In this document: one piece after another, positions 1 through 64,000 of the stretch
How the letters are laid out: every line of letters starts with the position of its first letter
Numbering within the stretch: position 1 is the first letter of the stretch
IMG/VR virus record: IMGVR_UViG_3300014205_000173
Origin: a virus
Taxonomy: Duplodnaviria > Caudoviricetes
DNA: 64,000 nucleotides
Strand: one strand, 5' to 3'
Notes under the pieces: generated by a model
The model's input: the letters and a program-made list of their open reading frames with translations, nothing else
The model's database searches: none
Told to the model about the DNA's origin: nothing
Translations under genes and position numbers: made by a program

Positions 1-1
1 C

Positions 2-268
2 ATCAGCACCGAAAACGAAAGGGAAAGACAAATCTCCTTGAGATGTAATTGGTCCTTTTTTCCATGCAGTTCTATCTTGTCTTCCTGTTACGAAATCTGG
101 AGCTTCACCAGATTGAGTGATACCAATCTTATAATCTGATACACGTATAACGCTTTCAGCCGCACCTAATTCTAAAATTCCTCCGGGAGAATCAGTTAGT
201 GTAACTAACTGGTTCCAACCCATCAAAGTTCTTACTTCTGAAAAAAACTGAACTGGATCAGTAGCCAT
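2..268 (-). CDS. Partial virion structural protein, possibly tail tube/major tail protein (runs off window start)
   Basis: Not in the ORF track. ATG at 268 with a GGAGTG RBS; open to the window edge (MATDPVQFFSEVRTLMGWNQLV...APDFVTGRQDRTAWKKGPITSQGDLSFPF); lies downstream of neck/tail-completion genes. Confidence 0.5.
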   Translation of the reverse strand, partial: MATDPVQFFSEVRTLMGWNQLVTLTDSPGGILELGAAESVIRVSDYKIGITQSGEAPDFVTGRQDRTAWKKGPITSQGDLSFPFVFGAD

Positions 269-327
269 TTTTATTCACTCCATTTATAACTTTTAATTTT
301 TTCAATCATTTTCTCACTCAACAGTTA

Positions 328-1026
328 TTATGGTGTAATAAACTGATCGTTTATCGTTGTTCCTATTCTTGCAGAAAGCTCTGCAAAGTTTTGAGAAAAA
401 TATGTTGGAGAAGCATCTAACCCAGCTTCTGTTCCGTAATCAAAAATACTTAACTGTGATGCCGACATCCCTACAGCAACCGCATCTGCATCAGAAACAT
501 AGGCATAATTTGTATAATAGTCCGAAATATTATTAACAGTAAAGGTAGTTCCATCCAATCCTGTTCTATTTGCAGAAGTACTTGAAGACATTCTTTTAAC
601 AATATGTGCGTTTAGTTTTCTTAACGCATTACCGACTAAATTAGTAGCAACAGTTTTTGCACTTTCTTCGTTAAATGTAGTATTTGCAAAGCTGTACATA
701 AAAATAGACAGATCAGTTCCTATTGAGTTTGGAGGTGCTGTATACTTTGCAGAATTACCAATCCAGACAGAATAATTTGCATTTGAAGAAACTTCACTTT
801 CGCCAGTACCAGCAGGAGCACACCCCCAAGTAGTAACATCTGATTCCGCATGTAATCCGCCCGTAGTATAATGTGGTGCGTTTGAAGTTTCACTTAAAAT
901 TAGCTGTGCAACATTATAAGCAGTATCAGAGTCACTCTCATTAAACATAGAGTCTCTTATTTTGCCATAGATTGCTCCAAGTTTATCTGCAATAGCTTTA
1001 TACTGATAAGGAAGTATAACTGACAT
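328..1026 (-). CDS. Hypothetical protein, likely virion-associated
   Basis: 232 aa, Ser/Thr/Ala/Gly-rich; within the neck-tail gene block. Confidence 0.45.
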   Translation of the reverse strand: MSVILPYQYKAIADKLGAIYGKIRDSMFNESDSDTAYNVAQLILSETSNAPHYTTGGLHAESDVTTWGCAPAGTGESEVSSNANYSVWIGNSAKYTAPPNSIGTDLSIFMYSFANTTFNEESAKTVATNLVGNALRKLNAHIVKRMSSSTSANRTGLDGTTFTVNNISDYYTNYAYVSDADAVAVGMSASQLSIFDYGTEAGLDASPTYFSQNFAELSARIGTTINDQFITP

Positions 1027-1030
1027 ATTT

Positions 1031-1951
1031 TCAATCTCCTATACCTATTTCCGATCCCTCGACAATAGGATTATAAGTCTTTTTCTGTAATCTATTTTGT
1101 ATTTCCTTCTTTATAAATTCAAAAAATACCTTTTTAACATCATGGTCAAACAAATACTCTTTAGATTGTTCAAGGAAATGTTCATAGTTTCCTTCAAAAA
1201 ATTCTTCTAAACAAATATATTTTCTACCTAATTTACTTAAAATTAAATTAGTCTCATTAAAATAAGACTCATCTATTATTATTTTTGATAATGACAATAA
1301 AATACACAATTCTTCATCAGGGCAGCTTTCAACATCAACAAAGCTTATATAATCACTTTTAAGCCTTGGATGTTCTGACAATTTTTTTATATTGTTTTTA
1401 TTACAAAGAACCATTATGTTGCTATCCTTACAATCACTTTCAATATTTCTATAAAAAAACATTTCTTTCTTAAATAGAATTTCTGTTTTTTCTATAAAGA
1501 TATCTTTCAAACAAGATGGTCCCATTCCGAAAATATAATCAAATGGCTCTAAAGTAGATTTATCAAAATCATTAAAAGACACTAGGCGATCTAAAACTAC
1601 TAAAAATGGAATATTATTTATTCCAAAATATTTTTTCACTAAAGAGATTGGCCAAACATCTGACGTTCTACCCTTTGTAATAACAATATCTATATTGTTC
1701 TTTAATATAAATTCAGATATAATTAAAATAAAATTATCAGAATATTTTCCTTCAGAAACTATAAAAAAATTATCAGAAATATCTTCTGGAATATTTTCAA
1801 GAATATCAAAATAATTATTTTGAGATTCTTTAAGTTCTTCATTTTCCCAAAAAACAGCAACAGACTCTTTATTTTGACAAAGTTCTTTTGCCAAAAGAAT
1901 ATTTTCTTTAGAGTACTCAGACATAAAAAGTACATTATTACAATTTACCAT
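1031..1951 (-). CDS. Hypothetical protein, possibly degenerate GT-B glycosyltransferase-like
   Basis: 306 aa with alternating beta/alpha pattern (IDIVITKG, FDYIFGMG, SKIIIDES); neighbours the glycosyltransferase cluster. Confidence 0.3.
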   Translation of the reverse strand: MVNCNNVLFMSEYSKENILLAKELCQNKESVAVFWENEELKESQNNYFDILENIPEDISDNFFIVSEGKYSDNFILIISEFILKNNIDIVITKGRTSDVWPISLVKKYFGINNIPFLVVLDRLVSFNDFDKSTLEPFDYIFGMGPSCLKDIFIEKTEILFKKEMFFYRNIESDCKDSNIMVLCNKNNIKKLSEHPRLKSDYISFVDVESCPDEELCILLSLSKIIIDESYFNETNLILSKLGRKYICLEEFFEGNYEHFLEQSKEYLFDHDVKKVFFEFIKKEIQNRLQKKTYNPIVEGSEIGIGD

Positions 1952-1968
1952 TAAGTTTTTCCGTGTTA

Positions 1969-2736
1969 TTAAAAAGGTCCGTCAATTGGCGTTTCCATTT
2001 GACCTTGTTGTGTAAGATATCCTCTCCAAATATACATATCTGCATCCCAAGTTATTTTTGCTGCCTTTACAAACTGGCTTCCCTTCTGAACAACCCCATA
2101 TTCTATTGAATTTATTTTAGCACTACTTGTAACCTGATAGTCTCTTTTTGCTCCAACAGGTTGAATATGTAAGTTTGTCATTAATATATACTCAACAACA
2201 TCAGTAACCTTCATCATATCTTCAGTGCTTCTATCGCTATCTGCACCTTCAACATAAATTATAAAATCAATAGACATAGTATCCATAGTTCCCGAGAATG
2301 TCTTCCATTCAATTCTTTTACTTGACGGAACAATGCAAACCGTTGGAAAAATATTTACAACAGCTAAATCTCCCAATCTAACATCTTTTACTATTATCCC
2401 TCCCGGAGCCCTTCTTACTTTGGCACTATTTGAAACCAACCAATCCTTAGAAACATTTCCATCTAAAATTATTTCATTCTTTTCATTACTAACATTTATT
2501 ACATCATATTCGGGCATACCATCATATCCGCCAGGAATTGGTTTCCCTGTACATACGGAAGTACTATCTTGTAATACTACTTCGGGATATCTTATGTTTA
2601 AATTTTCCCAAGTAAAATCACTTGAGTCTGAAAGATTTAATATATTCGATCCAGATAAACAGTCTTCCGATAAATTAGCTGAAGCCATAAGAAGTCTTTC
2701 CATTCTGTTTGCCACAGCTTTGTATAAATGAAACAT
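1969..2736 (-). CDS. Putative tail completion/terminator protein
   Basis: C-terminal half (GDLAVVNIFPTVCIVP...IDFIIYVEG...AAKITW) resembles the tail-terminator pattern; sits between the head-tail adaptor and a putative tube gene. Confidence 0.5.
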   Translation of the reverse strand: MFHLYKAVANRMERLLMASANLSEDCLSGSNILNLSDSSDFTWENLNIRYPEVVLQDSTSVCTGKPIPGGYDGMPEYDVINVSNEKNEIILDGNVSKDWLVSNSAKVRRAPGGIIVKDVRLGDLAVVNIFPTVCIVPSSKRIEWKTFSGTMDTMSIDFIIYVEGADSDRSTEDMMKVTDVVEYILMTNLHIQPVGAKRDYQVTSSAKINSIEYGVVQKGSQFVKAAKITWDADMYIWRGYLTQQGQMETPIDGPF

Positions 2737-3008
2737 TACAAACTCCTATTTGCGTCTCTTTCAATTTCAGAAAAAACCTGACCTACAGCAAGAATAGTAT
2801 CTCTTATTTTCTTTTCTTCACCTTGAGCATTGGCATTAAATGGATCTACCGTAGATCCCATAAAGTCAGAAGTTTTTACGAAAACAGGTAGGCTTTCATC
2901 AACCTTTAAAAAACCATCTTCATCAATTTCTCTTGAAATATTTTCCATTTCAAGTTCTGTTCTTTTTAGAAAACCACTAAAAATATCAAGAGATTTTTCA
3001 AGATCCAT
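2736..3008 (-). CDS. Hypothetical protein
   Basis: 90 aa ORF tightly packed between neck genes. Confidence 0.5.
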   Translation of the reverse strand: MDLEKSLDIFSGFLKRTELEMENISREIDEDGFLKVDESLPVFVKTSDFMGSTVDPFNANAQGEEKKIRDTILAVGQVFSEIERDANRSL

Positions 3009-3010
3009 TA

Positions 3011-3511
3011 TTATTGACCGGCATTTCTTTTATTTATTTGAAGCTCACCCGGACGGGCTACACGAGGATCGTCCATTAACTCTCTACGATGAAATCTTTT
3101 TCCTGTATAAATCTGTCCTCTTAAAAAAATTGTTCCAGACTGAAGTTGAGATAAGTCATCAAAAGCCAACGATCTTTGATTTTTACCCCAATCAGAAACA
3201 TTCGGCTCTTGCCCTGAAGAAATTACTTCATCATATATTTTTGCCGCTGTAAGTCTTGCGTTTATCAGGGGAATTGGATCAGGATATACTGGAGTTCCCA
3301 AAGTTCCATTTTCATAATCGGGAACCTTTATTTTTCTTAAAGGAGTATTATAGATTGTACTTAAATATCCATTAATTATACCGGCAGACTGTTCTATATA
3401 AAATGTAACATCGCTTTCTAGGATATTTACGTTTCTATCTTGAAGATTTGTTCCAATTACAATTTTATTTGGAAGTATTTGCTGAACTTCAGATACAGTA
3501 CAATAGCCCAT
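3011..3511 (-). CDS. Head-tail adaptor, Mu gp36/DUF1320-like
   Basis: MGYCTVSEV...IEQSAGIINGYLSTIYNTPL...LINARLTAAKIY...AFDDLSQLQSG matches the gp36/DUF1320 pattern. Confidence 0.75.
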   Translation of the reverse strand: MGYCTVSEVQQILPNKIVIGTNLQDRNVNILESDVTFYIEQSAGIINGYLSTIYNTPLRKIKVPDYENGTLGTPVYPDPIPLINARLTAAKIYDEVISSGQEPNVSDWGKNQRSLAFDDLSQLQSGTIFLRGQIYTGKRFHRRELMDDPRVARPGELQINKRNAGQ

Positions 3512-3552
3512 TAGAAATCACCCCTTTTATATATAGTAAGTATTTCCTAAAT

Positions 3553-5184
3553 TTATCTTTTATTTCCTTTGACAATAGAATTTTGAAAAAATAAAAAATT
3601 TTTTCTTTGATTTATATTCTTATTTAAATACCAAACATTACCCATTACATTTACTTTAAGTTTTAATTCTTTGAAAAATGAATCTACGGCATCTCGAACT
3701 TCTGGAAAAAAATAATCATGACCAGATATTATTCCACCTTCTTTAACTAACAAAAACCATGATCTTAAATCTGAAAAAACCGATTCATAAGTATGTTCTG
3801 CATCTATAAAAACACAATCAAGAGATTCTTTTTTGAAATATTTAGAAGCTTCAATTGACGACATTTTCATAGGGAAAATTTTTCCCAATAAATTTTGCTC
3901 TTTAATATTTTTATAAAAATTAGAATAAATACATCCTCCGTTTCTATTAACTTCATCAATATGATAAGTTTCTGACGGAGATCCTTTCCAAGTATCTACA
4001 CCAAATATTTTTATTTCTTTCCTGTTTTTAAAAATATTTTCAGCCATATAAGATATTGATTTACCCTTCCATACTCCAATCTCAACAAACATTCCATTTT
4101 CCGGGATTTTATCAAAAACAAAATCATAAAAATCCAAATAATCAAACCACCCCTCTATATCAGAAAATTTTTTATTTTTACAAACAATTCTATCATAATA
4201 AATTTTTTTGTCTAAATATTTATTAATAATAGGGCATAAATAATTTTCAAAATAATTTAAATGCCAATAGTTATAAAAATTCATATTACAATTAAACAAC
4301 ACTTCACTTTGTTCAAAATTTGTTTTATTAAAAAAATCTAATACTTTATCGAAAGAAGCATTGCAGTCTAATAGATTTTCAGACCCACTAGAATTACAAT
4401 TAGGTAATTTAATACAATTATATCCATCTATCCAGTCATAAGAATATTTCACTGTACCTTCTTGCAAAAGAATAATTGAATTTACAGATGATTCCGAATC
4501 TCTAAAACATTTTTCCCCGTAACCATGCAAAGAAACCGATAGTTTTGCATCAAGTTGTAAAGAAAACACTTCATAAATAGAAAGCCTTCTATAACAATCT
4601 CTAAGTTGTATATCACATTTTATTTCATCTTTATTAATTAAAAAATTTGAAAAGTTTATTCTAGATATATTAGAATTGCCAAAAATCATCAACAAATCTT
4701 TTTTTCGTAATTTATATTGATTGGCTCCAAGAAATGGATACTCTAAGGCTTCAGGTATTGTTGAAATAAAGTCTAAAGGATGAATATCATATTTTTTATT
4801 TTTATAATCATTGTTTATTTTATATTCTCTTTTAAAATAAGATATTATGTTAATTTCTTTTAAACAAAAATCTCCCATTTCTATCCAATCAGAATTAGAT
4901 GAAATAACTCTTTCCATCCCAAGCATATATGTCTTATTAAAGGTTTCAACATAATCAAAAACAATAATTTTTTTTTCTTTGATTTCCTTAGCTTTTATTC
5001 TATCAAATAAAAAATTTTCATCATATTCCAAAAAAAGAAAAACAAAATCAGAATCAACTACAGAATATGTCCTTTCATAAGATTTAGAATTTTCAAAAAA
5101 CATATTCATGTAATGAGATATGGCACCGCTCATACATCTTACTGTACTTAGCTCTGTTAAAAAAATTTTTATTTTGTTTTCCAT
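3553..5184 (-). CDS. Exostosin/GT47-like domain fused to class I SAM methyltransferase (Methyltransf_24-like)
   Basis: N-terminal AKLSVSLHGYGEKCFRDSE; C-terminal FVEIGVWKGKS, GVDTW, FIDAEHTY, GGIISGHDY. Confidence 0.7.
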   Translation of the reverse strand: MENKIKIFLTELSTVRCMSGAISHYMNMFFENSKSYERTYSVVDSDFVFLFLEYDENFLFDRIKAKEIKEKKIIVFDYVETFNKTYMLGMERVISSNSDWIEMGDFCLKEINIISYFKREYKINNDYKNKKYDIHPLDFISTIPEALEYPFLGANQYKLRKKDLLMIFGNSNISRINFSNFLINKDEIKCDIQLRDCYRRLSIYEVFSLQLDAKLSVSLHGYGEKCFRDSESSVNSIILLQEGTVKYSYDWIDGYNCIKLPNCNSSGSENLLDCNASFDKVLDFFNKTNFEQSEVLFNCNMNFYNYWHLNYFENYLCPIINKYLDKKIYYDRIVCKNKKFSDIEGWFDYLDFYDFVFDKIPENGMFVEIGVWKGKSISYMAENIFKNRKEIKIFGVDTWKGSPSETYHIDEVNRNGGCIYSNFYKNIKEQNLLGKIFPMKMSSIEASKYFKKESLDCVFIDAEHTYESVFSDLRSWFLLVKEGGIISGHDYFFPEVRDAVDSFFKELKLKVNVMGNVWYLNKNINQRKNFLFFQNSIVKGNKR

Positions 5185-5190
5185 ATCTAT

Positions 5191-5790
5191 TTAATATATT
5201 GTTTTATTGCTATCCTTATCCTTATTTTGACTTATTAATATATTGTTCTTTTTTAGACAAAAAATAATATTATAGGTTGAGTCATGGCTATTTTTTCTAT
5301 CAAAAAGTTCTTTTTTATAAACAATCTTTAATATTTTTATTTTTTTTATTATAGAACACATAAAGTCTAGTCCAAACATATCGTATTTGTGAGATCCATT
5401 TGGCAATGTATTGTCAATAATACACCTATTCAAATACCTTTGCTGGTCTGGCAAAAGCAATATAATAATTCCATCATCTTTTAAAATTTTACACCAATCT
5501 TTTAATAGTTTTTTTATTTCAAATTCCTTAAAGTCTTCAATTAAATGAGATGAATACACAACATCATATTTTACCTTTACTATAGATAAAATTTCTCTAA
5601 CGTCTCCATGATATTTTATTTTTGAAGAATCTGCACCATTATATGGTATAGGTAAGTCAAATGTATCACAGCTATCTGTAAGTGGACTATACCCACAGCC
5701 AATATCTATAATTAACAAATTATCTATAGACTTCTTTTCTTTTACTATTAAATCTAAAACTATCTTTCTATAGTGATCTGTTTCGCCCAT
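5191..5790 (-). CDS. Class I SAM-dependent methyltransferase
   Basis: IIDIGCG motif I, YDVVYSSHLIED, LKDDGIIILLLPD. Confidence 0.8.
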   Translation of the reverse strand: MGETDHYRKIVLDLIVKEKKSIDNLLIIDIGCGYSPLTDSCDTFDLPIPYNGADSSKIKYHGDVREILSIVKVKYDVVYSSHLIEDFKEFEIKKLLKDWCKILKDDGIIILLLPDQQRYLNRCIIDNTLPNGSHKYDMFGLDFMCSIIKKIKILKIVYKKELFDRKNSHDSTYNIIFCLKKNNILISQNKDKDSNKTIY

Positions 5791-5794
5791 ATGT

Positions 5795-6922
5795 TTAAAA
5801 ACAATTCGTCATATTTATATTTTGTCTTAAAATATTTATTTTATTCTGTACACTAAAACCCTTTTCAATACTATCATAAATACCAAGTTCTTCAAATCTT
5901 TCTTGAAAAACAATGCTTCTTAACCTTTCTTTTGAAATAAAATTAATACTATTTTCTTCAAAATTAACACCATTATTAAATTTTAATTTATGTAAAACAT
6001 CTTTATTTAAACAAGAATTTTCTATATTTTTAAAAATTAAACTCAATGTATCTGGCGAGTATTTTGTTTTAACAACAAAAGTAAACATCTCATGAGTCAT
6101 GCTCATAAGATATTTTAAATTTAAATTCTTTGTAAAACAAATTACAACATCATATTTTTTTGAAATTTCATTAATTAACTCTGATTCTATTTTAGATTTA
6201 CAAATTATAATTTTATTAAATATTTTTTTCTTACAAATATCTTCCAAGTATTCCAAGTCTATATAAAAATCAAAAACAACTTCAGGTTTAAAGTTTATAA
6301 AAAACGGACTCAAAACATCCTCTCTGTTAAACATAATTTTATCATTGATATTTTCATAATATAAATTATATAAAATATTTTGAGAAATACAGGCATCAAA
6401 ACCTATATTTGTTTCCAACCCATCAACTATATCCAAAACTCTACTATTATCTCTTATAAACTCTTTATATATGTTGATTTCACAAAAACATTTATCTTCT
6501 ATAAAAACTCTTAAAAGTCCATTTATAGATATTAATTTTATTTTACAAAAATCCTTTCCCCAATAAACTACATTTTCTCCGCCTTTATAAATCATAATTT
6601 CTGGAACAAAACCATAAACTCTAGAAAAGCTCCAGCGATAATCTTCATTATTATTATTTATACATCTAATTTCATACCCAGAACCAGAATGTATAAAGTA
6701 TAACGAATAAAATACCTTTTTATGATAATCATAAAAAAACCTTAATTGAAAACCACCAAACTTTGTTATTTTCTTAAAATCTATAATAAATTTAAAATCT
6801 TTAGAAAATTTAATTTTCTTTTCAGAAAATAAAAACATATCTTTGCTATCTGAAAGAAACTCTATCCCCTCGCTAGAGGCTAAAGCCATTTCCCCTTTAT
6901 GTAAATTAAAAGAATCTGACAT
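5795..6922 (-). CDS. Hypothetical protein (beta-rich N-terminus)
   Basis: 375 aa ORF inside the glycosylation cluster; no clear motif. Confidence 0.4.
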   Translation of the reverse strand: MSDSFNLHKGEMALASSEGIEFLSDSKDMFLFSEKKIKFSKDFKFIIDFKKITKFGGFQLRFFYDYHKKVFYSLYFIHSGSGYEIRCINNNNEDYRWSFSRVYGFVPEIMIYKGGENVVYWGKDFCKIKLISINGLLRVFIEDKCFCEINIYKEFIRDNSRVLDIVDGLETNIGFDACISQNILYNLYYENINDKIMFNREDVLSPFFINFKPEVVFDFYIDLEYLEDICKKKIFNKIIICKSKIESELINEISKKYDVVICFTKNLNLKYLMSMTHEMFTFVVKTKYSPDTLSLIFKNIENSCLNKDVLHKLKFNNGVNFEENSINFISKERLRSIVFQERFEELGIYDSIEKGFSVQNKINILRQNINMTNCF

Positions 6923-6925
6923 AAA

Positions 6926-7705
6926 TTATACCCAGTGGAAATAATACATACCTGTATCAGTTAAGGCTTTTTTACCTGCGTAAAGCAATCTTCTATCAAA
7001 ATCTATATCATCCTGTCCGTGCAATCCAAAATTTTCTTTTAGTAAACCATAATTCAAAAGAATGTCATATGTTGTAAAAACAAGACATCCCATTATTCTA
7101 AAAAGACCAACTTGTATTGTTAAGAATCCATCATTATTTTTTCTTAATTCTAAAGCGTATTCTTCCATCCTATCCTTAATATATGTACTATTGAAATTTA
7201 TTACCTTTTCATTTCTATAATCACCAACGGCTCTTCCAAAAAGAATTTTTTGAGAGTCTTCAAATATTCTTATTAACTTAAACTTATTAAAAATATAACC
7301 CATAGTAGGGTGGGTTGCAAAAGCCATTCCTGTTACAGCCCCCATGTTTGGGTCCGAATTAAAACATTTTTTAAGTCTTTCTAGCCAATCTTTATTTGAT
7401 TTTGGAATTATAACATCATCATCTAACTTTATTATATACTTATATTTAGAAGATAAAAAGCAGGTATTCAAACCCTTTGCTGCTCCTATATTTTCTGAAA
7501 AATAAAACACATTAATAAAATTATGTTTATTTTCTAAACCTTCTAGAAAACTAACCAATTCTTTATCCAAACCATTACAGGCTATATTTATTTCAAAATT
7601 TTCATCTCTATCACTTTGTATCCAACTATCAATAGATTCTTTAAACTTTAATAATTTTTTGCCATACACAACCGTACATAAACTATACCCATCTTCCTTT
7701 ATCAT
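6926..7705 (-). CDS. Glycosyltransferase family 2
   Basis: ENIGAAKGLN, YIIKLDDDV (DxD), GQDDIDFDRR. Confidence 0.85.
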   Translation of the reverse strand: MIKEDGYSLCTVVYGKKLLKFKESIDSWIQSDRDENFEINIACNGLDKELVSFLEGLENKHNFINVFYFSENIGAAKGLNTCFLSSKYKYIIKLDDDVIIPKSNKDWLERLKKCFNSDPNMGAVTGMAFATHPTMGYIFNKFKLIRIFEDSQKILFGRAVGDYRNEKVINFNSTYIKDRMEEYALELRKNNDGFLTIQVGLFRIMGCLVFTTYDILLNYGLLKENFGLHGQDDIDFDRRLLYAGKKALTDTGMYYFHWV

Positions 7706-8988
7706 TATTCTCTAACCAAATTATTTAATTTTTCTATTGATTTAACAAAATTTTCTTTATCGTCTTTGTCTTTAACGACCCTTCTTTTACTCCAAACAAA
7801 ATGTATTGCAAGCCAATCATTTCTACTAAAATTATCATTTAATATAAAATCCAACCCTTCTATATCATCTTTTACATATTTTATGTTTGTGTATTCTACT
7901 GGATTTGCCAAATAATCAAGAGTGTCTTTTCCGAACGAAAAAAATCTATCTTCTGTATATTTTGAATTTCCTAGAGAATTTAAAAGTTTAATTTGTTCTT
8001 CATACACTCTTTTTGAAAAATACGAACTAACAGTACTTGCCATCATATTAATGTCATGAATAGGACCTGAAGAAAAATTAATAAATCCTAATTTCTCTAA
8101 AAGAAAATTAAAATGATTTATAGTGCCTAATATAAATATATCATGATCGCACCAAATACCTCCAAATTCTTTTAAATAAAAGAATCTAAATATATCTGTA
8201 AAGCTCTCTATATTTATTATTTCTTTATCAAGCTTTTCCTTCCAAAAATGAGACTCTGGGAATGTATCTAAAACTTCCTCCATTCCAAATATTTTAAACC
8301 CTTTCTTTTTTAAGTTTTCTAAACAAGATTCTATTACTATATTTTTATTTTTTAAATATTGATCTGAAAAGGTAAAAAAATTCATTTTCTCAACAGGGAA
8401 AAATGTCTTTTGTATTGGAAATATTTCCCTACCAGTAAAATCAGACCAACTTTTTATTTTTTTAACATGATTATAATTTTTTAAATGAAATTCTATACCA
8501 GAGTAATCATCCAAAGAAAGCAACATAGTGCAAGCAGAATAGTTGCTTCTAAAAAAATAAATATTATAACAATCAGGAACATCTAATTCTATCTTAAATA
8601 ATTCACATTCTGAATCATGAATAATTATATTTTTAGATCTTAAATTTAAAAGAGTTTTAATTAAGTAAATCCTAGAATTCCAATCAGAATCAATAAAATA
8701 AAAATCTTCATTTAAAAGACCTTTATTTTTTAAAAAATCAAACTCTTGTGTCTTTTTAATTAAAAATAAATTTCTATTTATATCTATGTTTTCAGACAAA
8801 CTATTGTAACATATATCATTATTTTCAAGAGAATGAAACCTATATGAGTTATCTTTAAAATATTTAGTACTATAAAGTCCAGCCCCAAATTCTATAACAG
8901 ACCCAAATTTACCTCCAATATATTTCCTTATAGATTCTAAAACATCTAAATGCGATAAATATGCAGGATTAAGATCAAAATTATACAT
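7705..8988 (-). CDS. Methyltransferase-like domain fused to DXD (GT32-like) glycosyltransferase
   Basis: VIEFGAGLYST, FYFIDS, IIIHDSE at the N-terminus; TDIFRFFYLKEFGGIWCDHDI at the C-terminus. Confidence 0.7.
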   Translation of the reverse strand: MYNFDLNPAYLSHLDVLESIRKYIGGKFGSVIEFGAGLYSTKYFKDNSYRFHSLENNDICYNSLSENIDINRNLFLIKKTQEFDFLKNKGLLNEDFYFIDSDWNSRIYLIKTLLNLRSKNIIIHDSECELFKIELDVPDCYNIYFFRSNYSACTMLLSLDDYSGIEFHLKNYNHVKKIKSWSDFTGREIFPIQKTFFPVEKMNFFTFSDQYLKNKNIVIESCLENLKKKGFKIFGMEEVLDTFPESHFWKEKLDKEIINIESFTDIFRFFYLKEFGGIWCDHDIFILGTINHFNFLLEKLGFINFSSGPIHDINMMASTVSSYFSKRVYEEQIKLLNSLGNSKYTEDRFFSFGKDTLDYLANPVEYTNIKYVKDDIEGLDFILNDNFSRNDWLAIHFVWSKRRVVKDKDDKENFVKSIEKLNNLVRE

Positions 8989-10045
8989 TCTTTTTTTCCT
9001 TACTTAAAGCCGCATTCAAACAACCAACAGCGGTTCCTGATAGTGGATCTTTTGCTCTCCTAACACCTTTTATATCAAAAGGCCAATTATTTTCTTTTAT
9101 AACCTTCTCAACCAACTCAGAGAATCCGTTTGGCATACTCGTTCCCCCGCTAATCACAACTTCAATCGGGTCCGTAAACTGAGTTCCCTTTGTTATAAAT
9201 TCTTTTTTAAATTCCTTTATTACCTGAGAGACTAAAGACCTATAATATACTGACAACGCATATGCCACTTCATCATTTGGATTTTGATTCAACAAATCTA
9301 ATTGACCTAATCTTGATTTCTTTTCCTTCTGTACAGTAACCTCACTTGAGGTTAATCCTATAACTCTAGAAACCTCTTCATCAATCCAATCTCCCCCTCT
9401 AGCAATTGAAAATTTTATTGTATCCTTTCCCTTATATGCCAAACATCCATTTGTACCACCAGCACCCCAACTAATTCCAATACCAGTCATATTTAACTCT
9501 TCACCATACTCATCTTTAGTTGTTGGGTTTGTAGCAAAAACAATTGCTAATGATTCCGTTAATGGATATACTTCATATCCTAACTCAGATATAAACTGCA
9601 AACACAAGTCCTGATGAAATGTATTTGAAACACTTCCATCTAATGGATTTGCCGGAATAGAAACAACGCAAATTTCGCCATCTTTCTCTGGAGGTCCAAT
9701 TAATTTTTGTGACATATATTTTAACATTTGAATTGCTTTTTTTTCAGAGCGACTATTAATAACCATATTTGCCATTGGTCTTCTCAACATTGTTCTTCTT
9801 TGCCCATTACTATCATTACTAGATGTAATGTTGCAAATTTTAATGCTGTCCTTACCAATAACAAAGATTCTCTCTTCTCCTAGCTCTGTATCTTTAATAT
9901 AGTTGCTGCCAGCCAGCATATCCTCACCATCAACAGGAATGTCTACAAAGCAATTTCTTTCACTTTTTATAACAGTTTCATTATCTTTGTTTTTTCTTGC
10001 TGAAACAAGAATCGAAGTTCCAAAATCAAATCCTACTGGAGACAT
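8981..10045 (-). CDS. Actin-fold ATPase, volactin-like
   Basis: Phosphate-1 VGFDFGT, RRPM, connect-1 LTESLA, phosphate-2 GIGISWGAGGTN, FSIARGGDWIDE, adenosine VVISGGTS, connect-2 DPLSGTAVG. Confidence 0.85.
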   Translation of the reverse strand: MSPVGFDFGTSILVSARKNKDNETVIKSERNCFVDIPVDGEDMLAGSNYIKDTELGEERIFVIGKDSIKICNITSSNDSNGQRRTMLRRPMANMVINSRSEKKAIQMLKYMSQKLIGPPEKDGEICVVSIPANPLDGSVSNTFHQDLCLQFISELGYEVYPLTESLAIVFATNPTTKDEYGEELNMTGIGISWGAGGTNGCLAYKGKDTIKFSIARGGDWIDEEVSRVIGLTSSEVTVQKEKKSRLGQLDLLNQNPNDEVAYALSVYYRSLVSQVIKEFKKEFITKGTQFTDPIEVVISGGTSMPNGFSELVEKVIKENNWPFDIKGVRRAKDPLSGTAVGCLNAALSKEKKNV

Positions 10046-10124
10046 AATAAACCACCTATCTTATATATTTATTACTTTTCTTTCAAAACATTTTGAACAA
10101 ACCTTAAATTTCATTTACTTTTCT

Positions 10125-10640
10125 CTAAAAATCTATAAAATCATCCAACCCATTAGATTCGCTATTTTTAATTTTATTTTCTTGATTCCCAAAATTGTCT
10201 AAATTAATTTTGGCCATTCCGCTATCTCTTTTAAATACGAGATCTTTCATTAAATTTTGACGAAGAGCCTCATCTGTTTTTTCCTCTTCTTTGTTTTCTT
10301 TTTTATTTTCGTCGTTAGAAGTATCAATATTATTTTTTAAAATTTCTTTTATTATTCCTGTAAAAATTTCTGGCTTTAAACTTTCTAATAATAGATCTAA
10401 CTTTTTATGAACTTCAGTATTCCCAGTATTTTCAACCACAGTATCACTATCAGTTAATACTTCAATTAACTCAAGCTGATTCCCCAAATATGGTTTTATT
10501 TCTGGATGCGTTTCTAAAGACGAAACATTTAATCCTGTCTTTTCTACTAGATCAAATATATCGCCTTTTCTAAAAGTTATATTAAGCTTTTTAAAGTGAA
10601 GAACTCCAGATCCACAATATCTAACAACATATCTGGACAT
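10125..10640 (-). CDS. Hypothetical protein upstream of the actin-like gene
   Basis: 171 aa; small N-terminal module, charged linker, acidic/aromatic tail LDDFIDF. Confidence 0.55.
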   Translation of the reverse strand: MSRYVVRYCGSGVLHFKKLNITFRKGDIFDLVEKTGLNVSSLETHPEIKPYLGNQLELIEVLTDSDTVVENTGNTEVHKKLDLLLESLKPEIFTGIIKEILKNNIDTSNDENKKENKEEEKTDEALRQNLMKDLVFKRDSGMAKINLDNFGNQENKIKNSESNGLDDFIDF

Positions 10641-10643
10641 ATT

Positions 10644-12182
10644 TTATTGTGCCGTAAGCCTTTCATAAATTTTTTCTACAGAAAGATCCCAAGTACACTT
10701 TTCTCTAACGTAATTCATAAGAGCTTCACCACGTTCCTTAGACTCTCTTCTATTGATATATACATGGCTCATTGTTTCTGACAGTTGATCTATTGCCTTT
10801 TGTCCCAAAACTGCAAATGTAACATTTTCATAATACGAAGAGATATCTTTTATTTCTTGTTTTTCTACGCCATAACCATCTATGTCTATCAAATAAGAAT
10901 TGCTGTCATTTAGAAACTCTAGTTGACCTCCACATCTTGTTGATATAACGGGCAAAGAACACGCTCCAGCCTCAACCATTGGAAGCCCATACCCTTCACC
11001 TCTTGATGGTAAAACAAAACAATCACATAAGTTATATAACGATGGCATATCTGCCTCTGGAATTCCAACACCAACATGAACTATGTGTGGATGATTTTCT
11101 GGATTTTTAGAAAATGTTTTTATGTAAGAAGATATTTCGTCACGTATTCTTTTTATATTTTCAACAGAAGAACTTCCATTTAATCTTGAAACTATTAAAA
11201 GTGTAACATCGTCATTTTTTGAAAAAGATTTTAAATATGATTTTAATAAAACATCATTGCCTTTGCGTAAACTCCAACCAAAAACACTAAGAAAAACAAA
11301 TCCCTTTGTTTTTATATTAAACTTTTCTTTTTTAATTAAAGATCTATCTATGGGCTTGTAAAGCGATGTGTCAACACCTAATGGGATTTTTATAAGCTTC
11401 GATTTAAATTCTTTATCATTTGATAAAATATCAAAATTACTTTGAGATGGAACCCAAACTTCATCAGCATAATTTAGTTTCTTTAAAAAAGAAGGATGAA
11501 CAGTTCCTGACTCTAACATTGTAAAATAAACTATTTTACCTTGTCTTGTTGGAAATTTTGGTGGCATTATTGCCCAAACAGCAGGTGACTTTGGATCTAC
11601 CTTATTATTCAACATTTCCTGCAAATCTTTTGACAATGGTATTGTATTTCTAATGCTAGGAATATTATGCATATCTAATTCTATATGCATTTTTTTTCCT
11701 AGTCCCTTAAGGCAATAGTGATTCATTTTCCCATATCCACCCATATCATCAGCAGGACCCCTCCACCACACATTTGGTAAAGAATTATTTTCTTTTTTAA
11801 TATCCTCTGATTTTAATGGACTTTCTTTAGGAATTTCTTCAATATTTCCAAAAGAAAAAACATCCTCTATGTTTTTTTTATCTTCTAGAATTTCTTTCTT
11901 TACCTCCCCATCAGAAGCCCTTAAAGATCTAACATCTCTGATTTTATTTTTTTCATCAGAAGACTTTTCTACTACAAAAACTTCTTCCAAGGGTTCATTT
12001 CCATTTACTTCAACAAACTTTCCAGACTGAAAAAGAGATTTAATTAATGGATGAGATTCTGCTAAAGATTTTTCTATTTCCCAAATTCTTTTAGGATCAA
12101 AACTTACTGGTTTAACTTTATTTATTTCAGTTATAAAATAGTTTTGTCCAGAGATATTCTTAAAAAAAATTTTTTCTTGCAT
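10644..12182 (-). CDS. Glycosyltransferase family 4 (GT-B) with N-terminal extension
   Basis: GGYGK, ADEVWVPS, PLGVD, RKGNDVLL, CDCFVLPSRGEGYGLPMVEAGACSLPVIST. Confidence 0.9.
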   Translation of the reverse strand: MQEKIFFKNISGQNYFITEINKVKPVSFDPKRIWEIEKSLAESHPLIKSLFQSGKFVEVNGNEPLEEVFVVEKSSDEKNKIRDVRSLRASDGEVKKEILEDKKNIEDVFSFGNIEEIPKESPLKSEDIKKENNSLPNVWWRGPADDMGGYGKMNHYCLKGLGKKMHIELDMHNIPSIRNTIPLSKDLQEMLNNKVDPKSPAVWAIMPPKFPTRQGKIVYFTMLESGTVHPSFLKKLNYADEVWVPSQSNFDILSNDKEFKSKLIKIPLGVDTSLYKPIDRSLIKKEKFNIKTKGFVFLSVFGWSLRKGNDVLLKSYLKSFSKNDDVTLLIVSRLNGSSSVENIKRIRDEISSYIKTFSKNPENHPHIVHVGVGIPEADMPSLYNLCDCFVLPSRGEGYGLPMVEAGACSLPVISTRCGGQLEFLNDSNSYLIDIDGYGVEKQEIKDISSYYENVTFAVLGQKAIDQLSETMSHVYINRRESKERGEALMNYVREKCTWDLSVEKIYERLTAQ

Positions 12183-12296
12183 AAAGATCCTTTTTATTTT
12201 TTTATGTTTTTTCTTCTATGTTTTAGATAACATTTTCTACATAATCCTATCTTACTTTTTACAGATACGGTATTTTTACAAGATTCGTTTTTACAA

Positions 12297-12531
12297 TCCC
12301 TTTGTGGTATTTTGAATACAGATAAATTTATAAAACGGGTCTATAAAACCCATTGTGGCTCTAAGCTGGATCGTGATTTTAATGCTTCGGTGAATATTTT
12401 CAACATGCCCAAATTAACGTTTGTGAAGATGGGACAACCACTAAGGACAGTAAGGAACACCTTGTGGGTATAATAATTCAAACTTCAAACACATTCTCGT
12501 ACATCATACCTTAGAAGCTTGTGTAGATCAC
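12297..12531 (+). mobile_element. Degenerate IS200/IS605-family (TnpB) 3' remnant
   Basis: The + frame reads SLCGILNTDKFIKRVYKTHCGSKLDRDFNASVNIF (TnpB Zn-ribbon plus DRDxNAxxNI motif) with a stop at 12471-12473. It is followed by GAAGC...TAGATCAC, resembling an IS right end. No start codon or N-terminal part. Confidence 0.75.
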
Positions 12532-12545
12532 TGCAAATATTATAG

Positions 12546-13610
12546 TTATTTGTAAAGATATCTGAAAAAACGGCTTCTTCCACCCGGAAGTGTATACTCC
12601 GGGGTAACTATGGATGTAATTGTTGGAAGTTTAACTTTTTTAGCTTCTAAAAGCTTTTCCCATGCTTCTTTGTAAGATGCATATAGGTCTTTAAATATAT
12701 CTTTAGTTTGCTTCCATCCATCATTCCACGATTCATTATCAAATATTATTCTTCTTTCTTGTAAGGATAGTCCCAATAATAACTGTCTAAATGCATACAT
12801 TGCTGCACCAATCATCAAAATTTGTTGATAAAGTTCATTGGTATTAAATATATTTGATGGTCCACCAAATGGTGGATTTATTTTCCAAACAGCAGCGGCT
12901 TGTTTAAAAAATGACTTTATTTCTTCGTCTGAAAAATAACTAAAATTATAATCAACATCTATCTGATCTGCATAATCAATATCGCCATGCTCAAGATTGT
13001 CATTGTTGAAAAAAATTTGTCCATTTTTATAGTCTATTGTATATCCGGAATCTATAATCAACTGATTTCTTCTAACAACAGTTCTTGGTCTTACGTTCCA
13101 ATTACCAAAAGCAGCATGAAAAACGGTTGGAGAAGTACTGCTATTTGGCCTTAAAACCTCAGCATACACAGGGATCTTTACAGCAGAATCTATAAACGCA
13201 AATTTAAAGTCAGAGATAATACCATTATTTAATGTTGTAAAAGAGGTTTCGTACTCTTCCATTTCAACAGGAACTGCTGGTGAAACAACATATGTTTTAA
13301 CGTTTACTTTAACTGTTATTGATTGGTTTTCATCAAAAGGCATTTCAGGAACAACATTAACATTGTAGTGAGTTTTTTTTGAGGCATCACCAATATATTT
13401 AATTTCTATTAAGGTTGGATCTGCTTCTAAGTCATAAATAACGTAATTTACTTCATCTGCAATTACGTTAGAAGTCATGTCAATTCTTACTGAAAGAGTT
13501 GAAATATCTATTTGGTCTCCATCCATACCAACCAAATCAAAACTTATATTACAAATAGTAGAAACTTCTGTTTCTGTATCTCTTGGTAAAAAATTTCTAA
13601 CTTCTAACAT
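12546..13610 (-). CDS. Virion protein: Ig-like N-domain plus head-tail connector-like C-domain
   Basis: Big-like N-terminus (VRNFLPRDTET...ITVKVNV), YTIDYKNGQIFF, FSDEEIKSFFKQA helical C-terminus. Confidence 0.55.
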   Translation of the reverse strand: MLEVRNFLPRDTETEVSTICNISFDLVGMDGDQIDISTLSVRIDMTSNVIADEVNYVIYDLEADPTLIEIKYIGDASKKTHYNVNVVPEMPFDENQSITVKVNVKTYVVSPAVPVEMEEYETSFTTLNNGIISDFKFAFIDSAVKIPVYAEVLRPNSSTSPTVFHAAFGNWNVRPRTVVRRNQLIIDSGYTIDYKNGQIFFNNDNLEHGDIDYADQIDVDYNFSYFSDEEIKSFFKQAAAVWKINPPFGGPSNIFNTNELYQQILMIGAAMYAFRQLLLGLSLQERRIIFDNESWNDGWKQTKDIFKDLYASYKEAWEKLLEAKKVKLPTITSIVTPEYTLPGGRSRFFRYLYK

Positions 13611-13620
13611 TTCTAATTCC

Positions 13621-14166
13621 TCACCTATAGATCACATCTACAACTAACAAACTTCCAGAAACATTTTCATAATCTATATAAAATCCTGTTTCTGTTTCTG
13701 GAACACGAACCACAATGGTTGTTGTCGGTGTAGGTGAAGTAAACGTAACGTTTTTAACATATTTAATTGCAAAGTTATCTGAAACATCTGGATTTGTCAA
13801 CAGGCTGTCACCAATAATTAGAGTAAACTCCTCATTACCAGTTTCCTCTGTGTAGTCTAAATCTTTTGTTAAAAGAATCCCATTATAATATAGTTGCAAT
13901 GATCCTGAGACATATATATCTCCGGCACTACTAGAAATATCTCCTACATTATACAGCAAGTTACTTGTTGGTGTATTTGGGCTAAAAAAAACAGGACCAA
14001 CCTCATCATCACTAGAAATTTGTCCTACTGATGCATTTTGAACCATTCCCCAAGAAACCATAAATCCTGTTTCAACAAAAATAGAACCCGTAGAAGTTGC
14101 TACTGTCTCTGATACTCTTGTTAGTTTAGGAATATTATCTTCTGCAAGAGTCATTTTTCTTATCAT
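13621..14166 (-). CDS. Putative virion structural protein
   Basis: Beta-rich; SLQLYYNGILLTKDLDYTE motif typical of tail/baseplate repeats. Confidence 0.5.
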   Translation of the reverse strand: MIRKMTLAEDNIPKLTRVSETVATSTGSIFVETGFMVSWGMVQNASVGQISSDDEVGPVFFSPNTPTSNLLYNVGDISSSAGDIYVSGSLQLYYNGILLTKDLDYTEETGNEEFTLIIGDSLLTNPDVSDNFAIKYVKNVTFTSPTPTTTIVVRVPETETGFYIDYENVSGSLLVVDVIYR

Positions 14167-14243
14167 TTAAGCTTCCAAGATGTCCGTATAAATTATAATC
14201 TTCTGTAAGCTTTCTTTAAAAAAAAACCAAAAACCTTTTAAAT

Positions 14244-14271
14244 AAAAAAAAACCATCAAAACGATGGTTTT
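14244..14271 (-). terminator. Intrinsic terminator separating the upstream block from structural genes
   Basis: Minus strand AAAACCATC-GTTTT-GATGGTTTT followed by a T run. Confidence 0.7.
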
Positions 14272-14596
14272 ATTTCTTTCTATTTATTTCTCCCGTTTGT
14301 ATGTTTATTGCATACTCTTCAATTTCATTTTCTTTAATTCCTAAAGAAATTAATCCTTCTTTTATTTTTTCTTTAAAATTTTCTTTAAGTCTAAAGAAAT
14401 CAACAATTAATGCATTTTTTGAGATCTCTAACTCTGCAATTTTTTTAATATTTTTGTCTTCAGAGTTTAAGACATTATATTTATTTAACTCTATTTGCCC
14501 TATTGTCTTTGTAATATTTAAAATTGTTTTTGATATTACATTTATCTCTTCTTTTAATTTGTCTTGTAAAACTTTGGATTCTATTGTTTTTTCCAC
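14270..14596 (-). CDS. Hypothetical coiled-coil protein
   Basis: 108 aa, helical and charged. Confidence 0.5.
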   Translation of the reverse strand: MEKTIESKVLQDKLKEEINVISKTILNITKTIGQIELNKYNVLNSEDKNIKKIAELEISKNALIVDFFRLKENFKEKIKEGLISLGIKENEIEEYAINIQTGEINRKK

Positions 14597-14598
14597 AA

Positions 14599-15402
14599 CT
14601 ATCCCCCCATAAATTTTCTCATTTCTGATTCAGTCATTGGCCCGTCCAAATCTATAGAAGATTCTATTGTTTCTAATAAATTCCCTAAAGATGGACCTCT
14701 TGTTTCTGGATTTATTTCTATTGTGTTTTCATTAGTATCTTCGTAAAGCTCTCCACGATTAACCTTATCTACAATAGATTCTGGCTTTCCACGATCAGAA
14801 ACCCTAGAAATTCCAGAAGAACTCCTTTTAGCTGTTTTTGATACTGGATCTACTATATTATCATCTATTGCATTTTCTTTTAATTGAATAAATTTTTGTT
14901 TTTCCTTCCATACTGCTTTCATTCCAATATCTCTTTCGGATTTAGTCACATCTGTAATTTTTCCCGTTTCATAAAGCCTTAATAGTTCCTCATTTTTTAA
15001 TTCAGACTCACTTAGTTCTTTTTTATATTTAAAATCAACTATTTCTATAGCTTTTTGGAAACCCTTATTTCTTCCAGAATCACAAATTTCATTTGTTAAA
15101 ATAATAATAGGACTTCCAGTAAGATTTTTTATATAATTTTTTTCTAAAGAATTTGATTCGTTAGTATTATCACATTTTTTATCAACCGTTACATTTCTTG
15201 AAAAATTATTTTTTGGTACGTCTACACTATTTAGGTTTCTTTTTTCTCTAGACTTTCTTTTCAACAAATTCCTATTAAATGGATCTGACTTTATTTTTCT
15301 CCTCAAAATATCTTGAGGCATAGTAAATTCATCTATATCATCTAATGTTTGAATATACTTTGAATTTTCAGAAATAAAAATAATACTATTTAAAATATCC
15401 AT
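14599..15402 (-). CDS. Hypothetical protein
   Basis: 267 aa; internal segment resembles one in 43863..44543. Confidence 0.5.
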   Translation of the reverse strand: MDILNSIIFISENSKYIQTLDDIDEFTMPQDILRRKIKSDPFNRNLLKRKSREKRNLNSVDVPKNNFSRNVTVDKKCDNTNESNSLEKNYIKNLTGSPIIILTNEICDSGRNKGFQKAIEIVDFKYKKELSESELKNEELLRLYETGKITDVTKSERDIGMKAVWKEKQKFIQLKENAIDDNIVDPVSKTAKRSSSGISRVSDRGKPESIVDKVNRGELYEDTNENTIEINPETRGPSLGNLLETIESSIDLDGPMTESEMRKFMGG

Positions 15403-15409
15403 AAACTAT

Positions 15410-15757
15410 TTACTCATCTGTTTCATTTTCTAAAACAGGTTTTTGATTTTGATTTACAAAATGATCACTCAAACCTTTTATGTATTCTTCTAGCTTTGCA
15501 TCAAATCCTTCAAGCAAAATACGTTCACCTGTTAAGGAAACAAATCTTTTGTTTTTCCCATCATAAAGACCGGGGATACCAATACTCTTATATGGTGATT
15601 GTTCATCATCCTTATCGGATATTGACGCCCAAACAACACATGGTTCAAGTGGAACAACACTAATAACACTGTCTACTTTGTAATTCTTGTAGTCTTGTTT
15701 TTTATTTTCTGTCTTTTCTTTTTTTTCAAAATCTTTTTCTTCCATATATTTCTCCAA
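15410..15757 (-). CDS. Hypothetical protein
   Basis: 115 aa, operon-packed. Confidence 0.5.
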   Translation of the reverse strand: MEKYMEEKDFEKKEKTENKKQDYKNYKVDSVISVVPLEPCVVWASISDKDDEQSPYKSIGIPGLYDGKNKRFVSLTGERILLEGFDAKLEEYIKGLSDHFVNQNQKPVLENETDE

Positions 15758-15763
15758 ATATTG

Positions 15764-15976
15764 TTAGTATGATATTCCACCTATTTTAGGAAATTTTTTT
15801 TGATCTGATTTTCCCAATATTATTTTATTTTCAAAATTACAATAAGGACACATAAATGCCAAAGACTGATCTAAAGAATCTATTTTTACTTCAACAACAT
15901 ATTTCTTATCATCAGTTATACCTAACTCTTTTCTGCATTTTTTATTACCACACACAAGGGTTAATTCTATGTTCAT
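15764..15976 (-). CDS. Small zinc-ribbon protein
   Basis: CGNKKC...CPYC. Confidence 0.6.
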   Translation of the reverse strand: MNIELTLVCGNKKCRKELGITDDKKYVVEVKIDSLDQSLAFMCPYCNFENKIILGKSDQKKFPKIGGISY

Positions 15977-16227
15977 TTTACGATATTTCCTGTGTCATCA
16001 AACTGGTCTAATATTTTTTTACTTACCAGTGGGTGTACGTTCACTCCAACTCCATTACTTTCGTCACCCCTTCCAAGATAAACAACTAAATGTTTTCCCA
16101 TAACTTCGTCATGTGATAAATATGCTCTAAGATCTAAATGCTCAGTAATCTCGATTAAGTCTTCTGTATTGGTAAGTTTTGGTTTTTCATACAAACCATC
16201 CCCTACTTTTTGTAATTTTTCAGTCAT
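15973..16227 (-). CDS. Hypothetical protein
   Basis: 84 aa; ATGA-type overlaps with both neighbours. Confidence 0.55.
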   Translation of the reverse strand: MTEKLQKVGDGLYEKPKLTNTEDLIEITEHLDLRAYLSHDEVMGKHLVVYLGRGDESNGVGVNVHPLVSKKILDQFDDTGNIVK

Positions 16228-17159
16228 CCAACATCCTCCGTAAATACATTTATATGTCCTTCAAATTCTAAGTGTTTTTTTACAGAACTAAGTGTTTCGT
16301 CTTTTGTCATACAATAATTTGATTTCCATGCAGGATAGTGTCTAAGTAAATGTATTGCAATATTATTTCCAAGCTCTTTCATTTTACGAGAAAACACAGA
16401 AACACTTTCCATTGAATCATTAATTCCTTCTATTATTATGTGAGAAATTTCTATGTGTTTCTTCATTAAAACTGCTTTTTTTGCAAAGTTCCAAATACAT
16501 TCAGAATCAACTATTCCACACTTTTTAAGATATTCTTCATTTAGCGGTTTAATATCTAGATTTATAACATCTACCATTGACAGTAATTGTTCTCCAAATT
16601 CTTCAGAAATATATCCAGCAGTTTTTAAACAACATTTTATTCCTTTTTCTTTTGCAAGATTTGAAATTTCTGAAACATATTCAATCCAAACAATTGGTTC
16701 GGTATATGTAAAACTTATATAGTTTACTTCGTTTTTTAATGCAAACTCAATAATTTCTTCTGGAGAAATTTCAATTGAATTTGAATAGTTTTCTGACTGA
16801 CTAACCATCCAATTTTGACAAAACGGACAAGTATTGTTACAGCCGGTAAGACCTATTGTAAGACTTTTTATGTTTTCATTTCCAAGAAGATATATTGGTC
16901 TTTTTCTAAGAGTATCAATACTTGCCTGAACTAACTTTGAATAATTAAATAATTGGAACTTTCCATCTACATTATGTCTAACGTAACATTTTCCATGTTG
17001 ACCATTTGAAATTTTACAATTTACTGGACACAGTTTGCATAGAAGTCTTCCGTCTGGCAATTTTGTTGAATACTTAGAATCACATATTCTCTGTGTTTGG
17101 ATCTTGTTTTTTTCTGTCAATTTCATCTTTAATTTCTGCTGCCATTCCGAACTCTTCAT
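16224..17159 (-). CDS. Radical SAM enzyme, AmmeMemoRadiSam (AmrS)/PflA-like
   Basis: N-terminal CKLCPVNC...GKCYVRHN, CxxxCxxC (GCNNTCPFCQNW), FTYTEP, NLDIK. Start uncertain. Confidence 0.85.
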   Translation of the reverse strand: MKSSEWQQKLKMKLTEKNKIQTQRICDSKYSTKLPDGRLLCKLCPVNCKISNGQHGKCYVRHNVDGKFQLFNYSKLVQASIDTLRKRPIYLLGNENIKSLTIGLTGCNNTCPFCQNWMVSQSENYSNSIEISPEEIIEFALKNEVNYISFTYTEPIVWIEYVSEISNLAKEKGIKCCLKTAGYISEEFGEQLLSMVDVINLDIKPLNEEYLKKCGIVDSECIWNFAKKAVLMKKHIEISHIIIEGINDSMESVSVFSRKMKELGNNIAIHLLRHYPAWKSNYCMTKDETLSSVKKHLEFEGHINVFTEDVG

Positions 17160-17526
17160 TTAGGATGTATTCTTCTAATCTCTCTTGAAGAAATTCAAAT
17201 TCAGTTTTGATTTCTTTTTCATTAGAATTAAACTCTTTAAAATCGTTTTTATTAAAACGATCTTCTTCAAAACTATTTGTTTTTTCAACTTCTTCTTTTG
17301 AATTTAAAAACAATTCTTTGGCAGCCCGCTTTACAACATCTTCCAAAAAATTATCTTCAAGCATTGGAGTTTCCATCTTGTTTTTTTCAATGTCAATCCT
17401 TGGCCTTTTTTCTCTATCCCACGAATATGTCAATAGTTCTTGTGGGGAAAAATATACTTTATCTATTTTTCCCCCATCAATAACTACCAAGCATATTGAA
17501 TTTTCTGAACCCAACAAGTTTGGCAT
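17080..17526 (-). CDS. Protein with C-terminal UVR (UvrB/UvrC) coiled-coil motif
   Basis: LQERLEEYILNEEFGMAAEIKDEI. Confidence 0.65.
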   Translation of the reverse strand: MPNLLGSENSICLVVIDGGKIDKVYFSPQELLTYSWDREKRPRIDIEKNKMETPMLEDNFLEDVVKRAAKELFLNSKEEVEKTNSFEEDRFNKNDFKEFNSNEKEIKTEFEFLQERLEEYILNEEFGMAAEIKDEIDRKKQDPNTENM

Positions 17527-18092
17527 TAAACTTTTGCCTTTCTGAACCTAACTTCAGACTCTGTTTTTTCAATAGAAAGTTCGGGAATTGGAAGTTTACC
17601 AGTCTCTTTATAATCTGAAGAAATTTTAGACTTATTCAAACTGGTACTTACTCTAACGTAGTCACTTCCTACCTCATGTAGTGATTTGGCCAATTCCTCT
17701 TCATTTTCAGGATAAACTATCTTCTCAGAACCTTTCTGCATATAGACAGTTGCCAAATCTGGGAAATTAACTTTAGTCTCTTGAATATTGTTTAGGAAAT
17801 CTTTTAAGCCTTCTTTTATTATTTCTTGAGCGTTTTTATGTCTTTCAATTTTATCTTTAACTGGTTTAATATATCTCTCCATTAAAAATGGAATATATTC
17901 GTCCTTCAATCTGTCAACTTCTGCACCAAGTTTCTGATGAGCATATACCCAATTCCTAGCAACATTATGTGTTCCGGGAGGAATTACTACAGACTTTTCA
18001 TCATCAAGTTTCTGCTCAACATCTTGATATAACTGTTCTATTGAAAGTTCATCTACTTCTTCAAGATTTAAAAAATTTAAAGTGTCCGTCAT
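17526..18092 (-). CDS. Gam/Gp157-like protein (putative host-nuclease inhibitor)
   Basis: Long coiled coil then TKVNFPDLATV...YVRVSTSLNKSKI...IPELSIE, the Mu Gam/Gp157 pattern. Confidence 0.55.
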   Translation of the reverse strand: MTDTLNFLNLEEVDELSIEQLYQDVEQKLDDEKSVVIPPGTHNVARNWVYAHQKLGAEVDRLKDEYIPFLMERYIKPVKDKIERHKNAQEIIKEGLKDFLNNIQETKVNFPDLATVYMQKGSEKIVYPENEEELAKSLHEVGSDYVRVSTSLNKSKISSDYKETGKLPIPELSIEKTESEVRFRKAKV

Positions 18093-18094
18093 TT

Positions 18095-18415
18095 TTATTC
18101 TCCTTCTATATCCATTGAAATTCCAGTTCTTGTTTCACCATCTATTTCTGTTTCAAAAAAATATGGAGTTATCTTTATTGAAATTCCAATAGGCTTTAAA
18201 TATCCAGAAGCAATCGCAACAGCCTTAACTCCTCTTCCAATAGCACCATCACCAATGCATTTTAATGAGGCAAATCCATGCTCCTTCATTGTTGCGGTAA
18301 TAGAGCCAGCCAATGCTTTTGGTGCGGAACTAGATTTAACTCTAAGAATTGCCTTTGGATTACTATTTTTTACTTTTTCATTCTTTTGTTCTTCGTTGTT
18401 AATTTGATTAGTCAT
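18095..18415 (-). CDS. spoVS: Stage V sporulation protein S homolog
   Basis: ILRVKSSSAPKALAGSI...CIGDGAIGRGVKAVAIASGYL...PYFFETEIDGETRTGI matches SpoVS over its full length. Confidence 0.9.
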   Translation of the reverse strand: MTNQINNEEQKNEKVKNSNPKAILRVKSSSAPKALAGSITATMKEHGFASLKCIGDGAIGRGVKAVAIASGYLKPIGISIKITPYFFETEIDGETRTGISMDIEGE

Positions 18416-18444
18416 TTGAATAATCTCCGTTTTGTTTTTTATAA

Positions 18445-19710
18445 TTATCTTTCATTTTTCTTAAAAGATCTAGAAAGTTCCATACGACAACACTCATCTC
18501 CTTTTATTGTTTTCAACACCTTGGAAGTAAAACCATCTTTTACATAAGTAAAATACGACCTATCTAGTTCTGAATTTTTTAAAGAGCTATAAAATATCTT
18601 GTCAAAAATTATTTCCTTTATTATTGCCTTTCTTTTTATTAAAGATATATCTTCCTCTTTAAACATTTTATTTATTGAATAGTAATTTTTTTCATTTCTT
18701 TCATAAAATATATCAACAAGCATATCTACTGTTTCTTGCATAAAAATATCATCAATCATTCCAGTTTCGCCAACCAAAGTAACGCTCTCACAATTTGTAT
18801 CTTCAAGAGTAACACTCTCATCTTCGTCAATTGGTATGTTTGTTGATAGAATATTATTCTTTACTTGAGTATTTGGATATAGCTTAAAATATATTGATAA
18901 TATTTTAGATCTTAAAATTTCAGTAATTTCTTTTCTATCTTTTTTTGCTAAATAAATTGCACCAAGAACCATGCATCTATTTTCTACTTCCTCTGAATTT
19001 TCTTTATAATAATAATATTCACCAGAATCAAATAAAATTTGACTTCCAATATCCATATACAATTTCTTTACGAACATTTCATGACCATTAGACATTAAAT
19101 GTTTTGAAGTAATTTTTCCTATATATTCTCCGCATACTTCACATTTTATTAATGGAGATCTTTTTTTATAGTTCTTTGTTTTTTGAATATCAGATATTTT
19201 ATTTTGAATTGACTTGTAAAAAAAACTAGAAAACCATCTTTCGCTTGTTTTTGAAAAATCTCCACTTCTAGCAAACATACCTACTATCTTAGAAAACGAA
19301 GAACATAACTCTCCATATATTTCTTCCGGGGCATCTATTATTTTTGCCTTTTCACTTTCATGAACTATTCTTCCCTGATATCTTGCAAAAATTTCATCAA
19401 AAGCTGCCGATGAAAATTGCACATCATTTTTGTTTTTCAAATCCATTTTTTTCTTACATGAAGTTAGTATATCACATTTTACATTTAAATTACAAGCACG
19501 AACTTCATGAATATATTTTTCATTCAAACAAGAAAGAGAGTCTGTGTATGAAACGCTTTTGCTACATTTTGGGCAAGACCAAAAACACTCATTTCGATAA
19601 CTGTCCATATCTATTTGAGCTTGTTTTACAAGATCTTCATCCTTTATATCTTTAAAGTCTTTATTTCTTTTTATCTTTAAATAATCAAAGGTAGAATATT
19701 GGATACTCAT
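18445..19710 (-). CDS. Divergent sigma70-like factor with zinc-finger insertions
   Basis: Region-2-like AFDEIFARYQGRI...FSSFFYKSIQNKISD; CPKC; CEVC...HLMSNGH; region-3-like LSTNIPIDEDESVTLED. Start probably ATG 19710, overlapping the upstream stop. Confidence 0.5.
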   Translation of the reverse strand: MSIQYSTFDYLKIKRNKDFKDIKDEDLVKQAQIDMDSYRNECFWSCPKCSKSVSYTDSLSCLNEKYIHEVRACNLNVKCDILTSCKKKMDLKNKNDVQFSSAAFDEIFARYQGRIVHESEKAKIIDAPEEIYGELCSSFSKIVGMFARSGDFSKTSERWFSSFFYKSIQNKISDIQKTKNYKKRSPLIKCEVCGEYIGKITSKHLMSNGHEMFVKKLYMDIGSQILFDSGEYYYYKENSEEVENRCMVLGAIYLAKKDRKEITEILRSKILSIYFKLYPNTQVKNNILSTNIPIDEDESVTLEDTNCESVTLVGETGMIDDIFMQETVDMLVDIFYERNEKNYYSINKMFKEEDISLIKRKAIIKEIIFDKIFYSSLKNSELDRSYFTYVKDGFTSKVLKTIKGDECCRMELSRSFKKNER

Positions 19711-20567
19711 AATAGTTCTTTTTTCCTTTTTGCTATCCCATAACACTTTTCTTTATATTCACACCACATACAAGGAACCTTGTCTTCTGAATAAAACATT
19801 GGAATCTTTGGAAGTTTATTTGATTTCAATAACTCTAAAAGTTTTTTTGCACTATTCCTAATATGTTCAACAAACTTTTCATCTCTAACAATTAGAAACT
19901 CTTTTATCTCACTTTTATTTTTGTCTTGGTAAAAAATAACACCCCGAGGAATATCTAGGAGCATCATATAAATAGTTATTTGAGTTACATACTTTGGATC
20001 TGGCTCTGTTATTATCTTAAATTTATCTCCATTTATTGTTTTAAAATCAACAATAAATCTTTCATCTATATCTCCGGGAACTAAATCAATTATTGCATCA
20101 ACGTGCCCCTCAAAATTAAGCTCTGTATCTCTTACCATTATCTCCGAATAATCCAATATCTCCTCTACTGATCTATTGTCATCAGGATGTCTCTTCTCTC
20201 CTAACTCTTCAAGCGTTTTTGGCCTATATATGCCATGTTTATTTTCTTTTCCATAAATCTTACCAGTTATTTTAGATTTCCAATTTCCTCTAAGAATTCC
20301 CATGCTCGCAAAATCACCCTGAATTCTATGATGAATTGCATGTCCTGTAGAAAAAATTCTTTGTAATTTTGGGTCTATCTCTGATTCTGGTTTATACCAA
20401 GGGTCTATTTCGCTATAATATTGTAACGCTATTTTCCTCAAACATTCACCAAAAGACGATGGGTGAAAATGTTTATAACCACGTTTTTCTCTACTCTCCA
20501 AACCTGTTTTTCTAAGATAAGAGTTATATAACTCTTCAAAAATAATAGTAAGCTCCGGCTTTCCCAT
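19707..20567 (-). CDS. Cas4-like PD-(D/E)xK exonuclease (solo, Fe-S)
   Basis: HPSSFGECLRK, GHAIH, EGHVDAI, IVDFKT, QITIYM, CMWCEYKEKC. Confidence 0.85.
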   Translation of the reverse strand: MGKPELTIIFEELYNSYLRKTGLESREKRGYKHFHPSSFGECLRKIALQYYSEIDPWYKPESEIDPKLQRIFSTGHAIHHRIQGDFASMGILRGNWKSKITGKIYGKENKHGIYRPKTLEELGEKRHPDDNRSVEEILDYSEIMVRDTELNFEGHVDAIIDLVPGDIDERFIVDFKTINGDKFKIITEPDPKYVTQITIYMMLLDIPRGVIFYQDKNKSEIKEFLIVRDEKFVEHIRNSAKKLLELLKSNKLPKIPMFYSEDKVPCMWCEYKEKCYGIAKRKKELL

Positions 20568-20590
20568 TTATATTCCTTCAAAAAATAAAA

Positions 20591-21322
20591 CTATAAAATA
20601 TTTGATTTTATTTTTTTAATATGATTAATTAATTTCTCAGAACCAAATTCCCTGATAAATAAATCAGGATCGTAATCTTTGCCTTTTGCAAATAAAAAAA
20701 CATCTAGATATTTAAATTTCTCGTCCAATGACTTTACTAGTTCTTGTCCTCTTTGAGATGCCATTCTTCCGGCATTATCGCCATCAAACATAAAAATAAA
20801 GTTTGTAGTAATTCTAGAAAGTTTTATTATGTGCTCTTTTGTTAATGTAGTACCCATTGTTCCAATAGTGTTTTTAAGACCACCCTGATTACACATAACG
20901 ACATCACATTGACCTTCAACTATTATAACAAAATTATATTTAATAATATACGGAAGAGCAACGTTTAACCCATATAAATAATGAGTTTTTACATAACTTT
21001 CATTAAACCATTTCTTAACTTCAGGATTAATTTCTTCTAATTGTGGCAACCTTCTTGAAAACGCTATTGTATTTCCATATTCATTTACTATTGGAAATAT
21101 TACTCCTCCAGATAAAAATTTTTTTTCTTCTGGAAGTTTTTGTTTTAAAGAAGGTGGACACCAACCAATTTCATATACCTTTATTGATTCTTCATTTATT
21201 TTTCTATTTTTTAAATATTCTATTGCGACTTTAGAAGTACTTTCCTCTTTTAAGAATTTTTGAAATATTTTTTTAAGTTTTTCGTTTGATGATTGTTTTT
21301 TGAAGTCCAAAAAAAGACTCAT
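20591..21322 (-). CDS. dnaG: DnaG-type primase catalytic core/TOPRIM, lacking zinc-binding domain
   Basis: EYLKNRKI, IFPI..EYG...FSRR, KWFNE, IIVEGQCDV, MGTTLT, FDGDNAG, DYDPD. Confidence 0.85.
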   Translation of the reverse strand: MSLFLDFKKQSSNEKLKKIFQKFLKEESTSKVAIEYLKNRKINEESIKVYEIGWCPPSLKQKLPEEKKFLSGGVIFPIVNEYGNTIAFSRRLPQLEEINPEVKKWFNESYVKTHYLYGLNVALPYIIKYNFVIIVEGQCDVVMCNQGGLKNTIGTMGTTLTKEHIIKLSRITTNFIFMFDGDNAGRMASQRGQELVKSLDEKFKYLDVFLFAKGKDYDPDLFIREFGSEKLINHIKKIKSNIL

Positions 21323-21324
21323 TT

Positions 21325-22503
21325 TTAAATTCCAGTATTATCATTTAACCATCTCTGAAACATTTGTTCGTCTATATCTCCATCATTCAATAGAACCTTT
21401 ATGAATTCTTCATTTGCCTCATTTATTTTTTCGAGAAAATCAAATAAAAGACCGTTCTCTTTAAACCAAACAAACAACTCTTCCCAGTCCTGTTTTGCCG
21501 AAAGAACACCCTTGTATACGTTGTCAGAGTTATCAGTATATTCAAACTTTGCATGGTTTGTCTTATTTCTTTTTATTGCATAAGACTCTCCGTAGTTTGA
21601 CTTTAAAAGACCCAAAATTCTTCTTATTGGTTTATAGAAAAAATCAACTTCAGCAACACCATTTGGAAGTGACACTCTACTTTTTTGAACAGTAACAACC
21701 AGTGGATGTCCTATCTGAATATCGCCCTCAAACATATCTGGACGATCTGTTTTTGATATATATCTTGGTCTTGCATATAATGTTAGGGAATTATAAAACT
21801 TTAAAGACTTCCCTCCTGTCATAGTTGTTTTTGGTGGCTGTCCGACTTTAAGCCTAACTCCAATAACTTCTCTTTCTTGTGATATGATAAATAATGTCTT
21901 TTTGTACTCTCCTACCAATCCTGCTATTTTACCAAGATTTTGGCTTAATAATCTTGCAACCAAACCTACCGTAACATCTTCAGCACTTCCCTCTTGAACA
22001 TCTTTAGGAACCAGTGCTGTTACTGAATCTAATACTATTACATCTATATCTGTTTTTTTTATTACGTCACAAATAACATCTATTACCGTTTCTGCAACGT
22101 CTCCGCTTGTTTGTGGTCTAATTATAACAGATCCATCCGTAAGATTTAAGCCCAATGAGGTTGAAAATGTTTTGTTTACACCTCTTTCCAAATCATAATA
22201 AAGACCTTTTTTACCCATTCTTTGAGCTTCGGCTAAAGCTTTAATTGCTAAAGAAGATTTTCCAGACTTTTCTGGACCCCAAATAACAACAATCGCCCCT
22301 ATTGGATACCCACCATTTATTATTGCGTCTATCTCTGCATATCCGGAAGGGATTCGTGGAATGTTAAAGTCTTCTTCTGTTGGACCTTGCAACTCATCTA
22401 ACTTATAATTTTTAAATACTGCATTTAATTGCTCTAAAGGTTTTTTGCCCCTTAAATCTTTTAACTCTTTATCTTTTGAATCTTTCTCTTCTTTTTTTGA
22501 CAT
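21325..22503 (-). CDS. recA: RecA/UvsX recombinase
   Basis: GGYPIG, Walker A GPEKSGKS, DLERG, IVLDSVTALVP, GGKSLKFY. Likely start ATG 22503 with an AAGGA RBS. Confidence 0.92.
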   Translation of the reverse strand: MSKKEEKDSKDKELKDLRGKKPLEQLNAVFKNYKLDELQGPTEEDFNIPRIPSGYAEIDAIINGGYPIGAIVVIWGPEKSGKSSLAIKALAEAQRMGKKGLYYDLERGVNKTFSTSLGLNLTDGSVIIRPQTSGDVAETVIDVICDVIKKTDIDVIVLDSVTALVPKDVQEGSAEDVTVGLVARLLSQNLGKIAGLVGEYKKTLFIISQEREVIGVRLKVGQPPKTTMTGGKSLKFYNSLTLYARPRYISKTDRPDMFEGDIQIGHPLVVTVQKSRVSLPNGVAEVDFFYKPIRRILGLLKSNYGESYAIKRNKTNHAKFEYTDNSDNVYKGVLSAKQDWEELFVWFKENGLLFDFLEKINEANEEFIKVLLNDGDIDEQMFQRWLNDNTGI

Positions 22504-22521
22504 TTTCCTTTCTTCTCCGAT

Positions 22522-22575
22522 AAAAGAATAGGACACGACCCTCCAATGAAGATCATTCATTACAAGATCGTGTCC
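22522..22575 (-). terminator. Long RNA hairpin between ssb and recA (terminator/attenuator or processing site)
   Basis: Minus strand GGACACGATCTT-G-TAATGAA-TGATC-TTCATTG-G-AGGGTCGTGTCC then TATTCTTTT. Confidence 0.6.
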
Positions 22576-22586
22576 ATTTTAAATTG

Positions 22587-23483
22587 TTAGAATAAGTCGC
22601 CTAAAACTTCTTCAGCTTCTTTTACTAAATCTAAATCTGTTTTAGGTTGGCTTTTTGTTTGAGTTTTTGTTTGAGGTTTTGAAGCTTGGCTATCTTCTGT
22701 ATTTCCAATTATATCAGAAATATTAGATACCTCAAAACTATCTTCAGAAACATCTTCTTTTTCTTTATTTATTGGTGCGTCTTCTGATTCGTTTCCAACG
22801 TTAATTCCAGCTAGCTCCTTAAGTTTTTTATCAAGACGCTCTGCTGCTCTTTCTTCGCTATAATATTCTTTTAAGTTGATAGCTCCTCTTTCACCAAGAG
22901 GTAAATCTTTATACTTTTCAGCATTTTCCTTTCTACCTCTTTTTAAGAGTTCTATTTGATCTTTTGTAAAAGGTGTTTGCTGTAAAGCTACTACTTTGTA
23001 GCTAGCTCTTTGTGATGCCTTTTTTCCGACTGGAACCTCGGACACAATTACGAAGTTTGGTCCATCAACTCCACCCGGGTCTATTTTTTCACCAGCATGA
23101 GCATGTCCTTCTGGATAAGTGAAGTTTTCGTGCCAAGCACCAAAACCATCAAAAACAGAAATACCTTTTTCAAGTATTCTTAATCTAACTTTGTCATCAC
23201 CAATATAAAAGGCGTTTACGGCAAAACTAGATGTAATTTTAACACCTAAACTTACCAGCCTTTGATGATAACCACCTTTAGTTGGAACAATAAACTTTTC
23301 GTCTTTATCTGTTTCTGAGTTATGAATCCACGCAATATCTATTGCGTGTGGGGCACCCACAAGTCTTACTGTGTGTTTGCCTTCTGAGAGTTTTATGAAT
23401 AGGTCTGCTGACCCTTCACCTTTGTTGTAGTTTTTTGGTGTGTTGTTCTTTTTAGATACATCACCCCATCCTATTGTTGCCAT
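22587..23483 (-). CDS. Single-stranded DNA-binding protein (gp32-like)
   Basis: FIKLSEGKHTVRLVG, acidic disordered C-tail ending LGDLF, adjacent to recA. Start ATG 23483 with an AAGGAG RBS. Confidence 0.7.
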   Translation of the reverse strand: MATIGWGDVSKKNNTPKNYNKGEGSADLFIKLSEGKHTVRLVGAPHAIDIAWIHNSETDKDEKFIVPTKGGYHQRLVSLGVKITSSFAVNAFYIGDDKVRLRILEKGISVFDGFGAWHENFTYPEGHAHAGEKIDPGGVDGPNFVIVSEVPVGKKASQRASYKVVALQQTPFTKDQIELLKRGRKENAEKYKDLPLGERGAINLKEYYSEERAAERLDKKLKELAGINVGNESEDAPINKEKEDVSEDSFEVSNISDIIGNTEDSQASKPQTKTQTKSQPKTDLDLVKEAEEVLGDLF

Positions 23484-23583
23484 AATAATTCTCCTTGGAT
23501 TTTGACAGTTGTTAGCCGTAAATGGGCTTTTGGTCAAAATCAAAAATTGGATGCATAAGCATCACTATCTATATACGCTACTT

Positions 23584-24297
23584 TTACTCATTTTCGTTTT
23601 CTTTAATTTGGCCATGATTATTTTTCGAAAAAGCGCCCCAACTCCAGCTAATCTCACCACCCTCCCTTTCTTCGGGATTTAGTAGTGGCCTTCCTATAAG
23701 TTTATTTAATTCTTGATTAATTGTAATTTTTCTAGAAACAGTATCTGACTTAGATATTAAATTTTCGTAAAATATCTTTAAAGAATTTAAAATATTTTTT
23801 CTTTCAATTCTTAAAAACAAAATCCAACTAAGAATAAACTCAGCCTCACCTTCCCTTCTTTTATCTGATGATAATTTACTAAATTTACCAGTCCATATTT
23901 TAAATAAAGAATTATATGTTGTTTCAACACTATTGTATTCAGATAATGACCTTTGGTATAGATCTGAAATTCTATCTTTTGCTTGCTGTATCTTGTCTAA
24001 TGATTGACTAAACATCTCTAGGCTAGGAACCGTTCCAAAATTAAAACTAGTTAAATTAGAGAAATATAAGATCTCTTTACAAACAAGATCTTCTGTTAAA
24101 AACTGAGTAGACTTTAGCCTAAGTATTGTTTTTTGTATTAAATTTAAAAATTCTTTATTTTCGCTAAGTGAAATTAATTCTTTTGCCGTTAAACTTAAAT
24201 GTTCTAAGTCTTTTTCAGTTTTTGTTTTTTTTACTTTTTTTGTCTCATCAACATCTTCTTCTGTTTCAACTTCTTTTTCTTCAAGTTCTTTAGTCAT
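23584..24297 (-). CDS. Helical protein, possibly a UvsY-like recombination mediator
   Basis: Coiled coil with SSDKRREGEAE; position next to ssb/recA. Confidence 0.35.
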   Translation of the reverse strand: MTKELEEKEVETEEDVDETKKVKKTKTEKDLEHLSLTAKELISLSENKEFLNLIQKTILRLKSTQFLTEDLVCKEILYFSNLTSFNFGTVPSLEMFSQSLDKIQQAKDRISDLYQRSLSEYNSVETTYNSLFKIWTGKFSKLSSDKRREGEAEFILSWILFLRIERKNILNSLKIFYENLISKSDTVSRKITINQELNKLIGRPLLNPEEREGGEISWSWGAFSKNNHGQIKENENE

Positions 24298-24306
24298 ATA
24301 TAAGCC

Positions 24307-24702
24307 TTATAGTGCGAAATCATCTACATCTTCTAAATTTAATGTAGGTCCTGACGGAACATTTTCTAAAGAATTTAAAAGATCAGACAAATCATCTGAT
24401 TCTTCTTCAAGTTTTCTTGGCTCTAAATTTGGACCAAGACCAACTAGGGCTTGATTGCTTTCATCCTGACACATCTTCTTTATTGAATTGATTGTATCTG
24501 CAATATCTAATTCCGTTTCATTAAAAGCCAACTTTGAAAGTTGTTTTAATTTTTCATTAAGTTCTTTTTCGTTAGAAAAACCTATCATTGCAGTAACAAA
24601 TGTTCCTCTATCAACATTGTCATATTGTGAGGTTATTCCTCTTAGTGAGACTTTTCTACTATAAGTTTTTGTAACTTTTATAAACTGTTTTTTTTCTTCC
24701 AT
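24307..24702 (-). CDS. Hypothetical protein
   Basis: 131 aa, acidic tail. Confidence 0.5.
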   Translation of the reverse strand: MEEKKQFIKVTKTYSRKVSLRGITSQYDNVDRGTFVTAMIGFSNEKELNEKLKQLSKLAFNETELDIADTINSIKKMCQDESNQALVGLGPNLEPRKLEEESDDLSDLLNSLENVPSGPTLNLEDVDDFAL

Positions 24703-24712
24703 TTTTATTGTC

Positions 24713-26782
24713 CTAAAATAAAGTTTTTATAATTGTATTTGTTTTTTTATTTCTAACAGTCATATCGAACATTTTTTGATAAGATAATATTTCATTGGCC
24801 ACCTGTTCGTTGGTGCCAAATGAAGCAAATGCGTTATTTTGTTTTAATACTTCTATTTCTCTTGAATTTAAAAATATAGAACCAACTCTAGACATAAAAT
24901 CACAAACAGATACATACGGTTGATTTTTTACAATTTCCTCAGAAGATTTTGGACCAACACCCTTAATTGAATCAAGAGGAGATCTAATAGAATTATCCCC
25001 TTCTGGATAATAGGTTTTCTTACTGAAATTAACATCTACTGGTAAGATTTTTAATTTTTTATATTCTGTTAAAAATTTTTCTATTGATATCTCTAAGGTT
25101 TCTTCATCCTTTTTAGATTTATCTGTAAGTATTGTACTTATAAATTCCATTGGATAGTATGTCTTTAGCCATGCTGTTTGGTAGGCGATAAAGGCATAGG
25201 CTGCCGAGTGGGCGAGATTGAAGGCATAATGACCAAAAGCAACCGCCACTTCCCACATTTCGTCTATAACATTTTGAGAAATTTTATTTTTCAGACATCC
25301 CTCAATAAACTTAGGCTTTATTGGATCTAAAAGTATTTTCTCTTTTTTAGCACATGCCTTTCTTAGTCCATCTGCCTCAAAAAATGAAAATCCAGCAAGC
25401 TTTATTGCCATTTTAATAAGATCTTCTTGAAAACATAATTGTCCATATGTTTTCTTTAAAATTGGTTCTAAATCAGGATGAGAATATTTTATAGAACCCG
25501 GATCATCTTTTGACTTTCTATATTTTTCATGAAGTTTAAATGCTAAAGCTCCCGGACGACCTAATGCATTAGCAGCAATAATGTCATTGAAATCACGACA
25601 TCCAATGATTTCCATAAGACCCGCTTTTTTACCTAATTTTATTTTTTTTGTTTTTGGATCTCTTACTGGTTTCCATGTCTCTTTATCTTTTTTTACATAA
25701 AGAGACGAATATGCACCACCACATAACTGAAAAACCCCCTCTAGCTTTAAATCGTTTATTGTTTTAAATACATTTGGATCATTCGGAACCAAATTTTCAA
25801 TATCTATTTTTTTACCATATCTTTCTCTTACCATATTTTCAACAAGAGTCATTTGCCTAAGCGTATTTATGTGTAAAATATCAAACTTTAAAAGTCCTAT
25901 CTCTTCACATTCTTTCCAGTCATATTGTGTTGACATTCCACCAACAAAAGAAATATCATCTTCTTCAAGTCCAAATTTTGACATTTCATTAGAATCAACT
26001 TGTTTGGCAACAAAAAGTGGTATGTCCATAAACACAGGTCTGTCGGATATAACTATTCCGGCAGCGTGAGTTCCGTAATTTTTATTTAATCCACATAATC
26101 TTTTTGCCATTTCAAATACTTTTGGATATTTCTTTTTTTCTTCTTGTAAACACTGTATAGCGGAGCATACTCTTTGATTCTTAAACTCTTCAATTTCTTT
26201 TTCGCCAAGCCATTGTTCTAAGCTATATGCTGGCATATTTGGCATTATTTTAGAAAGTCTTTTTGCTTCCTGATCATTTTCAGAACTAAACCTTCTGGAA
26301 TTTTCTTCATACTTTGTACCTGCTATATTTAATGCCTTTGCGCAAAACTGAACAGCAGCTTTAGGTCCATATGTTCCAGAAGTACCTATCAGAGAAACAT
26401 GATCTTTTCCATATTTTCCTTCTAGATATTTTATTATATCTTCTTTATACTCAAAGTCAACATCAATATCTGGAGGTGACAATCTGGTGTTTTTTCGATC
26501 TAATTCATATTCGAAATTAAATTCCTTAGATGTATCTGGTTTTTTATTAGTAATACCTAAAACATAAAATACCATAGAATTATATAGGTTTTTTGTTCCT
26601 CCAAATTTTTTTTCTCTTATATAATATAAAATATCTTTCATTAAAGATTCTGAACGTATCATGAATTTTAATTCATTTTTAAAAGAAGAATAATCACTTT
26701 CAGTTAAATTTAATCTGTCTTTTTCAGATTCATATTTGTCTTTTATTGTAAATAAAAGTTTTTCTATAGCTTTATTTTCCAT
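24713..26782 (-). CDS. dnaE: DNA polymerase III alpha, C-terminal part (catalytic palm, thumb, fingers, HhH)
   Basis: SPPDIDVDF, GTHAAGIVI, GLLKFDIL, GVFQL, ALGRPG, FQEDLI, YAFNLAHSAAY, LKTYYP, IKGVG. Confidence 0.92.
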   Translation of the reverse strand: MENKAIEKLLFTIKDKYESEKDRLNLTESDYSSFKNELKFMIRSESLMKDILYYIREKKFGGTKNLYNSMVFYVLGITNKKPDTSKEFNFEYELDRKNTRLSPPDIDVDFEYKEDIIKYLEGKYGKDHVSLIGTSGTYGPKAAVQFCAKALNIAGTKYEENSRRFSSENDQEAKRLSKIMPNMPAYSLEQWLGEKEIEEFKNQRVCSAIQCLQEEKKKYPKVFEMAKRLCGLNKNYGTHAAGIVISDRPVFMDIPLFVAKQVDSNEMSKFGLEEDDISFVGGMSTQYDWKECEEIGLLKFDILHINTLRQMTLVENMVRERYGKKIDIENLVPNDPNVFKTINDLKLEGVFQLCGGAYSSLYVKKDKETWKPVRDPKTKKIKLGKKAGLMEIIGCRDFNDIIAANALGRPGALAFKLHEKYRKSKDDPGSIKYSHPDLEPILKKTYGQLCFQEDLIKMAIKLAGFSFFEADGLRKACAKKEKILLDPIKPKFIEGCLKNKISQNVIDEMWEVAVAFGHYAFNLAHSAAYAFIAYQTAWLKTYYPMEFISTILTDKSKKDEETLEISIEKFLTEYKKLKILPVDVNFSKKTYYPEGDNSIRSPLDSIKGVGPKSSEEIVKNQPYVSVCDFMSRVGSIFLNSREIEVLKQNNAFASFGTNEQVANEILSYQKMFDMTVRNKKTNTIIKTLF

Positions 26783-26799
26783 ATAGCACCCATCATATT

Positions 26800-28131
26800 T
26801 TATTTTTTAACAAAGCTTTCTCTATCAATATTACCAAGATCAAAATTTTGTTTGTCACTTTCGTTTAATTCTTCAAAAAAAGCATCTGGTTTTGCTCTAT
26901 AATCAGCCTTCGCATATAAAAACCTATCCATACTTAAGTCATATATAATTGGATCTAATCCAGTTACATTTAGACAGTATAGTGCTAATGATCCAACGCC
27001 AGAACCACGTCCTGCTGATATTTTTTTACCTTCTCTTTTAGAGAAAGCACAGTAGTCTGAAACAATTAAAAAATAAGTTTCAAATTTAGTAAATCTTATT
27101 GTTTCCATTTCCGTAAAAAGACGTTCTCTGTATTCTTGAGAATTACTAAGACCTCTCTTCTCCAATCCTTCAAATGCTAAAAATCTAAGATATGCATCTT
27201 CTTCAGTTCTTCCCCAAAGAGTTTCTTTAAATTTATTAAACTTTTCATTATCTTTCGGTATATCAAACCTTGGAAGTTTTGCTTTTCTAGGTACTATATC
27301 TTCAACCTTATCATATATTTCCATTGTATTATGTAAAAGCTCTAATCCCTTACCCTTAAAAATAAGAGCCATTTCATCATAAGATTTCATGTAGTATTCT
27401 GATGATTGATTATAGTCTGGCGGCAACGGTCCACTTCTAGAAATTGAAATCTTTACACGTTGGGCTTCCGCATCATCTTTATATGAATAGTGACAATCAT
27501 TAGTAGCTATTGTCTTTATATTAAGTTCCCTACCCATCTCAACAAGAGTTTTTAAAACTTTTAACTGAGGTTGATATCCAGTCCACATCACTTCAAAATA
27601 ATAATCATCACCCCAAATATTTCTACTTGTCTTTGCAAGCTCATATGCAGCATTTAAATCATCATTTATTATTAGCTGTGACATCTTACTTGATGTACAT
27701 CCAGATGTAACAATTAAACCCTCGCTGTTATCTTTTAAGTTTTCCAACGTTAAACATGGAAATTCATTAAATGGTTTTTTTAATATTTGTGTATATGAAA
27801 GACTTGATAATATATTTATATTCTCATAGCCTTTAATGTTTTTTGCCAAAATTGTTTGATGATATATTTTTGATTTATTAGAAGATATATCGTCTACAAT
27901 ATATGCCTCCAATCCATAAATTGGTTTTATATTATATTTTTTACATGCCTTTCTAAACGAAGGAAATCCACCGACTATACCGTGATCAGTAAGAGCAATT
28001 CCTTTAAATCCTAATTCACTTGCTCTTTTAGCCATTATCTCCATTTCTTGCATTCCATCATATAAAGAAAAATGAGAGTGATTATGTAGGTGAACGAAAT
28101 TAACTTTTTTCGTTTCTGTAGATTCAACCAT
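26800..28131 (-). CDS. dnaE: DNA polymerase III alpha, N-terminal part (PHP domain to GRGS motif)
   Basis: FVHLHNHSHFSLYDG, ALTDHG, GLEAY, ATNDCHY, GRGSGVGSLALYCLNVTGLDP, DRFL. Confidence 0.92.
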   Translation of the reverse strand: MVESTETKKVNFVHLHNHSHFSLYDGMQEMEIMAKRASELGFKGIALTDHGIVGGFPSFRKACKKYNIKPIYGLEAYIVDDISSNKSKIYHQTILAKNIKGYENINILSSLSYTQILKKPFNEFPCLTLENLKDNSEGLIVTSGCTSSKMSQLIINDDLNAAYELAKTSRNIWGDDYYFEVMWTGYQPQLKVLKTLVEMGRELNIKTIATNDCHYSYKDDAEAQRVKISISRSGPLPPDYNQSSEYYMKSYDEMALIFKGKGLELLHNTMEIYDKVEDIVPRKAKLPRFDIPKDNEKFNKFKETLWGRTEEDAYLRFLAFEGLEKRGLSNSQEYRERLFTEMETIRFTKFETYFLIVSDYCAFSKREGKKISAGRGSGVGSLALYCLNVTGLDPIIYDLSMDRFLYAKADYRAKPDAFFEELNESDKQNFDLGNIDRESFVKK

Positions 28132-28135
28132 ATAT

Positions 28136-28792
28136 CTACCTCTTTTTCCTTGTACAAAGAATTTTATCTATAATTCCAAACCCTTTAGCTTCACACGAAC
28201 TCATATATCTATCTAATTTTTTTTCTAAAAACTTTTTCTTTATTTCTACAACACTTTTGCCAGTATTTCTTTGAAATATTTTATCCATAGTTTTTTGAAT
28301 TTTACCAAATTGTCTCATGTAATGAGGCAGTTGAGATTGAGAAACATCAACCAAATCTCCATATGATTCATGATACATAAATTCTGAGTATTTTCCTCCG
28401 AATCTTTTACCTTTGGTCCCATTACTTGCTATAAGGCAAGCAGCACTGGCCGCAATACCCAAAACAACAGTAGATATATCACACTTAGAATTATCCATAA
28501 CATCAATTAGCGCAAAACAATCTGAAACATATCCTCCTTCGGAGTTTATATAAATTGTTATATCGTCATAACTAACTGTTTCGCAAATATGAATTTGCGA
28601 AATTACAGACAAAACACTGTGCTTATTTATTGGTCCAAAAAGATAAATACTTCTATGGGTTAATAATCTTGCTAATGCTTTTTCGTCAAAAAATGAATTA
28701 TCATCACAACCTTCAGATTGTTCATCATAAACATCTTCATTGTCTATTTTTGGATTTACATCTTCTTTTTTGTTTGTTTTTCTATTAGGCAT
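28136..28792 (-). CDS. clpP: ClpP protease proteolytic subunit
   Basis: RSIYLFG, IYINSEGG, GIAAS (Ser), MYHE (His), DRYMS (Asp), FGIID. Confidence 0.9.
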   Translation of the reverse strand: MPNRKTNKKEDVNPKIDNEDVYDEQSEGCDDNSFFDEKALARLLTHRSIYLFGPINKHSVLSVISQIHICETVSYDDITIYINSEGGYVSDCFALIDVMDNSKCDISTVVLGIAASAACLIASNGTKGKRFGGKYSEFMYHESYGDLVDVSQSQLPHYMRQFGKIQKTMDKIFQRNTGKSVVEIKKKFLEKKLDRYMSSCEAKGFGIIDKILCTRKKR

Positions 28793-29297
28793 CTAGTGCC
28801 TCCTTTTTTAATAATTCTGAATCTGTTCCAAGAAAATAAACTATTTCCTGATGAACATATATTGGAAAATCACAACTTTGCATGATACAAACAGCGTCTG
28901 TAAAAAAACAATCTGTACATAAAAACTTTCCATCATTTTCAAAAATCATATAGGTTATAAAATGACCTTTGTCATATGAAGTAACTATTGCTGCAACTAT
29001 TTTTATTTTACCAAAATTTACTAAAATATTAAATAGTTTGTGGGCATGAGGAATATATTTTGTATGCTTGTCTAAAAAAAATTTCATATTATAATAACTT
29101 CTAGACGATACATCTACCTTGAGTGTATTTTTACTGTTTTTAAAAGAACAAAAAATTCCAAACTTCAAATCATTAATATCTCTATCGGAACAAAAAAGCC
29201 TTACATTATCTACTACGTCATATTCTTCGAAAAAATTACTAGATTGTCCAACAAAATTTAATAATCCCTTCACTTCTGTAGGGTTTATGGTTTTCAT
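28785..29297 (-). CDS. Divergent bifunctional nuclease (DUF151)-like protein
   Basis: PHAHKLF...GHFITYMIF...DCFFTDAV...PIYVHQEIV parallels DUF151 PLTHDL...GxFYA...DARPSDAI...PIYV. Confidence 0.5.
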   Translation of the reverse strand: MKTINPTEVKGLLNFVGQSSNFFEEYDVVDNVRLFCSDRDINDLKFGIFCSFKNSKNTLKVDVSSRSYYNMKFFLDKHTKYIPHAHKLFNILVNFGKIKIVAAIVTSYDKGHFITYMIFENDGKFLCTDCFFTDAVCIMQSCDFPIYVHQEIVYFLGTDSELLKKEALDA

Positions 29298-30562
29298 TAT
29301 ATCTCCAAAAATTCAAAATCAAGATTTTCTTCTTCTTCTATTGGATTGTAATTTATTACATTAAATGCATTCTTTTTATCGAGCAAACGATATGTAGTTT
29401 CACCCTCTTTAAAATTTATTATTGTAATTGGATTATAAACATTTTTTAAATTAAAAACACTATCTATTTTTATATTAAATTTATTTATCAAACTTAAAAG
29501 ATCAACAACACTACACATTGTCATATACCTAGTAGATGGAACTAATACCGATCCTCCAAGTTGATCGTATTTTGTTGGAACTATTGTTATATTTGCATCT
29601 GTTTTTGAAGTTTTCTTAAAGATTATATCATGAATAGCTAGAAAATGCTCTATCTTCCCATATTTATTATCACCACCCATGGTATTGTATTCTTCTTTTA
29701 TTTTTTCAATTACAATTTTATTTGTTACTAAAATTTTAATAGAATCTGTTTTGCAATCAATAGATGTTAGTGCATAATTTGAAACTGGAGGTTTTGTATT
29801 TTCACAAAAACATCCCAAACAAAACATTCTTGTTAAATTTTCAGCAACACATTCTATATCTGATGGTTTAAATGTATTTTTAAATTTATCATTATTTTCT
29901 AAAAACTTTTTTGCAAAATCAAACAAATGATCATTTATACACAAATCTGTTTTTTCGTTATTGTTATTGAAAAAATTTTCATAAATCCTTCTAGACTCTT
30001 GCAAATAGTTTAAAACTTCTGGCTCATCTTTGAAAAAATGTTCTAGACATATATACATTATTGGCTTTTCATCCTTAACAACAGGGAACCTTCGACAGAA
30101 ACACCTTTCCATAACCTTCATTAAATCTTGATAGTTAATGTAATGATATTTAAATTCAAATATGTCACCAAAACAATGAAGCCTAATTTCTTCGTCTTCT
30201 ATTTTTTTTACTTTTAGAGAAGAGAAAAAATCTGTTTTTTCTTCATTATACAAAAACAATAAATCTTCATTTACTTCACTATAATTTTTTACAAGATCAC
30301 TCTCAATACTATCTGGAACTTGTTTAAATAAATTTAATACATCATTACCATTATCATCTTGTCCAAAAAAATTAGAAATATTTAAATTTCCCAAAAAACA
30401 ATACCCATTAAATAATGGAGATCCTTGATTTAAATTTGGAACATCTGGGATTCTTTCACCAAATAACATTCTTCTGTTGTTTAGTTGTTTTGAAACACAA
30501 AAACAACTGTTTATATTGTTTTTTACAAATAGTCCAGTGTTGTTTTTCAAATAGTATTCCAT
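29297..30562 (-). CDS. Hypothetical protein
   Basis: 421 aa, no recognised motif. Confidence 0.5.
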   Translation of the reverse strand: MEYYLKNNTGLFVKNNINSCFCVSKQLNNRRMLFGERIPDVPNLNQGSPLFNGYCFLGNLNISNFFGQDDNGNDVLNLFKQVPDSIESDLVKNYSEVNEDLLFLYNEEKTDFFSSLKVKKIEDEEIRLHCFGDIFEFKYHYINYQDLMKVMERCFCRRFPVVKDEKPIMYICLEHFFKDEPEVLNYLQESRRIYENFFNNNNEKTDLCINDHLFDFAKKFLENNDKFKNTFKPSDIECVAENLTRMFCLGCFCENTKPPVSNYALTSIDCKTDSIKILVTNKIVIEKIKEEYNTMGGDNKYGKIEHFLAIHDIIFKKTSKTDANITIVPTKYDQLGGSVLVPSTRYMTMCSVVDLLSLINKFNIKIDSVFNLKNVYNPITIINFKEGETTYRLLDKKNAFNVINYNPIEEEENLDFEFLEI

Positions 30563-30565
30563 TAT

Positions 30566-31663
30566 TTAAAACTCCAGTTGATTAAATCTTCCATAAATTA
30601 AATCTGAATATTCTAATGAGACTATACATTCTATATCTTTTAGCGTTTCGTCTATTTCTCTGTCAGACCTGACACTTTTATTTTTTGTTAAATCTTCCTT
30701 AAGAGTATTTAAAATTTTTTGCACCTGATCATCGTTGTAAAAATTTAAAGAACTAATATTGTCTATCATATTTAAAAGTTTTTTTCTATTTGCACCACGA
30801 CTCAAACACTGATCCGGATCATTACTTAATGACTTTCTCACATCCTTAACTATCGTTAATATTGATTTTCTTATTTGACCAACAGTAGATTCAAGAAAGT
30901 TTTCAACATGTTCTTGCCTAAACGAATTTAAGTTTTCTACCAATCTTTTTTTCATTTCTTTTTCGTGATCAGAAATTTCCTTTTCATTTTCTATTTTTTT
31001 TGCCTCACAAACATCTTTTTCTATATCTGATGGCATTGGAATACAATAAAAAATAGTATTATATTTAAAAGATTCTCTAAACGAATTAGGATCTATAATC
31101 TCTTCTTCTATTTTTGAAATAAAATATTTTTCATAATCTAAATAATTTTTCCAATTAGATGTTACAACTCCATCTTCCCATATTTTTTTACAATACTTTC
31201 TATAGTGTAATATAACTTCTTTTTTTATTTCATCAAACTGATCTTTAAGGGAATCTGCTAATTCGTAGTATGATTTTTGAACGTCCTTATCCTTATCTTG
31301 CCATTCTGCAAACATAGTACATGGGACAAACCGACCCCACATTGTTTCAAAAGAAAAAGACTTCAATAAACTTCTAGCTCTATTTTCTACTACATTAATT
31401 TTAGAGTTTACTTTCTTTGGTAACAGACTTCTAGATCCTAATGATAAATAATCTTTAAAGTCTTCCCAACTAGAATCTGACTCGTCAATTCCAAGTTCTT
31501 CTGGAGAAATAGACTTAGTTCCACGCCATCTTTTGACTTCTAGTTTTACAATTATTCCTTTTTCCATCAACGGAGTGGCCCATTGAAAAACAGTAGATCT
31601 AACATCGTTTTGTGATATTCCTGTTTTTTTGGAAATTTCTTTAATTATTTTTTCTATTTCCAT
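30566..31663 (-). CDS. DUF3150-like protein
   Basis: VKLEVKRWRGTKSISPEELG...SLGSRSLLPKK...ENRARSLL...WGRFVP. Confidence 0.55.
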   Translation of the reverse strand: MEIEKIIKEISKKTGISQNDVRSTVFQWATPLMEKGIIVKLEVKRWRGTKSISPEELGIDESDSSWEDFKDYLSLGSRSLLPKKVNSKINVVENRARSLLKSFSFETMWGRFVPCTMFAEWQDKDKDVQKSYYELADSLKDQFDEIKKEVILHYRKYCKKIWEDGVVTSNWKNYLDYEKYFISKIEEEIIDPNSFRESFKYNTIFYCIPMPSDIEKDVCEAKKIENEKEISDHEKEMKKRLVENLNSFRQEHVENFLESTVGQIRKSILTIVKDVRKSLSNDPDQCLSRGANRKKLLNMIDNISSLNFYNDDQVQKILNTLKEDLTKNKSVRSDREIDETLKDIECIVSLEYSDLIYGRFNQLEF

Positions 31664-32225
31664 TTTTACTATCCTTTATATATTTAGAAAACATTTCTCT
31701 TTGAAATTTCAACATATCAACATTTCCTTCATAAATAGCAATATCTATAGCCTTTAAATATGAAGAAATTCTTCCATATTCTAAAACAGGATTTTCTACC
31801 GAAGAAAGATGCCTTTTAATACTTTTAGATGTAGAAATCCCATAGTTATAAATAGTTTTATTTTTACTTTGTTTGCTTCTTATTTCATTAGAAAATATTT
31901 CATCTAAATTTTTTTCACTTGAACAAAATTCTAAAGTATAATTTTTTTTAAAATATTCTATAGTTTCTTTAGTTGTAGAAAAATTCTTAAAAGATCTAAC
32001 AAAAGTTATTACGTCGCCTCCAAAAGAACAGCCCCAACAATAAAATGTATTATAATCCTGCCCTTTATATATTATAAAAGATGGAGATTTTTCTTCATGA
32101 AGAGGACAACAACATTTCATCCTACTATTTCCAGATCTTAATAGTTTTGCACCTGACTTTTCAACCTCATCTTCAAGTGCTACTTTTAATTTTATCTCTT
32201 CAAAAATACTTGAATAAATTGACAT
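31641..32225 (-). CDS. Stand-alone primase CHC2 zinc-binding domain protein
   Basis: CPLHEEKSPSF...FYCWGCSFGGDVITFV, followed by a helical C-terminus; no TOPRIM. Confidence 0.85.
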   Translation of the reverse strand: MSIYSSIFEEIKLKVALEDEVEKSGAKLLRSGNSRMKCCCPLHEEKSPSFIIYKGQDYNTFYCWGCSFGGDVITFVRSFKNFSTTKETIEYFKKNYTLEFCSSEKNLDEIFSNEIRSKQSKNKTIYNYGISTSKSIKRHLSSVENPVLEYGRISSYLKAIDIAIYEGNVDMLKFQREMFSKYIKDSKNGNRKNN

Positions 32226-33983
32226 TTATATATTCCTATTAACCATCCACTTTCTAATAGATTCTTTTATTTTTGAATTATAGTTATGATTAAACATTCC
32301 CTTATTTCTTGCTCTAATAAGACTTTCATTATTTCCGATAAAAATCTTCTTCACGCTAGACTCTTCTATGTTTTCAGAATAATGTTCTATTAGTTTATTT
32401 ACATTTGGTTCCTTCTTTATCTCTGGAGTTTCCAATAAAGAATTTATTGAATTTGATGGTAGGGTTAAAGAATCTATATATTCATCTAAGTTACCTAAAA
32501 GATCTGAATCTGACTTAACCTCAAGAGATTCTATAAGTTTATCACTATCTTTTGACGAATTTCCACCCAAATAAGTATTACTTTTTATATCGTCACTATC
32601 ATAAATTGCACAATAATCAAAGGCGGATCTAAGCTTAGTACTTCCGGATGGTCCATCTCTTTGTTTTACAATCTTAACCTTCATCTCAGATATATCATTA
32701 TCATTGGTAGATAATGCTATAAAATTATCACAATCTTCACCAACAAGATTTGACCCTTCAATGTTTTCAAAATCTATCTCTATTTCTCTTTTGCCTTTTA
32801 TTCTTTGAACAGAAGATCTACCAGCCTGAACAATAACAACCATTGGAATTTGATGATCTTGACCATAACCACGTATCTCTTTAGATAAATTTCCTAATGC
32901 TATATTTCTCTTTTCAGAGTCAGTGCCTAATTTAAATAAAGACAAATGGTCTAAAACAATAAGATCTGGAGTAAAGCCGGGGAGCCTTCTTTGTTTTTCG
33001 TGTATTATTTCATTCCAACTATATTTATTTGCCCTAGCTTCAATTACTTTATAGTTTACTCCAGCTTTTTTATGCCTTTCTCTTCTTTCTTTTAAGAATT
33101 TTTCTAGCTCTTCTAACCTTTCTTCCGGAATAGAGACTTTATTTCCACAAAGAATATCTGTGTATGGCAAATGTATTCCATTATAAAAAGAATCCATAAT
33201 GTTATATTTTCTAAACCACTGCTTCTCACTCATTTCCAACGAAACAACAAGAATGTTTTTTGGATCTTCTAAATTTTCAAAAATGTTTCTAGTTACATTG
33301 AGGCTAAATGTTGATTTTCCACCACCAGTTACAGCCCCAATTAATGTAAGTGTACCCTTTTCAAAGCCTATAAAAATATCATCTACCTTTTTTATTCCTG
33401 TTCTAATTCCGGTATACTTTTCCTCTCTCCTTTTCTTTATATCATTTATTTGATCTTCTATCGTATCATCTAAGTCATAAACTTGAATTAAGGATTTATC
33501 TTCTTTTAATAGATATATTTTTTCTAAATCAGTTCTTGTATTTTCTATAAACTCAATTCCCATTCCCTTTGAAAGAAATTTCTCATGGTTTTTCTTTACA
33601 ATTTCATTTATAGAAGGAACGCAAGAAACACTTATCCACTCTTTGAATATTCTACTAAACTGGTTTTCTTCTAAATTTAAACATTCAGAATCCTCATATG
33701 AAGCTAATAGTTTGCCATGCTTTTCAATAGAAATTACCTTTTCTTCTGAAAGCTTATCTATTATATTTTCAAATTCTTTTTTAACTAATAGAGCGTTATG
33801 CTCTTCATAATATTTTATTATTATTTCTACAATCTTTTTTATTTCACAATCTGTGAAAATTTCAATCCCAATGGCTGAAGAATAGAAAATTTCTTTAATA
33901 TATTCTATATCTTTTTGAATGAAAAAAAGTATTTGTTTTTCAAAATCACATATAGTATTTTTTATATTATTTGTACTTGCCAT
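32226..33983 (-). CDS. dnaB: Replicative helicase DnaB-like
   Basis: TGIKKVD, GAVTGGGKST, VSLEMS, IVLDHL, VQAGR, KQRDG. Confidence 0.9.
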   Translation of the reverse strand: MASTNNIKNTICDFEKQILFFIQKDIEYIKEIFYSSAIGIEIFTDCEIKKIVEIIIKYYEEHNALLVKKEFENIIDKLSEEKVISIEKHGKLLASYEDSECLNLEENQFSRIFKEWISVSCVPSINEIVKKNHEKFLSKGMGIEFIENTRTDLEKIYLLKEDKSLIQVYDLDDTIEDQINDIKKRREEKYTGIRTGIKKVDDIFIGFEKGTLTLIGAVTGGGKSTFSLNVTRNIFENLEDPKNILVVSLEMSEKQWFRKYNIMDSFYNGIHLPYTDILCGNKVSIPEERLEELEKFLKERRERHKKAGVNYKVIEARANKYSWNEIIHEKQRRLPGFTPDLIVLDHLSLFKLGTDSEKRNIALGNLSKEIRGYGQDHQIPMVVIVQAGRSSVQRIKGKREIEIDFENIEGSNLVGEDCDNFIALSTNDNDISEMKVKIVKQRDGPSGSTKLRSAFDYCAIYDSDDIKSNTYLGGNSSKDSDKLIESLEVKSDSDLLGNLDEYIDSLTLPSNSINSLLETPEIKKEPNVNKLIEHYSENIEESSVKKIFIGNNESLIRARNKGMFNHNYNSKIKESIRKWMVNRNI

Positions 33984-34833
33984 CTACACTCCCCATTTTA
34001 TCAGAAGAAAGTATAATTTCTTGTAGTTTGTCTGAAAAAATCAAATCTACATTTATTCTTCCATCGGTTTTCCTTTTCTTTTCGTTTATGTTTTTTATTT
34101 CTTGCAAGGCTCTAATTATGGTATCTATACTATATCTTCTTCCAGAATCAATCCATACGGTTTCGCTATTATCCAATTCTTCAGTTTTAATTGTAATTGG
34201 ATTTAAAAAGAATTGTTCATTTGTAATAGAAGAATAGACCAACGACCCATAAATTTCTTTTATTTTTAATAAAGAAATTTTAGAGGTTATTATAGTTGGT
34301 TTTCTTTCATCTTGTCTTTGTATTAGTATATTCCCAAAATAATTCTTTATTTTAGATGTAGAGTCCATATCATCAACTTCATCTATACAAAGAAATAGTG
34401 GCTCAATATATTTTTCTTCAAATATCTCTCTCTCTGTATTTAAGCTTGCAGTATTTGCTTCCATTGCAAAACGTGCAAATGGAACATAAAAAACGCTTCC
34501 AATTAAAGACTCTATTGCCGTTCTCAATATTAGTGTTGCAAGCACTGATTTACCAGAAGATCTTTTCCCTATTATAAGTAAAGATCTTCCACTTTTAGAT
34601 GCTATTTCTATGTCTTTTGCATATGAAGCACAAATTGATTTTGCCAAACTTCTTGAACTAATTATATCCTCGTCAGATATGAATCTAGAAAAATCCATAT
34701 CAGTTTTATAATCAGACCACTTAAAATCAAAATACTGCTCTGGTATTCCACTCCTACTTATTCTATATTGAACTAATTTGTCTCTTTCTTTTTTTATAAA
34801 TTCTAAAGATTGTTTTGCCCTTTCTTCTTTCAC
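33967..34833 (-). CDS. DnaC/IstB-like helicase loader ATPase
   Basis: SGIPEQY, SLLIIGKRSSGKS, LCIDEV, RKPTIITS. Confidence 0.8.
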   Translation of the reverse strand: MKEERAKQSLEFIKKERDKLVQYRISRSGIPEQYFDFKWSDYKTDMDFSRFISDEDIISSRSLAKSICASYAKDIEIASKSGRSLLIIGKRSSGKSVLATLILRTAIESLIGSVFYVPFARFAMEANTASLNTEREIFEEKYIEPLFLCIDEVDDMDSTSKIKNYFGNILIQRQDERKPTIITSKISLLKIKEIYGSLVYSSITNEQFFLNPITIKTEELDNSETVWIDSGRRYSIDTIIRALQEIKNINEKKRKTDGRINVDLIFSDKLQEIILSSDKMGSVDGKYK

Positions 34834-34843
34834 AAAAAACTCC

Positions 34844-36604
34844 TTATAGATCTAAATTTCCTATTACTCCGTCTGACTCTTCATCGTTTAGTTTTTTAAG
34901 AAGTTGTTCTTTGTCAATTAATTTTTCAGGCTCATACTTTGAAGCTCTAATAGCCCTTCCTGTTTGCCAATTTCTAATATGCTCTATTGGTTCTTTCATG
35001 GTACATGACAATGGTATTGTTTTCTTAATTGCATTTAATATGTCTTTTGTTGTTAACATTCTTTTACCATCATTAAAACAAGCAAGAACCCCACTATTAA
35101 CAGCCCCTTCAAGTTCTGCTCCGGAAAAATTATGACTATACTCAGAAAGTATGTCAAAATCTATTTCATTAATCATCTCAAGCCTTCCTTGTATTTTCAA
35201 TCTTTTGGAAACATGTATTTTTAATATTTCTTCACGTTCTTGTTTTACAGGTAAATCTACAACAAAGATTTCATCAAGTCTACCTTTTCTAAATAGCTTT
35301 GGAGGACTATCTGAAATATCATTTGCTGTAAATATATTAAAAACCAACCCTTCGTGTTCAGACATCCATGTTGAAATTAGTCCCAAAACACGACTAGAAG
35401 TACCACCATCAGAACCACTATTACTACCACCATTATTTACAAAGATGTTCTCGACCTCATCCCACCACAAAACACATGGTGATATTGAATCTGCAAGATT
35501 TAAAATATCTTTAGTCCTATTCTCTGATTCTCCCACGTACATGCCAAACATACGAGAAACGTCAATCCTTAGCCCGGGCAACTTCCATTCATTTATAATT
35601 GCTTTTGCTACAGTTGTTTTTCCAGATCCCCAAGGACCAACACACAACAATCCTTTAGGAAGATCACAACCAAAATGAATTGCCTCATCAGATAGACTTG
35701 CTTTTCTTTCTCTTAGCCAATCTTTTAAAACATCCAGTCCACCAATATCGGAAAGATTTTTATTTGGTTCAACATAATCACACGAACCTGATTTTTTTAT
35801 TATTTGCTTTTTTTCAGAAGAAATTATTCTTGGATCAAGTGTTTTTGATCTTACAACTGATTTTGTTGTCGCTTCTTCAATCTGTTTTACAGTCATTCCC
35901 TTACACGAACTAACAATATCTTGTAAGTCTTCTTTTGAAAAATTAATAGCTGCTATTGGAGGTTCAGCCTTTTCAAATCTCTTATTCATTGATGGTATAA
36001 TTTTTTCACTTAAAACCTGTTCAATGTGCAATGAATCAGGATAGGGCCAATCAACAATATAAACAAGATTTTCTAGCTCTGGAGGCAAAGCCTTACCCTG
36101 AATACCAGCATTCCTTGTTGACAACATTATTATTAATTTTCTTTCAGAGTTTGCTGTATTCTCTGAAAAAAGTCTAAGTCTACGCTGAACATTTGGTTCT
36201 CTAAAATAATGATGAAACTCAGAAAGAACATATATATGATCTAGTTGTTCGTTCGTAGTGCTTTTTTCACCAGTATATGTTGCAATAAAATCTAAAGCAG
36301 AAATAGGATCTGTCTGTCCTGCATCAACTACTTCTTGTATGGATTTTCCTTTTTTCAAATTTTGACGAAGCAAACCTCTTGCAACATCCCAAACGAATAA
36401 GTCTTTTTTAAACTTATTTCCAGATGTCCCTTCTTCACACATCTTATGAAGTATTTCTAGGATGTTTTTCTCTTTTTCGTCAGAAATTATATAAATAATA
36501 GGAGTTCTAGATCTTATTAATATTTTCAATTCTTCAGAAGCCTGATCAAACTTACTTGTTTTTACAACAGAAGTCTCAGTAGGACTATTTAATTTTTTCG
36601 ACAT
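34844..36604 (-). CDS. Ycf46-family AAA+ ATPase
   Basis: IRSRTPIIYI, LPPELE, EKKQII, IGGLDVLKDWL, GPWGSGKT, YVGESE, WWDEVE, TAND, RKGRLDEIFVVDLP, PLS. Start probably 36604. Confidence 0.85.
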   Translation of the reverse strand: MSKKLNSPTETSVVKTSKFDQASEELKILIRSRTPIIYIISDEKEKNILEILHKMCEEGTSGNKFKKDLFVWDVARGLLRQNLKKGKSIQEVVDAGQTDPISALDFIATYTGEKSTTNEQLDHIYVLSEFHHYFREPNVQRRLRLFSENTANSERKLIIMLSTRNAGIQGKALPPELENLVYIVDWPYPDSLHIEQVLSEKIIPSMNKRFEKAEPPIAAINFSKEDLQDIVSSCKGMTVKQIEEATTKSVVRSKTLDPRIISSEKKQIIKKSGSCDYVEPNKNLSDIGGLDVLKDWLRERKASLSDEAIHFGCDLPKGLLCVGPWGSGKTTVAKAIINEWKLPGLRIDVSRMFGMYVGESENRTKDILNLADSISPCVLWWDEVENIFVNNGGSNSGSDGGTSSRVLGLISTWMSEHEGLVFNIFTANDISDSPPKLFRKGRLDEIFVVDLPVKQEREEILKIHVSKRLKIQGRLEMINEIDFDILSEYSHNFSGAELEGAVNSGVLACFNDGKRMLTTKDILNAIKKTIPLSCTMKEPIEHIRNWQTGRAIRASKYEPEKLIDKEQLLKKLNDEESDGVIGNLDL

Positions 36605-36698
36605 TGTTTTTCCTATCAATATTAATTTATAACACAACTAATTAATCGCTATCAGTAGAACAGACTGCCATCAAGATAAAAGGCCAACAACTACGTTT

Positions 36699-37604
36699 TT
36701 ATGTGAAAAATTTTTTAACAGTTGGAATTGGTTTCAGGCAAGATGTATTCTCCACATTCTTCCACCAATCTTTTGAATAGAAGTTAAATTCACCCCAAAT
36801 ATTTGAAAATTCATTTCTCCAATCTAAAACGAATAATGACTGGTCCCCTTTCTTTTTAATCAACTTACTATCGAAATAAGGCTCCCATAAAATAGAATTC
36901 TTGGCTATCATCATAAGTAGTTTTTCTAACAATTCAACATCTTCTTTGTATTTTAATAATATTTCCCTAAGAACTATCTCTTGAGTAAGTTTAGCTCCCT
37001 TTTCAAAAGACAATAAGTTTTTTAAAGTTATATACTTGTGAAAAATAGGAATTCCAAAGTTAGAAAGAATTTGAATAGAGTTTAAATTACTAGAATCTAA
37101 AATCAACTGCAAATCATCTTCATCACCAGTAAAAGGAACATGGGGTATATAAATTAACGATTCTAGTTTTTCATTCTTTCTTAGTCTTCTATATTGTTTT
37201 ATATAATGCTCCATTTTACTCTTTGAGGCATCTGTCTTAAGCATCAATATAGCTAACTCTTTTTTTGCATTAAACATTGTATTAATATATTTAACTAAAA
37301 AATTAGAAAATTCAATTGCTGAATACTTCAACTCATCAAAAGCAAAGGGATATACAATACTAGACATAGTAACAGACTCAGCCTCTATCCTAGAAGGATA
37401 GTTTGGATACCTCTCTCCATAAACTTCATAATACTTTCCAGAAAAATATTGACACCAAATTCTAGAAGTATATGAAGAAATAGGTAGGTTATCACAATGC
37501 CTAACTGAACTTTTCTTTACAATATCACTAAACCCTATATTTGTTGAATCAGTATTGGTTCCAAATATACTTGAAACCTTCGCCTTTCTAATTGGTGTAG
37601 TCAT
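36699..37604 (-). CDS. Hypothetical protein, first gene of the leftward arm (possible replication initiator)
   Basis: 301 aa, GAGG RBS; leads the ATPase-loader-helicase operon. Function inferred from position only. Confidence 0.4.
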   Translation of the reverse strand: MTTPIRKAKVSSIFGTNTDSTNIGFSDIVKKSSVRHCDNLPISSYTSRIWCQYFSGKYYEVYGERYPNYPSRIEAESVTMSSIVYPFAFDELKYSAIEFSNFLVKYINTMFNAKKELAILMLKTDASKSKMEHYIKQYRRLRKNEKLESLIYIPHVPFTGDEDDLQLILDSSNLNSIQILSNFGIPIFHKYITLKNLLSFEKGAKLTQEIVLREILLKYKEDVELLEKLLMMIAKNSILWEPYFDSKLIKKKGDQSLFVLDWRNEFSNIWGEFNFYSKDWWKNVENTSCLKPIPTVKKFFT

Positions 37605-37934
37605 AAATACCTCTGAAGGAAGAATAAGATAGTCGTAAACCTATAAAGAAGAACAATCAAGTATAGGCCAAATTCTCTTAATTACTAATTATATTAATTG
37701 TTTTTATTATTAATTAACAATCCATATTCGTTCTTCACTTCGTTCATCACTCATATCAGATGTCTTCACATCTGATCAACCCTCCCCCCCCTTTCCCCCC
37801 CTCCAAAAATACGATTACTTTACACGATAACTAAAAATGAGGTTTTTGTGGTTTTTAGGCCACCTGAAATAAGTCAAACAAAACGAGCAAAAAGAATCGT
37901 ATTCAAAATAATAATTCTACTTAGGATTTTAAAA
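37605..37934. promoter_or_regulatory. Divergent control region, candidate replication origin
   Basis: Coding-strand switch; AT-rich tract 37681-37720; 9-bp palindrome 37755-37776; C8/C7 tracts 37780-37804. Confidence 0.5.
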
Positions 37935-38243
37935 ATGGCCGAAAAATCAGATATATACCCTCTCCCCTTGTTTCTAACAGCCAAGACGTGTGTTTCCTGT
38001 AAACGTCAACTAAAGATGAACGATTATGAGGAAATAGGATTTTATTACAATGGGGAACACGAAGGTAAGCTTTTTGTGAGATATAAATGTGAGAGCTGTG
38101 AAACAAAAGGTAATATAATAATTGGAGATGAAAACTTTAATTTAGAAAAATTATGTACATTTATAATAATAAATTCAAAGTTTTTAAATGAAGGTGAAAA
38201 AATATATTGGCAAGAACATTTTTTTGGAGAAGAAAATAAATGA
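37935..38243 (+). CDS. Zinc-binding hypothetical protein
   Basis: CVSC...CESC; likely start ATG 37935 with an AGGA RBS. Confidence 0.6.
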   Translation: MAEKSDIYPLPLFLTAKTCVSCKRQLKMNDYEEIGFYYNGEHEGKLFVRYKCESCETKGNIIIGDENFNLEKLCTFIIINSKFLNEGEKIYWQEHFFGEENK

Positions 38244-38410
38244 CTTTTTTTAAAAGAATAAACAAAAAAGCATCTTTACAGGAAATAGAAAAAAAAGTCG
38301 TAGATCATACTAAGAATGAGATTTTGTGTGAATGTTGTGGAGAAAAGTTGATTAAAATAAACAACACATATATTTGTACAAACAAAGAATGTAACTTAAA
38401 AGGATTGTAA
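38240..38410 (+). CDS. Small zinc-ribbon protein (56 aa, not in the ORF track)
   Basis: MTFFKRINKK...LCECCGEKLIKINNTYICTNKECNLKGL; ATGA overlap with the upstream ORF, stop 2 nt before the helicase start. Confidence 0.6.
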   Translation: MTFFKRINKKASLQEIEKKVVDHTKNEILCECCGEKLIKINNTYICTNKECNLKGL

Positions 38411-38412
38411 TT

Positions 38413-41052
38413 TTGAATCCAAAAATATATATAAAAAATATATGGAGCACGGTTGATGGTCTTCCCCACAACTCATATATGAGGTTGTATGACGAATTAT
38501 CTTACGATGTTCCCGGGGCTTGTTTTGCGATAGAAAATGCAAAAAAAATACAAGAACAAGAAGATAGATTTAACTATCTGGCAAATTGGGATGGTAAAAA
38601 ACATCTTTTAAAAAAAGTAAGAAATAAAGAAAATTCAGCAACCTTTTTATCTGGACTAATATCTAGAGTTTATAAAATTTTAGTTGAAGAATTTAATGTT
38701 TTGCCTGAAATTATAGACGAAAGAACCAAGCCAGAAAAAATATTAAATCTTGAATGGAATCCGGAATTTATATTACACAATTACCAGTCTGACGTTGTAA
38801 CCACTTCATTGAGAAAGGGAAGAGGTTTAATCGAAATGTCAACTGGAAGTGGCAAAACGTTAGTTGTTTCTAAGATAATTCAAGAAGTTGGTGTTTGTCC
38901 TTTTATTTTTTATGTTCTAACTAAAGACTTAATGTATCAAGCAAAAGAAAGATTAGAAGAGTATATTAAAGATCTAAAGGTCGGAGTTATAGGAGATGGG
39001 ATTTGCGATATAAAAGAAATTAATATAATGACAATACAAACAGCATATAGGTGTTACGAAAAACCATCAAAGAAAGAAAAAGAAAAATTTTTAGATCTAG
39101 ATGAGTCGGATCTAAAGAAAATAAAAAGCGAAAAACTAGATCATTTAAAAAAGAAAGAATCTATTATAGATTTAATAGAAAGCGCAAAAGGTATATATAT
39201 AGATGAATGTTTAGTTGGAAATACTAAAATTATAAATAGCGATGGTATTCCAATTGAAATTTGTAAAATTAGAAATGGAGAAAATATTTTAGGAGGTTGT
39301 GTTTCTAACTTTTTTTCTAAAAATGTAGATTCTGTTGAAAAAATAATTCATTCTTGTGGAGAATTAACAACTTCTTTAAGACACAAACATCTTTGCATAA
39401 AACATGAAACTTTATCAAATGGACAAAGAAAATTTAGGCTTAAAGATGCAATTGAAAAAGATGTAGAAGAATGTATAGCCTCAAAATTAGAAGTAAATGA
39501 TTTTTTATTAGTTCCAACATCAATTATTCATAATCCTAAAGAAGATAATAAATTAACCTTTAATCAAATGAGATTAATTGGTGCAATAATGGGGGATGGG
39601 CACATTGAGTTATATGGGTATAAGGTTAAAATAAATGTATCAAAAGATTATGAATGGTTTAAAGAAGTTTTCGAAAGTGGTCTTAAGGATTTTGGAATAA
39701 TAAATTATATATCAAAAATAGATTCAATGGGAAATTTATTATTATCTGTATCTGATAAAGTTTTTAATAATTTTCTTGTAAATACAATAGGAATTAATAG
39801 AGGAAAAAAATCAAACACAATAAAAATAAATGAATATTTATGGAATAATCCAATTGAATCTTTACTGGGTCTTGTTGATGGATTGTTTGGATCTGAAGGA
39901 GATGTTTCTAAAAACAGAGTAAATATTCTAAATTCATCTTCATATGAGATGATTTGCGATATTCAATTAATTTTATTGAAATTAAATATAATTTCAAACA
40001 TACAAACAATACCTAGAAAAAGTAAAAAACACAATAATATGTATAGACTTTCCATAACAGGAGACGATATACAAAAAACTAAAAAAATTAATTTATCTAT
40101 GGAAAGAAAATATAATCAAATATTGTCAATAAAAAAGACAAATATTAAAAAAAGAATTGTAACTTACAAAGGTAATAGTTTTTATTTAAGTAAAATAAAA
40201 AAAATAGAAAAAATAGAAAAAATGACGGAAGTTTTCGATTTTACTTGTAATGATCATGTATTTATAGCAAATAATGCACTCACACACAACTGTCACCATA
40301 CCGCTGCAAGCACATGTCAAACGATAGTTAATCATTCTAATAATGCTTATTATATTTTTGGAGGAACTGCAACCCTTGAGAGAGAGGATAATGCCGATTT
40401 AGAAGTTGAGGGTGTTTTTGGAAGGAAAATAGGAGAAATATCAGCCTCTTTCTTAATTGAAAGGGGATTCTTAATTCAGCCAAATATATTTTATATAAAT
40501 TTAAAAGGAAGTAAAAGAAGAGTAAAAAATTATTCAGAAGATTATAAACAGCACATTGTAGATAATGATGAGAGAAATAAGTATATTGTTGAAATAGCAA
40601 GAAATATGGAATCTAAAGAAATTCCAACGTTGATTTTAGTTCAAAGAATAGAACATGGCGAAATGTTAAGAAACAGAATTCCTAACTCTGTTTTCCTTCA
40701 AGGTAAATCAACCAACAGACAAGAGGCTATTAGTGATTTAAAGAACAAAAGATTAAATGTATTAATAGCTACAAGTTTGGCGGATGAAGGATTAGATATT
40801 CAAAGGCTTAAATGTTTGATTTTAGCTGGAGGTGGAAAATCATCTGCTAAATGTAAACAAAGAGTTGGTCGTGTAATAAGAACATGCAAGGCTGAAAACA
40901 AGAAAGATGCTTTTGTTTATGATTTTAATGATATTGGAAGATGGGTTTCAGAACACTCAACTGTAAGAAGAAAAATACTAAAACAAGAACCTAAATTTAT
41001 TGTTTCTAATATAGATAGTTTTGAGATAGTAAAAAAGAAAAATATTTTTTAA
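38413..41052 (+). CDS. SF2 DExH helicase (UvsW/XPB-like) containing an intein
   Basis: YQ, STGSGKT, DE|CHH after splicing, TAT, DEGLDI, QRVGRVIR. Confidence 0.9.
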   Translation: MNPKIYIKNIWSTVDGLPHNSYMRLYDELSYDVPGACFAIENAKKIQEQEDRFNYLANWDGKKHLLKKVRNKENSATFLSGLISRVYKILVEEFNVLPEIIDERTKPEKILNLEWNPEFILHNYQSDVVTTSLRKGRGLIEMSTGSGKTLVVSKIIQEVGVCPFIFYVLTKDLMYQAKERLEEYIKDLKVGVIGDGICDIKEINIMTIQTAYRCYEKPSKKEKEKFLDLDESDLKKIKSEKLDHLKKKESIIDLIESAKGIYIDECLVGNTKIINSDGIPIEICKIRNGENILGGCVSNFFSKNVDSVEKIIHSCGELTTSLRHKHLCIKHETLSNGQRKFRLKDAIEKDVEECIASKLEVNDFLLVPTSIIHNPKEDNKLTFNQMRLIGAIMGDGHIELYGYKVKINVSKDYEWFKEVFESGLKDFGIINYISKIDSMGNLLLSVSDKVFNNFLVNTIGINRGKKSNTIKINEYLWNNPIESLLGLVDGLFGSEGDVSKNRVNILNSSSYEMICDIQLILLKLNIISNIQTIPRKSKKHNNMYRLSITGDDIQKTKKINLSMERKYNQILSIKKTNIKKRIVTYKGNSFYLSKIKKIEKIEKMTEVFDFTCNDHVFIANNALTHNCHHTAASTCQTIVNHSNNAYYIFGGTATLEREDNADLEVEGVFGRKIGEISASFLIERGFLIQPNIFYINLKGSKRRVKNYSEDYKQHIVDNDERNKYIVEIARNMESKEIPTLILVQRIEHGEMLRNRIPNSVFLQGKSTNRQEAISDLKNKRLNVLIATSLADEGLDIQRLKCLILAGGGKSSAKCKQRVGRVIRTCKAENKKDAFVYDFNDIGRWVSEHSTVRRKILKQEPKFIVSNIDSFEIVKKKNIF
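39208..40290 (+). mobile_element. Contiguous intein with LAGLIDADG homing endonuclease (361 aa)
   Basis: Starts CLVGNTKI, ends VFDFTC...ALTHN/C; LIGAIMGDG and LVDGLFGSEG motifs. Confidence 0.92.
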
Positions 41053-41063
41053 AAGAGGGATAT

Positions 41064-41633
41064 ATGTTGGACGAAAAAAAATCAAAAATGTTTTTATTAG
41101 GATGTCTTTATGGGTTTGAGAAGGATAATGAAACTCAATTTTTGGAATTCAATTGCACTAAAATAAACTATCTGATAGACTTAACTGTTCTTTTAAGAAC
41201 ATTAAATATACCATTTCATTTAGAAAAGGAAGGGTTAAGATTGTTGGTTGTAACAGACACTATTAGTAAATTTGACTCTTTTTTAAAAGAAAATTATAAT
41301 ATAGATTATACTTTTCCATTAAAAATAAAATGGCCTGATTTCCTAAAGATTTCATCGAATGAGGTAATACCGTTTGTTGACGGTATTTTTGAAACAGCAG
41401 GTATGTTTAACTCAATGAATAGTGATTTCCCATTTGTGCTGCATCTTCAAAGTGAAAAAATGATTCAGAAAATATCAAGTATAGTTGAGTATCATGGAAT
41501 AGAAAACATCTGGATAAAAAATCCAGTGATAAAATCACTTTGTACACTTCAAATAATGAATGGTAAGAAATTTATCAGTGTATTTTTAAAAACAAATAAG
41601 AATAGTAAATATAGTAATCTTTTTGAAAAATGA
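41064..41633 (+). CDS. Degenerate LAGLIDADG-fold protein
   Basis: FLLGCLYGF and [10 protein letters not shown] motifs, [19 protein letters not shown]; catalytic acidic residues are not conserved. Confidence 0.45.
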
Positions 41634-42511
41634 AAAATTATTATGATATTCTTGGAGTTTCGAAAAACGCTTCATCTGAAGAAATAAAAGTAGCATACAG
41701 GGCTTTGGCAAAAAAATATCATCCAGATATTTCTAAGGAAAATAATTCAGACATCTTTAAAGAAATCGCTGAAGCTTATGAAATACTGGGAAATATAAAG
41801 AAAAAAAAGAAATATGATCTTAAAACAGACGCTAATGTAGATCCAATTTTTAATGAAGTTTTTTCTACAATTTTTTCAAATATAAAAAAAGATCCGTATG
41901 AAGATTTAGTAATAGTAAAAGAAATTATTATTCCAGTTACCAAGTTATTTTCAGGAACAAAAGAAACGATTTCATATACAAGAAAAATATTGGATTCAAA
42001 TAGAAAGGAAATAACTGTAACTACAGTTAAAGAAATTGAAATCAAAAAGGGTTCTCAATCTTCAGACTTAAAAATTTATATAAAAAACGGAGGACATGAA
42101 AGTAAAAAATTTAAAGGCATTTTCGGAAACTTACAAGTAATCGTAAGAGTTATGGACATTCCACCACTATATATGAGATACGGAAACGATATAGTTTCAG
42201 ACATATTTATTCCTTTAAATTTATCCTTAGTTGGTGAAACTATCGAACTTCCAACATTACATGGAATTAAGGATGTATTTATTTCACCTAAAAATTGTTT
42301 TTTTGAAAAAACCCCACTTGTACTAAAGGGATATGGATTACAAAAAGGAATTGATTCAAAAGAATTCGGAGATCATCTATTTAAGATATCAATAGAAATT
42401 CCAAAAACATTAACAGAAGATCAAATTAACTTTTTTAAAAAAATGCCAATAGAAGAAAATGTTTATCCAGAATATAGTAGGCTAAGAAAATTTATAATGA
42501 AGGCTAAATAA
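41630..42511 (+). CDS. DnaJ-class co-chaperone (no Zn finger)
   Basis: [21 protein letters not shown]; C-terminal GNLQV, RYGNDI, PTLHG, GDHL. Confidence 0.88.
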
Positions 42512-43843
42512 ATGTCAAAACTAAATAAAGAACAAATGGTAGAGTTTTATAATGAAATAGAATTGGAAATTAAAAAAACAAAAGATCATGCATTATCAAA
42601 TGATGTCTTTAGAAATGTAGGAAAGAAATTTCAAATTTCTCCTAACGCAGCATACAAACTATTTAATGAAATTGATTGGGAAACACTTTTAAACTCTGAA
42701 AACAATATAAATAATGAAACAAAAATTAAGGTTGAAGATTTACTTTCCGAAAAGAAAGATAAGACGCTACAAATACATGAGCTAAGAAAGCAAAATGAAT
42801 TTTTAGAAAAGCTTGCAAAAGAAGAAATTATAATAGAAAAAATAATTTCATCAATTTCGGCAGTGCCAAAAATAAATATAAGGGATATTAAATATCCAGA
42901 AAAAAATAAATTTTTAACACGACCACAAGAAGCTGTTTTGTGCTTGTCTGACCTTCACATAGGATTGGCCGTAAAGCCTGATGAAGTTGGGAACCTTGGC
43001 AATTACAATATAGATATCTTCAAAAAAAGATTAGATAATTTAGTTAAAAAAGTAACGGCAATAACAGAACACCATAGATGCACTTCAAAATTAGATACAT
43101 TACACATTTTTTCACTTGGTGATATTGTGCATGGAAGTAATGATGCTGGGCAATGGGGGTTTTTACATACAGAAGCAAATGTTATGGAACAAATTTTTAT
43201 AGCACTTTCAGAATTACAAAAAGCTATTTTAACATTAAATCAAGTTTATCCAAATATAAAAATATATGGAATTTTTGGAAACCATGGAAGGTGCGCCAGA
43301 AAGGATAAAGAAAAAAGATATGTAAACTGGGATTATCTCGTTCATCATATGCTTAAAACTGGATTGTCACAGCAAAAAAATATAGAATTTAATATTCCAA
43401 GATCTCCTTTTCTAGTCACTGAAATATTAGGGAATAAATTTCTCCTAACACATGGAGATCAAGTTAAAGGATGGAACGGACTTCCTTTTTATGGAATGGT
43501 TAGATCTGAAAGTAGATTTAGAACAATATTGGAAAGAACAAAAAATATAAATGAGCTTTGGCAACTAGCAGAAAGCGAAGGAATTGAAGACAAGGAGGAG
43601 CTATTTAAGTTTGCTCTAACATATGCGAAATCATTTGACTATTTAGTTTTGGGACATTTTCATAGCATGGCAGAAATGGAAACTAATAGTGGTGGTAGAA
43701 TAATATTGAATTCTTCATTTGCTGGTGGGGATGATTATAGTATAAATACATTGATGTCAGCCAATTCTGCTGCACAAAAATTTTTCGGGGTTCATGTTGA
43801 AGGAAAATCATGGACTTACGACATACAACTAGACAGAAATTAA
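42512..43843 (+). CDS. Calcineurin-like metallophosphoesterase
   Basis: LSDLHIG, LGDIVHG, GNHGR, THGD, GHFH. Confidence 0.85.
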   Translation: MSKLNKEQMVEFYNEIELEIKKTKDHALSNDVFRNVGKKFQISPNAAYKLFNEIDWETLLNSENNINNETKIKVEDLLSEKKDKTLQIHELRKQNEFLEKLAKEEIIIEKIISSISAVPKINIRDIKYPEKNKFLTRPQEAVLCLSDLHIGLAVKPDEVGNLGNYNIDIFKKRLDNLVKKVTAITEHHRCTSKLDTLHIFSLGDIVHGSNDAGQWGFLHTEANVMEQIFIALSELQKAILTLNQVYPNIKIYGIFGNHGRCARKDKEKRYVNWDYLVHHMLKTGLSQQKNIEFNIPRSPFLVTEILGNKFLLTHGDQVKGWNGLPFYGMVRSESRFRTILERTKNINELWQLAESEGIEDKEELFKFALTYAKSFDYLVLGHFHSMAEMETNSGGRIILNSSFAGGDDYSINTLMSANSAAQKFFGVHVEGKSWTYDIQLDRN

Positions 43844-43862
43844 ATATAAAAGGAAAAGGAAT

Positions 43863-44543
43863 ATGAATATGAATACAGAAAATGCAAAAGATCTTAGACA
43901 AGAATATTTAACTATTATTAATAGTTTTGAAAATACAAAGTGTATTATAGACTGCCAAATTGAACAGTTTAAAAGAAAGATAAAGGAAATTGAAGAAGAG
44001 AAAAGCAAGGGTGTTTATGTTAGAAATAATTCAGAAAGTGTTATTTTTGTTGGCGAAACAAAAATTGAAAAATATATGTTAAAAAAAGAATTATTAACCA
44101 AAGTTTCAGAAAGTGACTTAATTAATCTGTATAATGAAAACAGAATTACAGATATAACAAAAGAAGAAATGGATGCAGAAAAGGCAAAAAAAGCATTGGA
44201 TCTTTTGAAATCATCACATCTTGCAGTTCCAGTAAACGTTTATGGAGTGAAAGATATTAGAGATATTAGAGATATTGTTGAAAAAAAATATCCACCATCA
44301 ATTGATGTGGGTACAGGTTCTGGTGGTGGTGTGTTTGATGATATAAAAAAAGAAAATGAAAATGAAACTTTAACTTTTATAGATATTGAAAACGTTAAAA
44401 AAGCCTTAAATGAAAGTGCTAAAAATGAAACATTAAAAGATTCTGACAAAATACCAGTTAACAAATTTCGAAAATTAAAAAGACCTAAAAGTAACTCCAT
44501 TAAAAGTAACACTTTTAAGAAATCTTTAAAACGAGCAAAATAA
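43863..44543 (+). CDS. Hypothetical protein
   Basis: 226 aa, basic C-terminus. Confidence 0.5.
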   Translation: MNMNTENAKDLRQEYLTIINSFENTKCIIDCQIEQFKRKIKEIEEEKSKGVYVRNNSESVIFVGETKIEKYMLKKELLTKVSESDLINLYNENRITDITKEEMDAEKAKKALDLLKSSHLAVPVNVYGVKDIRDIRDIVEKKYPPSIDVGTGSGGGVFDDIKKENENETLTFIDIENVKKALNESAKNETLKDSDKIPVNKFRKLKRPKSNSIKSNTFKKSLKRAK

Positions 44544-44561
44544 ATAATATAGAGAAATCTT

Positions 44562-44966
44562 ATGCCAACATATACATATGAAATTATTGATAGTGAAGGA
44601 AAATCAACAGAAGTTTTTATCGAGAGGGTTCAGTCAATAAAAGACAATTCTCTTACAGAAATATTAGATGAAAAAACAGGTGTTGTTTCTAAGGTAAGAA
44701 GAGTCATAACTGGTGGTTGTGGGACAATATTTAAAGGTGGAGGCTGGACAGTTAGTGCTGGAAGCAGAGGTTATCAGGGTAAATATAAAGACAAATTAAG
44801 ACCAGTTGGAACTCCTGTTGATGCACCAACAAATAAGTCGGAAGCAGATAGGCAGTTTGATAAATGGATTTCTAGCGGAGGGCTAGATGGTATAGAGCCC
44901 TCTATGAAATTTGGAACACAAACAACAGAACAACAATTAGATAAAAAATATAATCCATATAAATAA
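44562..44966 (+). CDS. FmdB-family protein lacking zinc-ribbon cysteines
   Basis: MPTYTYE...ERVQSIKD...VRRVI...IFKGGGW. Confidence 0.7.
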   Translation: MPTYTYEIIDSEGKSTEVFIERVQSIKDNSLTEILDEKTGVVSKVRRVITGGCGTIFKGGGWTVSAGSRGYQGKYKDKLRPVGTPVDAPTNKSEADRQFDKWISSGGLDGIEPSMKFGTQTTEQQLDKKYNPYK

Positions 44967-44979
44967 CTTATTATAAAAT

Positions 44980-45855
44980 ATGCTAAGATATCCTGGTGGA
45001 AAAGATAAATTAAAAGGTTACTTAATAGATCCAATTTCTTGTTTTTTTAAAAATCAAAAAAACTCTCTTGACTACGAATACAGAGAGCCTTTTTTTGGTG
45101 GTGGTGCAATTGGTTTAGATTTATTAAAAAAAGATTTATTTAAAAACATATGGATCAATGACAAGGATTATAGTCTATCTTGTCTTTGGTCATCTGTAAT
45201 AAATAATCCAAACGACCTTATAGATAAAATTTACGATTATACGCCATCTCCAGAAAACTTTAATAAAACAAAAAAGTATTTAATACAAGAAAATTTTGAA
45301 AATGAAAGTTCGGTATCTATTGGAGCAAAAAAACTAATAGTTCACAAAACATCATTTTCAGGATTAGGTACAATGTCTGGTCCGCTTGGTGGTAATGAAC
45401 AAAAGGGTAAATATAAGAATGATGCTAGATGGAACTTAAAAAGTTTAACTGAAAGCATTTTGTCTTTAAATTCTTATTTTAAAACTAAAAATATAAGAAA
45501 TAATTCATGTACAAATTTAGATTGCATGGAAGTTTTAAGTCATAGTGGAAACTGGTTTGCTTATTTAGATCCACCGTACTATGAGATGGGGGATATTTTA
45601 TACCCAGTAAAATTTTCCCCAAAACAACATCAAGACCTTTCTGAGTTTTTAAAGAAAAGTGATCAGTATTGGATTTTAAGTTATGATAATTCTCCAGAAA
45701 TAAAAAGACTTTATTCTTGGGCAAATATAAAAGAAGTAGAAGTAAACTATTCTATTACAGAATATAAGAAAAAAACAGAGTTGTTGATATATCCAAATAA
45801 CACACAATTTATTTTTGATTTAAGTGAAAAATTTAAAACAAGAGAAATATTTTAA
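44980..45855 (+). CDS. Dam-family DNA adenine methyltransferase
   Basis: RYPGGK, EPFFGGG, INDKD, YLDPPYY, LSYD. Confidence 0.9.
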   Translation: MLRYPGGKDKLKGYLIDPISCFFKNQKNSLDYEYREPFFGGGAIGLDLLKKDLFKNIWINDKDYSLSCLWSSVINNPNDLIDKIYDYTPSPENFNKTKKYLIQENFENESSVSIGAKKLIVHKTSFSGLGTMSGPLGGNEQKGKYKNDARWNLKSLTESILSLNSYFKTKNIRNNSCTNLDCMEVLSHSGNWFAYLDPPYYEMGDILYPVKFSPKQHQDLSEFLKKSDQYWILSYDNSPEIKRLYSWANIKEVEVNYSITEYKKKTELLIYPNNTQFIFDLSEKFKTREIF

Positions 45856-46655
45856 TGAATATAAGACACGAATTTTATAAACTAGATATAGAAACTAAAA
45901 ATTCAAAATATAAAAAAATAAACAGAAAACTAAAAGGTTTATATGGGCAATTGCCAGCCAGCAAGTGTCTTTTTTGTCCGGGAAAATGTAGCGTAGAAGC
46001 TGATTGTTGTAAAGTTTTTTCTCCTCCAATGTTACTCGTTGAATTTTTAAACGCCATAGAAACAATAAACGAGTGGGATAAAGAAAAGCAAAGAACACTT
46101 TTGTTTAGTTGCTTGGATTCGTTTATTATAATAGAATCTGTAAAACCATGTATTTTGTTGGAAAAAAATCTATGTTCCATTTATGGAGCAAGACCGTTAT
46201 CTTGTAGATTGTTTTCTATGTATCCTGATGAAGAATGGGAAAAAAGATTAAATATAATATCAAAAGATTCTAATGTAAACAAAGAAGATTTGCCTTTTTT
46301 CAAACAATGTAGAAATGTAGAAATAGATGGGAATGAAAAAACAGTACCAACAAAAAAATCAGATGCTATTTTTAAAAAACTTTACAAACTTGATATTGAA
46401 CTTTTTCAAAATAAAGAAATTGGAACAAAAATTGTATTAAATGATTCTTCTACATATATGCCATTCGAAGCACACTATATATGTTACAAACTAGGAGCAC
46501 ATATAATTCAAGTATTAACTGATATGAAATTAATGATAAGAAAACTAAAAGAAAATAAAGAAAGCGGGTCATTAGAGTACATAAAACTAGAAAAAAACTT
46601 GAAGGAGTTTGTTGGGGTCCTAAAGAATTCTTTGGTGTTGAATAATGTTTTATAG
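45855..46655 (+). CDS. YkgJ-family (CxxCxxCC) cysteine-cluster protein
   Basis: CLFCPGKC...CC, PCILL...CSIYGARPLSCRLF. Confidence 0.8.
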   Translation: MNIRHEFYKLDIETKNSKYKKINRKLKGLYGQLPASKCLFCPGKCSVEADCCKVFSPPMLLVEFLNAIETINEWDKEKQRTLLFSCLDSFIIIESVKPCILLEKNLCSIYGARPLSCRLFSMYPDEEWEKRLNIISKDSNVNKEDLPFFKQCRNVEIDGNEKTVPTKKSDAIFKKLYKLDIELFQNKEIGTKIVLNDSSTYMPFEAHYICYKLGAHIIQVLTDMKLMIRKLKENKESGSLEYIKLEKNLKEFVGVLKNSLVLNNVL

Positions 46656-46663
46656 GTTAAGAA

Positions 46664-46954
46664 ATGTCAAAAATTCCGAAAACAACACAAATGAAAACAG
46701 TAGATATAGTTTCTGCCATTGTAGATCCAAATTCTTTAGGTATTAATATAAGAACAAAAAACTCAAATGGGGAAATTGAAGGATATTTTGTTCCAACAGA
46801 AGTTTGGGGAAGAATTCCTCCAAATAAAAATGCGGCCCAAGAACTTGAGAAAATTGCTCGTATCCTCAATGGATACAAGGAAGACTCTAATGGTGAATGG
46901 GTTCCTGTTGAAAATTTCAAATCTAGAAAAATAAATATAGAAACAGAATCTTAA
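46664..46954 (+). CDS. Hypothetical protein
   Basis: 96 aa, co-oriented, followed by a terminator. Confidence 0.55.
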   Translation: MSKIPKTTQMKTVDIVSAIVDPNSLGINIRTKNSNGEIEGYFVPTEVWGRIPPNKNAAQELEKIARILNGYKEDSNGEWVPVENFKSRKINIETES

Positions 46955-46961
46955 ACAAAGC

Positions 46962-46991
46962 ATACAAGAAATTTAAATCTTGTATTTTTTT
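46962..46991 (+). terminator. Intrinsic terminator upstream of nrdJ
   Basis: ATACAAGA-AATTTAAA-TCTTGTAT plus T run. Confidence 0.6.
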
Positions 46992-47009
46992 ATTTTTTGG
47001 AGAAAGTAA

Positions 47010-48332
47010 ATGAAAAGTTTTTTAAACACAAAATACGAAGAAGTTAAAGATATAACAGATGAAGATTATTTTAATAACAATAAATTTTCAATTGACGCAG
47101 TTAAGAAAAAATATATATTAACTCAAGATGAAACATACATAAAAGCTTTAAAAAGAGTTTGTGATTATGTTGCGTCGGTAGAAGAAACTGAAGAACAAAA
47201 AAAATATTGGTCGGAAAGATGGTTTAGCGAAATTTATAATGATTGGTGGCAACCAGCAGGCTCTATTATGCAAGGAGCTGGTTCTGGAAAAAACGTATCT
47301 CTTTCAAATTGCACTACAATCTCTATGGGAAATATTTCAGAAAATGAAGAGTGGGACAATTTAGAGTCAATAATAAAAAACACAGCATATACCGTTGCGA
47401 AAACTGCCGCCTTTCGACAAGGACTTGGCGTTGATTTTTCAAGGCTAAGACCGAGACAATCTAAAATAGAAAATTCATCAAATGAAAGCCTCGGGGTAGC
47501 TCATTGGATGAAGTTTGTAGACTCTATTGGAAATTTTGTAGGGCAAAAAGGAAGAGTACCCGCAATGCTTTTTTCTTTAATATGCACACATCCAGATATT
47601 GAAGAATTTATTTGTCTTAAATCTGACAGGACCAAGGTTCAAAATGCAAATATTTCTGTTCAGTGTACTAATAAATTTTATGAAGCCTGTATTGCAAATG
47701 AAGATATAGAATTGTCTTTTAATATTCCTGAAGTAAAAAAAGGACAGAAGGTTTATATAGATGTCCATAGCACAGATTTATCATCATTGAAAGACGAAAA
47801 TGGACACTATTATATAGCAAGGAAAAACAGAAAAGAAGAAAATATAAAAAAAACAATAAGTGCAAGATATTTGCTTGAATTAATTTCAAAAAACATGACA
47901 AAACATGCTGAACCCGGAATACAAAATATTGATATTGCAAGAAAATATTCAAATTCAGATTGGGTTTATGATGAGAACGATGTTTATAATTCTAAAATAC
48001 AGTCTTCAAATGCATGTTGTGTTGTTGGTGAAACAAAAATAATGACAAGTATTGGGTGGATAAAAATAGAAGATATATATAAAAACAAAATGTATGAAAA
48101 AAATATTTTAGTAATGAGTTATAATATTAAAGACAAGAAGTATGAACTTAAACCTCTTTTAAATTCATGGCAATCAAGAAATGACAAAACTGTTGAATTA
48201 GAAATTGAGGAAGATGGTATGGTTTATAGAATTGAGTGCTCTTCTGATCATAAAATATTCACAAAAAATAGAGGATACATAGAAGCCGCAAGCTTATCAG
48301 AAGATGATGATATAATGATTTTTAAAAAATAG
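47010..48332 (+). CDS. nrdJ: Class II ribonucleotide reductase fragment 1 (aa 1-336) + split intein 1 N-half
   Basis: PAGSI, SLSNC, GLGVDFSRLRP, HPDIEEFI, NANISV, AEPG, SSNAC, then intein CVVGETKI...CSSDHKIFTKNRGY...EDDDI (48018-48329). Confidence 0.92.
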   Translation: MKSFLNTKYEEVKDITDEDYFNNNKFSIDAVKKKYILTQDETYIKALKRVCDYVASVEETEEQKKYWSERWFSEIYNDWWQPAGSIMQGAGSGKNVSLSNCTTISMGNISENEEWDNLESIIKNTAYTVAKTAAFRQGLGVDFSRLRPRQSKIENSSNESLGVAHWMKFVDSIGNFVGQKGRVPAMLFSLICTHPDIEEFICLKSDRTKVQNANISVQCTNKFYEACIANEDIELSFNIPEVKKGQKVYIDVHSTDLSSLKDENGHYYIARKNRKEENIKKTISARYLLELISKNMTKHAEPGIQNIDIARKYSNSDWVYDENDVYNSKIQSSNACCVVGETKIMTSIGWIKIEDIYKNKMYEKNILVMSYNIKDKKYELKPLLNSWQSRNDKTVELEIEEDGMVYRIECSSDHKIFTKNRGYIEAASLSEDDDIMIFKK

Positions 48333-48399
48333 AGTGTTGCTATTGATTTTTTTTAGAAATTAACAAAATGACCTATTAATTTCTTATTGAGGTTTTATT

Positions 48400-49407
48400 G
48401 TGAATAAAAATTATTGTAAGGAAAAGAAAGGGAAGATTAAAATTTGTGGATATAGAAATGGAAGAGGATATTGTGGGTGGTATGAAAATAAAGATGGAAA
48501 AAGAATGTTTTTAAGATCTAAAAAAGAATATATTTATGCTTTGTTTTTAGATAAAAACGGGAAGCATTTTTTAACCGAAAAATCTATATTTGTTATAAAT
48601 GATATAAAATACAAGCCAGATTTTTTTATATATAATAACGATTATACTAAATTGATAGAAATAATAGAAATTAAGGAAAACAAAAAAGAAGCAGAAAGAT
48701 ATTTAAAATTTAAAGAGCATTTTAAGTCTATAGGAATTGTTTATAATGTTGAATTTAGAACGGATATAATTAAAAGAAAATATGTCACAAAAGACGAATT
48801 GAAATATTGGGAAGATCAATATTTAAAAAATTATTCAGAATATAGTATGTCTGGGGAAAACAATCCAATGTTTGGAATGAAACATAGTGACGAAACTAAA
48901 AAGAAAATAGGCATACAAACTAAAAAGTATATGCAAAATGAGGATATAAAAAAAAGACATAGTAATTCTATAAAGAATTTTTGGAATTCTGAAAAATCAA
49001 ATAAATATAAATTAAAATATAAGATATTGAGAAACGAAGAAAAAAGAAAAAGAGATGAATTAAATCCAATTATTGAAAAAAAATGTTCTTTTTGTGGTAA
49101 AATATTTTTAGATAAGAAAAATAATTTAAAAACAAACTGTTCTTCCAGTTGCTCTATAAAAAATGCTTGGAAGACTGGAAAACTAATAAAAAAAATAGAT
49201 GGCAAAAAGGGATATCCAATCAAAATAATAATGTATTCGAAAATGATTGAAGAATATTTTGATGAAAATAATTGGAATTATATAGTAAAAAAATATAAAG
49301 AAATTGGTAAAATTCCAAAACACTTTGGAATGAATCTTAATATTATTGAAAAATATTTTAACAACTTAAATGAATTAAGGAAGAAAGTAAATGGGAAAGC
49401 TAATTAG
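48400..49407 (+). CDS. Free-standing putative homing endonuclease (PD-(D/E)xK domain + NUMOD3 + Zn finger)
   Basis: RSKKE...YKPDF...IIEIK; GENNPMFGMKHSDETKKKI; CSFC...CSSSC; lies between the halves of split intein 1. Confidence 0.75.
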   Translation: MNKNYCKEKKGKIKICGYRNGRGYCGWYENKDGKRMFLRSKKEYIYALFLDKNGKHFLTEKSIFVINDIKYKPDFFIYNNDYTKLIEIIEIKENKKEAERYLKFKEHFKSIGIVYNVEFRTDIIKRKYVTKDELKYWEDQYLKNYSEYSMSGENNPMFGMKHSDETKKKIGIQTKKYMQNEDIKKRHSNSIKNFWNSEKSNKYKLKYKILRNEEKRKRDELNPIIEKKCSFCGKIFLDKKNNLKTNCSSSCSIKNAWKTGKLIKKIDGKKGYPIKIIMYSKMIEEYFDENNWNYIVKKYKEIGKIPKHFGMNLNIIEKYFNNLNELRKKVNGKAN

Positions 49408-50338
49408 CATTAAAATAAAAGAAGAAATAAAACCACTTTATGATATAGAAGTTGATTCTAACCATAATTTTGTAGTAAATGATGGAATTTTAATAAAAAA
49501 CTCTGAGCAATATCTTTCCAGAGAGAGTTTGTGCGTTTTAGCATCATTAAATGCAGCAAAATGTTCAACCATTGAAGAAGAGTATGAAGAAGAGTTAGAG
49601 GTTCTTGGAGAGTCTATAAATAGATTTTTAGATAATGTTAATGAGTGTGAATATCGCTACGAAACATATGCTACACCTCATCAGAAAATAGCAATAGAAA
49701 AACTAAGAAGAACTGGTGCTGGATATACTAATTTAGCTGGATGGCTTTTTTTAAAGAATTTAGAATACGGATCTCCTGAAGGAAATTTAGCATTAGAAAA
49801 ATTTACAGAAAGATATAATTACTTTCTTTATAAAAATTCTATAAAATTAGGTAAGGAAAAGGGATCTTTTGGATTATTCAAAAGAGAAAAATTTGAACAA
49901 AGTCCTTTTGTAAAAAGAATGATGAGTTTGGGTCTTGAATTTGAGGCAATGAGAAATTGCACATGTTCTAGTGTGGCACCTACAGGTTGTTGCACTAAAG
50001 AGACAAAAATAATAACAAAAAATAAAACCATGAGTTTTTTGGAAATCTTTGAAGAGAATGAAATCGACATCGAAAAACTTGAAAATGGCAATGAAGAGAA
50101 AAAATGGTTTGAACCAAAAAAAGAAATTTATGCAAAAAATATTAACGGAGAATATGATAAAATAACAAAACTTTATTATAATGGGTACGATGTTGTGAAA
50201 AATATAAAATTTGAAGACAATTCCATAATATCGGCAACTCCAATTCATAAAGTTTTAGTAAAAATAAATGAAGAAGAGGCTATTTGGAAAGAAATAGACT
50301 TATTGGAAATTGGCGATGAAGTTTTATTTTTAGAATAA
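49391..50338 (+). CDS. nrdJ: Split intein 1 C-half + RNR fragment 2 (162 aa) + split intein 2 N-half
   Basis: MGKLISIK...YDIEVDSNHNFVVNDGILIKN|SEQYL...LCVLASLN...RRTGAG...RNCTCSSVAPTG|CCTKETKI...ATPIHKVLV...LEIGDEV. Confidence 0.92.
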   Translation: MGKLISIKIKEEIKPLYDIEVDSNHNFVVNDGILIKNSEQYLSRESLCVLASLNAAKCSTIEEEYEEELEVLGESINRFLDNVNECEYRYETYATPHQKIAIEKLRRTGAGYTNLAGWLFLKNLEYGSPEGNLALEKFTERYNYFLYKNSIKLGKEKGSFGLFKREKFEQSPFVKRMMSLGLEFEAMRNCTCSSVAPTGCCTKETKIITKNKTMSFLEIFEENEIDIEKLENGNEEKKWFEPKKEIYAKNINGEYDKITKLYYNGYDVVKNIKFEDNSIISATPIHKVLVKINEEEAIWKEIDLLEIGDEVLFLE

Positions 50339-50347
50339 AAGGGATTT

Positions 50348-50395
50348 TACAATAGCTCCAAGAATAGTAAATAAATTATTGTTGGAGCTATTGTA
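50348..50395 (+). promoter_or_regulatory. RBS/start-sequestering hairpin upstream of homing endonuclease 2
   Basis: Perfect 14-bp inverted repeat TACAATAGCTCCAA (50348-50361) / TTGGAGCTATTGTA (50382-50395) covering GGAG and the A of ATG. Confidence 0.75.
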
Positions 50396-51672
50396 TGAAA
50401 GGCAAAATTTTATGCACTTATTGTAAAAAGAAAATATTTAATGAGTTTGTTCATTTGAAGAAAAAGCATGGAGAAAAAGAAATAGAGCAATATCTTAAAA
50501 AAATTAATTTTAAAATAATGTATTGTTTAAAAACTGGAAAAATAATAATTCCAGAATGGAGTAGAAAAGAAAATGCAATAGTTAATAAAAAATTGAAAAA
50601 ATTATTTGGAACAAAGGTTGAGTTTTACCAAGTTTTGTGCAATGAAGAATGTAAAAAGTATAAAAATAGAAAAGACCTCATAACCAATAAATACAATATT
50701 GATGAAAGTATATATAATGATTTAATGGAAAAATATAATAAAAATAAAGGAACCACATTAGAAAAGCTTATAAAAAAACATGGAGAAGAAAAGGGTAATG
50801 AAATTTATTTGAATATAAAAAAATCAAAGTACACAACTAATTGGTGGATAGAAAAATACGGAGAAGAAAAAGGTTTAGAAAAACAAAAACAATGGAAAGA
50901 CAAAACTAATGGATCTTTGAAAAGATATATAGAAAAATTTGGAGAACTTGAAGGTAAACAAAAATATAATGAATTTAAAGAAAAATGTTCAATATATAAT
51001 AAAAAACATAGGGTTGGAAAATTTGGAGAAACTGAATATGAAAGTTCTTTAAAAAAATATAAAAGTAGGAAAAAAGTATTGTCATTAAATTATTTTCTTG
51101 AAAAAAACAATTATGATTATGAAAAATCTTTAGAAGAATTCAAAAAAAGACAAAGAACCAGTGATTTGAAAACACTGCAAAACAAATACGGAGAAGTCGC
51201 TGGAGAAGAAAAATATAAAGAAATAAATAAAAAGAAAACATTTGGATTTGAAGGTAAGAGTCTTTTAGAAACAAATTTCTTAAATGAAATATATGAAAAA
51301 ATAAAAAACAAATTTGAATTTATATATTTTAAAGAAAACAAATATGTATTTTATGCAACAAAAGAATTTAGAATAAAAAATAGATTCGGCATTTACCCAG
51401 ACATGTATATTAAAGATATAAATTTATGTATAGAAATTTTTGGAAATTTTTGGCACATGAATCCATTGAAATATTCTGAAAACGACATAAATCCGGTGAT
51501 TGGAAAAACTGCAAAAGAAATATGGCAAAATGATTCGGAAAGAATAAAATTATTAAAAAATTATTACAATAAAAATGTTATTATAATTTGGGAAAACGAA
51601 ATAAGTGAAAATAGAAAAAAAATTTTAATTGAACTAGAGGGAAAAATAAATGAATATAGTAAAACTACCTAA
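50395..51672 (+). CDS. Free-standing Vsr-like (EDxHD-type) homing endonuclease with KYGEExG repeats
   Basis: Repeats KHGEEKG, KYGEEKG, KFGELEG, KYGEVAG; C-terminal SLLE...YPDMY...IEIFGNFWH...NDSER...IIIWE; lies between the halves of split intein 2. Confidence 0.8.
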   Translation: MKGKILCTYCKKKIFNEFVHLKKKHGEKEIEQYLKKINFKIMYCLKTGKIIIPEWSRKENAIVNKKLKKLFGTKVEFYQVLCNEECKKYKNRKDLITNKYNIDESIYNDLMEKYNKNKGTTLEKLIKKHGEEKGNEIYLNIKKSKYTTNWWIEKYGEEKGLEKQKQWKDKTNGSLKRYIEKFGELEGKQKYNEFKEKCSIYNKKHRVGKFGETEYESSLKKYKSRKKVLSLNYFLEKNNYDYEKSLEEFKKRQRTSDLKTLQNKYGEVAGEEKYKEINKKKTFGFEGKSLLETNFLNEIYEKIKNKFEFIYFKENKYVFYATKEFRIKNRFGIYPDMYIKDINLCIEIFGNFWHMNPLKYSENDINPVIGKTAKEIWQNDSERIKLLKNYYNKNVIIIWENEISENRKKILIELEGKINEYSKTT

Positions 51673-52909
51673 AAACTACAAAATTAAAAAAATCAAGGAA
51701 ATAAAATTTGATTATTCGACCCCAACTTATGATGTTGAGGTTGAAAATTCTCATCATTATATATTAGATAACAATTTAATTTGTCACAATACTTTAAGTT
51801 TGATGTTTAGGGACGGTGTTTTTTCTTACGGAATAGAACCTTCCTTTGGGTTATATTTTTGGAAAAGAACTAGAATTAGTGGTAGTTATGAATATTATTT
51901 TTGTGTACCTAAACTTGTTAGAGATTATTTTGAAAAATGTGGATATAGAATTCCAATGGAATCTGATTCTATAAAAGATACATGGAATGGAGAAATTGGT
52001 AATCCAATTAAGAATTTTATAGAAATACATAAGGAAAAATTAAATATAAAGTTTAAAAATTCCACAGAAATAAATCCACTCGACAAACTAGACTTAATGT
52101 CTAGAGTAATGAAATGGATAGATTCTTCAATATCGGTAACGTACATGTTGCCTGAAAAATCGAACTGGGAAGATGTTTATAATTTTATTTTAGAAGCATA
52201 TAAAAGAGAAGTAAAAAGTATTGCGGCATTTCCGGATAGACAAATGTATGGAATTGTGTCATATATTCCTTTTAAAGATTTAGCATTTAAATTAAAAAAT
52301 GAAAATATGGAAATTGATCAACAGAATTTTTCAGAAGAAGAAAAGATAATTCTTTACGGCGAAACAAGATCAAAGGATTCTATTAAAAAAACTCATGCTC
52401 CAAAAAGGCCAAATACTTTACCTTGTGAAATTCATCATTGTACAAAGGAGGGTCACAGGTATTATGTTGTTGTTGGAATGTTAAATAAAGATCCGTATGA
52501 AGTCTTTCTAAATAGCAATCATGATTCAGAGGGAGAGATTATAGTACCAAAAAACGTTAAAGAGGGTCTTATAAGAAAAGATGGTCGTGGAAAATATACA
52601 CTTGTCTCTGCGGATAAAAAGGAATATAAGTTAACAAATGGAAATTCTGATGAAAATATGGAAGCTGTCACAAGGTTAGTTTCTACGTCACTAAGACATG
52701 GAACCGACATTTCATTTATTCTTCATCAATTGGAAAAGTCAAAGGGAAGCTTTAAAAGTCTGATAAAGGTTCTGTCTCAAGTTTTAAAGAAATACATAAA
52801 GGATGGAACTATAGTTAGTGGAGAAAAGTGCCCTAATTGTGGAAATGAAAAACTAAACAGGAATGAAGGGTGTATTAGCTGTCTTGAATGCGGATATTCT
52901 AAGTGTTAG
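51650..52909 (+). CDS. nrdJ: Split intein 2 C-half + RNR fragment 3 (372 aa, with TSCPD-like domain and Zn ribbon)
   Basis: KIKKIKEI...TYDVEVENSHHYILDNNLICHN|TLSL...SYGIEP...WIDSSISVT...APKRP...RLVSTSLRHG...CPNC...EGCISCLECGYSKC. Confidence 0.92.
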   Translation: MNIVKLPKNYKIKKIKEIKFDYSTPTYDVEVENSHHYILDNNLICHNTLSLMFRDGVFSYGIEPSFGLYFWKRTRISGSYEYYFCVPKLVRDYFEKCGYRIPMESDSIKDTWNGEIGNPIKNFIEIHKEKLNIKFKNSTEINPLDKLDLMSRVMKWIDSSISVTYMLPEKSNWEDVYNFILEAYKREVKSIAAFPDRQMYGIVSYIPFKDLAFKLKNENMEIDQQNFSEEEKIILYGETRSKDSIKKTHAPKRPNTLPCEIHHCTKEGHRYYVVVGMLNKDPYEVFLNSNHDSEGEIIVPKNVKEGLIRKDGRGKYTLVSADKKEYKLTNGNSDENMEAVTRLVSTSLRHGTDISFILHQLEKSKGSFKSLIKVLSQVLKKYIKDGTIVSGEKCPNCGNEKLNRNEGCISCLECGYSKC

Positions 52910-52918
52910 AAGAAGATC

Positions 52919-53470
52919 TTGATGAATAATTTTGAGAAAATTTATGTCTTTGGAATAAAGACTTGTAAATTTTGTAAAGACCAAATGGATATGTTGGGAA
53001 ATGTATTTTCATCTGAAAATATCCAGTATATAGATTTGCTTGAAGATGATGGTGCTTTAGAAATTGCAAAAGATTTAAATATAGAATATACTCCATCTAC
53101 TGTTGTTGTTTGCGGAGATAAGGTTATCCTACACAAGACAGGACTTTCATCTGCTGATGAAATATTTTATTCTATAGAAAAATCTATTCCAGTTGATTAC
53201 GAATTTATTTCAAAACTTAAAGAAAATAAAACAGGATCTATTTTACTTTCCTTTAATCCCAAAACAAATAGCTTAGTAAACCTTAAAACTTATGATGGAA
53301 AGGTTTCTATAATGGCAAAAATTGTATCTGTAAAAAAAATAAGTTCTTCTGAGATTGGGTCTTTTAGTAAAAAAGCATTAAAAAAATACTTTTTACAATG
53401 TGGCAAGAAATCTGAAATTTTTCAGATAAGTCTTGAGAGAGGAACTAATGGATTTGCCAAAAACATTTAA
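52919..53470 (+). CDS. Thioredoxin/glutaredoxin-like protein with C-terminal extension
   Basis: CKFC, cis-Pro motif YTPST; directly follows nrdJ. Confidence 0.75.
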   Translation: MMNNFEKIYVFGIKTCKFCKDQMDMLGNVFSSENIQYIDLLEDDGALEIAKDLNIEYTPSTVVVCGDKVILHKTGLSSADEIFYSIEKSIPVDYEFISKLKENKTGSILLSFNPKTNSLVNLKTYDGKVSIMAKIVSVKKISSSEIGSFSKKALKKYFLQCGKKSEIFQISLERGTNGFAKNI

Positions 53471-55805
53471 AGAAAGATTAACTCCAAGAGTTAGAAATAT
53501 TGTTTGTTATAAATCTTTTGAAAATGCAGAGACAGAACAAAGAGTTGTAGTTCTTCCTAAGGATATATTATTATCCATATTGGAAGACAATAAAACATTT
53601 GCATTTCAAGTGGTAAAGGTATTTAATTTAGATTTAAAACAACTTTTATTAGATATTAAAAGTGAGGTTTTGTCTTTTCAAGGAATTAAAGATAAAAAAA
53701 CACACCATGAATCAACTTTACAATTAATGAAAGTTGCAGAAAAAGTTTCTCGTGAAATGCAAAAAATTCAGGTAGGGTCTGAGCACATTATTTTGGCGTT
53801 TCTAAGATATGATGGAAAATCTAAACATATATTAAATTTTGGTCAAATTTTACAAAAATATGGAATAGCGTATAATAATTTTTTTGAAGGTGTAATATCT
53901 ATTGCAAATCATGTTGATGAAAATGTAAAAGAAAAACAAGAAGAAAAGCAAAAAGAAAATACAAAGTCTGGACACTCAAAATCTGAAGGATTTAAAACCT
54001 TTGAAGAAATGTCTAAATATTTATTTGATTCAGGTATACTTAAAAACTTAAACGATTCTGTTTTTAAGAAAAACGAAAAAATTGTTGGGAGAGAAAATCA
54101 AATAAAAAGATGTATTGGTATTCTTTGTAGAAAAAAGAAAAGTAACCCAATAATAATTGGGCAGCCCGGAACAGGCAAAACAACATTGGCTGATGGAATT
54201 GCTCAAGCAATAATAAACCATGAAATCCCAGATAAGCTTTTAAATGCCGTAGTTTATGAAATTTCTCTTAGTAATATTGTTTCTGGAACAAAGTATCGTG
54301 GACAATTTGAAGAGAAAATGGTAAATGTAATAAATTTTTTTACATCAGAAAAAAATCCTGAAGTTTTCAAAATAGCATTTATTGACGAAATTCATCATTT
54401 AATAAAGGCTGGTAGTGCAGAAGGTTCTGTTGATGCTAGTTTTATCTTAAAGCCAAAATTGGCAGACGGTTCTTTAAGGTGTATAGGGACAACGACTTTA
54501 GAGGACTATAGAAAGTTTATTCTTTCAGATAGTGCTTTGGCAAGAAGGTTTATGCCTGTTTTCCTTGAAGAACCAACAATTGAAGAAACTGTTCAAATTT
54601 TAAATACAGTAAAATGTGAGTATGAAAAGTTTCATGGAATATCTATTTCAGAACAAGCAATTAGTAGATGTGTAGAATTAGCTGATATATATATAAAAGA
54701 TAGATTTTTCCCAGATAAAGCGTTTGATATATTAGATGAATCTTGTGCTCAAACTATTATAAATTCAATTGGAATGGAAACATTAGTAGAACTAAAAAAC
54801 GAAACAATAGAAAATGTTGTATCAAATATGTCTAATGTTCCAATTTCTACAGTTTGTGGATCTGAAAGAGAAAGGCTGTCTGAACTTCAAAATAATTTAA
54901 TGGAAGAAGTTGTAGGTCAAAAACAAGCAATTATTACTGTATGTAATTCGATAAAAAGATCTAGGCTTGGATTTAAAGACAAAAACAAACCAATAGGTTC
55001 TTATTTATTTGTTGGTAAAACAGGTGTTGGAAAAACATTCCTTTCCAAGAAATTATCAGAACATCTTTTTGGTCCAAATAAATTAATTAGACTTGATATG
55101 AGTGAGTATATGGAACCTCATTCTGTTTCTAAAATAATTGGATCTCCTCCCGGTTATGTTGGATATGAAAGTGGTGGACAGTTAACTGAAATGGTTAGAA
55201 ACAAACCCTACTCAGTAATTCTTCTTGATGAAATAGAAAAAGCACATTTAGATGTTATAAACATTTTATTACAGGTATTGGATGATGGGCGACTTACAGA
55301 TTCGTTTGGAAGAGTTTCTGACTTTAGAAATACTATAATAATAATGACTAGCAATCTTTCTGCATCAAAAATAAATAAAATGAATGAAAATTCTCTTGGA
55401 TTTAATTCAAGTAAAAAAATAGATACCAATAATGATATAGAAAAATTCTTAAAAAAAGAAGCTGAAAAATATTTCTCTCCAGAATTTATAAACAGATTAG
55501 ACGAAATAGTTGTATTTAATAAGTTTGAAAGAGAAGATATATATAAAATATTTGAAATAGAATTAAATGAATCTATAAAAAGATTGGCCGAAAATAAATA
55601 CATCGTTGAAGTAACAGATGCAATGAAAAATCATGTGTACGAATTTGGATATGATGAAAAGTTTGGAGCAAGACCAATGAAAAGAGCAATTGCAAGTTTG
55701 GTTGAAATTCCACTAGCAAATGCATTTTTTAGCGGCCTAATTGACAGCAAGGGAACAATCGTAATTGATTTGGTAGACAGTGAAGTTGTGTTCACAAATA
55801 AATAA
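53448..55805 (+). CDS. clpC: ClpC/ClpA-type AAA+ unfoldase
   Basis: Clp-N repeats (GSEHIILA), GQPGTGKT, KYRGQFEE, FIDEIH, FFPDKAFD, GKTGVGKT, DMSEYME, GSPPGYVGY, LLDEIEKAH, LGF loop. Confidence 0.9.
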   Translation: MDLPKTFKERLTPRVRNIVCYKSFENAETEQRVVVLPKDILLSILEDNKTFAFQVVKVFNLDLKQLLLDIKSEVLSFQGIKDKKTHHESTLQLMKVAEKVSREMQKIQVGSEHIILAFLRYDGKSKHILNFGQILQKYGIAYNNFFEGVISIANHVDENVKEKQEEKQKENTKSGHSKSEGFKTFEEMSKYLFDSGILKNLNDSVFKKNEKIVGRENQIKRCIGILCRKKKSNPIIIGQPGTGKTTLADGIAQAIINHEIPDKLLNAVVYEISLSNIVSGTKYRGQFEEKMVNVINFFTSEKNPEVFKIAFIDEIHHLIKAGSAEGSVDASFILKPKLADGSLRCIGTTTLEDYRKFILSDSALARRFMPVFLEEPTIEETVQILNTVKCEYEKFHGISISEQAISRCVELADIYIKDRFFPDKAFDILDESCAQTIINSIGMETLVELKNETIENVVSNMSNVPISTVCGSERERLSELQNNLMEEVVGQKQAIITVCNSIKRSRLGFKDKNKPIGSYLFVGKTGVGKTFLSKKLSEHLFGPNKLIRLDMSEYMEPHSVSKIIGSPPGYVGYESGGQLTEMVRNKPYSVILLDEIEKAHLDVINILLQVLDDGRLTDSFGRVSDFRNTIIIMTSNLSASKINKMNENSLGFNSSKKIDTNNDIEKFLKKEAEKYFSPEFINRLDEIVVFNKFEREDIYKIFEIELNESIKRLAENKYIVEVTDAMKNHVYEFGYDEKFGARPMKRAIASLVEIPLANAFFSGLIDSKGTIVIDLVDSEVVFTNK

Positions 55806-55817
55806 AGAGGAATTCAT

Positions 55818-56300
55818 ATGGCGCCAAAATTTGAACCATGTAGCGAGATGAAAGATCTTATTAAAGAATTGAAATCAAAAAGATCTGATCTTTTTGACTT
55901 TGTAGACCCAGAAATGATAGGATGTGGATTGAGAATAGATAAGGCTCCTCCTGAAAATCAAAAGTGGGTATTAAAAATGGAGGGTATAAAGGGATCAAAA
56001 ACACTTATAAATCCTGTAATAAAATATATAGTTTGGGGTTACGAGTCTGTTTGGACAAACCTTTCTTCTGTAGAAAAACTTGCATATGTAGCAAATATGA
56101 TTTTAAGAATTCGTACACCAACAGATGAGGAAATTCTTAAACTAGCCGAAAAGGGTGATGAATGGGAGTGGGGAAAAATGAAGGCTCCAGATATTGTAGA
56201 TATGAAATCATGGCTAAAAGCCTTTGGTGTTGATTGGAATGATGTTGGTGATGAAGTTATTGATATCTTAGATAAAGAAAAAATCCCAACACTAGAATAA
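55818..56300 (+). CDS. Phage putative metallopeptidase-like protein (HExxH absent)
   Basis: WTNLSSVEKLAYVANMILRI...PDIVD matches family spacing but lacks the metal ligands. Confidence 0.4.
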   Translation: MAPKFEPCSEMKDLIKELKSKRSDLFDFVDPEMIGCGLRIDKAPPENQKWVLKMEGIKGSKTLINPVIKYIVWGYESVWTNLSSVEKLAYVANMILRIRTPTDEEILKLAEKGDEWEWGKMKAPDIVDMKSWLKAFGVDWNDVGDEVIDILDKEKIPTLE

Positions 56301-56317
56301 TTAATGGGGAAACTTTA

Positions 56318-56956
56318 ATGCTAGGAAAATTTATAACATTCGAAGGTCCCGAAGGTTCTGGAAAAAGCTCTGTAATAAAATCAATTAAAGATAAATGTAA
56401 AAATACTTTATTTACAAAAGAACCAGGAAGTAGTAATGACCCAGTATGTGAACAACTAAGGGAGTTTATACTAAACCCAATAAGGTCTATAGACAAAGAA
56501 GCTGAAATATTTCTATACATGGCAGATAGATGTCAGCATGTAAATAACGTAATTTTACCAGCCCTAAATGAAGGTAAAAATGTAATATCTGATAGGTATA
56601 TAGACTCAACATATGCCTATCAGGGCTGGGGAAGAAGATACGGAAAAGAAGAATCAATAGAATATATAAACTATCTAAATAAAATTTCTACTAAAAACTT
56701 AATTCCAGATCTAACTTTAATTTTAGATGTATCTCCAAAAATAGGATTTCAAAGATTGGTTACAAAAGAATTTGGCAAAAAAGATAGGATAGAACAAGAA
56801 GATCTTAAATTTTTTGAAAGAGTTTCTTTTGGATTTAAAAATCTAGTCAATACAAATAAAAATAGAAAAATCATACTTATTAATACTGACGACAAAAGCC
56901 TAGAATTAGTATCTGACATATCTTGGTTATACATAAAAGAATTGATTGGAGAATAA
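56318..56956 (+). CDS. tmk: Thymidylate kinase
   Basis: FITFEGPEGSGKS, KEPG, ADRCQH, SDRYIDSTYAYQG, PDLT. Confidence 0.93.
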   Translation: MLGKFITFEGPEGSGKSSVIKSIKDKCKNTLFTKEPGSSNDPVCEQLREFILNPIRSIDKEAEIFLYMADRCQHVNNVILPALNEGKNVISDRYIDSTYAYQGWGRRYGKEESIEYINYLNKISTKNLIPDLTLILDVSPKIGFQRLVTKEFGKKDRIEQEDLKFFERVSFGFKNLVNTNKNRKIILINTDDKSLELVSDISWLYIKELIGE

Positions 56957-56959
56957 ATA

Positions 56960-57553
56960 ATGCTCATTGGGATTGCTAGTGGTTGCCCGTTAGTTGGCAA
57001 AACCACTTGTTCTGACTATTTAGTAGACAAATATGATTTTATTAGTATTGAAATGTCACTTCCTGTTATGTTTTTAGCAAATCATCTTTTTGGATATGAT
57101 TTGGTTAAAAAACCAAAAGATAGTAAAAATAGAAAGATATTACAAACTGTTGGTTATTTGATGAAACAAATAGAACCAACATATTGGCTTTATCTTGCGT
57201 TAAATTTAGTCTCTAGATATAGAAAAAGAGATTATAATTATAACATTAACTCCTTATCACATGAAGCATTTACATATAGTAAAACATATTTTTGTTCTAA
57301 TTTTAATAACCATTTTAAAGAAAATAATATCGTAATTTGTGGAATTAGAAGCAAACAAGAAGTGGAAGAAATTCAAAAAATGAATGGCAAGGTTTTCTTT
57401 ATAAAAAGGAAAACAGACGAAGTAAACAATCATCCGGTGGAAACAGATTTAAATGATTTTAATGGATTTGATGAGATTATAGATAATAACTCAACAATAG
57501 ACGATTTCTATAAAAAAATAGATTTTATTATAAAAAAGGACAAAAATGAATAA
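56960..57553 (+). CDS. Deoxynucleoside monophosphate kinase (phage type)
   Basis: LIGIASG...GKTT, RKILQTVG, GIRSKQE, HPVE, IDNNST. Confidence 0.7.
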   Translation: MLIGIASGCPLVGKTTCSDYLVDKYDFISIEMSLPVMFLANHLFGYDLVKKPKDSKNRKILQTVGYLMKQIEPTYWLYLALNLVSRYRKRDYNYNINSLSHEAFTYSKTYFCSNFNNHFKENNIVICGIRSKQEVEEIQKMNGKVFFIKRKTDEVNNHPVETDLNDFNGFDEIIDNNSTIDDFYKKIDFIIKKDKNE

Positions 57554-58385
57554 CCATCAAGAAACACAATACCTTACTTTATTAGAAGATATAATAGATA
57601 ACGGAAAGGTTCATGACGATAGAACTGGAACTGGAACATATAGATTAAAAAACAAAACACTTTCTTTCGATTTAAGTGAAGAATTTCCTTTACTAACCAC
57701 TAAAAAAATGTTTGTTAAAGGAATCATAACAGAACTCCTTTGGTTTCTTAATGGAGATACAAATTTAAAGTATTTGCATGAAAATGGAAATCATATTTGG
57801 GATAAAAATCAAGAAAATTTTGTAGAAAAAAGAAAAATAAAAAATTTAAAAACAAATGATGGTGACTGTGGAAATATATATGGCAAACAGTGGCGAAATT
57901 TCAACGGAGTAGACCAAATATCTGAATTAATAAAGAACATAAAAAGCGACCCTAACAGCAGAAGACATATTGTTAGTTCGTGGAATCCAGAGGATATTAA
58001 TCCGTATTCATGCTGTTTGCCCCCGTGCCATGTTCTTTTTCAATGCTTTGTAGAAAAAGACGAATTATCCTTAACTCTTTACCAACGTTCGGGAGATTTT
58101 TTCCTCGGAATTCCATTCAATCTTGCCTCGTATAGCATCCTTACTTGCATGATAGCTCATGTTTGTGACTTAAAACCAAAGACTTTTTTCCATTTTATTG
58201 GAGACTGTCATGTTTATAAGAATCATTTAAATCAGTGTAAAGAGCAACTAAAGAGAACTCCTTTTAAATTTCCAAAACTTAAAATAAAAAGGAAAGTTGA
58301 AAATATATTTGATTTTAAACTTGAAGACTTTGAGTTTGAAGATTACATTTCTCATCCTACAATTAAGGCAGAAATGTCTGTATGA
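57546..58385 (+). CDS. thyA: Thymidylate synthase
   Basis: DRTGTGT, FPLLTTKK, ELLWFL, YGKQWR, SRR, LPPCH, YQRSGD, PFNLASY, GDCHVYKNH. Confidence 0.97.
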   Translation: MNNHQETQYLTLLEDIIDNGKVHDDRTGTGTYRLKNKTLSFDLSEEFPLLTTKKMFVKGIITELLWFLNGDTNLKYLHENGNHIWDKNQENFVEKRKIKNLKTNDGDCGNIYGKQWRNFNGVDQISELIKNIKSDPNSRRHIVSSWNPEDINPYSCCLPPCHVLFQCFVEKDELSLTLYQRSGDFFLGIPFNLASYSILTCMIAHVCDLKPKTFFHFIGDCHVYKNHLNQCKEQLKRTPFKFPKLKIKRKVENIFDFKLEDFEFEDYISHPTIKAEMSV

Positions 58386-59212
58386 TAAGTGGAATATACC
58401 AAATAAAAAATACCATTAATAACAAATTTTATATTGGTAGCGCAAAAAACTTAAACGTAAGAAAAGCAAGACATTTTTCTTCTTTAAAAAATTGTAGACA
58501 TGAAAACATCTATTTGCAAAGATCTTACAATAAGCATGGTGAATGTTTTTTTGTTTTCAATATTATGGAATATTGTGAAGAAAAATATTTATTGGAAAGA
58601 GAGCAATATTATTTAGATTTGTTAAAACCATTTTATCCAAATGGATATAATATAGGAATAAACTCTAGCGGTGGAGATAATTTAACATTAAATCCAAACA
58701 GAAAAAATATTATTGAAAAAATAAAAAATACAGTAACTAAAAAAATAAAAAGTATGACAAAAGATGAGAGAGTTGCAAAGTGGGGGATGTTCGGAGAAAA
58801 TAATCCAAATTTTGGGAATAAATGGAGTAACGAAAGTAGAAAAAAATTATCAGTATTTCAAAAAGAATTATGGAAAAATAATTCTTATAAAAATATGATG
58901 ATTGAAAAGTTTAAAGGCAAAACAAAAACATATTTTAATAGAGATATTTCTGGAAAAAATAATCCGTTTTTTGGTAAAAAACATACAAAAGAAACAATTA
59001 AAATACTTTCCGAAAAAGGTAGAGATAGATTCTTGAAAGCAACTCCAGAAGAAAGATATTTAAAAAATAAGCAAATAAAAAAAGTTTATGCAGAAGGAAA
59101 CATTTACTTCGGGCTATCAGAAGCAGCAAGATCTTACAATATATCTCCTTCGACAATGCTGTTTAGAGTTAACTCAAAAACTGAAAGGTTTAAAGAGTTT
59201 TATTATTTATAA
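58382..59212 (+). CDS. Free-standing GIY-YIG homing endonuclease with NUMOD3 motifs
   Basis: SGIYQIKN...FYIGSA...R...H, EREQYYLD, GYN, GENNPNFG, GKNNPFFGKKHTKET. Confidence 0.9.
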   Translation: MISGIYQIKNTINNKFYIGSAKNLNVRKARHFSSLKNCRHENIYLQRSYNKHGECFFVFNIMEYCEEKYLLEREQYYLDLLKPFYPNGYNIGINSSGGDNLTLNPNRKNIIEKIKNTVTKKIKSMTKDERVAKWGMFGENNPNFGNKWSNESRKKLSVFQKELWKNNSYKNMMIEKFKGKTKTYFNRDISGKNNPFFGKKHTKETIKILSEKGRDRFLKATPEERYLKNKQIKKVYAEGNIYFGLSEAARSYNISPSTMLFRVNSKTERFKEFYYL

Positions 59213-59697
59213 TGATATCAATAATAGTTGCTACTGATAAAAATTGCATAATTTCTAAAAACGGCAAAATACCTTGGCATAACAAAGATGACTTTAAACA
59301 TTTTAAAGAAACTACAATGGGATGCCCATTAATTATGGGTAGAAAAACTTTTGAAAGCCTTCCTAAATTGTTACCCGGAAGACCTCATATTGTAATTTCA
59401 AGACAAAAATCATTACCCAACAAGGAAATTGTTTTAGCAAACAATATGTCTGAAGCCTGTTGTGTTGCAAAAAGAAAAATCTCTTCTAAAAATGAAATTT
59501 TTATAATAGGTGGTGAAGAAATTTACAATCTGGCCTTAACTGAAACGTTTGTTGATAAAATTTATTTGTCTATTATAGATATAGAGATAGAGTCAGATCC
59601 AACTTGTAAATATTTTATTTTTGAAAGAAAACAATATTCAAAAATATTTAATGAAAAAAACAATGGATTTACATTAGAAATATATAAAAAACTATAG
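59212..59697 (+). CDS. folA: Dihydrofolate reductase
   Basis: IPWH...DFKHFK, IMGRKTFESL, LPGR, IIGGEEIY. Confidence 0.95.
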   Translation: MISIIVATDKNCIISKNGKIPWHNKDDFKHFKETTMGCPLIMGRKTFESLPKLLPGRPHIVISRQKSLPNKEIVLANNMSEACCVAKRKISSKNEIFIIGGEEIYNLALTETFVDKIYLSIIDIEIESDPTCKYFIFERKQYSKIFNEKNNGFTLEIYKKL

Positions 59698-59705
59698 GTA
59701 ATAAA

Positions 59706-60812
59706 ATGACAGAAAAAAAAGTGTTATATTTAAAGTACAGACCTTCAAAGCTATCAGATCTTATTGGACAGGATCATGTTAGGGAAACTATTACCAACTC
59801 TGTAAAAAATGGAAGATTAAAACATGCGTATCTTTTTTCAGGATGTCATGGTACAGGAAAAACAACATTGGCTAGAATTTTAGCACTAATCTTTAATTGT
59901 AAAGATGGACCTTCTGTAGATTATGATATTTCAGAAGATATTTGCAAGTCAATAATAAACGGAAACTGTCCAGATGTTGTTGAGCTTGATGCTGCTTCAA
60001 ACTCCTCTATTGATGAGATTCGTGAATTAAGAAATCTTGCAAGATCTAACCCTATTGTTGGAAGGAAAAGAGTTTTTATAATTGATGAGGTGCATTGTCT
60101 AAAGAAAGATGCAGCATCGGCATTGCTAAAAATTCTAGAAGAACCACCTAGAAACACCGTCTTTGTTCTATGTACTACTGACCCTCAAAAAATATTAAGA
60201 ACAATTGTATCAAGATGTCAGAGACTTGATTTAAAAAAAATAGGTAATAAGGAAATGATCAAATATCTTAATGGTATTTGTAAAAAGGAAGGTGTTGAAA
60301 AAATTGAAGAAGAGGCTTTGTCTATAGTTGCTAGAGCTGGAATGGGAAGTGTAAGGGATTGTCTTAGCTTGTTAGATGCTGTTATTTCAAACTCAGAAAA
60401 AGAAGTTACTGTAAAAGTTACTGAAAATACAATAAACTATACAAGCATGTCTTTTTTCTATGTCTTAGTAGATCATATTTTAAAGGGTGAAAATGTAAAA
60501 GCACTTATTCATCTAAAAAAAGCTCAATCTGGTGGGAAAGAAGCTCGTGAAGTTTTTTATGGGTTTTTAGAATATATACATAGTGTAATGTTAAGCAAAA
60601 CCCTTGGAACTGATTCATTTTTATATATAGAGCAAGATATTAAAGACAAGTGGAGAGACCAACGAGATAATACTCCAATTGAAGATTTTCATTTAATATT
60701 TCAAACCATTGAGCAAAGTATGTTAGATTTACATTATAAACCAAGAGTTGATCTTACTTTGGATGTCTGTATAATTGATCTTTTGAATATTTTTCATAAA
60801 AAACAAAATTAA
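59706..60812 (+). CDS. dnaX: DNA polymerase III gamma/tau clamp-loader subunit
   Basis: LYLKYRP, GQDHV, HAYLFSG..GTGKTT, ELDAAS, IIDEVH, LEEPP, SRCQ, GSVRD. Confidence 0.93.
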   Translation: MTEKKVLYLKYRPSKLSDLIGQDHVRETITNSVKNGRLKHAYLFSGCHGTGKTTLARILALIFNCKDGPSVDYDISEDICKSIINGNCPDVVELDAASNSSIDEIRELRNLARSNPIVGRKRVFIIDEVHCLKKDAASALLKILEEPPRNTVFVLCTTDPQKILRTIVSRCQRLDLKKIGNKEMIKYLNGICKKEGVEKIEEEALSIVARAGMGSVRDCLSLLDAVISNSEKEVTVKVTENTINYTSMSFFYVLVDHILKGENVKALIHLKKAQSGGKEAREVFYGFLEYIHSVMLSKTLGTDSFLYIEQDIKDKWRDQRDNTPIEDFHLIFQTIEQSMLDLHYKPRVDLTLDVCIIDLLNIFHKKQN

Positions 60813-60814
60813 TT

Positions 60815-60875
60815 TTGACAAAAGGTATTTTTTAACAGATAACTCCTTTAAACATATATTGTTTGAGGAGTTTTT
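60815..60875 (+). promoter_or_regulatory. Putative promoter plus RBS-occluding hairpin upstream of sigma factor
   Basis: TTGACA at 60815, 17 nt spacer, GATAAC; hairpin AACTCCTTTAAACA-TATAT-TGTTTGAGGAGTT (60841-60872). Confidence 0.5.
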
Positions 60876-60877
60876 AA

Positions 60878-61684
60878 ATGTCCGAAAAATATGTATCATT
60901 ATCCTACGTTGGTATTGTCCCAAAAAAATTACAAAAAAAAGAATTAGATGAACAGATTAAACTCGCCAAAAATGGTGACGAATATGCTTTTGAGAAAATA
61001 TTAGCACATAAACATAGTTATATTTGTCATATGATGAAAGAGTTTTTTATTCAAGGATCAGAACCACAAGATGTTTATCAAGAATGTGCAATAAAATTAA
61101 TTAATATTATAGAAAAGTATAATTACGACAAAGGGTCTTTTGATGGATTTGCAAATTCTTCAATAAGAAAACATATAATAACAAGTATTAATAAGGAAAA
61201 AGCAAAAAAAAGGAAAGTATTAAATGATTGTTATAGCCTTAATGATGAAGCCAAAAATTCTGAAGGTGAATCTATAACATTTATGGACACAATAACTGAT
61301 GATATGGAAGCTTCAAGTCATGTTGGGGATGTCTGTTTGGATATAATTCAAAAAGACCATGAAATTTTCTTAGTAAAGAATATTTGTGAATCTCTTTCAG
61401 AAATGGAATCTAGAGTTTTTGTTTTAAGATATATGGAGCATTACTCATATAAGGAAATTGCTAAAGAGTTAAATTTTTACAAATTAGATTCAAGATTAAA
61501 AATAAAAATATTAGATCAAAAGGCTGTAGACAATGCTATTTGGAGAAGTAAACCTAAAATAAAAAAAATTCTTGAAAAGCTAGGATTAAATCCAAATGAT
61601 TTTTTGGAAATTGATAAAAAGATAGGCCAAAAAAAGACATCGTATAAGAATAAAACGTATAAAAAAGGGAAAAAATATGCCTAG
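60878..61684 (+). CDS. SigH (Spo0H)-like RNA polymerase sigma factor
   Basis: GDEYAFE, FFIQGSEPQDVYQE, SFDGFA..SIRKHIITSI, LNDCYSL, LSEMESRV, YSYKEIA, KAVDNAIWR. Confidence 0.85.
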   Translation: MSEKYVSLSYVGIVPKKLQKKELDEQIKLAKNGDEYAFEKILAHKHSYICHMMKEFFIQGSEPQDVYQECAIKLINIIEKYNYDKGSFDGFANSSIRKHIITSINKEKAKKRKVLNDCYSLNDEAKNSEGESITFMDTITDDMEASSHVGDVCLDIIQKDHEIFLVKNICESLSEMESRVFVLRYMEHYSYKEIAKELNFYKLDSRLKIKILDQKAVDNAIWRSKPKIKKILEKLGLNPNDFLEIDKKIGQKKTSYKNKTYKKGKKYA

Positions 61685-62195
61685 AATAATAAAGAAATAT
61701 AAATTAGAATCTCAGTTTAGCAATGAATATGAGTTTGAGGTTACAAGAGTAAAATTAGTTGAAACAAAAAAAACAATGATAACCGACGACGAGGGATATC
61801 AAATATCAGATAGGCATAATCCAACAATAACTACAGAAACAAAGTATGGAATTACAGCCATCTCTCTTCCAAGTAGAAAACCGGCAAAGGTTATTCCGTT
61901 AGAAGTTGAAGATGTGAATGAGGGTCAGGCTTTAGCTTTTGATAGCTCTCTTTCAACACAAGTACATCAAGAACAAAAACCATTAGATTTAAATGAACCA
62001 AAAAGACCAAGACCTGTTAAACTTTCAAGCTTGACAGATAATACTCTTGGGGCAAATGGTCGTCCAGCCAGTATAAATCTTACGAAAGCACTAAGCAATG
62101 ATAGCAAGGGAGTTGTTCCAATTCCTAAATCAGGTGAAATAACGTGGGCTGATAACTCCAACATATCTCCATCAAATTCTCCAGAACCATTTTGA
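61677..62195 (+). CDS. Hypothetical protein
   Basis: 172 aa, Pro-rich C-half. Confidence 0.5.
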   Translation: MPRIIKKYKLESQFSNEYEFEVTRVKLVETKKTMITDDEGYQISDRHNPTITTETKYGITAISLPSRKPAKVIPLEVEDVNEGQALAFDSSLSTQVHQEQKPLDLNEPKRPRPVKLSSLTDNTLGANGRPASINLTKALSNDSKGVVPIPKSGEITWADNSNISPSNSPEPF

Positions 62196-62205
62196 GAGTC
62201 AATCT

Positions 62206-62802
62206 ATGGGGTTAATAGAAGTATTTACGGGACCTATGTGTTGTGGAAAAAGTGCTGCTCTTTTAAACAAAATAAAAAGATTTGAAATTTCAGGCAAAAA
62301 TATTTTACTTATAAAGCCAAAGAATGATACAAGAGATGGATCTTCTGTGGTTTCAAGGAATGGAATAAAATATAATTCAGATGGTAATTGTTTTCAGTTA
62401 GATTCTTTAAAACAAATTGATGAAATTTATTTCCAGTATAGTAAAAAAATATTTCCAAAAAACATAGATTTAATAGGAATTGATGAATTTCATTTTTTTG
62501 AAATAGATGAAGATTTTATTCTAAAACTAATTTCATTTTCAGTTGCAGGAATTAATATTGCAATATCCGGATTGGATATGAGTCACAACGGAAGACCTTT
62601 CGATATGATGGGAAAGGTTATGTGTGTTGCTGATCGTGTTCATAAATATACAGCTATTTGTTCTCATACTAAAGAAGATATTGCAACTATTACAAAAATG
62701 AATATAGACACAGATGATGACAAAGTTGTTGGTGGTGATGATATTTATGAACCAGTTTCTAGGAAGGTATGGTTTGAGGATCATATAAGGAAAAACAAAT
62801 GA
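62206..62802 (+). CDS. tdk: Thymidine kinase
   Basis: GPMCCGKS, KPKNDTR, SRNG, GIDEFHF, SGLD, VGGDDIYEPVSR. Confidence 0.93.
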   Translation: MGLIEVFTGPMCCGKSAALLNKIKRFEISGKNILLIKPKNDTRDGSSVVSRNGIKYNSDGNCFQLDSLKQIDEIYFQYSKKIFPKNIDLIGIDEFHFFEIDEDFILKLISFSVAGINIAISGLDMSHNGRPFDMMGKVMCVADRVHKYTAICSHTKEDIATITKMNIDTDDDKVVGGDDIYEPVSRKVWFEDHIRKNK

Positions 62803-63548
62803 AATATTCAATAATAATTCCAGTAATGAACAATGTTGTTTATACTGAAAACTTTTTTAAAAGTTTTGAAAAAACAGTAAATCATTTAGAGAAAAAAGAC
62901 CTTGAGGTTATTGTTATAGACAACGGTAGTACTGACGGGACTGAATTATTTTTAAAAAATTATAATCCAGACTATAGTTTTTCTGTAATAAAAAATATTA
63001 AAAACACAGGCGTTGTAGCTTCATGGAATCAGGGGGTTAAGTATTCTAAGGGCGAAAAGGTAATTATATGTAATAATGACATAGAATTTATTACACCAAA
63101 TTGGTTAACCTGTATGGAGAAGAGTCTTACCCCAAGAGTATATTGGTTAAGCCCAAGAACATGTTATGAAAAAAACTCAAAAAAAGTTTCATTTAATCCT
63201 TGTCATTATGAACAACTTAGTTACGGTGTAGATAGAATGTCCTATGTTGTTGGTTGTTGTTTTATGGTTCCTAAAATTGCTTTTGAAACCGTTGGTTTTT
63301 TTGATGAGCAATTCGAAATGAGATATTATGAAGATTTGGACTACATAAATAGAATATTACAATCCGGAAACAAGGTTAAAATGGCCCAAGACGTACTTGT
63401 TTATCATGCTGTAGGTGCTACAAGTAGAGGGGCTACTGGGGGAGAACTTAATGAATCTAGATATAAAGAAAAATGGGGTAATTCACAGTTCGATATATTG
63501 AAGAAGCAACAGATTAGGGGTAAAAAAACAGCAAGACATTTTAATTAA
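62799..63548 (+). CDS. Glycosyltransferase family 2
   Basis: SIIIPV, VIDNGSTDGT, NQG, CNNDI, GFFDEQF...YEDLDY. Confidence 0.9.
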   Translation: MKYSIIIPVMNNVVYTENFFKSFEKTVNHLEKKDLEVIVIDNGSTDGTELFLKNYNPDYSFSVIKNIKNTGVVASWNQGVKYSKGEKVIICNNDIEFITPNWLTCMEKSLTPRVYWLSPRTCYEKNSKKVSFNPCHYEQLSYGVDRMSYVVGCCFMVPKIAFETVGFFDEQFEMRYYEDLDYINRILQSGNKVKMAQDVLVYHAVGATSRGATGGELNESRYKEKWGNSQFDILKKQQIRGKKTARHFN

Positions 63549-63583
63549 TTCTTATGAAAGATATGTAAAACAAGGAGATACAC

Positions 63584-64000
63584 ATGAAGTTTCATGTAAG
63601 ACAAAACGAAATACAGCAAGCTTTGAATATTATAAAAACATCAAAGGCTTTGGGAAAACAAGATGAAGAGTTATTCTCTATAATAAAGATAGAATCGTTT
63701 CAGGAAAATGGAAAAAATAGAGTTAGATTTACTTCTGCAAACACAATTGCTTGGGCATCATCTACTTTGAACGATGAATATTTTGAAGAGTTATTTGGAA
63801 ATGATGACTACAAGGAATTTTTTAACGTAGAAGAATGTAGCACTGTTTTCGTTGATGGGCATACCCTAATTAATGTTATCTCTGGATATCCAGACAACAC
63901 AATAATAAATTTTGATATAAAGAAAAAGAAAAAGGGTGATGATGAGGTAAGTAATCTTGTTTGCGAATGTTCTAGAAACAATAAAAAAGAAAAAAAGAAA
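63584..64000 (+). CDS. Partial DNA polymerase III beta clamp-like protein (runs off window end)
   Basis: ATG 63584 with an AAGGAG RBS; MKFHVRQNEIQQALNII...IKIES...VRFTSAN...VFVDGHTLINVISGYPD parallels DnaN domain 1; dnaX and dnaE are nearby. Confidence 0.6.
   Translation, partial: MKFHVRQNEIQQALNIIKTSKALGKQDEELFSIIKIESFQENGKNRVRFTSANTIAWASSTLNDEYFEELFGNDDYKEFFNVEECSTVFVDGHTLINVISGYPDNTIINFDIKKKKKGDDEVSNLVCECSRNNKKEKKK

Follow-up and report, generated by a model that had tools for sequence, protein, structure and literature searches.

The window, that is, the whole 64,000-nt stretch of DNA that was analysed, contains an nrdJ locus made of three ORFs in the ORF list, all on the plus strand, at positions 47010–48332 (440 aa), 49391–50338 (315 aa) and 51650–52909 (419 aa). 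The source of the sequence is a huge phage from a landfill metagenome. According to the computed boundaries, the first piece consists of an extein of 336 aa followed by the N-terminal half of an intein (IntN-1, 104 aa). The second is composed of a C-terminal half (IntC-1, 37 aa), an extein of 162 aa and another N-terminal half (IntN-2, 116 aa), and the third of IntC-2 (47 aa) and an extein of 372 aa. This layout and its lengths had been proposed in an earlier reading made from the sequence alone (the sequence-only reading), and they agree exactly with the ORFs and boundaries found here.

Extein 1 (47010–48017), with a GGAG located 7 nt 5′ of its ATG, ends in SSNAC, whose last residue supplies the thiyl-radical Cys in the N-x-C-x-E motif. 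Extein 2 (49502–49987) runs from SEQYL to VAPTG, and extein 3 (51791–52909, stop codon included) starts with TLSLM. The Pfam RNR barrel is colinear over the three exteins (profile positions 9–213, 222–391 and 399–521). The same applies to NCBIfam NrdJ_Z (TIGR02504), which the pieces match at positions 19–282, 283–459 and 459–598, with the joints abutting at 282/283 and 459/459. The exteins contain neither frameshifts nor internal stops and all their catalytic motifs are intact. As the sequence-only reading had predicted, removal of the intein halves restores SSNAC/SEQYL and VAPTG/TLSL, and the 336, 162 and 372 extein residues add up to a joined NrdJ of 870 aa. Uninterrupted relatives (P0013; L011 and L012) are continuous across the joints, where they read ...TNACSEQYLS... 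and ...APTGTLSLMFRD....

The thiyl-radical loop N-A-C/S-E is assembled across joint 1. In the alignment to T. maritima NrdJ, extein 2 carries the catalytic Glu and one redox Cys, the latter being C48; E39 and C48 correspond to Glu324 and Cys333 of that protein. Both residues would be lost from a product of IntN-1 crossed with IntC-2, a consequence already foreseen and now located by alignment. Extein 3 completes the RNR barrel and carries a TSCPD domain (3.7e-09) and a C-terminal CxxC...CxxC zinc ribbon, the Cys-rich tail of which (CPNCG...CISCLECG) is invariant in the relatives. TIGR02504 is the top match of each piece, with 131.7, 74.0 and 52.6 bits when scored singly, each below the curated cut-off of 399.95; the class assignment thus rests on the ranking of best hits together with the TSCPD domain and the zinc-ribbon tail. 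By these features, the product is assigned as the large, catalytic subunit of an RNR of class II (B12-type), with predicted use of this cofactor.

One explanation for the three ORFs is that the gene is continuous, with stops that are assembly or sequencing errors or with pieces that are joined at the RNA level. The sequence does derive from a metagenome assembly, and a related contig (L007) shows frameshift-like breaks in intein 1, endonuclease 2 and extein 3. However, a Logan contig of 21,438 bp, assembled separately from a run at 14x depth, is identical to positions 46900–53000 (6.1 kb) without a gap and keeps the stops, although it may derive from the source sample and is then not an independent one. 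The stops also recur in other samples. Furthermore, the gaps hold complete ORFs of 335 and 425 aa with homologues at the same sites elsewhere, matching intein halves are placed at the ends and starts of the pieces, and no group I or group II intron model matched the region at E up to 1. Error or RNA joining is therefore extremely improbable, and the pieces are considered below as separate polypeptides.

IntN-1 (48018–48332, plus strand, 104 aa plus stop) starts with CVVGET and matches the profile intein_Nterm (2.3e-09). It shows Cys1, a block B of SSDH and an acidic EDDD stretch near the C-terminus. It also matches the solved NrdJ-1 intein (PDB 8ubs, E 1.4e-11), and the site is the NrdJ-1 insertion site. 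IntC-1 (49391–49501, 37 aa; intein_Cterm, 1.1e-05) contains a block F of YDIEV..NHNF and ends in LIKN with Ser at position +1; the junction KN/SEQYL is invariant in eight sequences, this locus included. By homology, intein 1 is related to NrdJ-1, a characterised split intein that occupies this same position. Two positions deviate from the usual residues. The penultimate residue of IntC-1 is Lys instead of His in all nrdJ relatives, and block B of IntN-1 has Ser in place of Thr, with the His kept (S/A-D-H in the relatives). Both replacements are tolerated in known inteins; the penultimate His is dispensable, for instance in Npu DnaE, which ends in ASN and thus has Ser at that position.

IntN-2 (49988–50338, plus strand, 116 aa plus stop) starts with CCTKET and shows Cys1, a block B of TPIH and an acidic tail. 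IntC-2 (51650–51790, 47 aa) has a basic head, a block F of YDVEV and a penultimate His, and it ends in ICHN with Thr at +1; the junction HN/TLSLM is invariant in six nrdJ sequences, including the present one. By sequence, no solved relative was found for this second intein (APTG/T). The predicted complex of IntN-2 with IntC-2 scored 0.90 against 0.00 for the best of three controls, at least 95% of the contacts agreed between runs and the pLDDT of the partner was at least 84. Among solved complexes, 58 of 80 attain the mark applied to such predictions, as against two of 110 mismatched pairs, but the pass may reflect likeness to, or memory of, known structures since solved split-intein complexes exist.

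Both inteins are split at the position of endonuclease insertion, into halves of 104/37 and 116/47 aa, which fit the lengths of about 100–120 aa for IntN and 35–50 aa for IntC expected of a split there. No homologue of any of the four halves departs from Cys1, the His of block B, the terminal Asn or the +1 Ser/Thr (relatives 45–65% identical). Compared with related loci, the intein halves show 47–86% identity and the exteins 46–71%, that is, the halves are by this comparison about as conserved as the enzyme itself. With nucleophiles conserved, joints seamless, homology of intein 1 to NrdJ-1 and a favourable prediction for intein 2, the proposal of a three-piece nrdJ with two distinct, canonical split inteins is supported.

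The sequence-only reading had further described the IntN halves as ending acidic and the IntC halves as starting basic. This holds clearly for intein 2, with a net charge of −6 in the last 20 residues of IntN-2 and +6 in the first 20 of IntC-2. Intein 1 departs from it: the last 20 residues of IntN-1, with KK at their end, carry no more than −2 net, and the first 20 residues of IntC-1 are neutral overall (net 0). Because both pairs have the same polarity, electrostatics alone would be insufficient to keep them apart. IntN-1 and IntN-2 are identical in 22 of 121 aligned columns. Of the 16 divergent split inteins that Pinto et al. 2020 (PMC7090010) examined, 15 proved orthogonal. Mutual orthogonality of the two pairs is therefore plausible, and the "ready-made orthogonal pair" of the sequence-only reading would be the usual outcome at such divergence and nothing special.

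Each gap contains a free-standing endonuclease gene on the plus strand. Endonuclease 1 (48400–49407, 335 aa, GTG start; NUMOD3, 3.5e-08) shares its last 17 nt with the start of piece 2. It consists of an N-terminal domain resembling PD...E.K nucleases (with an invariant KPDFF...E.K), the NUMOD3 motif and a Cys-rich C-terminal part. Its model (pLDDT 74) gave weak Foldseek matches to TnsA and other PD-(D/E)xK nucleases (E 0.01–0.07), and comparison of domains, motifs and folds revealed no GIY-YIG and no clear Vsr match. Homologues are found at the same site in L006 (45% identical), L011 and L013.

Endonuclease 2 (50395–51672, 425 aa; phrog_22677, 1.8e-15) shares its last 23 nt with the start of piece 3, and its C-terminus holds a putative Vsr-like nuclease domain, PD..IE.FG.FWH..WE. 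The best three PDB matches of its profile are Vsr endonucleases, only at E of about 0.025, with the PD..G.FWH..WE motifs aligned. Its homologues occupy the same site in L007, L003, L002 and LR756500.1. Upstream, an RNA hairpin (50348–50395, plus strand, −26.6 kcal/mol) pairs the GGAG ribosome-binding site, which lies within its 3′ arm, together with the A of this gene's start codon (z −7.8, a stability matched by none of 200 shuffles). L007 (z −3.9) and L003 (z −4.4) have a hairpin of this design whose stem letters differ. No hairpin was detected upstream of the start of endonuclease 1 (z +0.37).

The metagenomic relatives have two, three or four RNR pieces. Three pieces are present in L006, four in L002 and L003, and a single split in L011, L012 and LR756500.1. 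A canonical middle piece of the type IntC–extein–IntN exists in at least nine clusters below 50% identity, from class I and class II RNRs. Judged by these homologues and by cultured Campylobacter phages, the three-piece layout is recurrent and not a one-off. The relatives form a mosaic in which a site is empty, contiguous or split and an endonuclease is intact, truncated or gone, and this mosaic documents the life cycle of the elements. Endonucleases of related loci are full-length, truncated, reduced to remnants or absent, unlike the intein halves and exteins, which are kept.

This distribution bears on the view that nrdJ is decaying, overrun by selfish elements and non-functional. Dwivedi et al. 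2013 (PMC3653736) concluded so for Campylobacter phage nrdA, which they read as degenerating and not as trans-spliced, and the present locus does contain two selfish endonuclease genes. Nevertheless, the exteins are free of lesions, the boundaries of the pieces are kept over deep divergence and in several samples, with only the endonucleases degrading, and the intein halves are conserved like the exteins. Decay is consequently very unlikely here.

A further possibility is that the pieces assemble without ligation, with the intein halves serving as docking domains, or that they splice at one joint only. A parallel is the two-piece NrdA of phage Aeh1, whose gene (nrdA-a / mobE / nrdA-b; Friedrich et al. 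2007) is likewise an RNR large-subunit gene cut by a free-standing homing endonuclease and still functional. According to Crona et al. 2010 (PMC3045599), this split RNR functions without ligation; it has one break and no inteins, and its pieces remain separate and non-covalent. In Aeh1 a hairpin that sequesters the ribosome-binding site regulates the endonuclease, a finding cited by Dassa et al. (PMC2677866). The missing penultimate His of IntC-1 also speaks for assembly of this kind. On the other hand, all splicing residues are invariant at both joints, whereas relics used only for docking would be free to lose them. In addition, the breaks lie inside the N-x-C-x-E and APTG-T loops with about 140–160 intein residues flanking them, which is hard to reconcile with catalysis. 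We consider unligated assembly unlikely.

The preferred explanation is that three separately translated pieces are joined by two unrelated split inteins into one NrdJ of 870 aa, and from the sequence evidence as a whole we regard it as very probable. Two unrelated mobile elements would have entered the nrdJ gene of an AT-rich phage of about 288 kb, one at each of two active-site loops. Each element consists of a split intein whose halves are separated by a free-standing gene for a homing-type endonuclease. Every piece would have a GGAG-type ribosome-binding site of its own and be translated separately. IntN-1 would pair with IntC-1 and IntN-2 with IntC-2, each pair forming one HINT domain. Each pair would then undergo class 1 splicing, in which an acyl shift at Cys1 is followed by transfer to Ser or Thr at +1, and the terminal Asn cyclises. 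The two ligations would be independent, with free order, and the N-A-C-S-E and A-P-T-G-T loops would be formed only by splicing. We infer that splicing occurs without crossing between the pairs and that an active enzyme results.

The locus resembles the fractured genes NrdJ-1 and NrdJ-2 described from GOS metagenomes by Dassa, London, Stoddard, Schueler-Furman and Pietrokovski 2009 (PMC2677866), who placed the NrdJ insertion point one residue after the thiyl Cys. The NrdJ-1 gene shares the host enzyme, the insertion point, a C-extein starting with SE and a homologous IntN-1. It also shares the order on a single strand (N-part with IntN, free-standing endonuclease, IntC with C-part) and the acidic IntN and basic IntC. 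This order, with a stop after IntN and the endonuclease between the halves, is found at both breaks of the present locus. In contrast, the genes of Dassa et al. have one break each, whereas here a second, unrelated split intein follows 162 residues further on, at a site which they do not list for NrdJ. In their fractured genes the endonuclease belongs to the GIY-YIG or the Vsr-like family, and a hairpin precedes its start codon, as it does at our site 2. Compared with these endonucleases, the site-1 enzyme differs in being of NUMOD3 and PD...E.K type, without clear membership in either family, and in having no preceding hairpin.

RNR genes with several contiguous inteins, such as the archaeal RIR1 inteins, are also known. 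Three relatives (L013, L014 and L002) have this composition, and RNR active-site loops are favoured intein sites, as in our locus. It is common for a single RNR gene to hold several inteins (Novikova et al. 2016, PMC4760082). When contiguous, they splice in cis, out of one polypeptide; in the present locus the two inteins are split, and three chains therefore have to meet.

A three-piece class Ia NrdA is found in the Campylobacter phage vB_CjeM_WX1 (OP654737) and, by tblastn, in CPt10, CP20 and CC_R7. It shares the IntC–extein–IntN middle piece (324 aa) and the presence of ORFs in both gaps, and its IntN-1 and IntN-2 are 41% and 30% identical to the halves studied here. Its breaks are at NLC/CE and PAGN/SS, the latter one residue off from our site 2. 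It differs in its class I host enzyme and in intervening ORFs unlike those here, and in IBB_35 the second intein is contiguous. This nrdA has been described as "interrupted by two inteins" (PMC3322345) and was not read as trans-spliced.

In the literature, a natural three-piece layout joined by two split inteins was not found, such layouts being described for engineered proteins only. Engineered tandem trans-splicing (Pinto et al. 2020, PMC7090010; Khoo et al. 2020, PMC7210297) follows the same middle-fragment logic and chemistry, and NrdJ-1 has been used in engineered orthogonal sets. Those ligations are laboratory constructs, whereas here the gene is a natural one kept by selection. Protein engineering relies heavily on split inteins, and ligations of three fragments with orthogonal pairs are built by hand in the laboratory; the locus and its relatives suggest that phages already perform them.

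In a broader reading, ligation of RNR fragments is widespread in phages as a natural route to the enzyme that has so far gone undescribed, with three or four chains and two or three split inteins selected against cross-reaction, because an IntC–extein–IntN middle piece would otherwise self-circularise. The site-2 element, composed of the APTG/T split intein and a Vsr-like endonuclease, would then be a new, independently mobile family that can be paired with the NrdJ-1 type. We place this reading just on the probable side. Crossing would have to be avoided both in trans, where the middle piece is skipped, and in cis, where it is circularised, so that naturally co-evolved pairs are on offer for comparisons of speed and specificity. 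Among them is a new split intein whose junction has Thr at +1 and which lacks a solved relative. The cultured Campylobacter phages may provide an in vivo system for three-piece trans-splicing, and the results argue that some phage RNR genes marked as "disrupted" in databases are functional.

Downstream of the third piece, an ORF of 183 aa with a CKFC motif is located at 52919–53470 on the plus strand. Its match to Thioredoxin_2 (E 0.0037) is below the curated cut-off, and it is possibly a thioredoxin-like redoxin serving the reductase, a tentative assignment.

The nrdJ locus consists of five consecutive ORFs on the + strand, with small gaps or overlaps between neighbours: nrdJ piece 1 (47010-48332, 440 aa), endonuclease 1 (48400-49407, 335 aa), nrdJ piece 2 (49391-50338, 315 aa), endonuclease 2 (50395-51672, 425 aa) and nrdJ piece 3 (51650-52909, 419 aa). 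The Pfam barrel of ribonucleotide reductase (RNR, PF02867) is colinear across the three pieces (profile positions 9-213, 222-391 and 399-521, respectively), and Pfam places intein splicing domains at the inner ends of all three. With boundaries set by motif, piece 1 is composed of the extein ext1 (336 aa, ending in SSNAC) and the intein half IntN-1 (104 aa, starting with CVVGET). Piece 2 comprises IntC-1 (37 aa, ending in LIKN), ext2 (162 aa, SEQYL...VAPTG) and IntN-2 (116 aa, starting with CCTKET), and piece 3 comprises IntC-2 (47 aa, ending in ICHN) and ext3 (372 aa, starting with TLSLM). From these motif-based boundaries the exteins add up to 870 aa, in agreement with the sequence-only reading, and the interpretation as a three-piece nrdJ that two split inteins would join is well supported by the sequence evidence.

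The best reading of the host enzyme is a class II RNR, because NCBIfam TIGR02504 (NrdJ_Z, the equivalog of adenosylcobalamin-dependent RNRs) is the top match for each piece, all of them singly below its curated cut-off, and because the C-terminal part of ext3 carries a TSCPD domain (3.7e-09) and a CxxC...CxxC tail. The matched model positions (19-282, 283-459 and 459-598) abut at both joints. In the intein-free relative P0013 the corresponding stretches are uninterrupted (...TNACSEQYLS... and ...APTGTLSLMFRD...), and in two related loci, L011 and L012, ext2 is continuous with ext3 in a single frame. No second RNR copy was found within the window.

The stops which separate the pieces are genuine as far as can be told. 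The nrdJ stretch was located in a single DNA run, which stems from a landfill metagenome. The Logan contig of this run (21,438 bp, depth 14.3) spans 46900-53000 unbroken and ungapped and is identical to the window there; the contig possibly derives from the window's own sample and counts as a second assembly, not a second sample, that is, as identity and not independence. Independent support comes from homologous loci of other samples, which share the piece boundaries. Both the identical contig and the other-sample loci speak against assembly errors, named in the sequence-only reading as another possible source of the stops. No Rfam match to an intron was found within 46500-53600. A promoter and terminator scan of the same region was uninformative, with 31 promoter-like sites where 42 were expected and no + strand terminator. 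Upstream of piece 1, in the interval after the preceding ORF, lies an inverted repeat rich in A and T (CATACAAGA...TCTTGTAT) with a run of T behind it (46961-46998); it looks like a terminator, unflagged by the scan because of its few G-C pairs.

The first break, at N-A-C|S-E (site 1), lies one residue past the thiyl-radical Cys. The solved NrdJ-1 split intein (PDB 8ubs) aligns with IntN-1 over 101 residues (E 1.4e-11), and site 1 is the insertion point of NrdJ-1 and NrdJ-2, reported as new by Dassa et al. 2009 (PMC2677866). The similarity and the shared insertion point make the first nrdJ break an allele of a fractured gene already known. The A-P-T-G|T break (site 2) is absent from the NrdJ sites in that work (PMC2677866), and no solved relative of IntN-2 or IntC-2 was found by sequence. 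In a complex prediction with alignments built in this analysis, IntN-2 (piece 2 residues 200-315) and IntC-2 (piece 3 residues 1-50) scored 0.90 and the best control 0.00; this mark was attained by 58 of 80 solved complexes and by 2 of 110 mismatched pairs. At least 95% of the contacts agreed among the runs, with a partner pLDDT of at least 84. The prediction supports a HINT-type pair formed by IntN-2 and IntC-2, a pass which may mirror likeness to solved split-intein complexes.

Each half was aligned with its homologues from related nrdJ loci and one Campylobacter phage. Cys1 is invariant in both IntN halves, as is the block B His (S/A-D-H in IntN-1, T-x-x-H in IntN-2). In all nrdJ loci aligned, IntC-1 ends as KN|SEQYL and IntC-2 as HN|TLSLM. 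The sole departures from the textbook pattern are the penultimate Lys of IntC-1 and the Ser replacing Thr in block B of IntN-1. Identity to the related nrdJ loci is 47-86% for the intein halves and 46-71% for the exteins, and the inteins and the interrupted enzyme are therefore under about equal constraint. Such conservation speaks against both a decaying gene and intein halves that serve merely as docking tails.

The five ORFs are probably co-transcribed. The RNR pieces have their own GGAG-, AAGGA- or GAGGG-type sites, ~7 nt 5′ of each ATG, and the starts of pieces 2 and 3 fall within the ends of the endonuclease genes. The cognate halves would most likely associate and splice by the standard class 1 route, and two ligations, in free order, would give the 870-aa chain. 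Precursors and half-spliced intermediates are expected to be inactive, because one break interrupts the N-x-C-x-E loop and the other the APTG-T loop.

The two inteins have diverged considerably: IntN-1 and IntN-2 share 22 identities in 121 aligned columns, and IntC-1 and IntC-2 are identical at 14 of 47 positions, mainly in the general blocks F and G. Crossed splicing of IntN-1 with IntC-2 would, as the sequence-only reading had anticipated, yield an ext1-ext3 product that lacks a catalytic Glu and a redox Cys; these are Glu39 and Cys48 of piece 2, which align with Glu324 and Cys333 of Thermotoga maritima NrdJ. The other crossed pair, IntN-2 and IntC-1, is located on one chain, with piece 2 in the order IntC-extein-IntN as in engineered cyclisation, and its cross-reaction would circularise ext2. 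Since crossing would lead to either of these products, selection against it is likely to be real. In the case of divergent split inteins, 15 of 16 were mutually orthogonal (Pinto et al., PMC7090010), and orthogonality of the two pairs is therefore expected by default and not as a special adaptation. Charge polarity is the same in both pairs, so their specificity would have to come from shape and not from charge.

Endonuclease 1 contains a NUMOD3 motif (Pfam, 3.5e-08) and an invariant KPDFF...E.K motif; nothing besides NUMOD3 was found in Pfam, NCBIfam or PHROGs. Its structure model, of moderate confidence (pLDDT 74), gave no Foldseek match at E 0.001 or better. Weak structural neighbours at E 0.01-0.07, TnsA among them, are without exception PD-(D/E)xK nucleases and are taken only as consistent with the motif. 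A homologue of 45% identity occupies the same site in L006, a related locus, and others occur in L011 and L013, while short remnants are left in L002 and L003. Endonuclease 2 shows PD..IE.FG.FWH..WE in its C-terminal domain. Folded alone, its model was unusable (pLDDT 42) and a profile search with four relatives was used instead, of which the best PDB matches were three Vsr endonuclease structures at a borderline E of ~0.025; this fits, at that borderline value, a membership in the "Vsr-like" family defined by Dassa et al. (PMC2677866). Its homologues are full-length in L007 and in LR756500.1, a published huge-phage assembly, and truncated in L002 and L003; in L006 it is absent and pieces 2 and 3 abut.

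Just 5′ of the endonuclease 2 ATG, the GGAG ribosome-binding site is paired within a strong hairpin (50348-50395, -26.6 kcal/mol, z -7.8), which probably keeps the translation of this ORF low. The same design with different stem letters is found in L007 and L003, and hairpins of this kind were described in fractured genes by Dassa et al. (PMC2677866). Upstream of endonuclease 1, no hairpin was seen in the window, L006 or L011. Elsewhere in the window, a stretch (58925-59143, +) with 31% identity to the NUMOD3 region of endonuclease 1 (E 4e-4) is located inside a 276-aa ORF (58382-59212), which may be a further homing-endonuclease-type gene.

A word-indexed search with piece 2 retrieved seven further full-length middle pieces of 53-62% identity. 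Further doubly split nrdJ genes, for which the sequence-only reading had suggested a database search, do exist; for instance, L006 has nrdJ in the same three pieces. The gene is in four pieces in L003-L005, where a third split intein precedes the HPD motif, and in L001 and L002, with three contiguous inteins in addition. L011 and L012 show only the site-1 break, L013 combines it with a large contiguous intein at site 2, and in L007 and L014 site 1 is occupied by a contiguous mini-intein. In LR756500.1, an unannotated assembly of a 462-kb uncultured phage, nrdJ (L017:5798-9972) is broken at the APTG site alone: a 616-aa piece with an IntN-2 homologue at its end comes first, then a homologue of endonuclease 2 (377 aa), and then an IntC-2 piece. 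The site-2 element thus occurs on its own, and given this mosaic of layouts the elements of the two sites move independently of each other.

Several of these loci show additional features. The nrdJ pieces of L002 (L002:1691-9584, Logan SRR35212957 contig; the same locus as L001, JGI 3300043540) are of 857, 685, 317 and 417 aa, with six inteins counted, three split and three contiguous. Here a 384-aa insert (PVVGD...FISSN) and one Cys lie between ...STNA and the IntN-1 start CISGD; the thiyl-radical Cys would be a one-residue extein flanked by two inteins, and the Pro start and a Cys in block F hint at a non-class-1 intein. In L003 (L003:4430-9723; also L004 and L005) the third split intein immediately precedes the C/T-HPD motif, and its gap contains a Vsr-like ORF of 190 aa (Pfam Vsr, E 2.8e-4); protein P0009 has an IntC at the same site. 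L006 (L006:629-1967) also encodes a DnaB helicase ORF with a faint intein match, followed by a small DUF559/MTES_1575 nuclease ORF, which may be another fractured gene.

An exhaustive search of 50%-identity representatives gave roughly a dozen proteins of 300-355 aa whose match extends over almost their whole length. Among the 12 middle-piece candidates inspected, nine have a complete canonical IntC at the start (P0051, P0064, P0065, P0067, P0098, P0121, P0149, P0159 and P0169), one (P0154) has its start inside an IntC, and two (P0074 and P0117) have different beginnings, with no terminal Asn ahead of the extein. By motif, the candidate hosts include class II (N|SE..., APTG|C) and class I (N|C.EI, MPTAS|C) enzymes.

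The cultured Campylobacter phage vB_CjeM_WX1 (L009:1381-6538, OP654737.1) has a class Ia NrdA in three pieces with two split inteins: a 534-aa piece with IntN at the end after ...TNLC, a 324-aa middle piece in the order IntC-extein-IntN, and a 166-aa piece with, at its start, an IntC that ends SHN|S. ORFs are found in both gaps. The same middle piece was detected by tblastn in phages CPt10, CP20 and CC_R7, and in phage IBB_35 the second intein is contiguous. The nrdA of IBB_35 was described as "interrupted by two inteins" (PMC3322345) and Campylobacter phage nrdA was judged degenerating by Dwivedi et al. (PMC3653736); neither mentions split inteins or trans-splicing. Being cultivable, vB_CjeM_WX1 offers a system in which natural three-piece trans-splicing could be tested.

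Fractured genes that contain a single split intein are already known, as are RNR genes with several contiguous inteins. Each component is familiar, and their combination extrapolates naturally from them. In the full-text literature searched, which covers few subscription journals, no natural protein was found described as joined from at least three polypeptides by at least two split inteins; three-fragment ligation appears there as an engineered method only.

The window (GC ~29%, no tRNA, from a source contig of 287,662 bp) is phage-like and encodes PolIII alpha, an exonuclease and helicases, a DnaB-type one included, with PHROG matches. PolIII alpha (24713-28131, - strand) is encoded by two neighbouring ORFs (443 and 689 aa), 17 nt apart, which match phrog_405 at positions 36-435 and 412-940; the break shows no intein motif, and the gene looks split without an intein. 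A helicase of 879 aa (38413-41052, +; ResIII, Helicase_C) is interrupted by a contiguous, LAGLIDADG-containing intein (Pfam Intein_splicing 1e-07, LAGLIDADG_3 2.3e-13), and the phage has at least three inteins within ~15 kb. Directly 3′ of nrdJ, a 183-aa ORF (52919-53470, +), which has a CKFC motif and matches Thioredoxin_2 weakly (E 0.0037), may encode a dedicated redoxin for the RNR.
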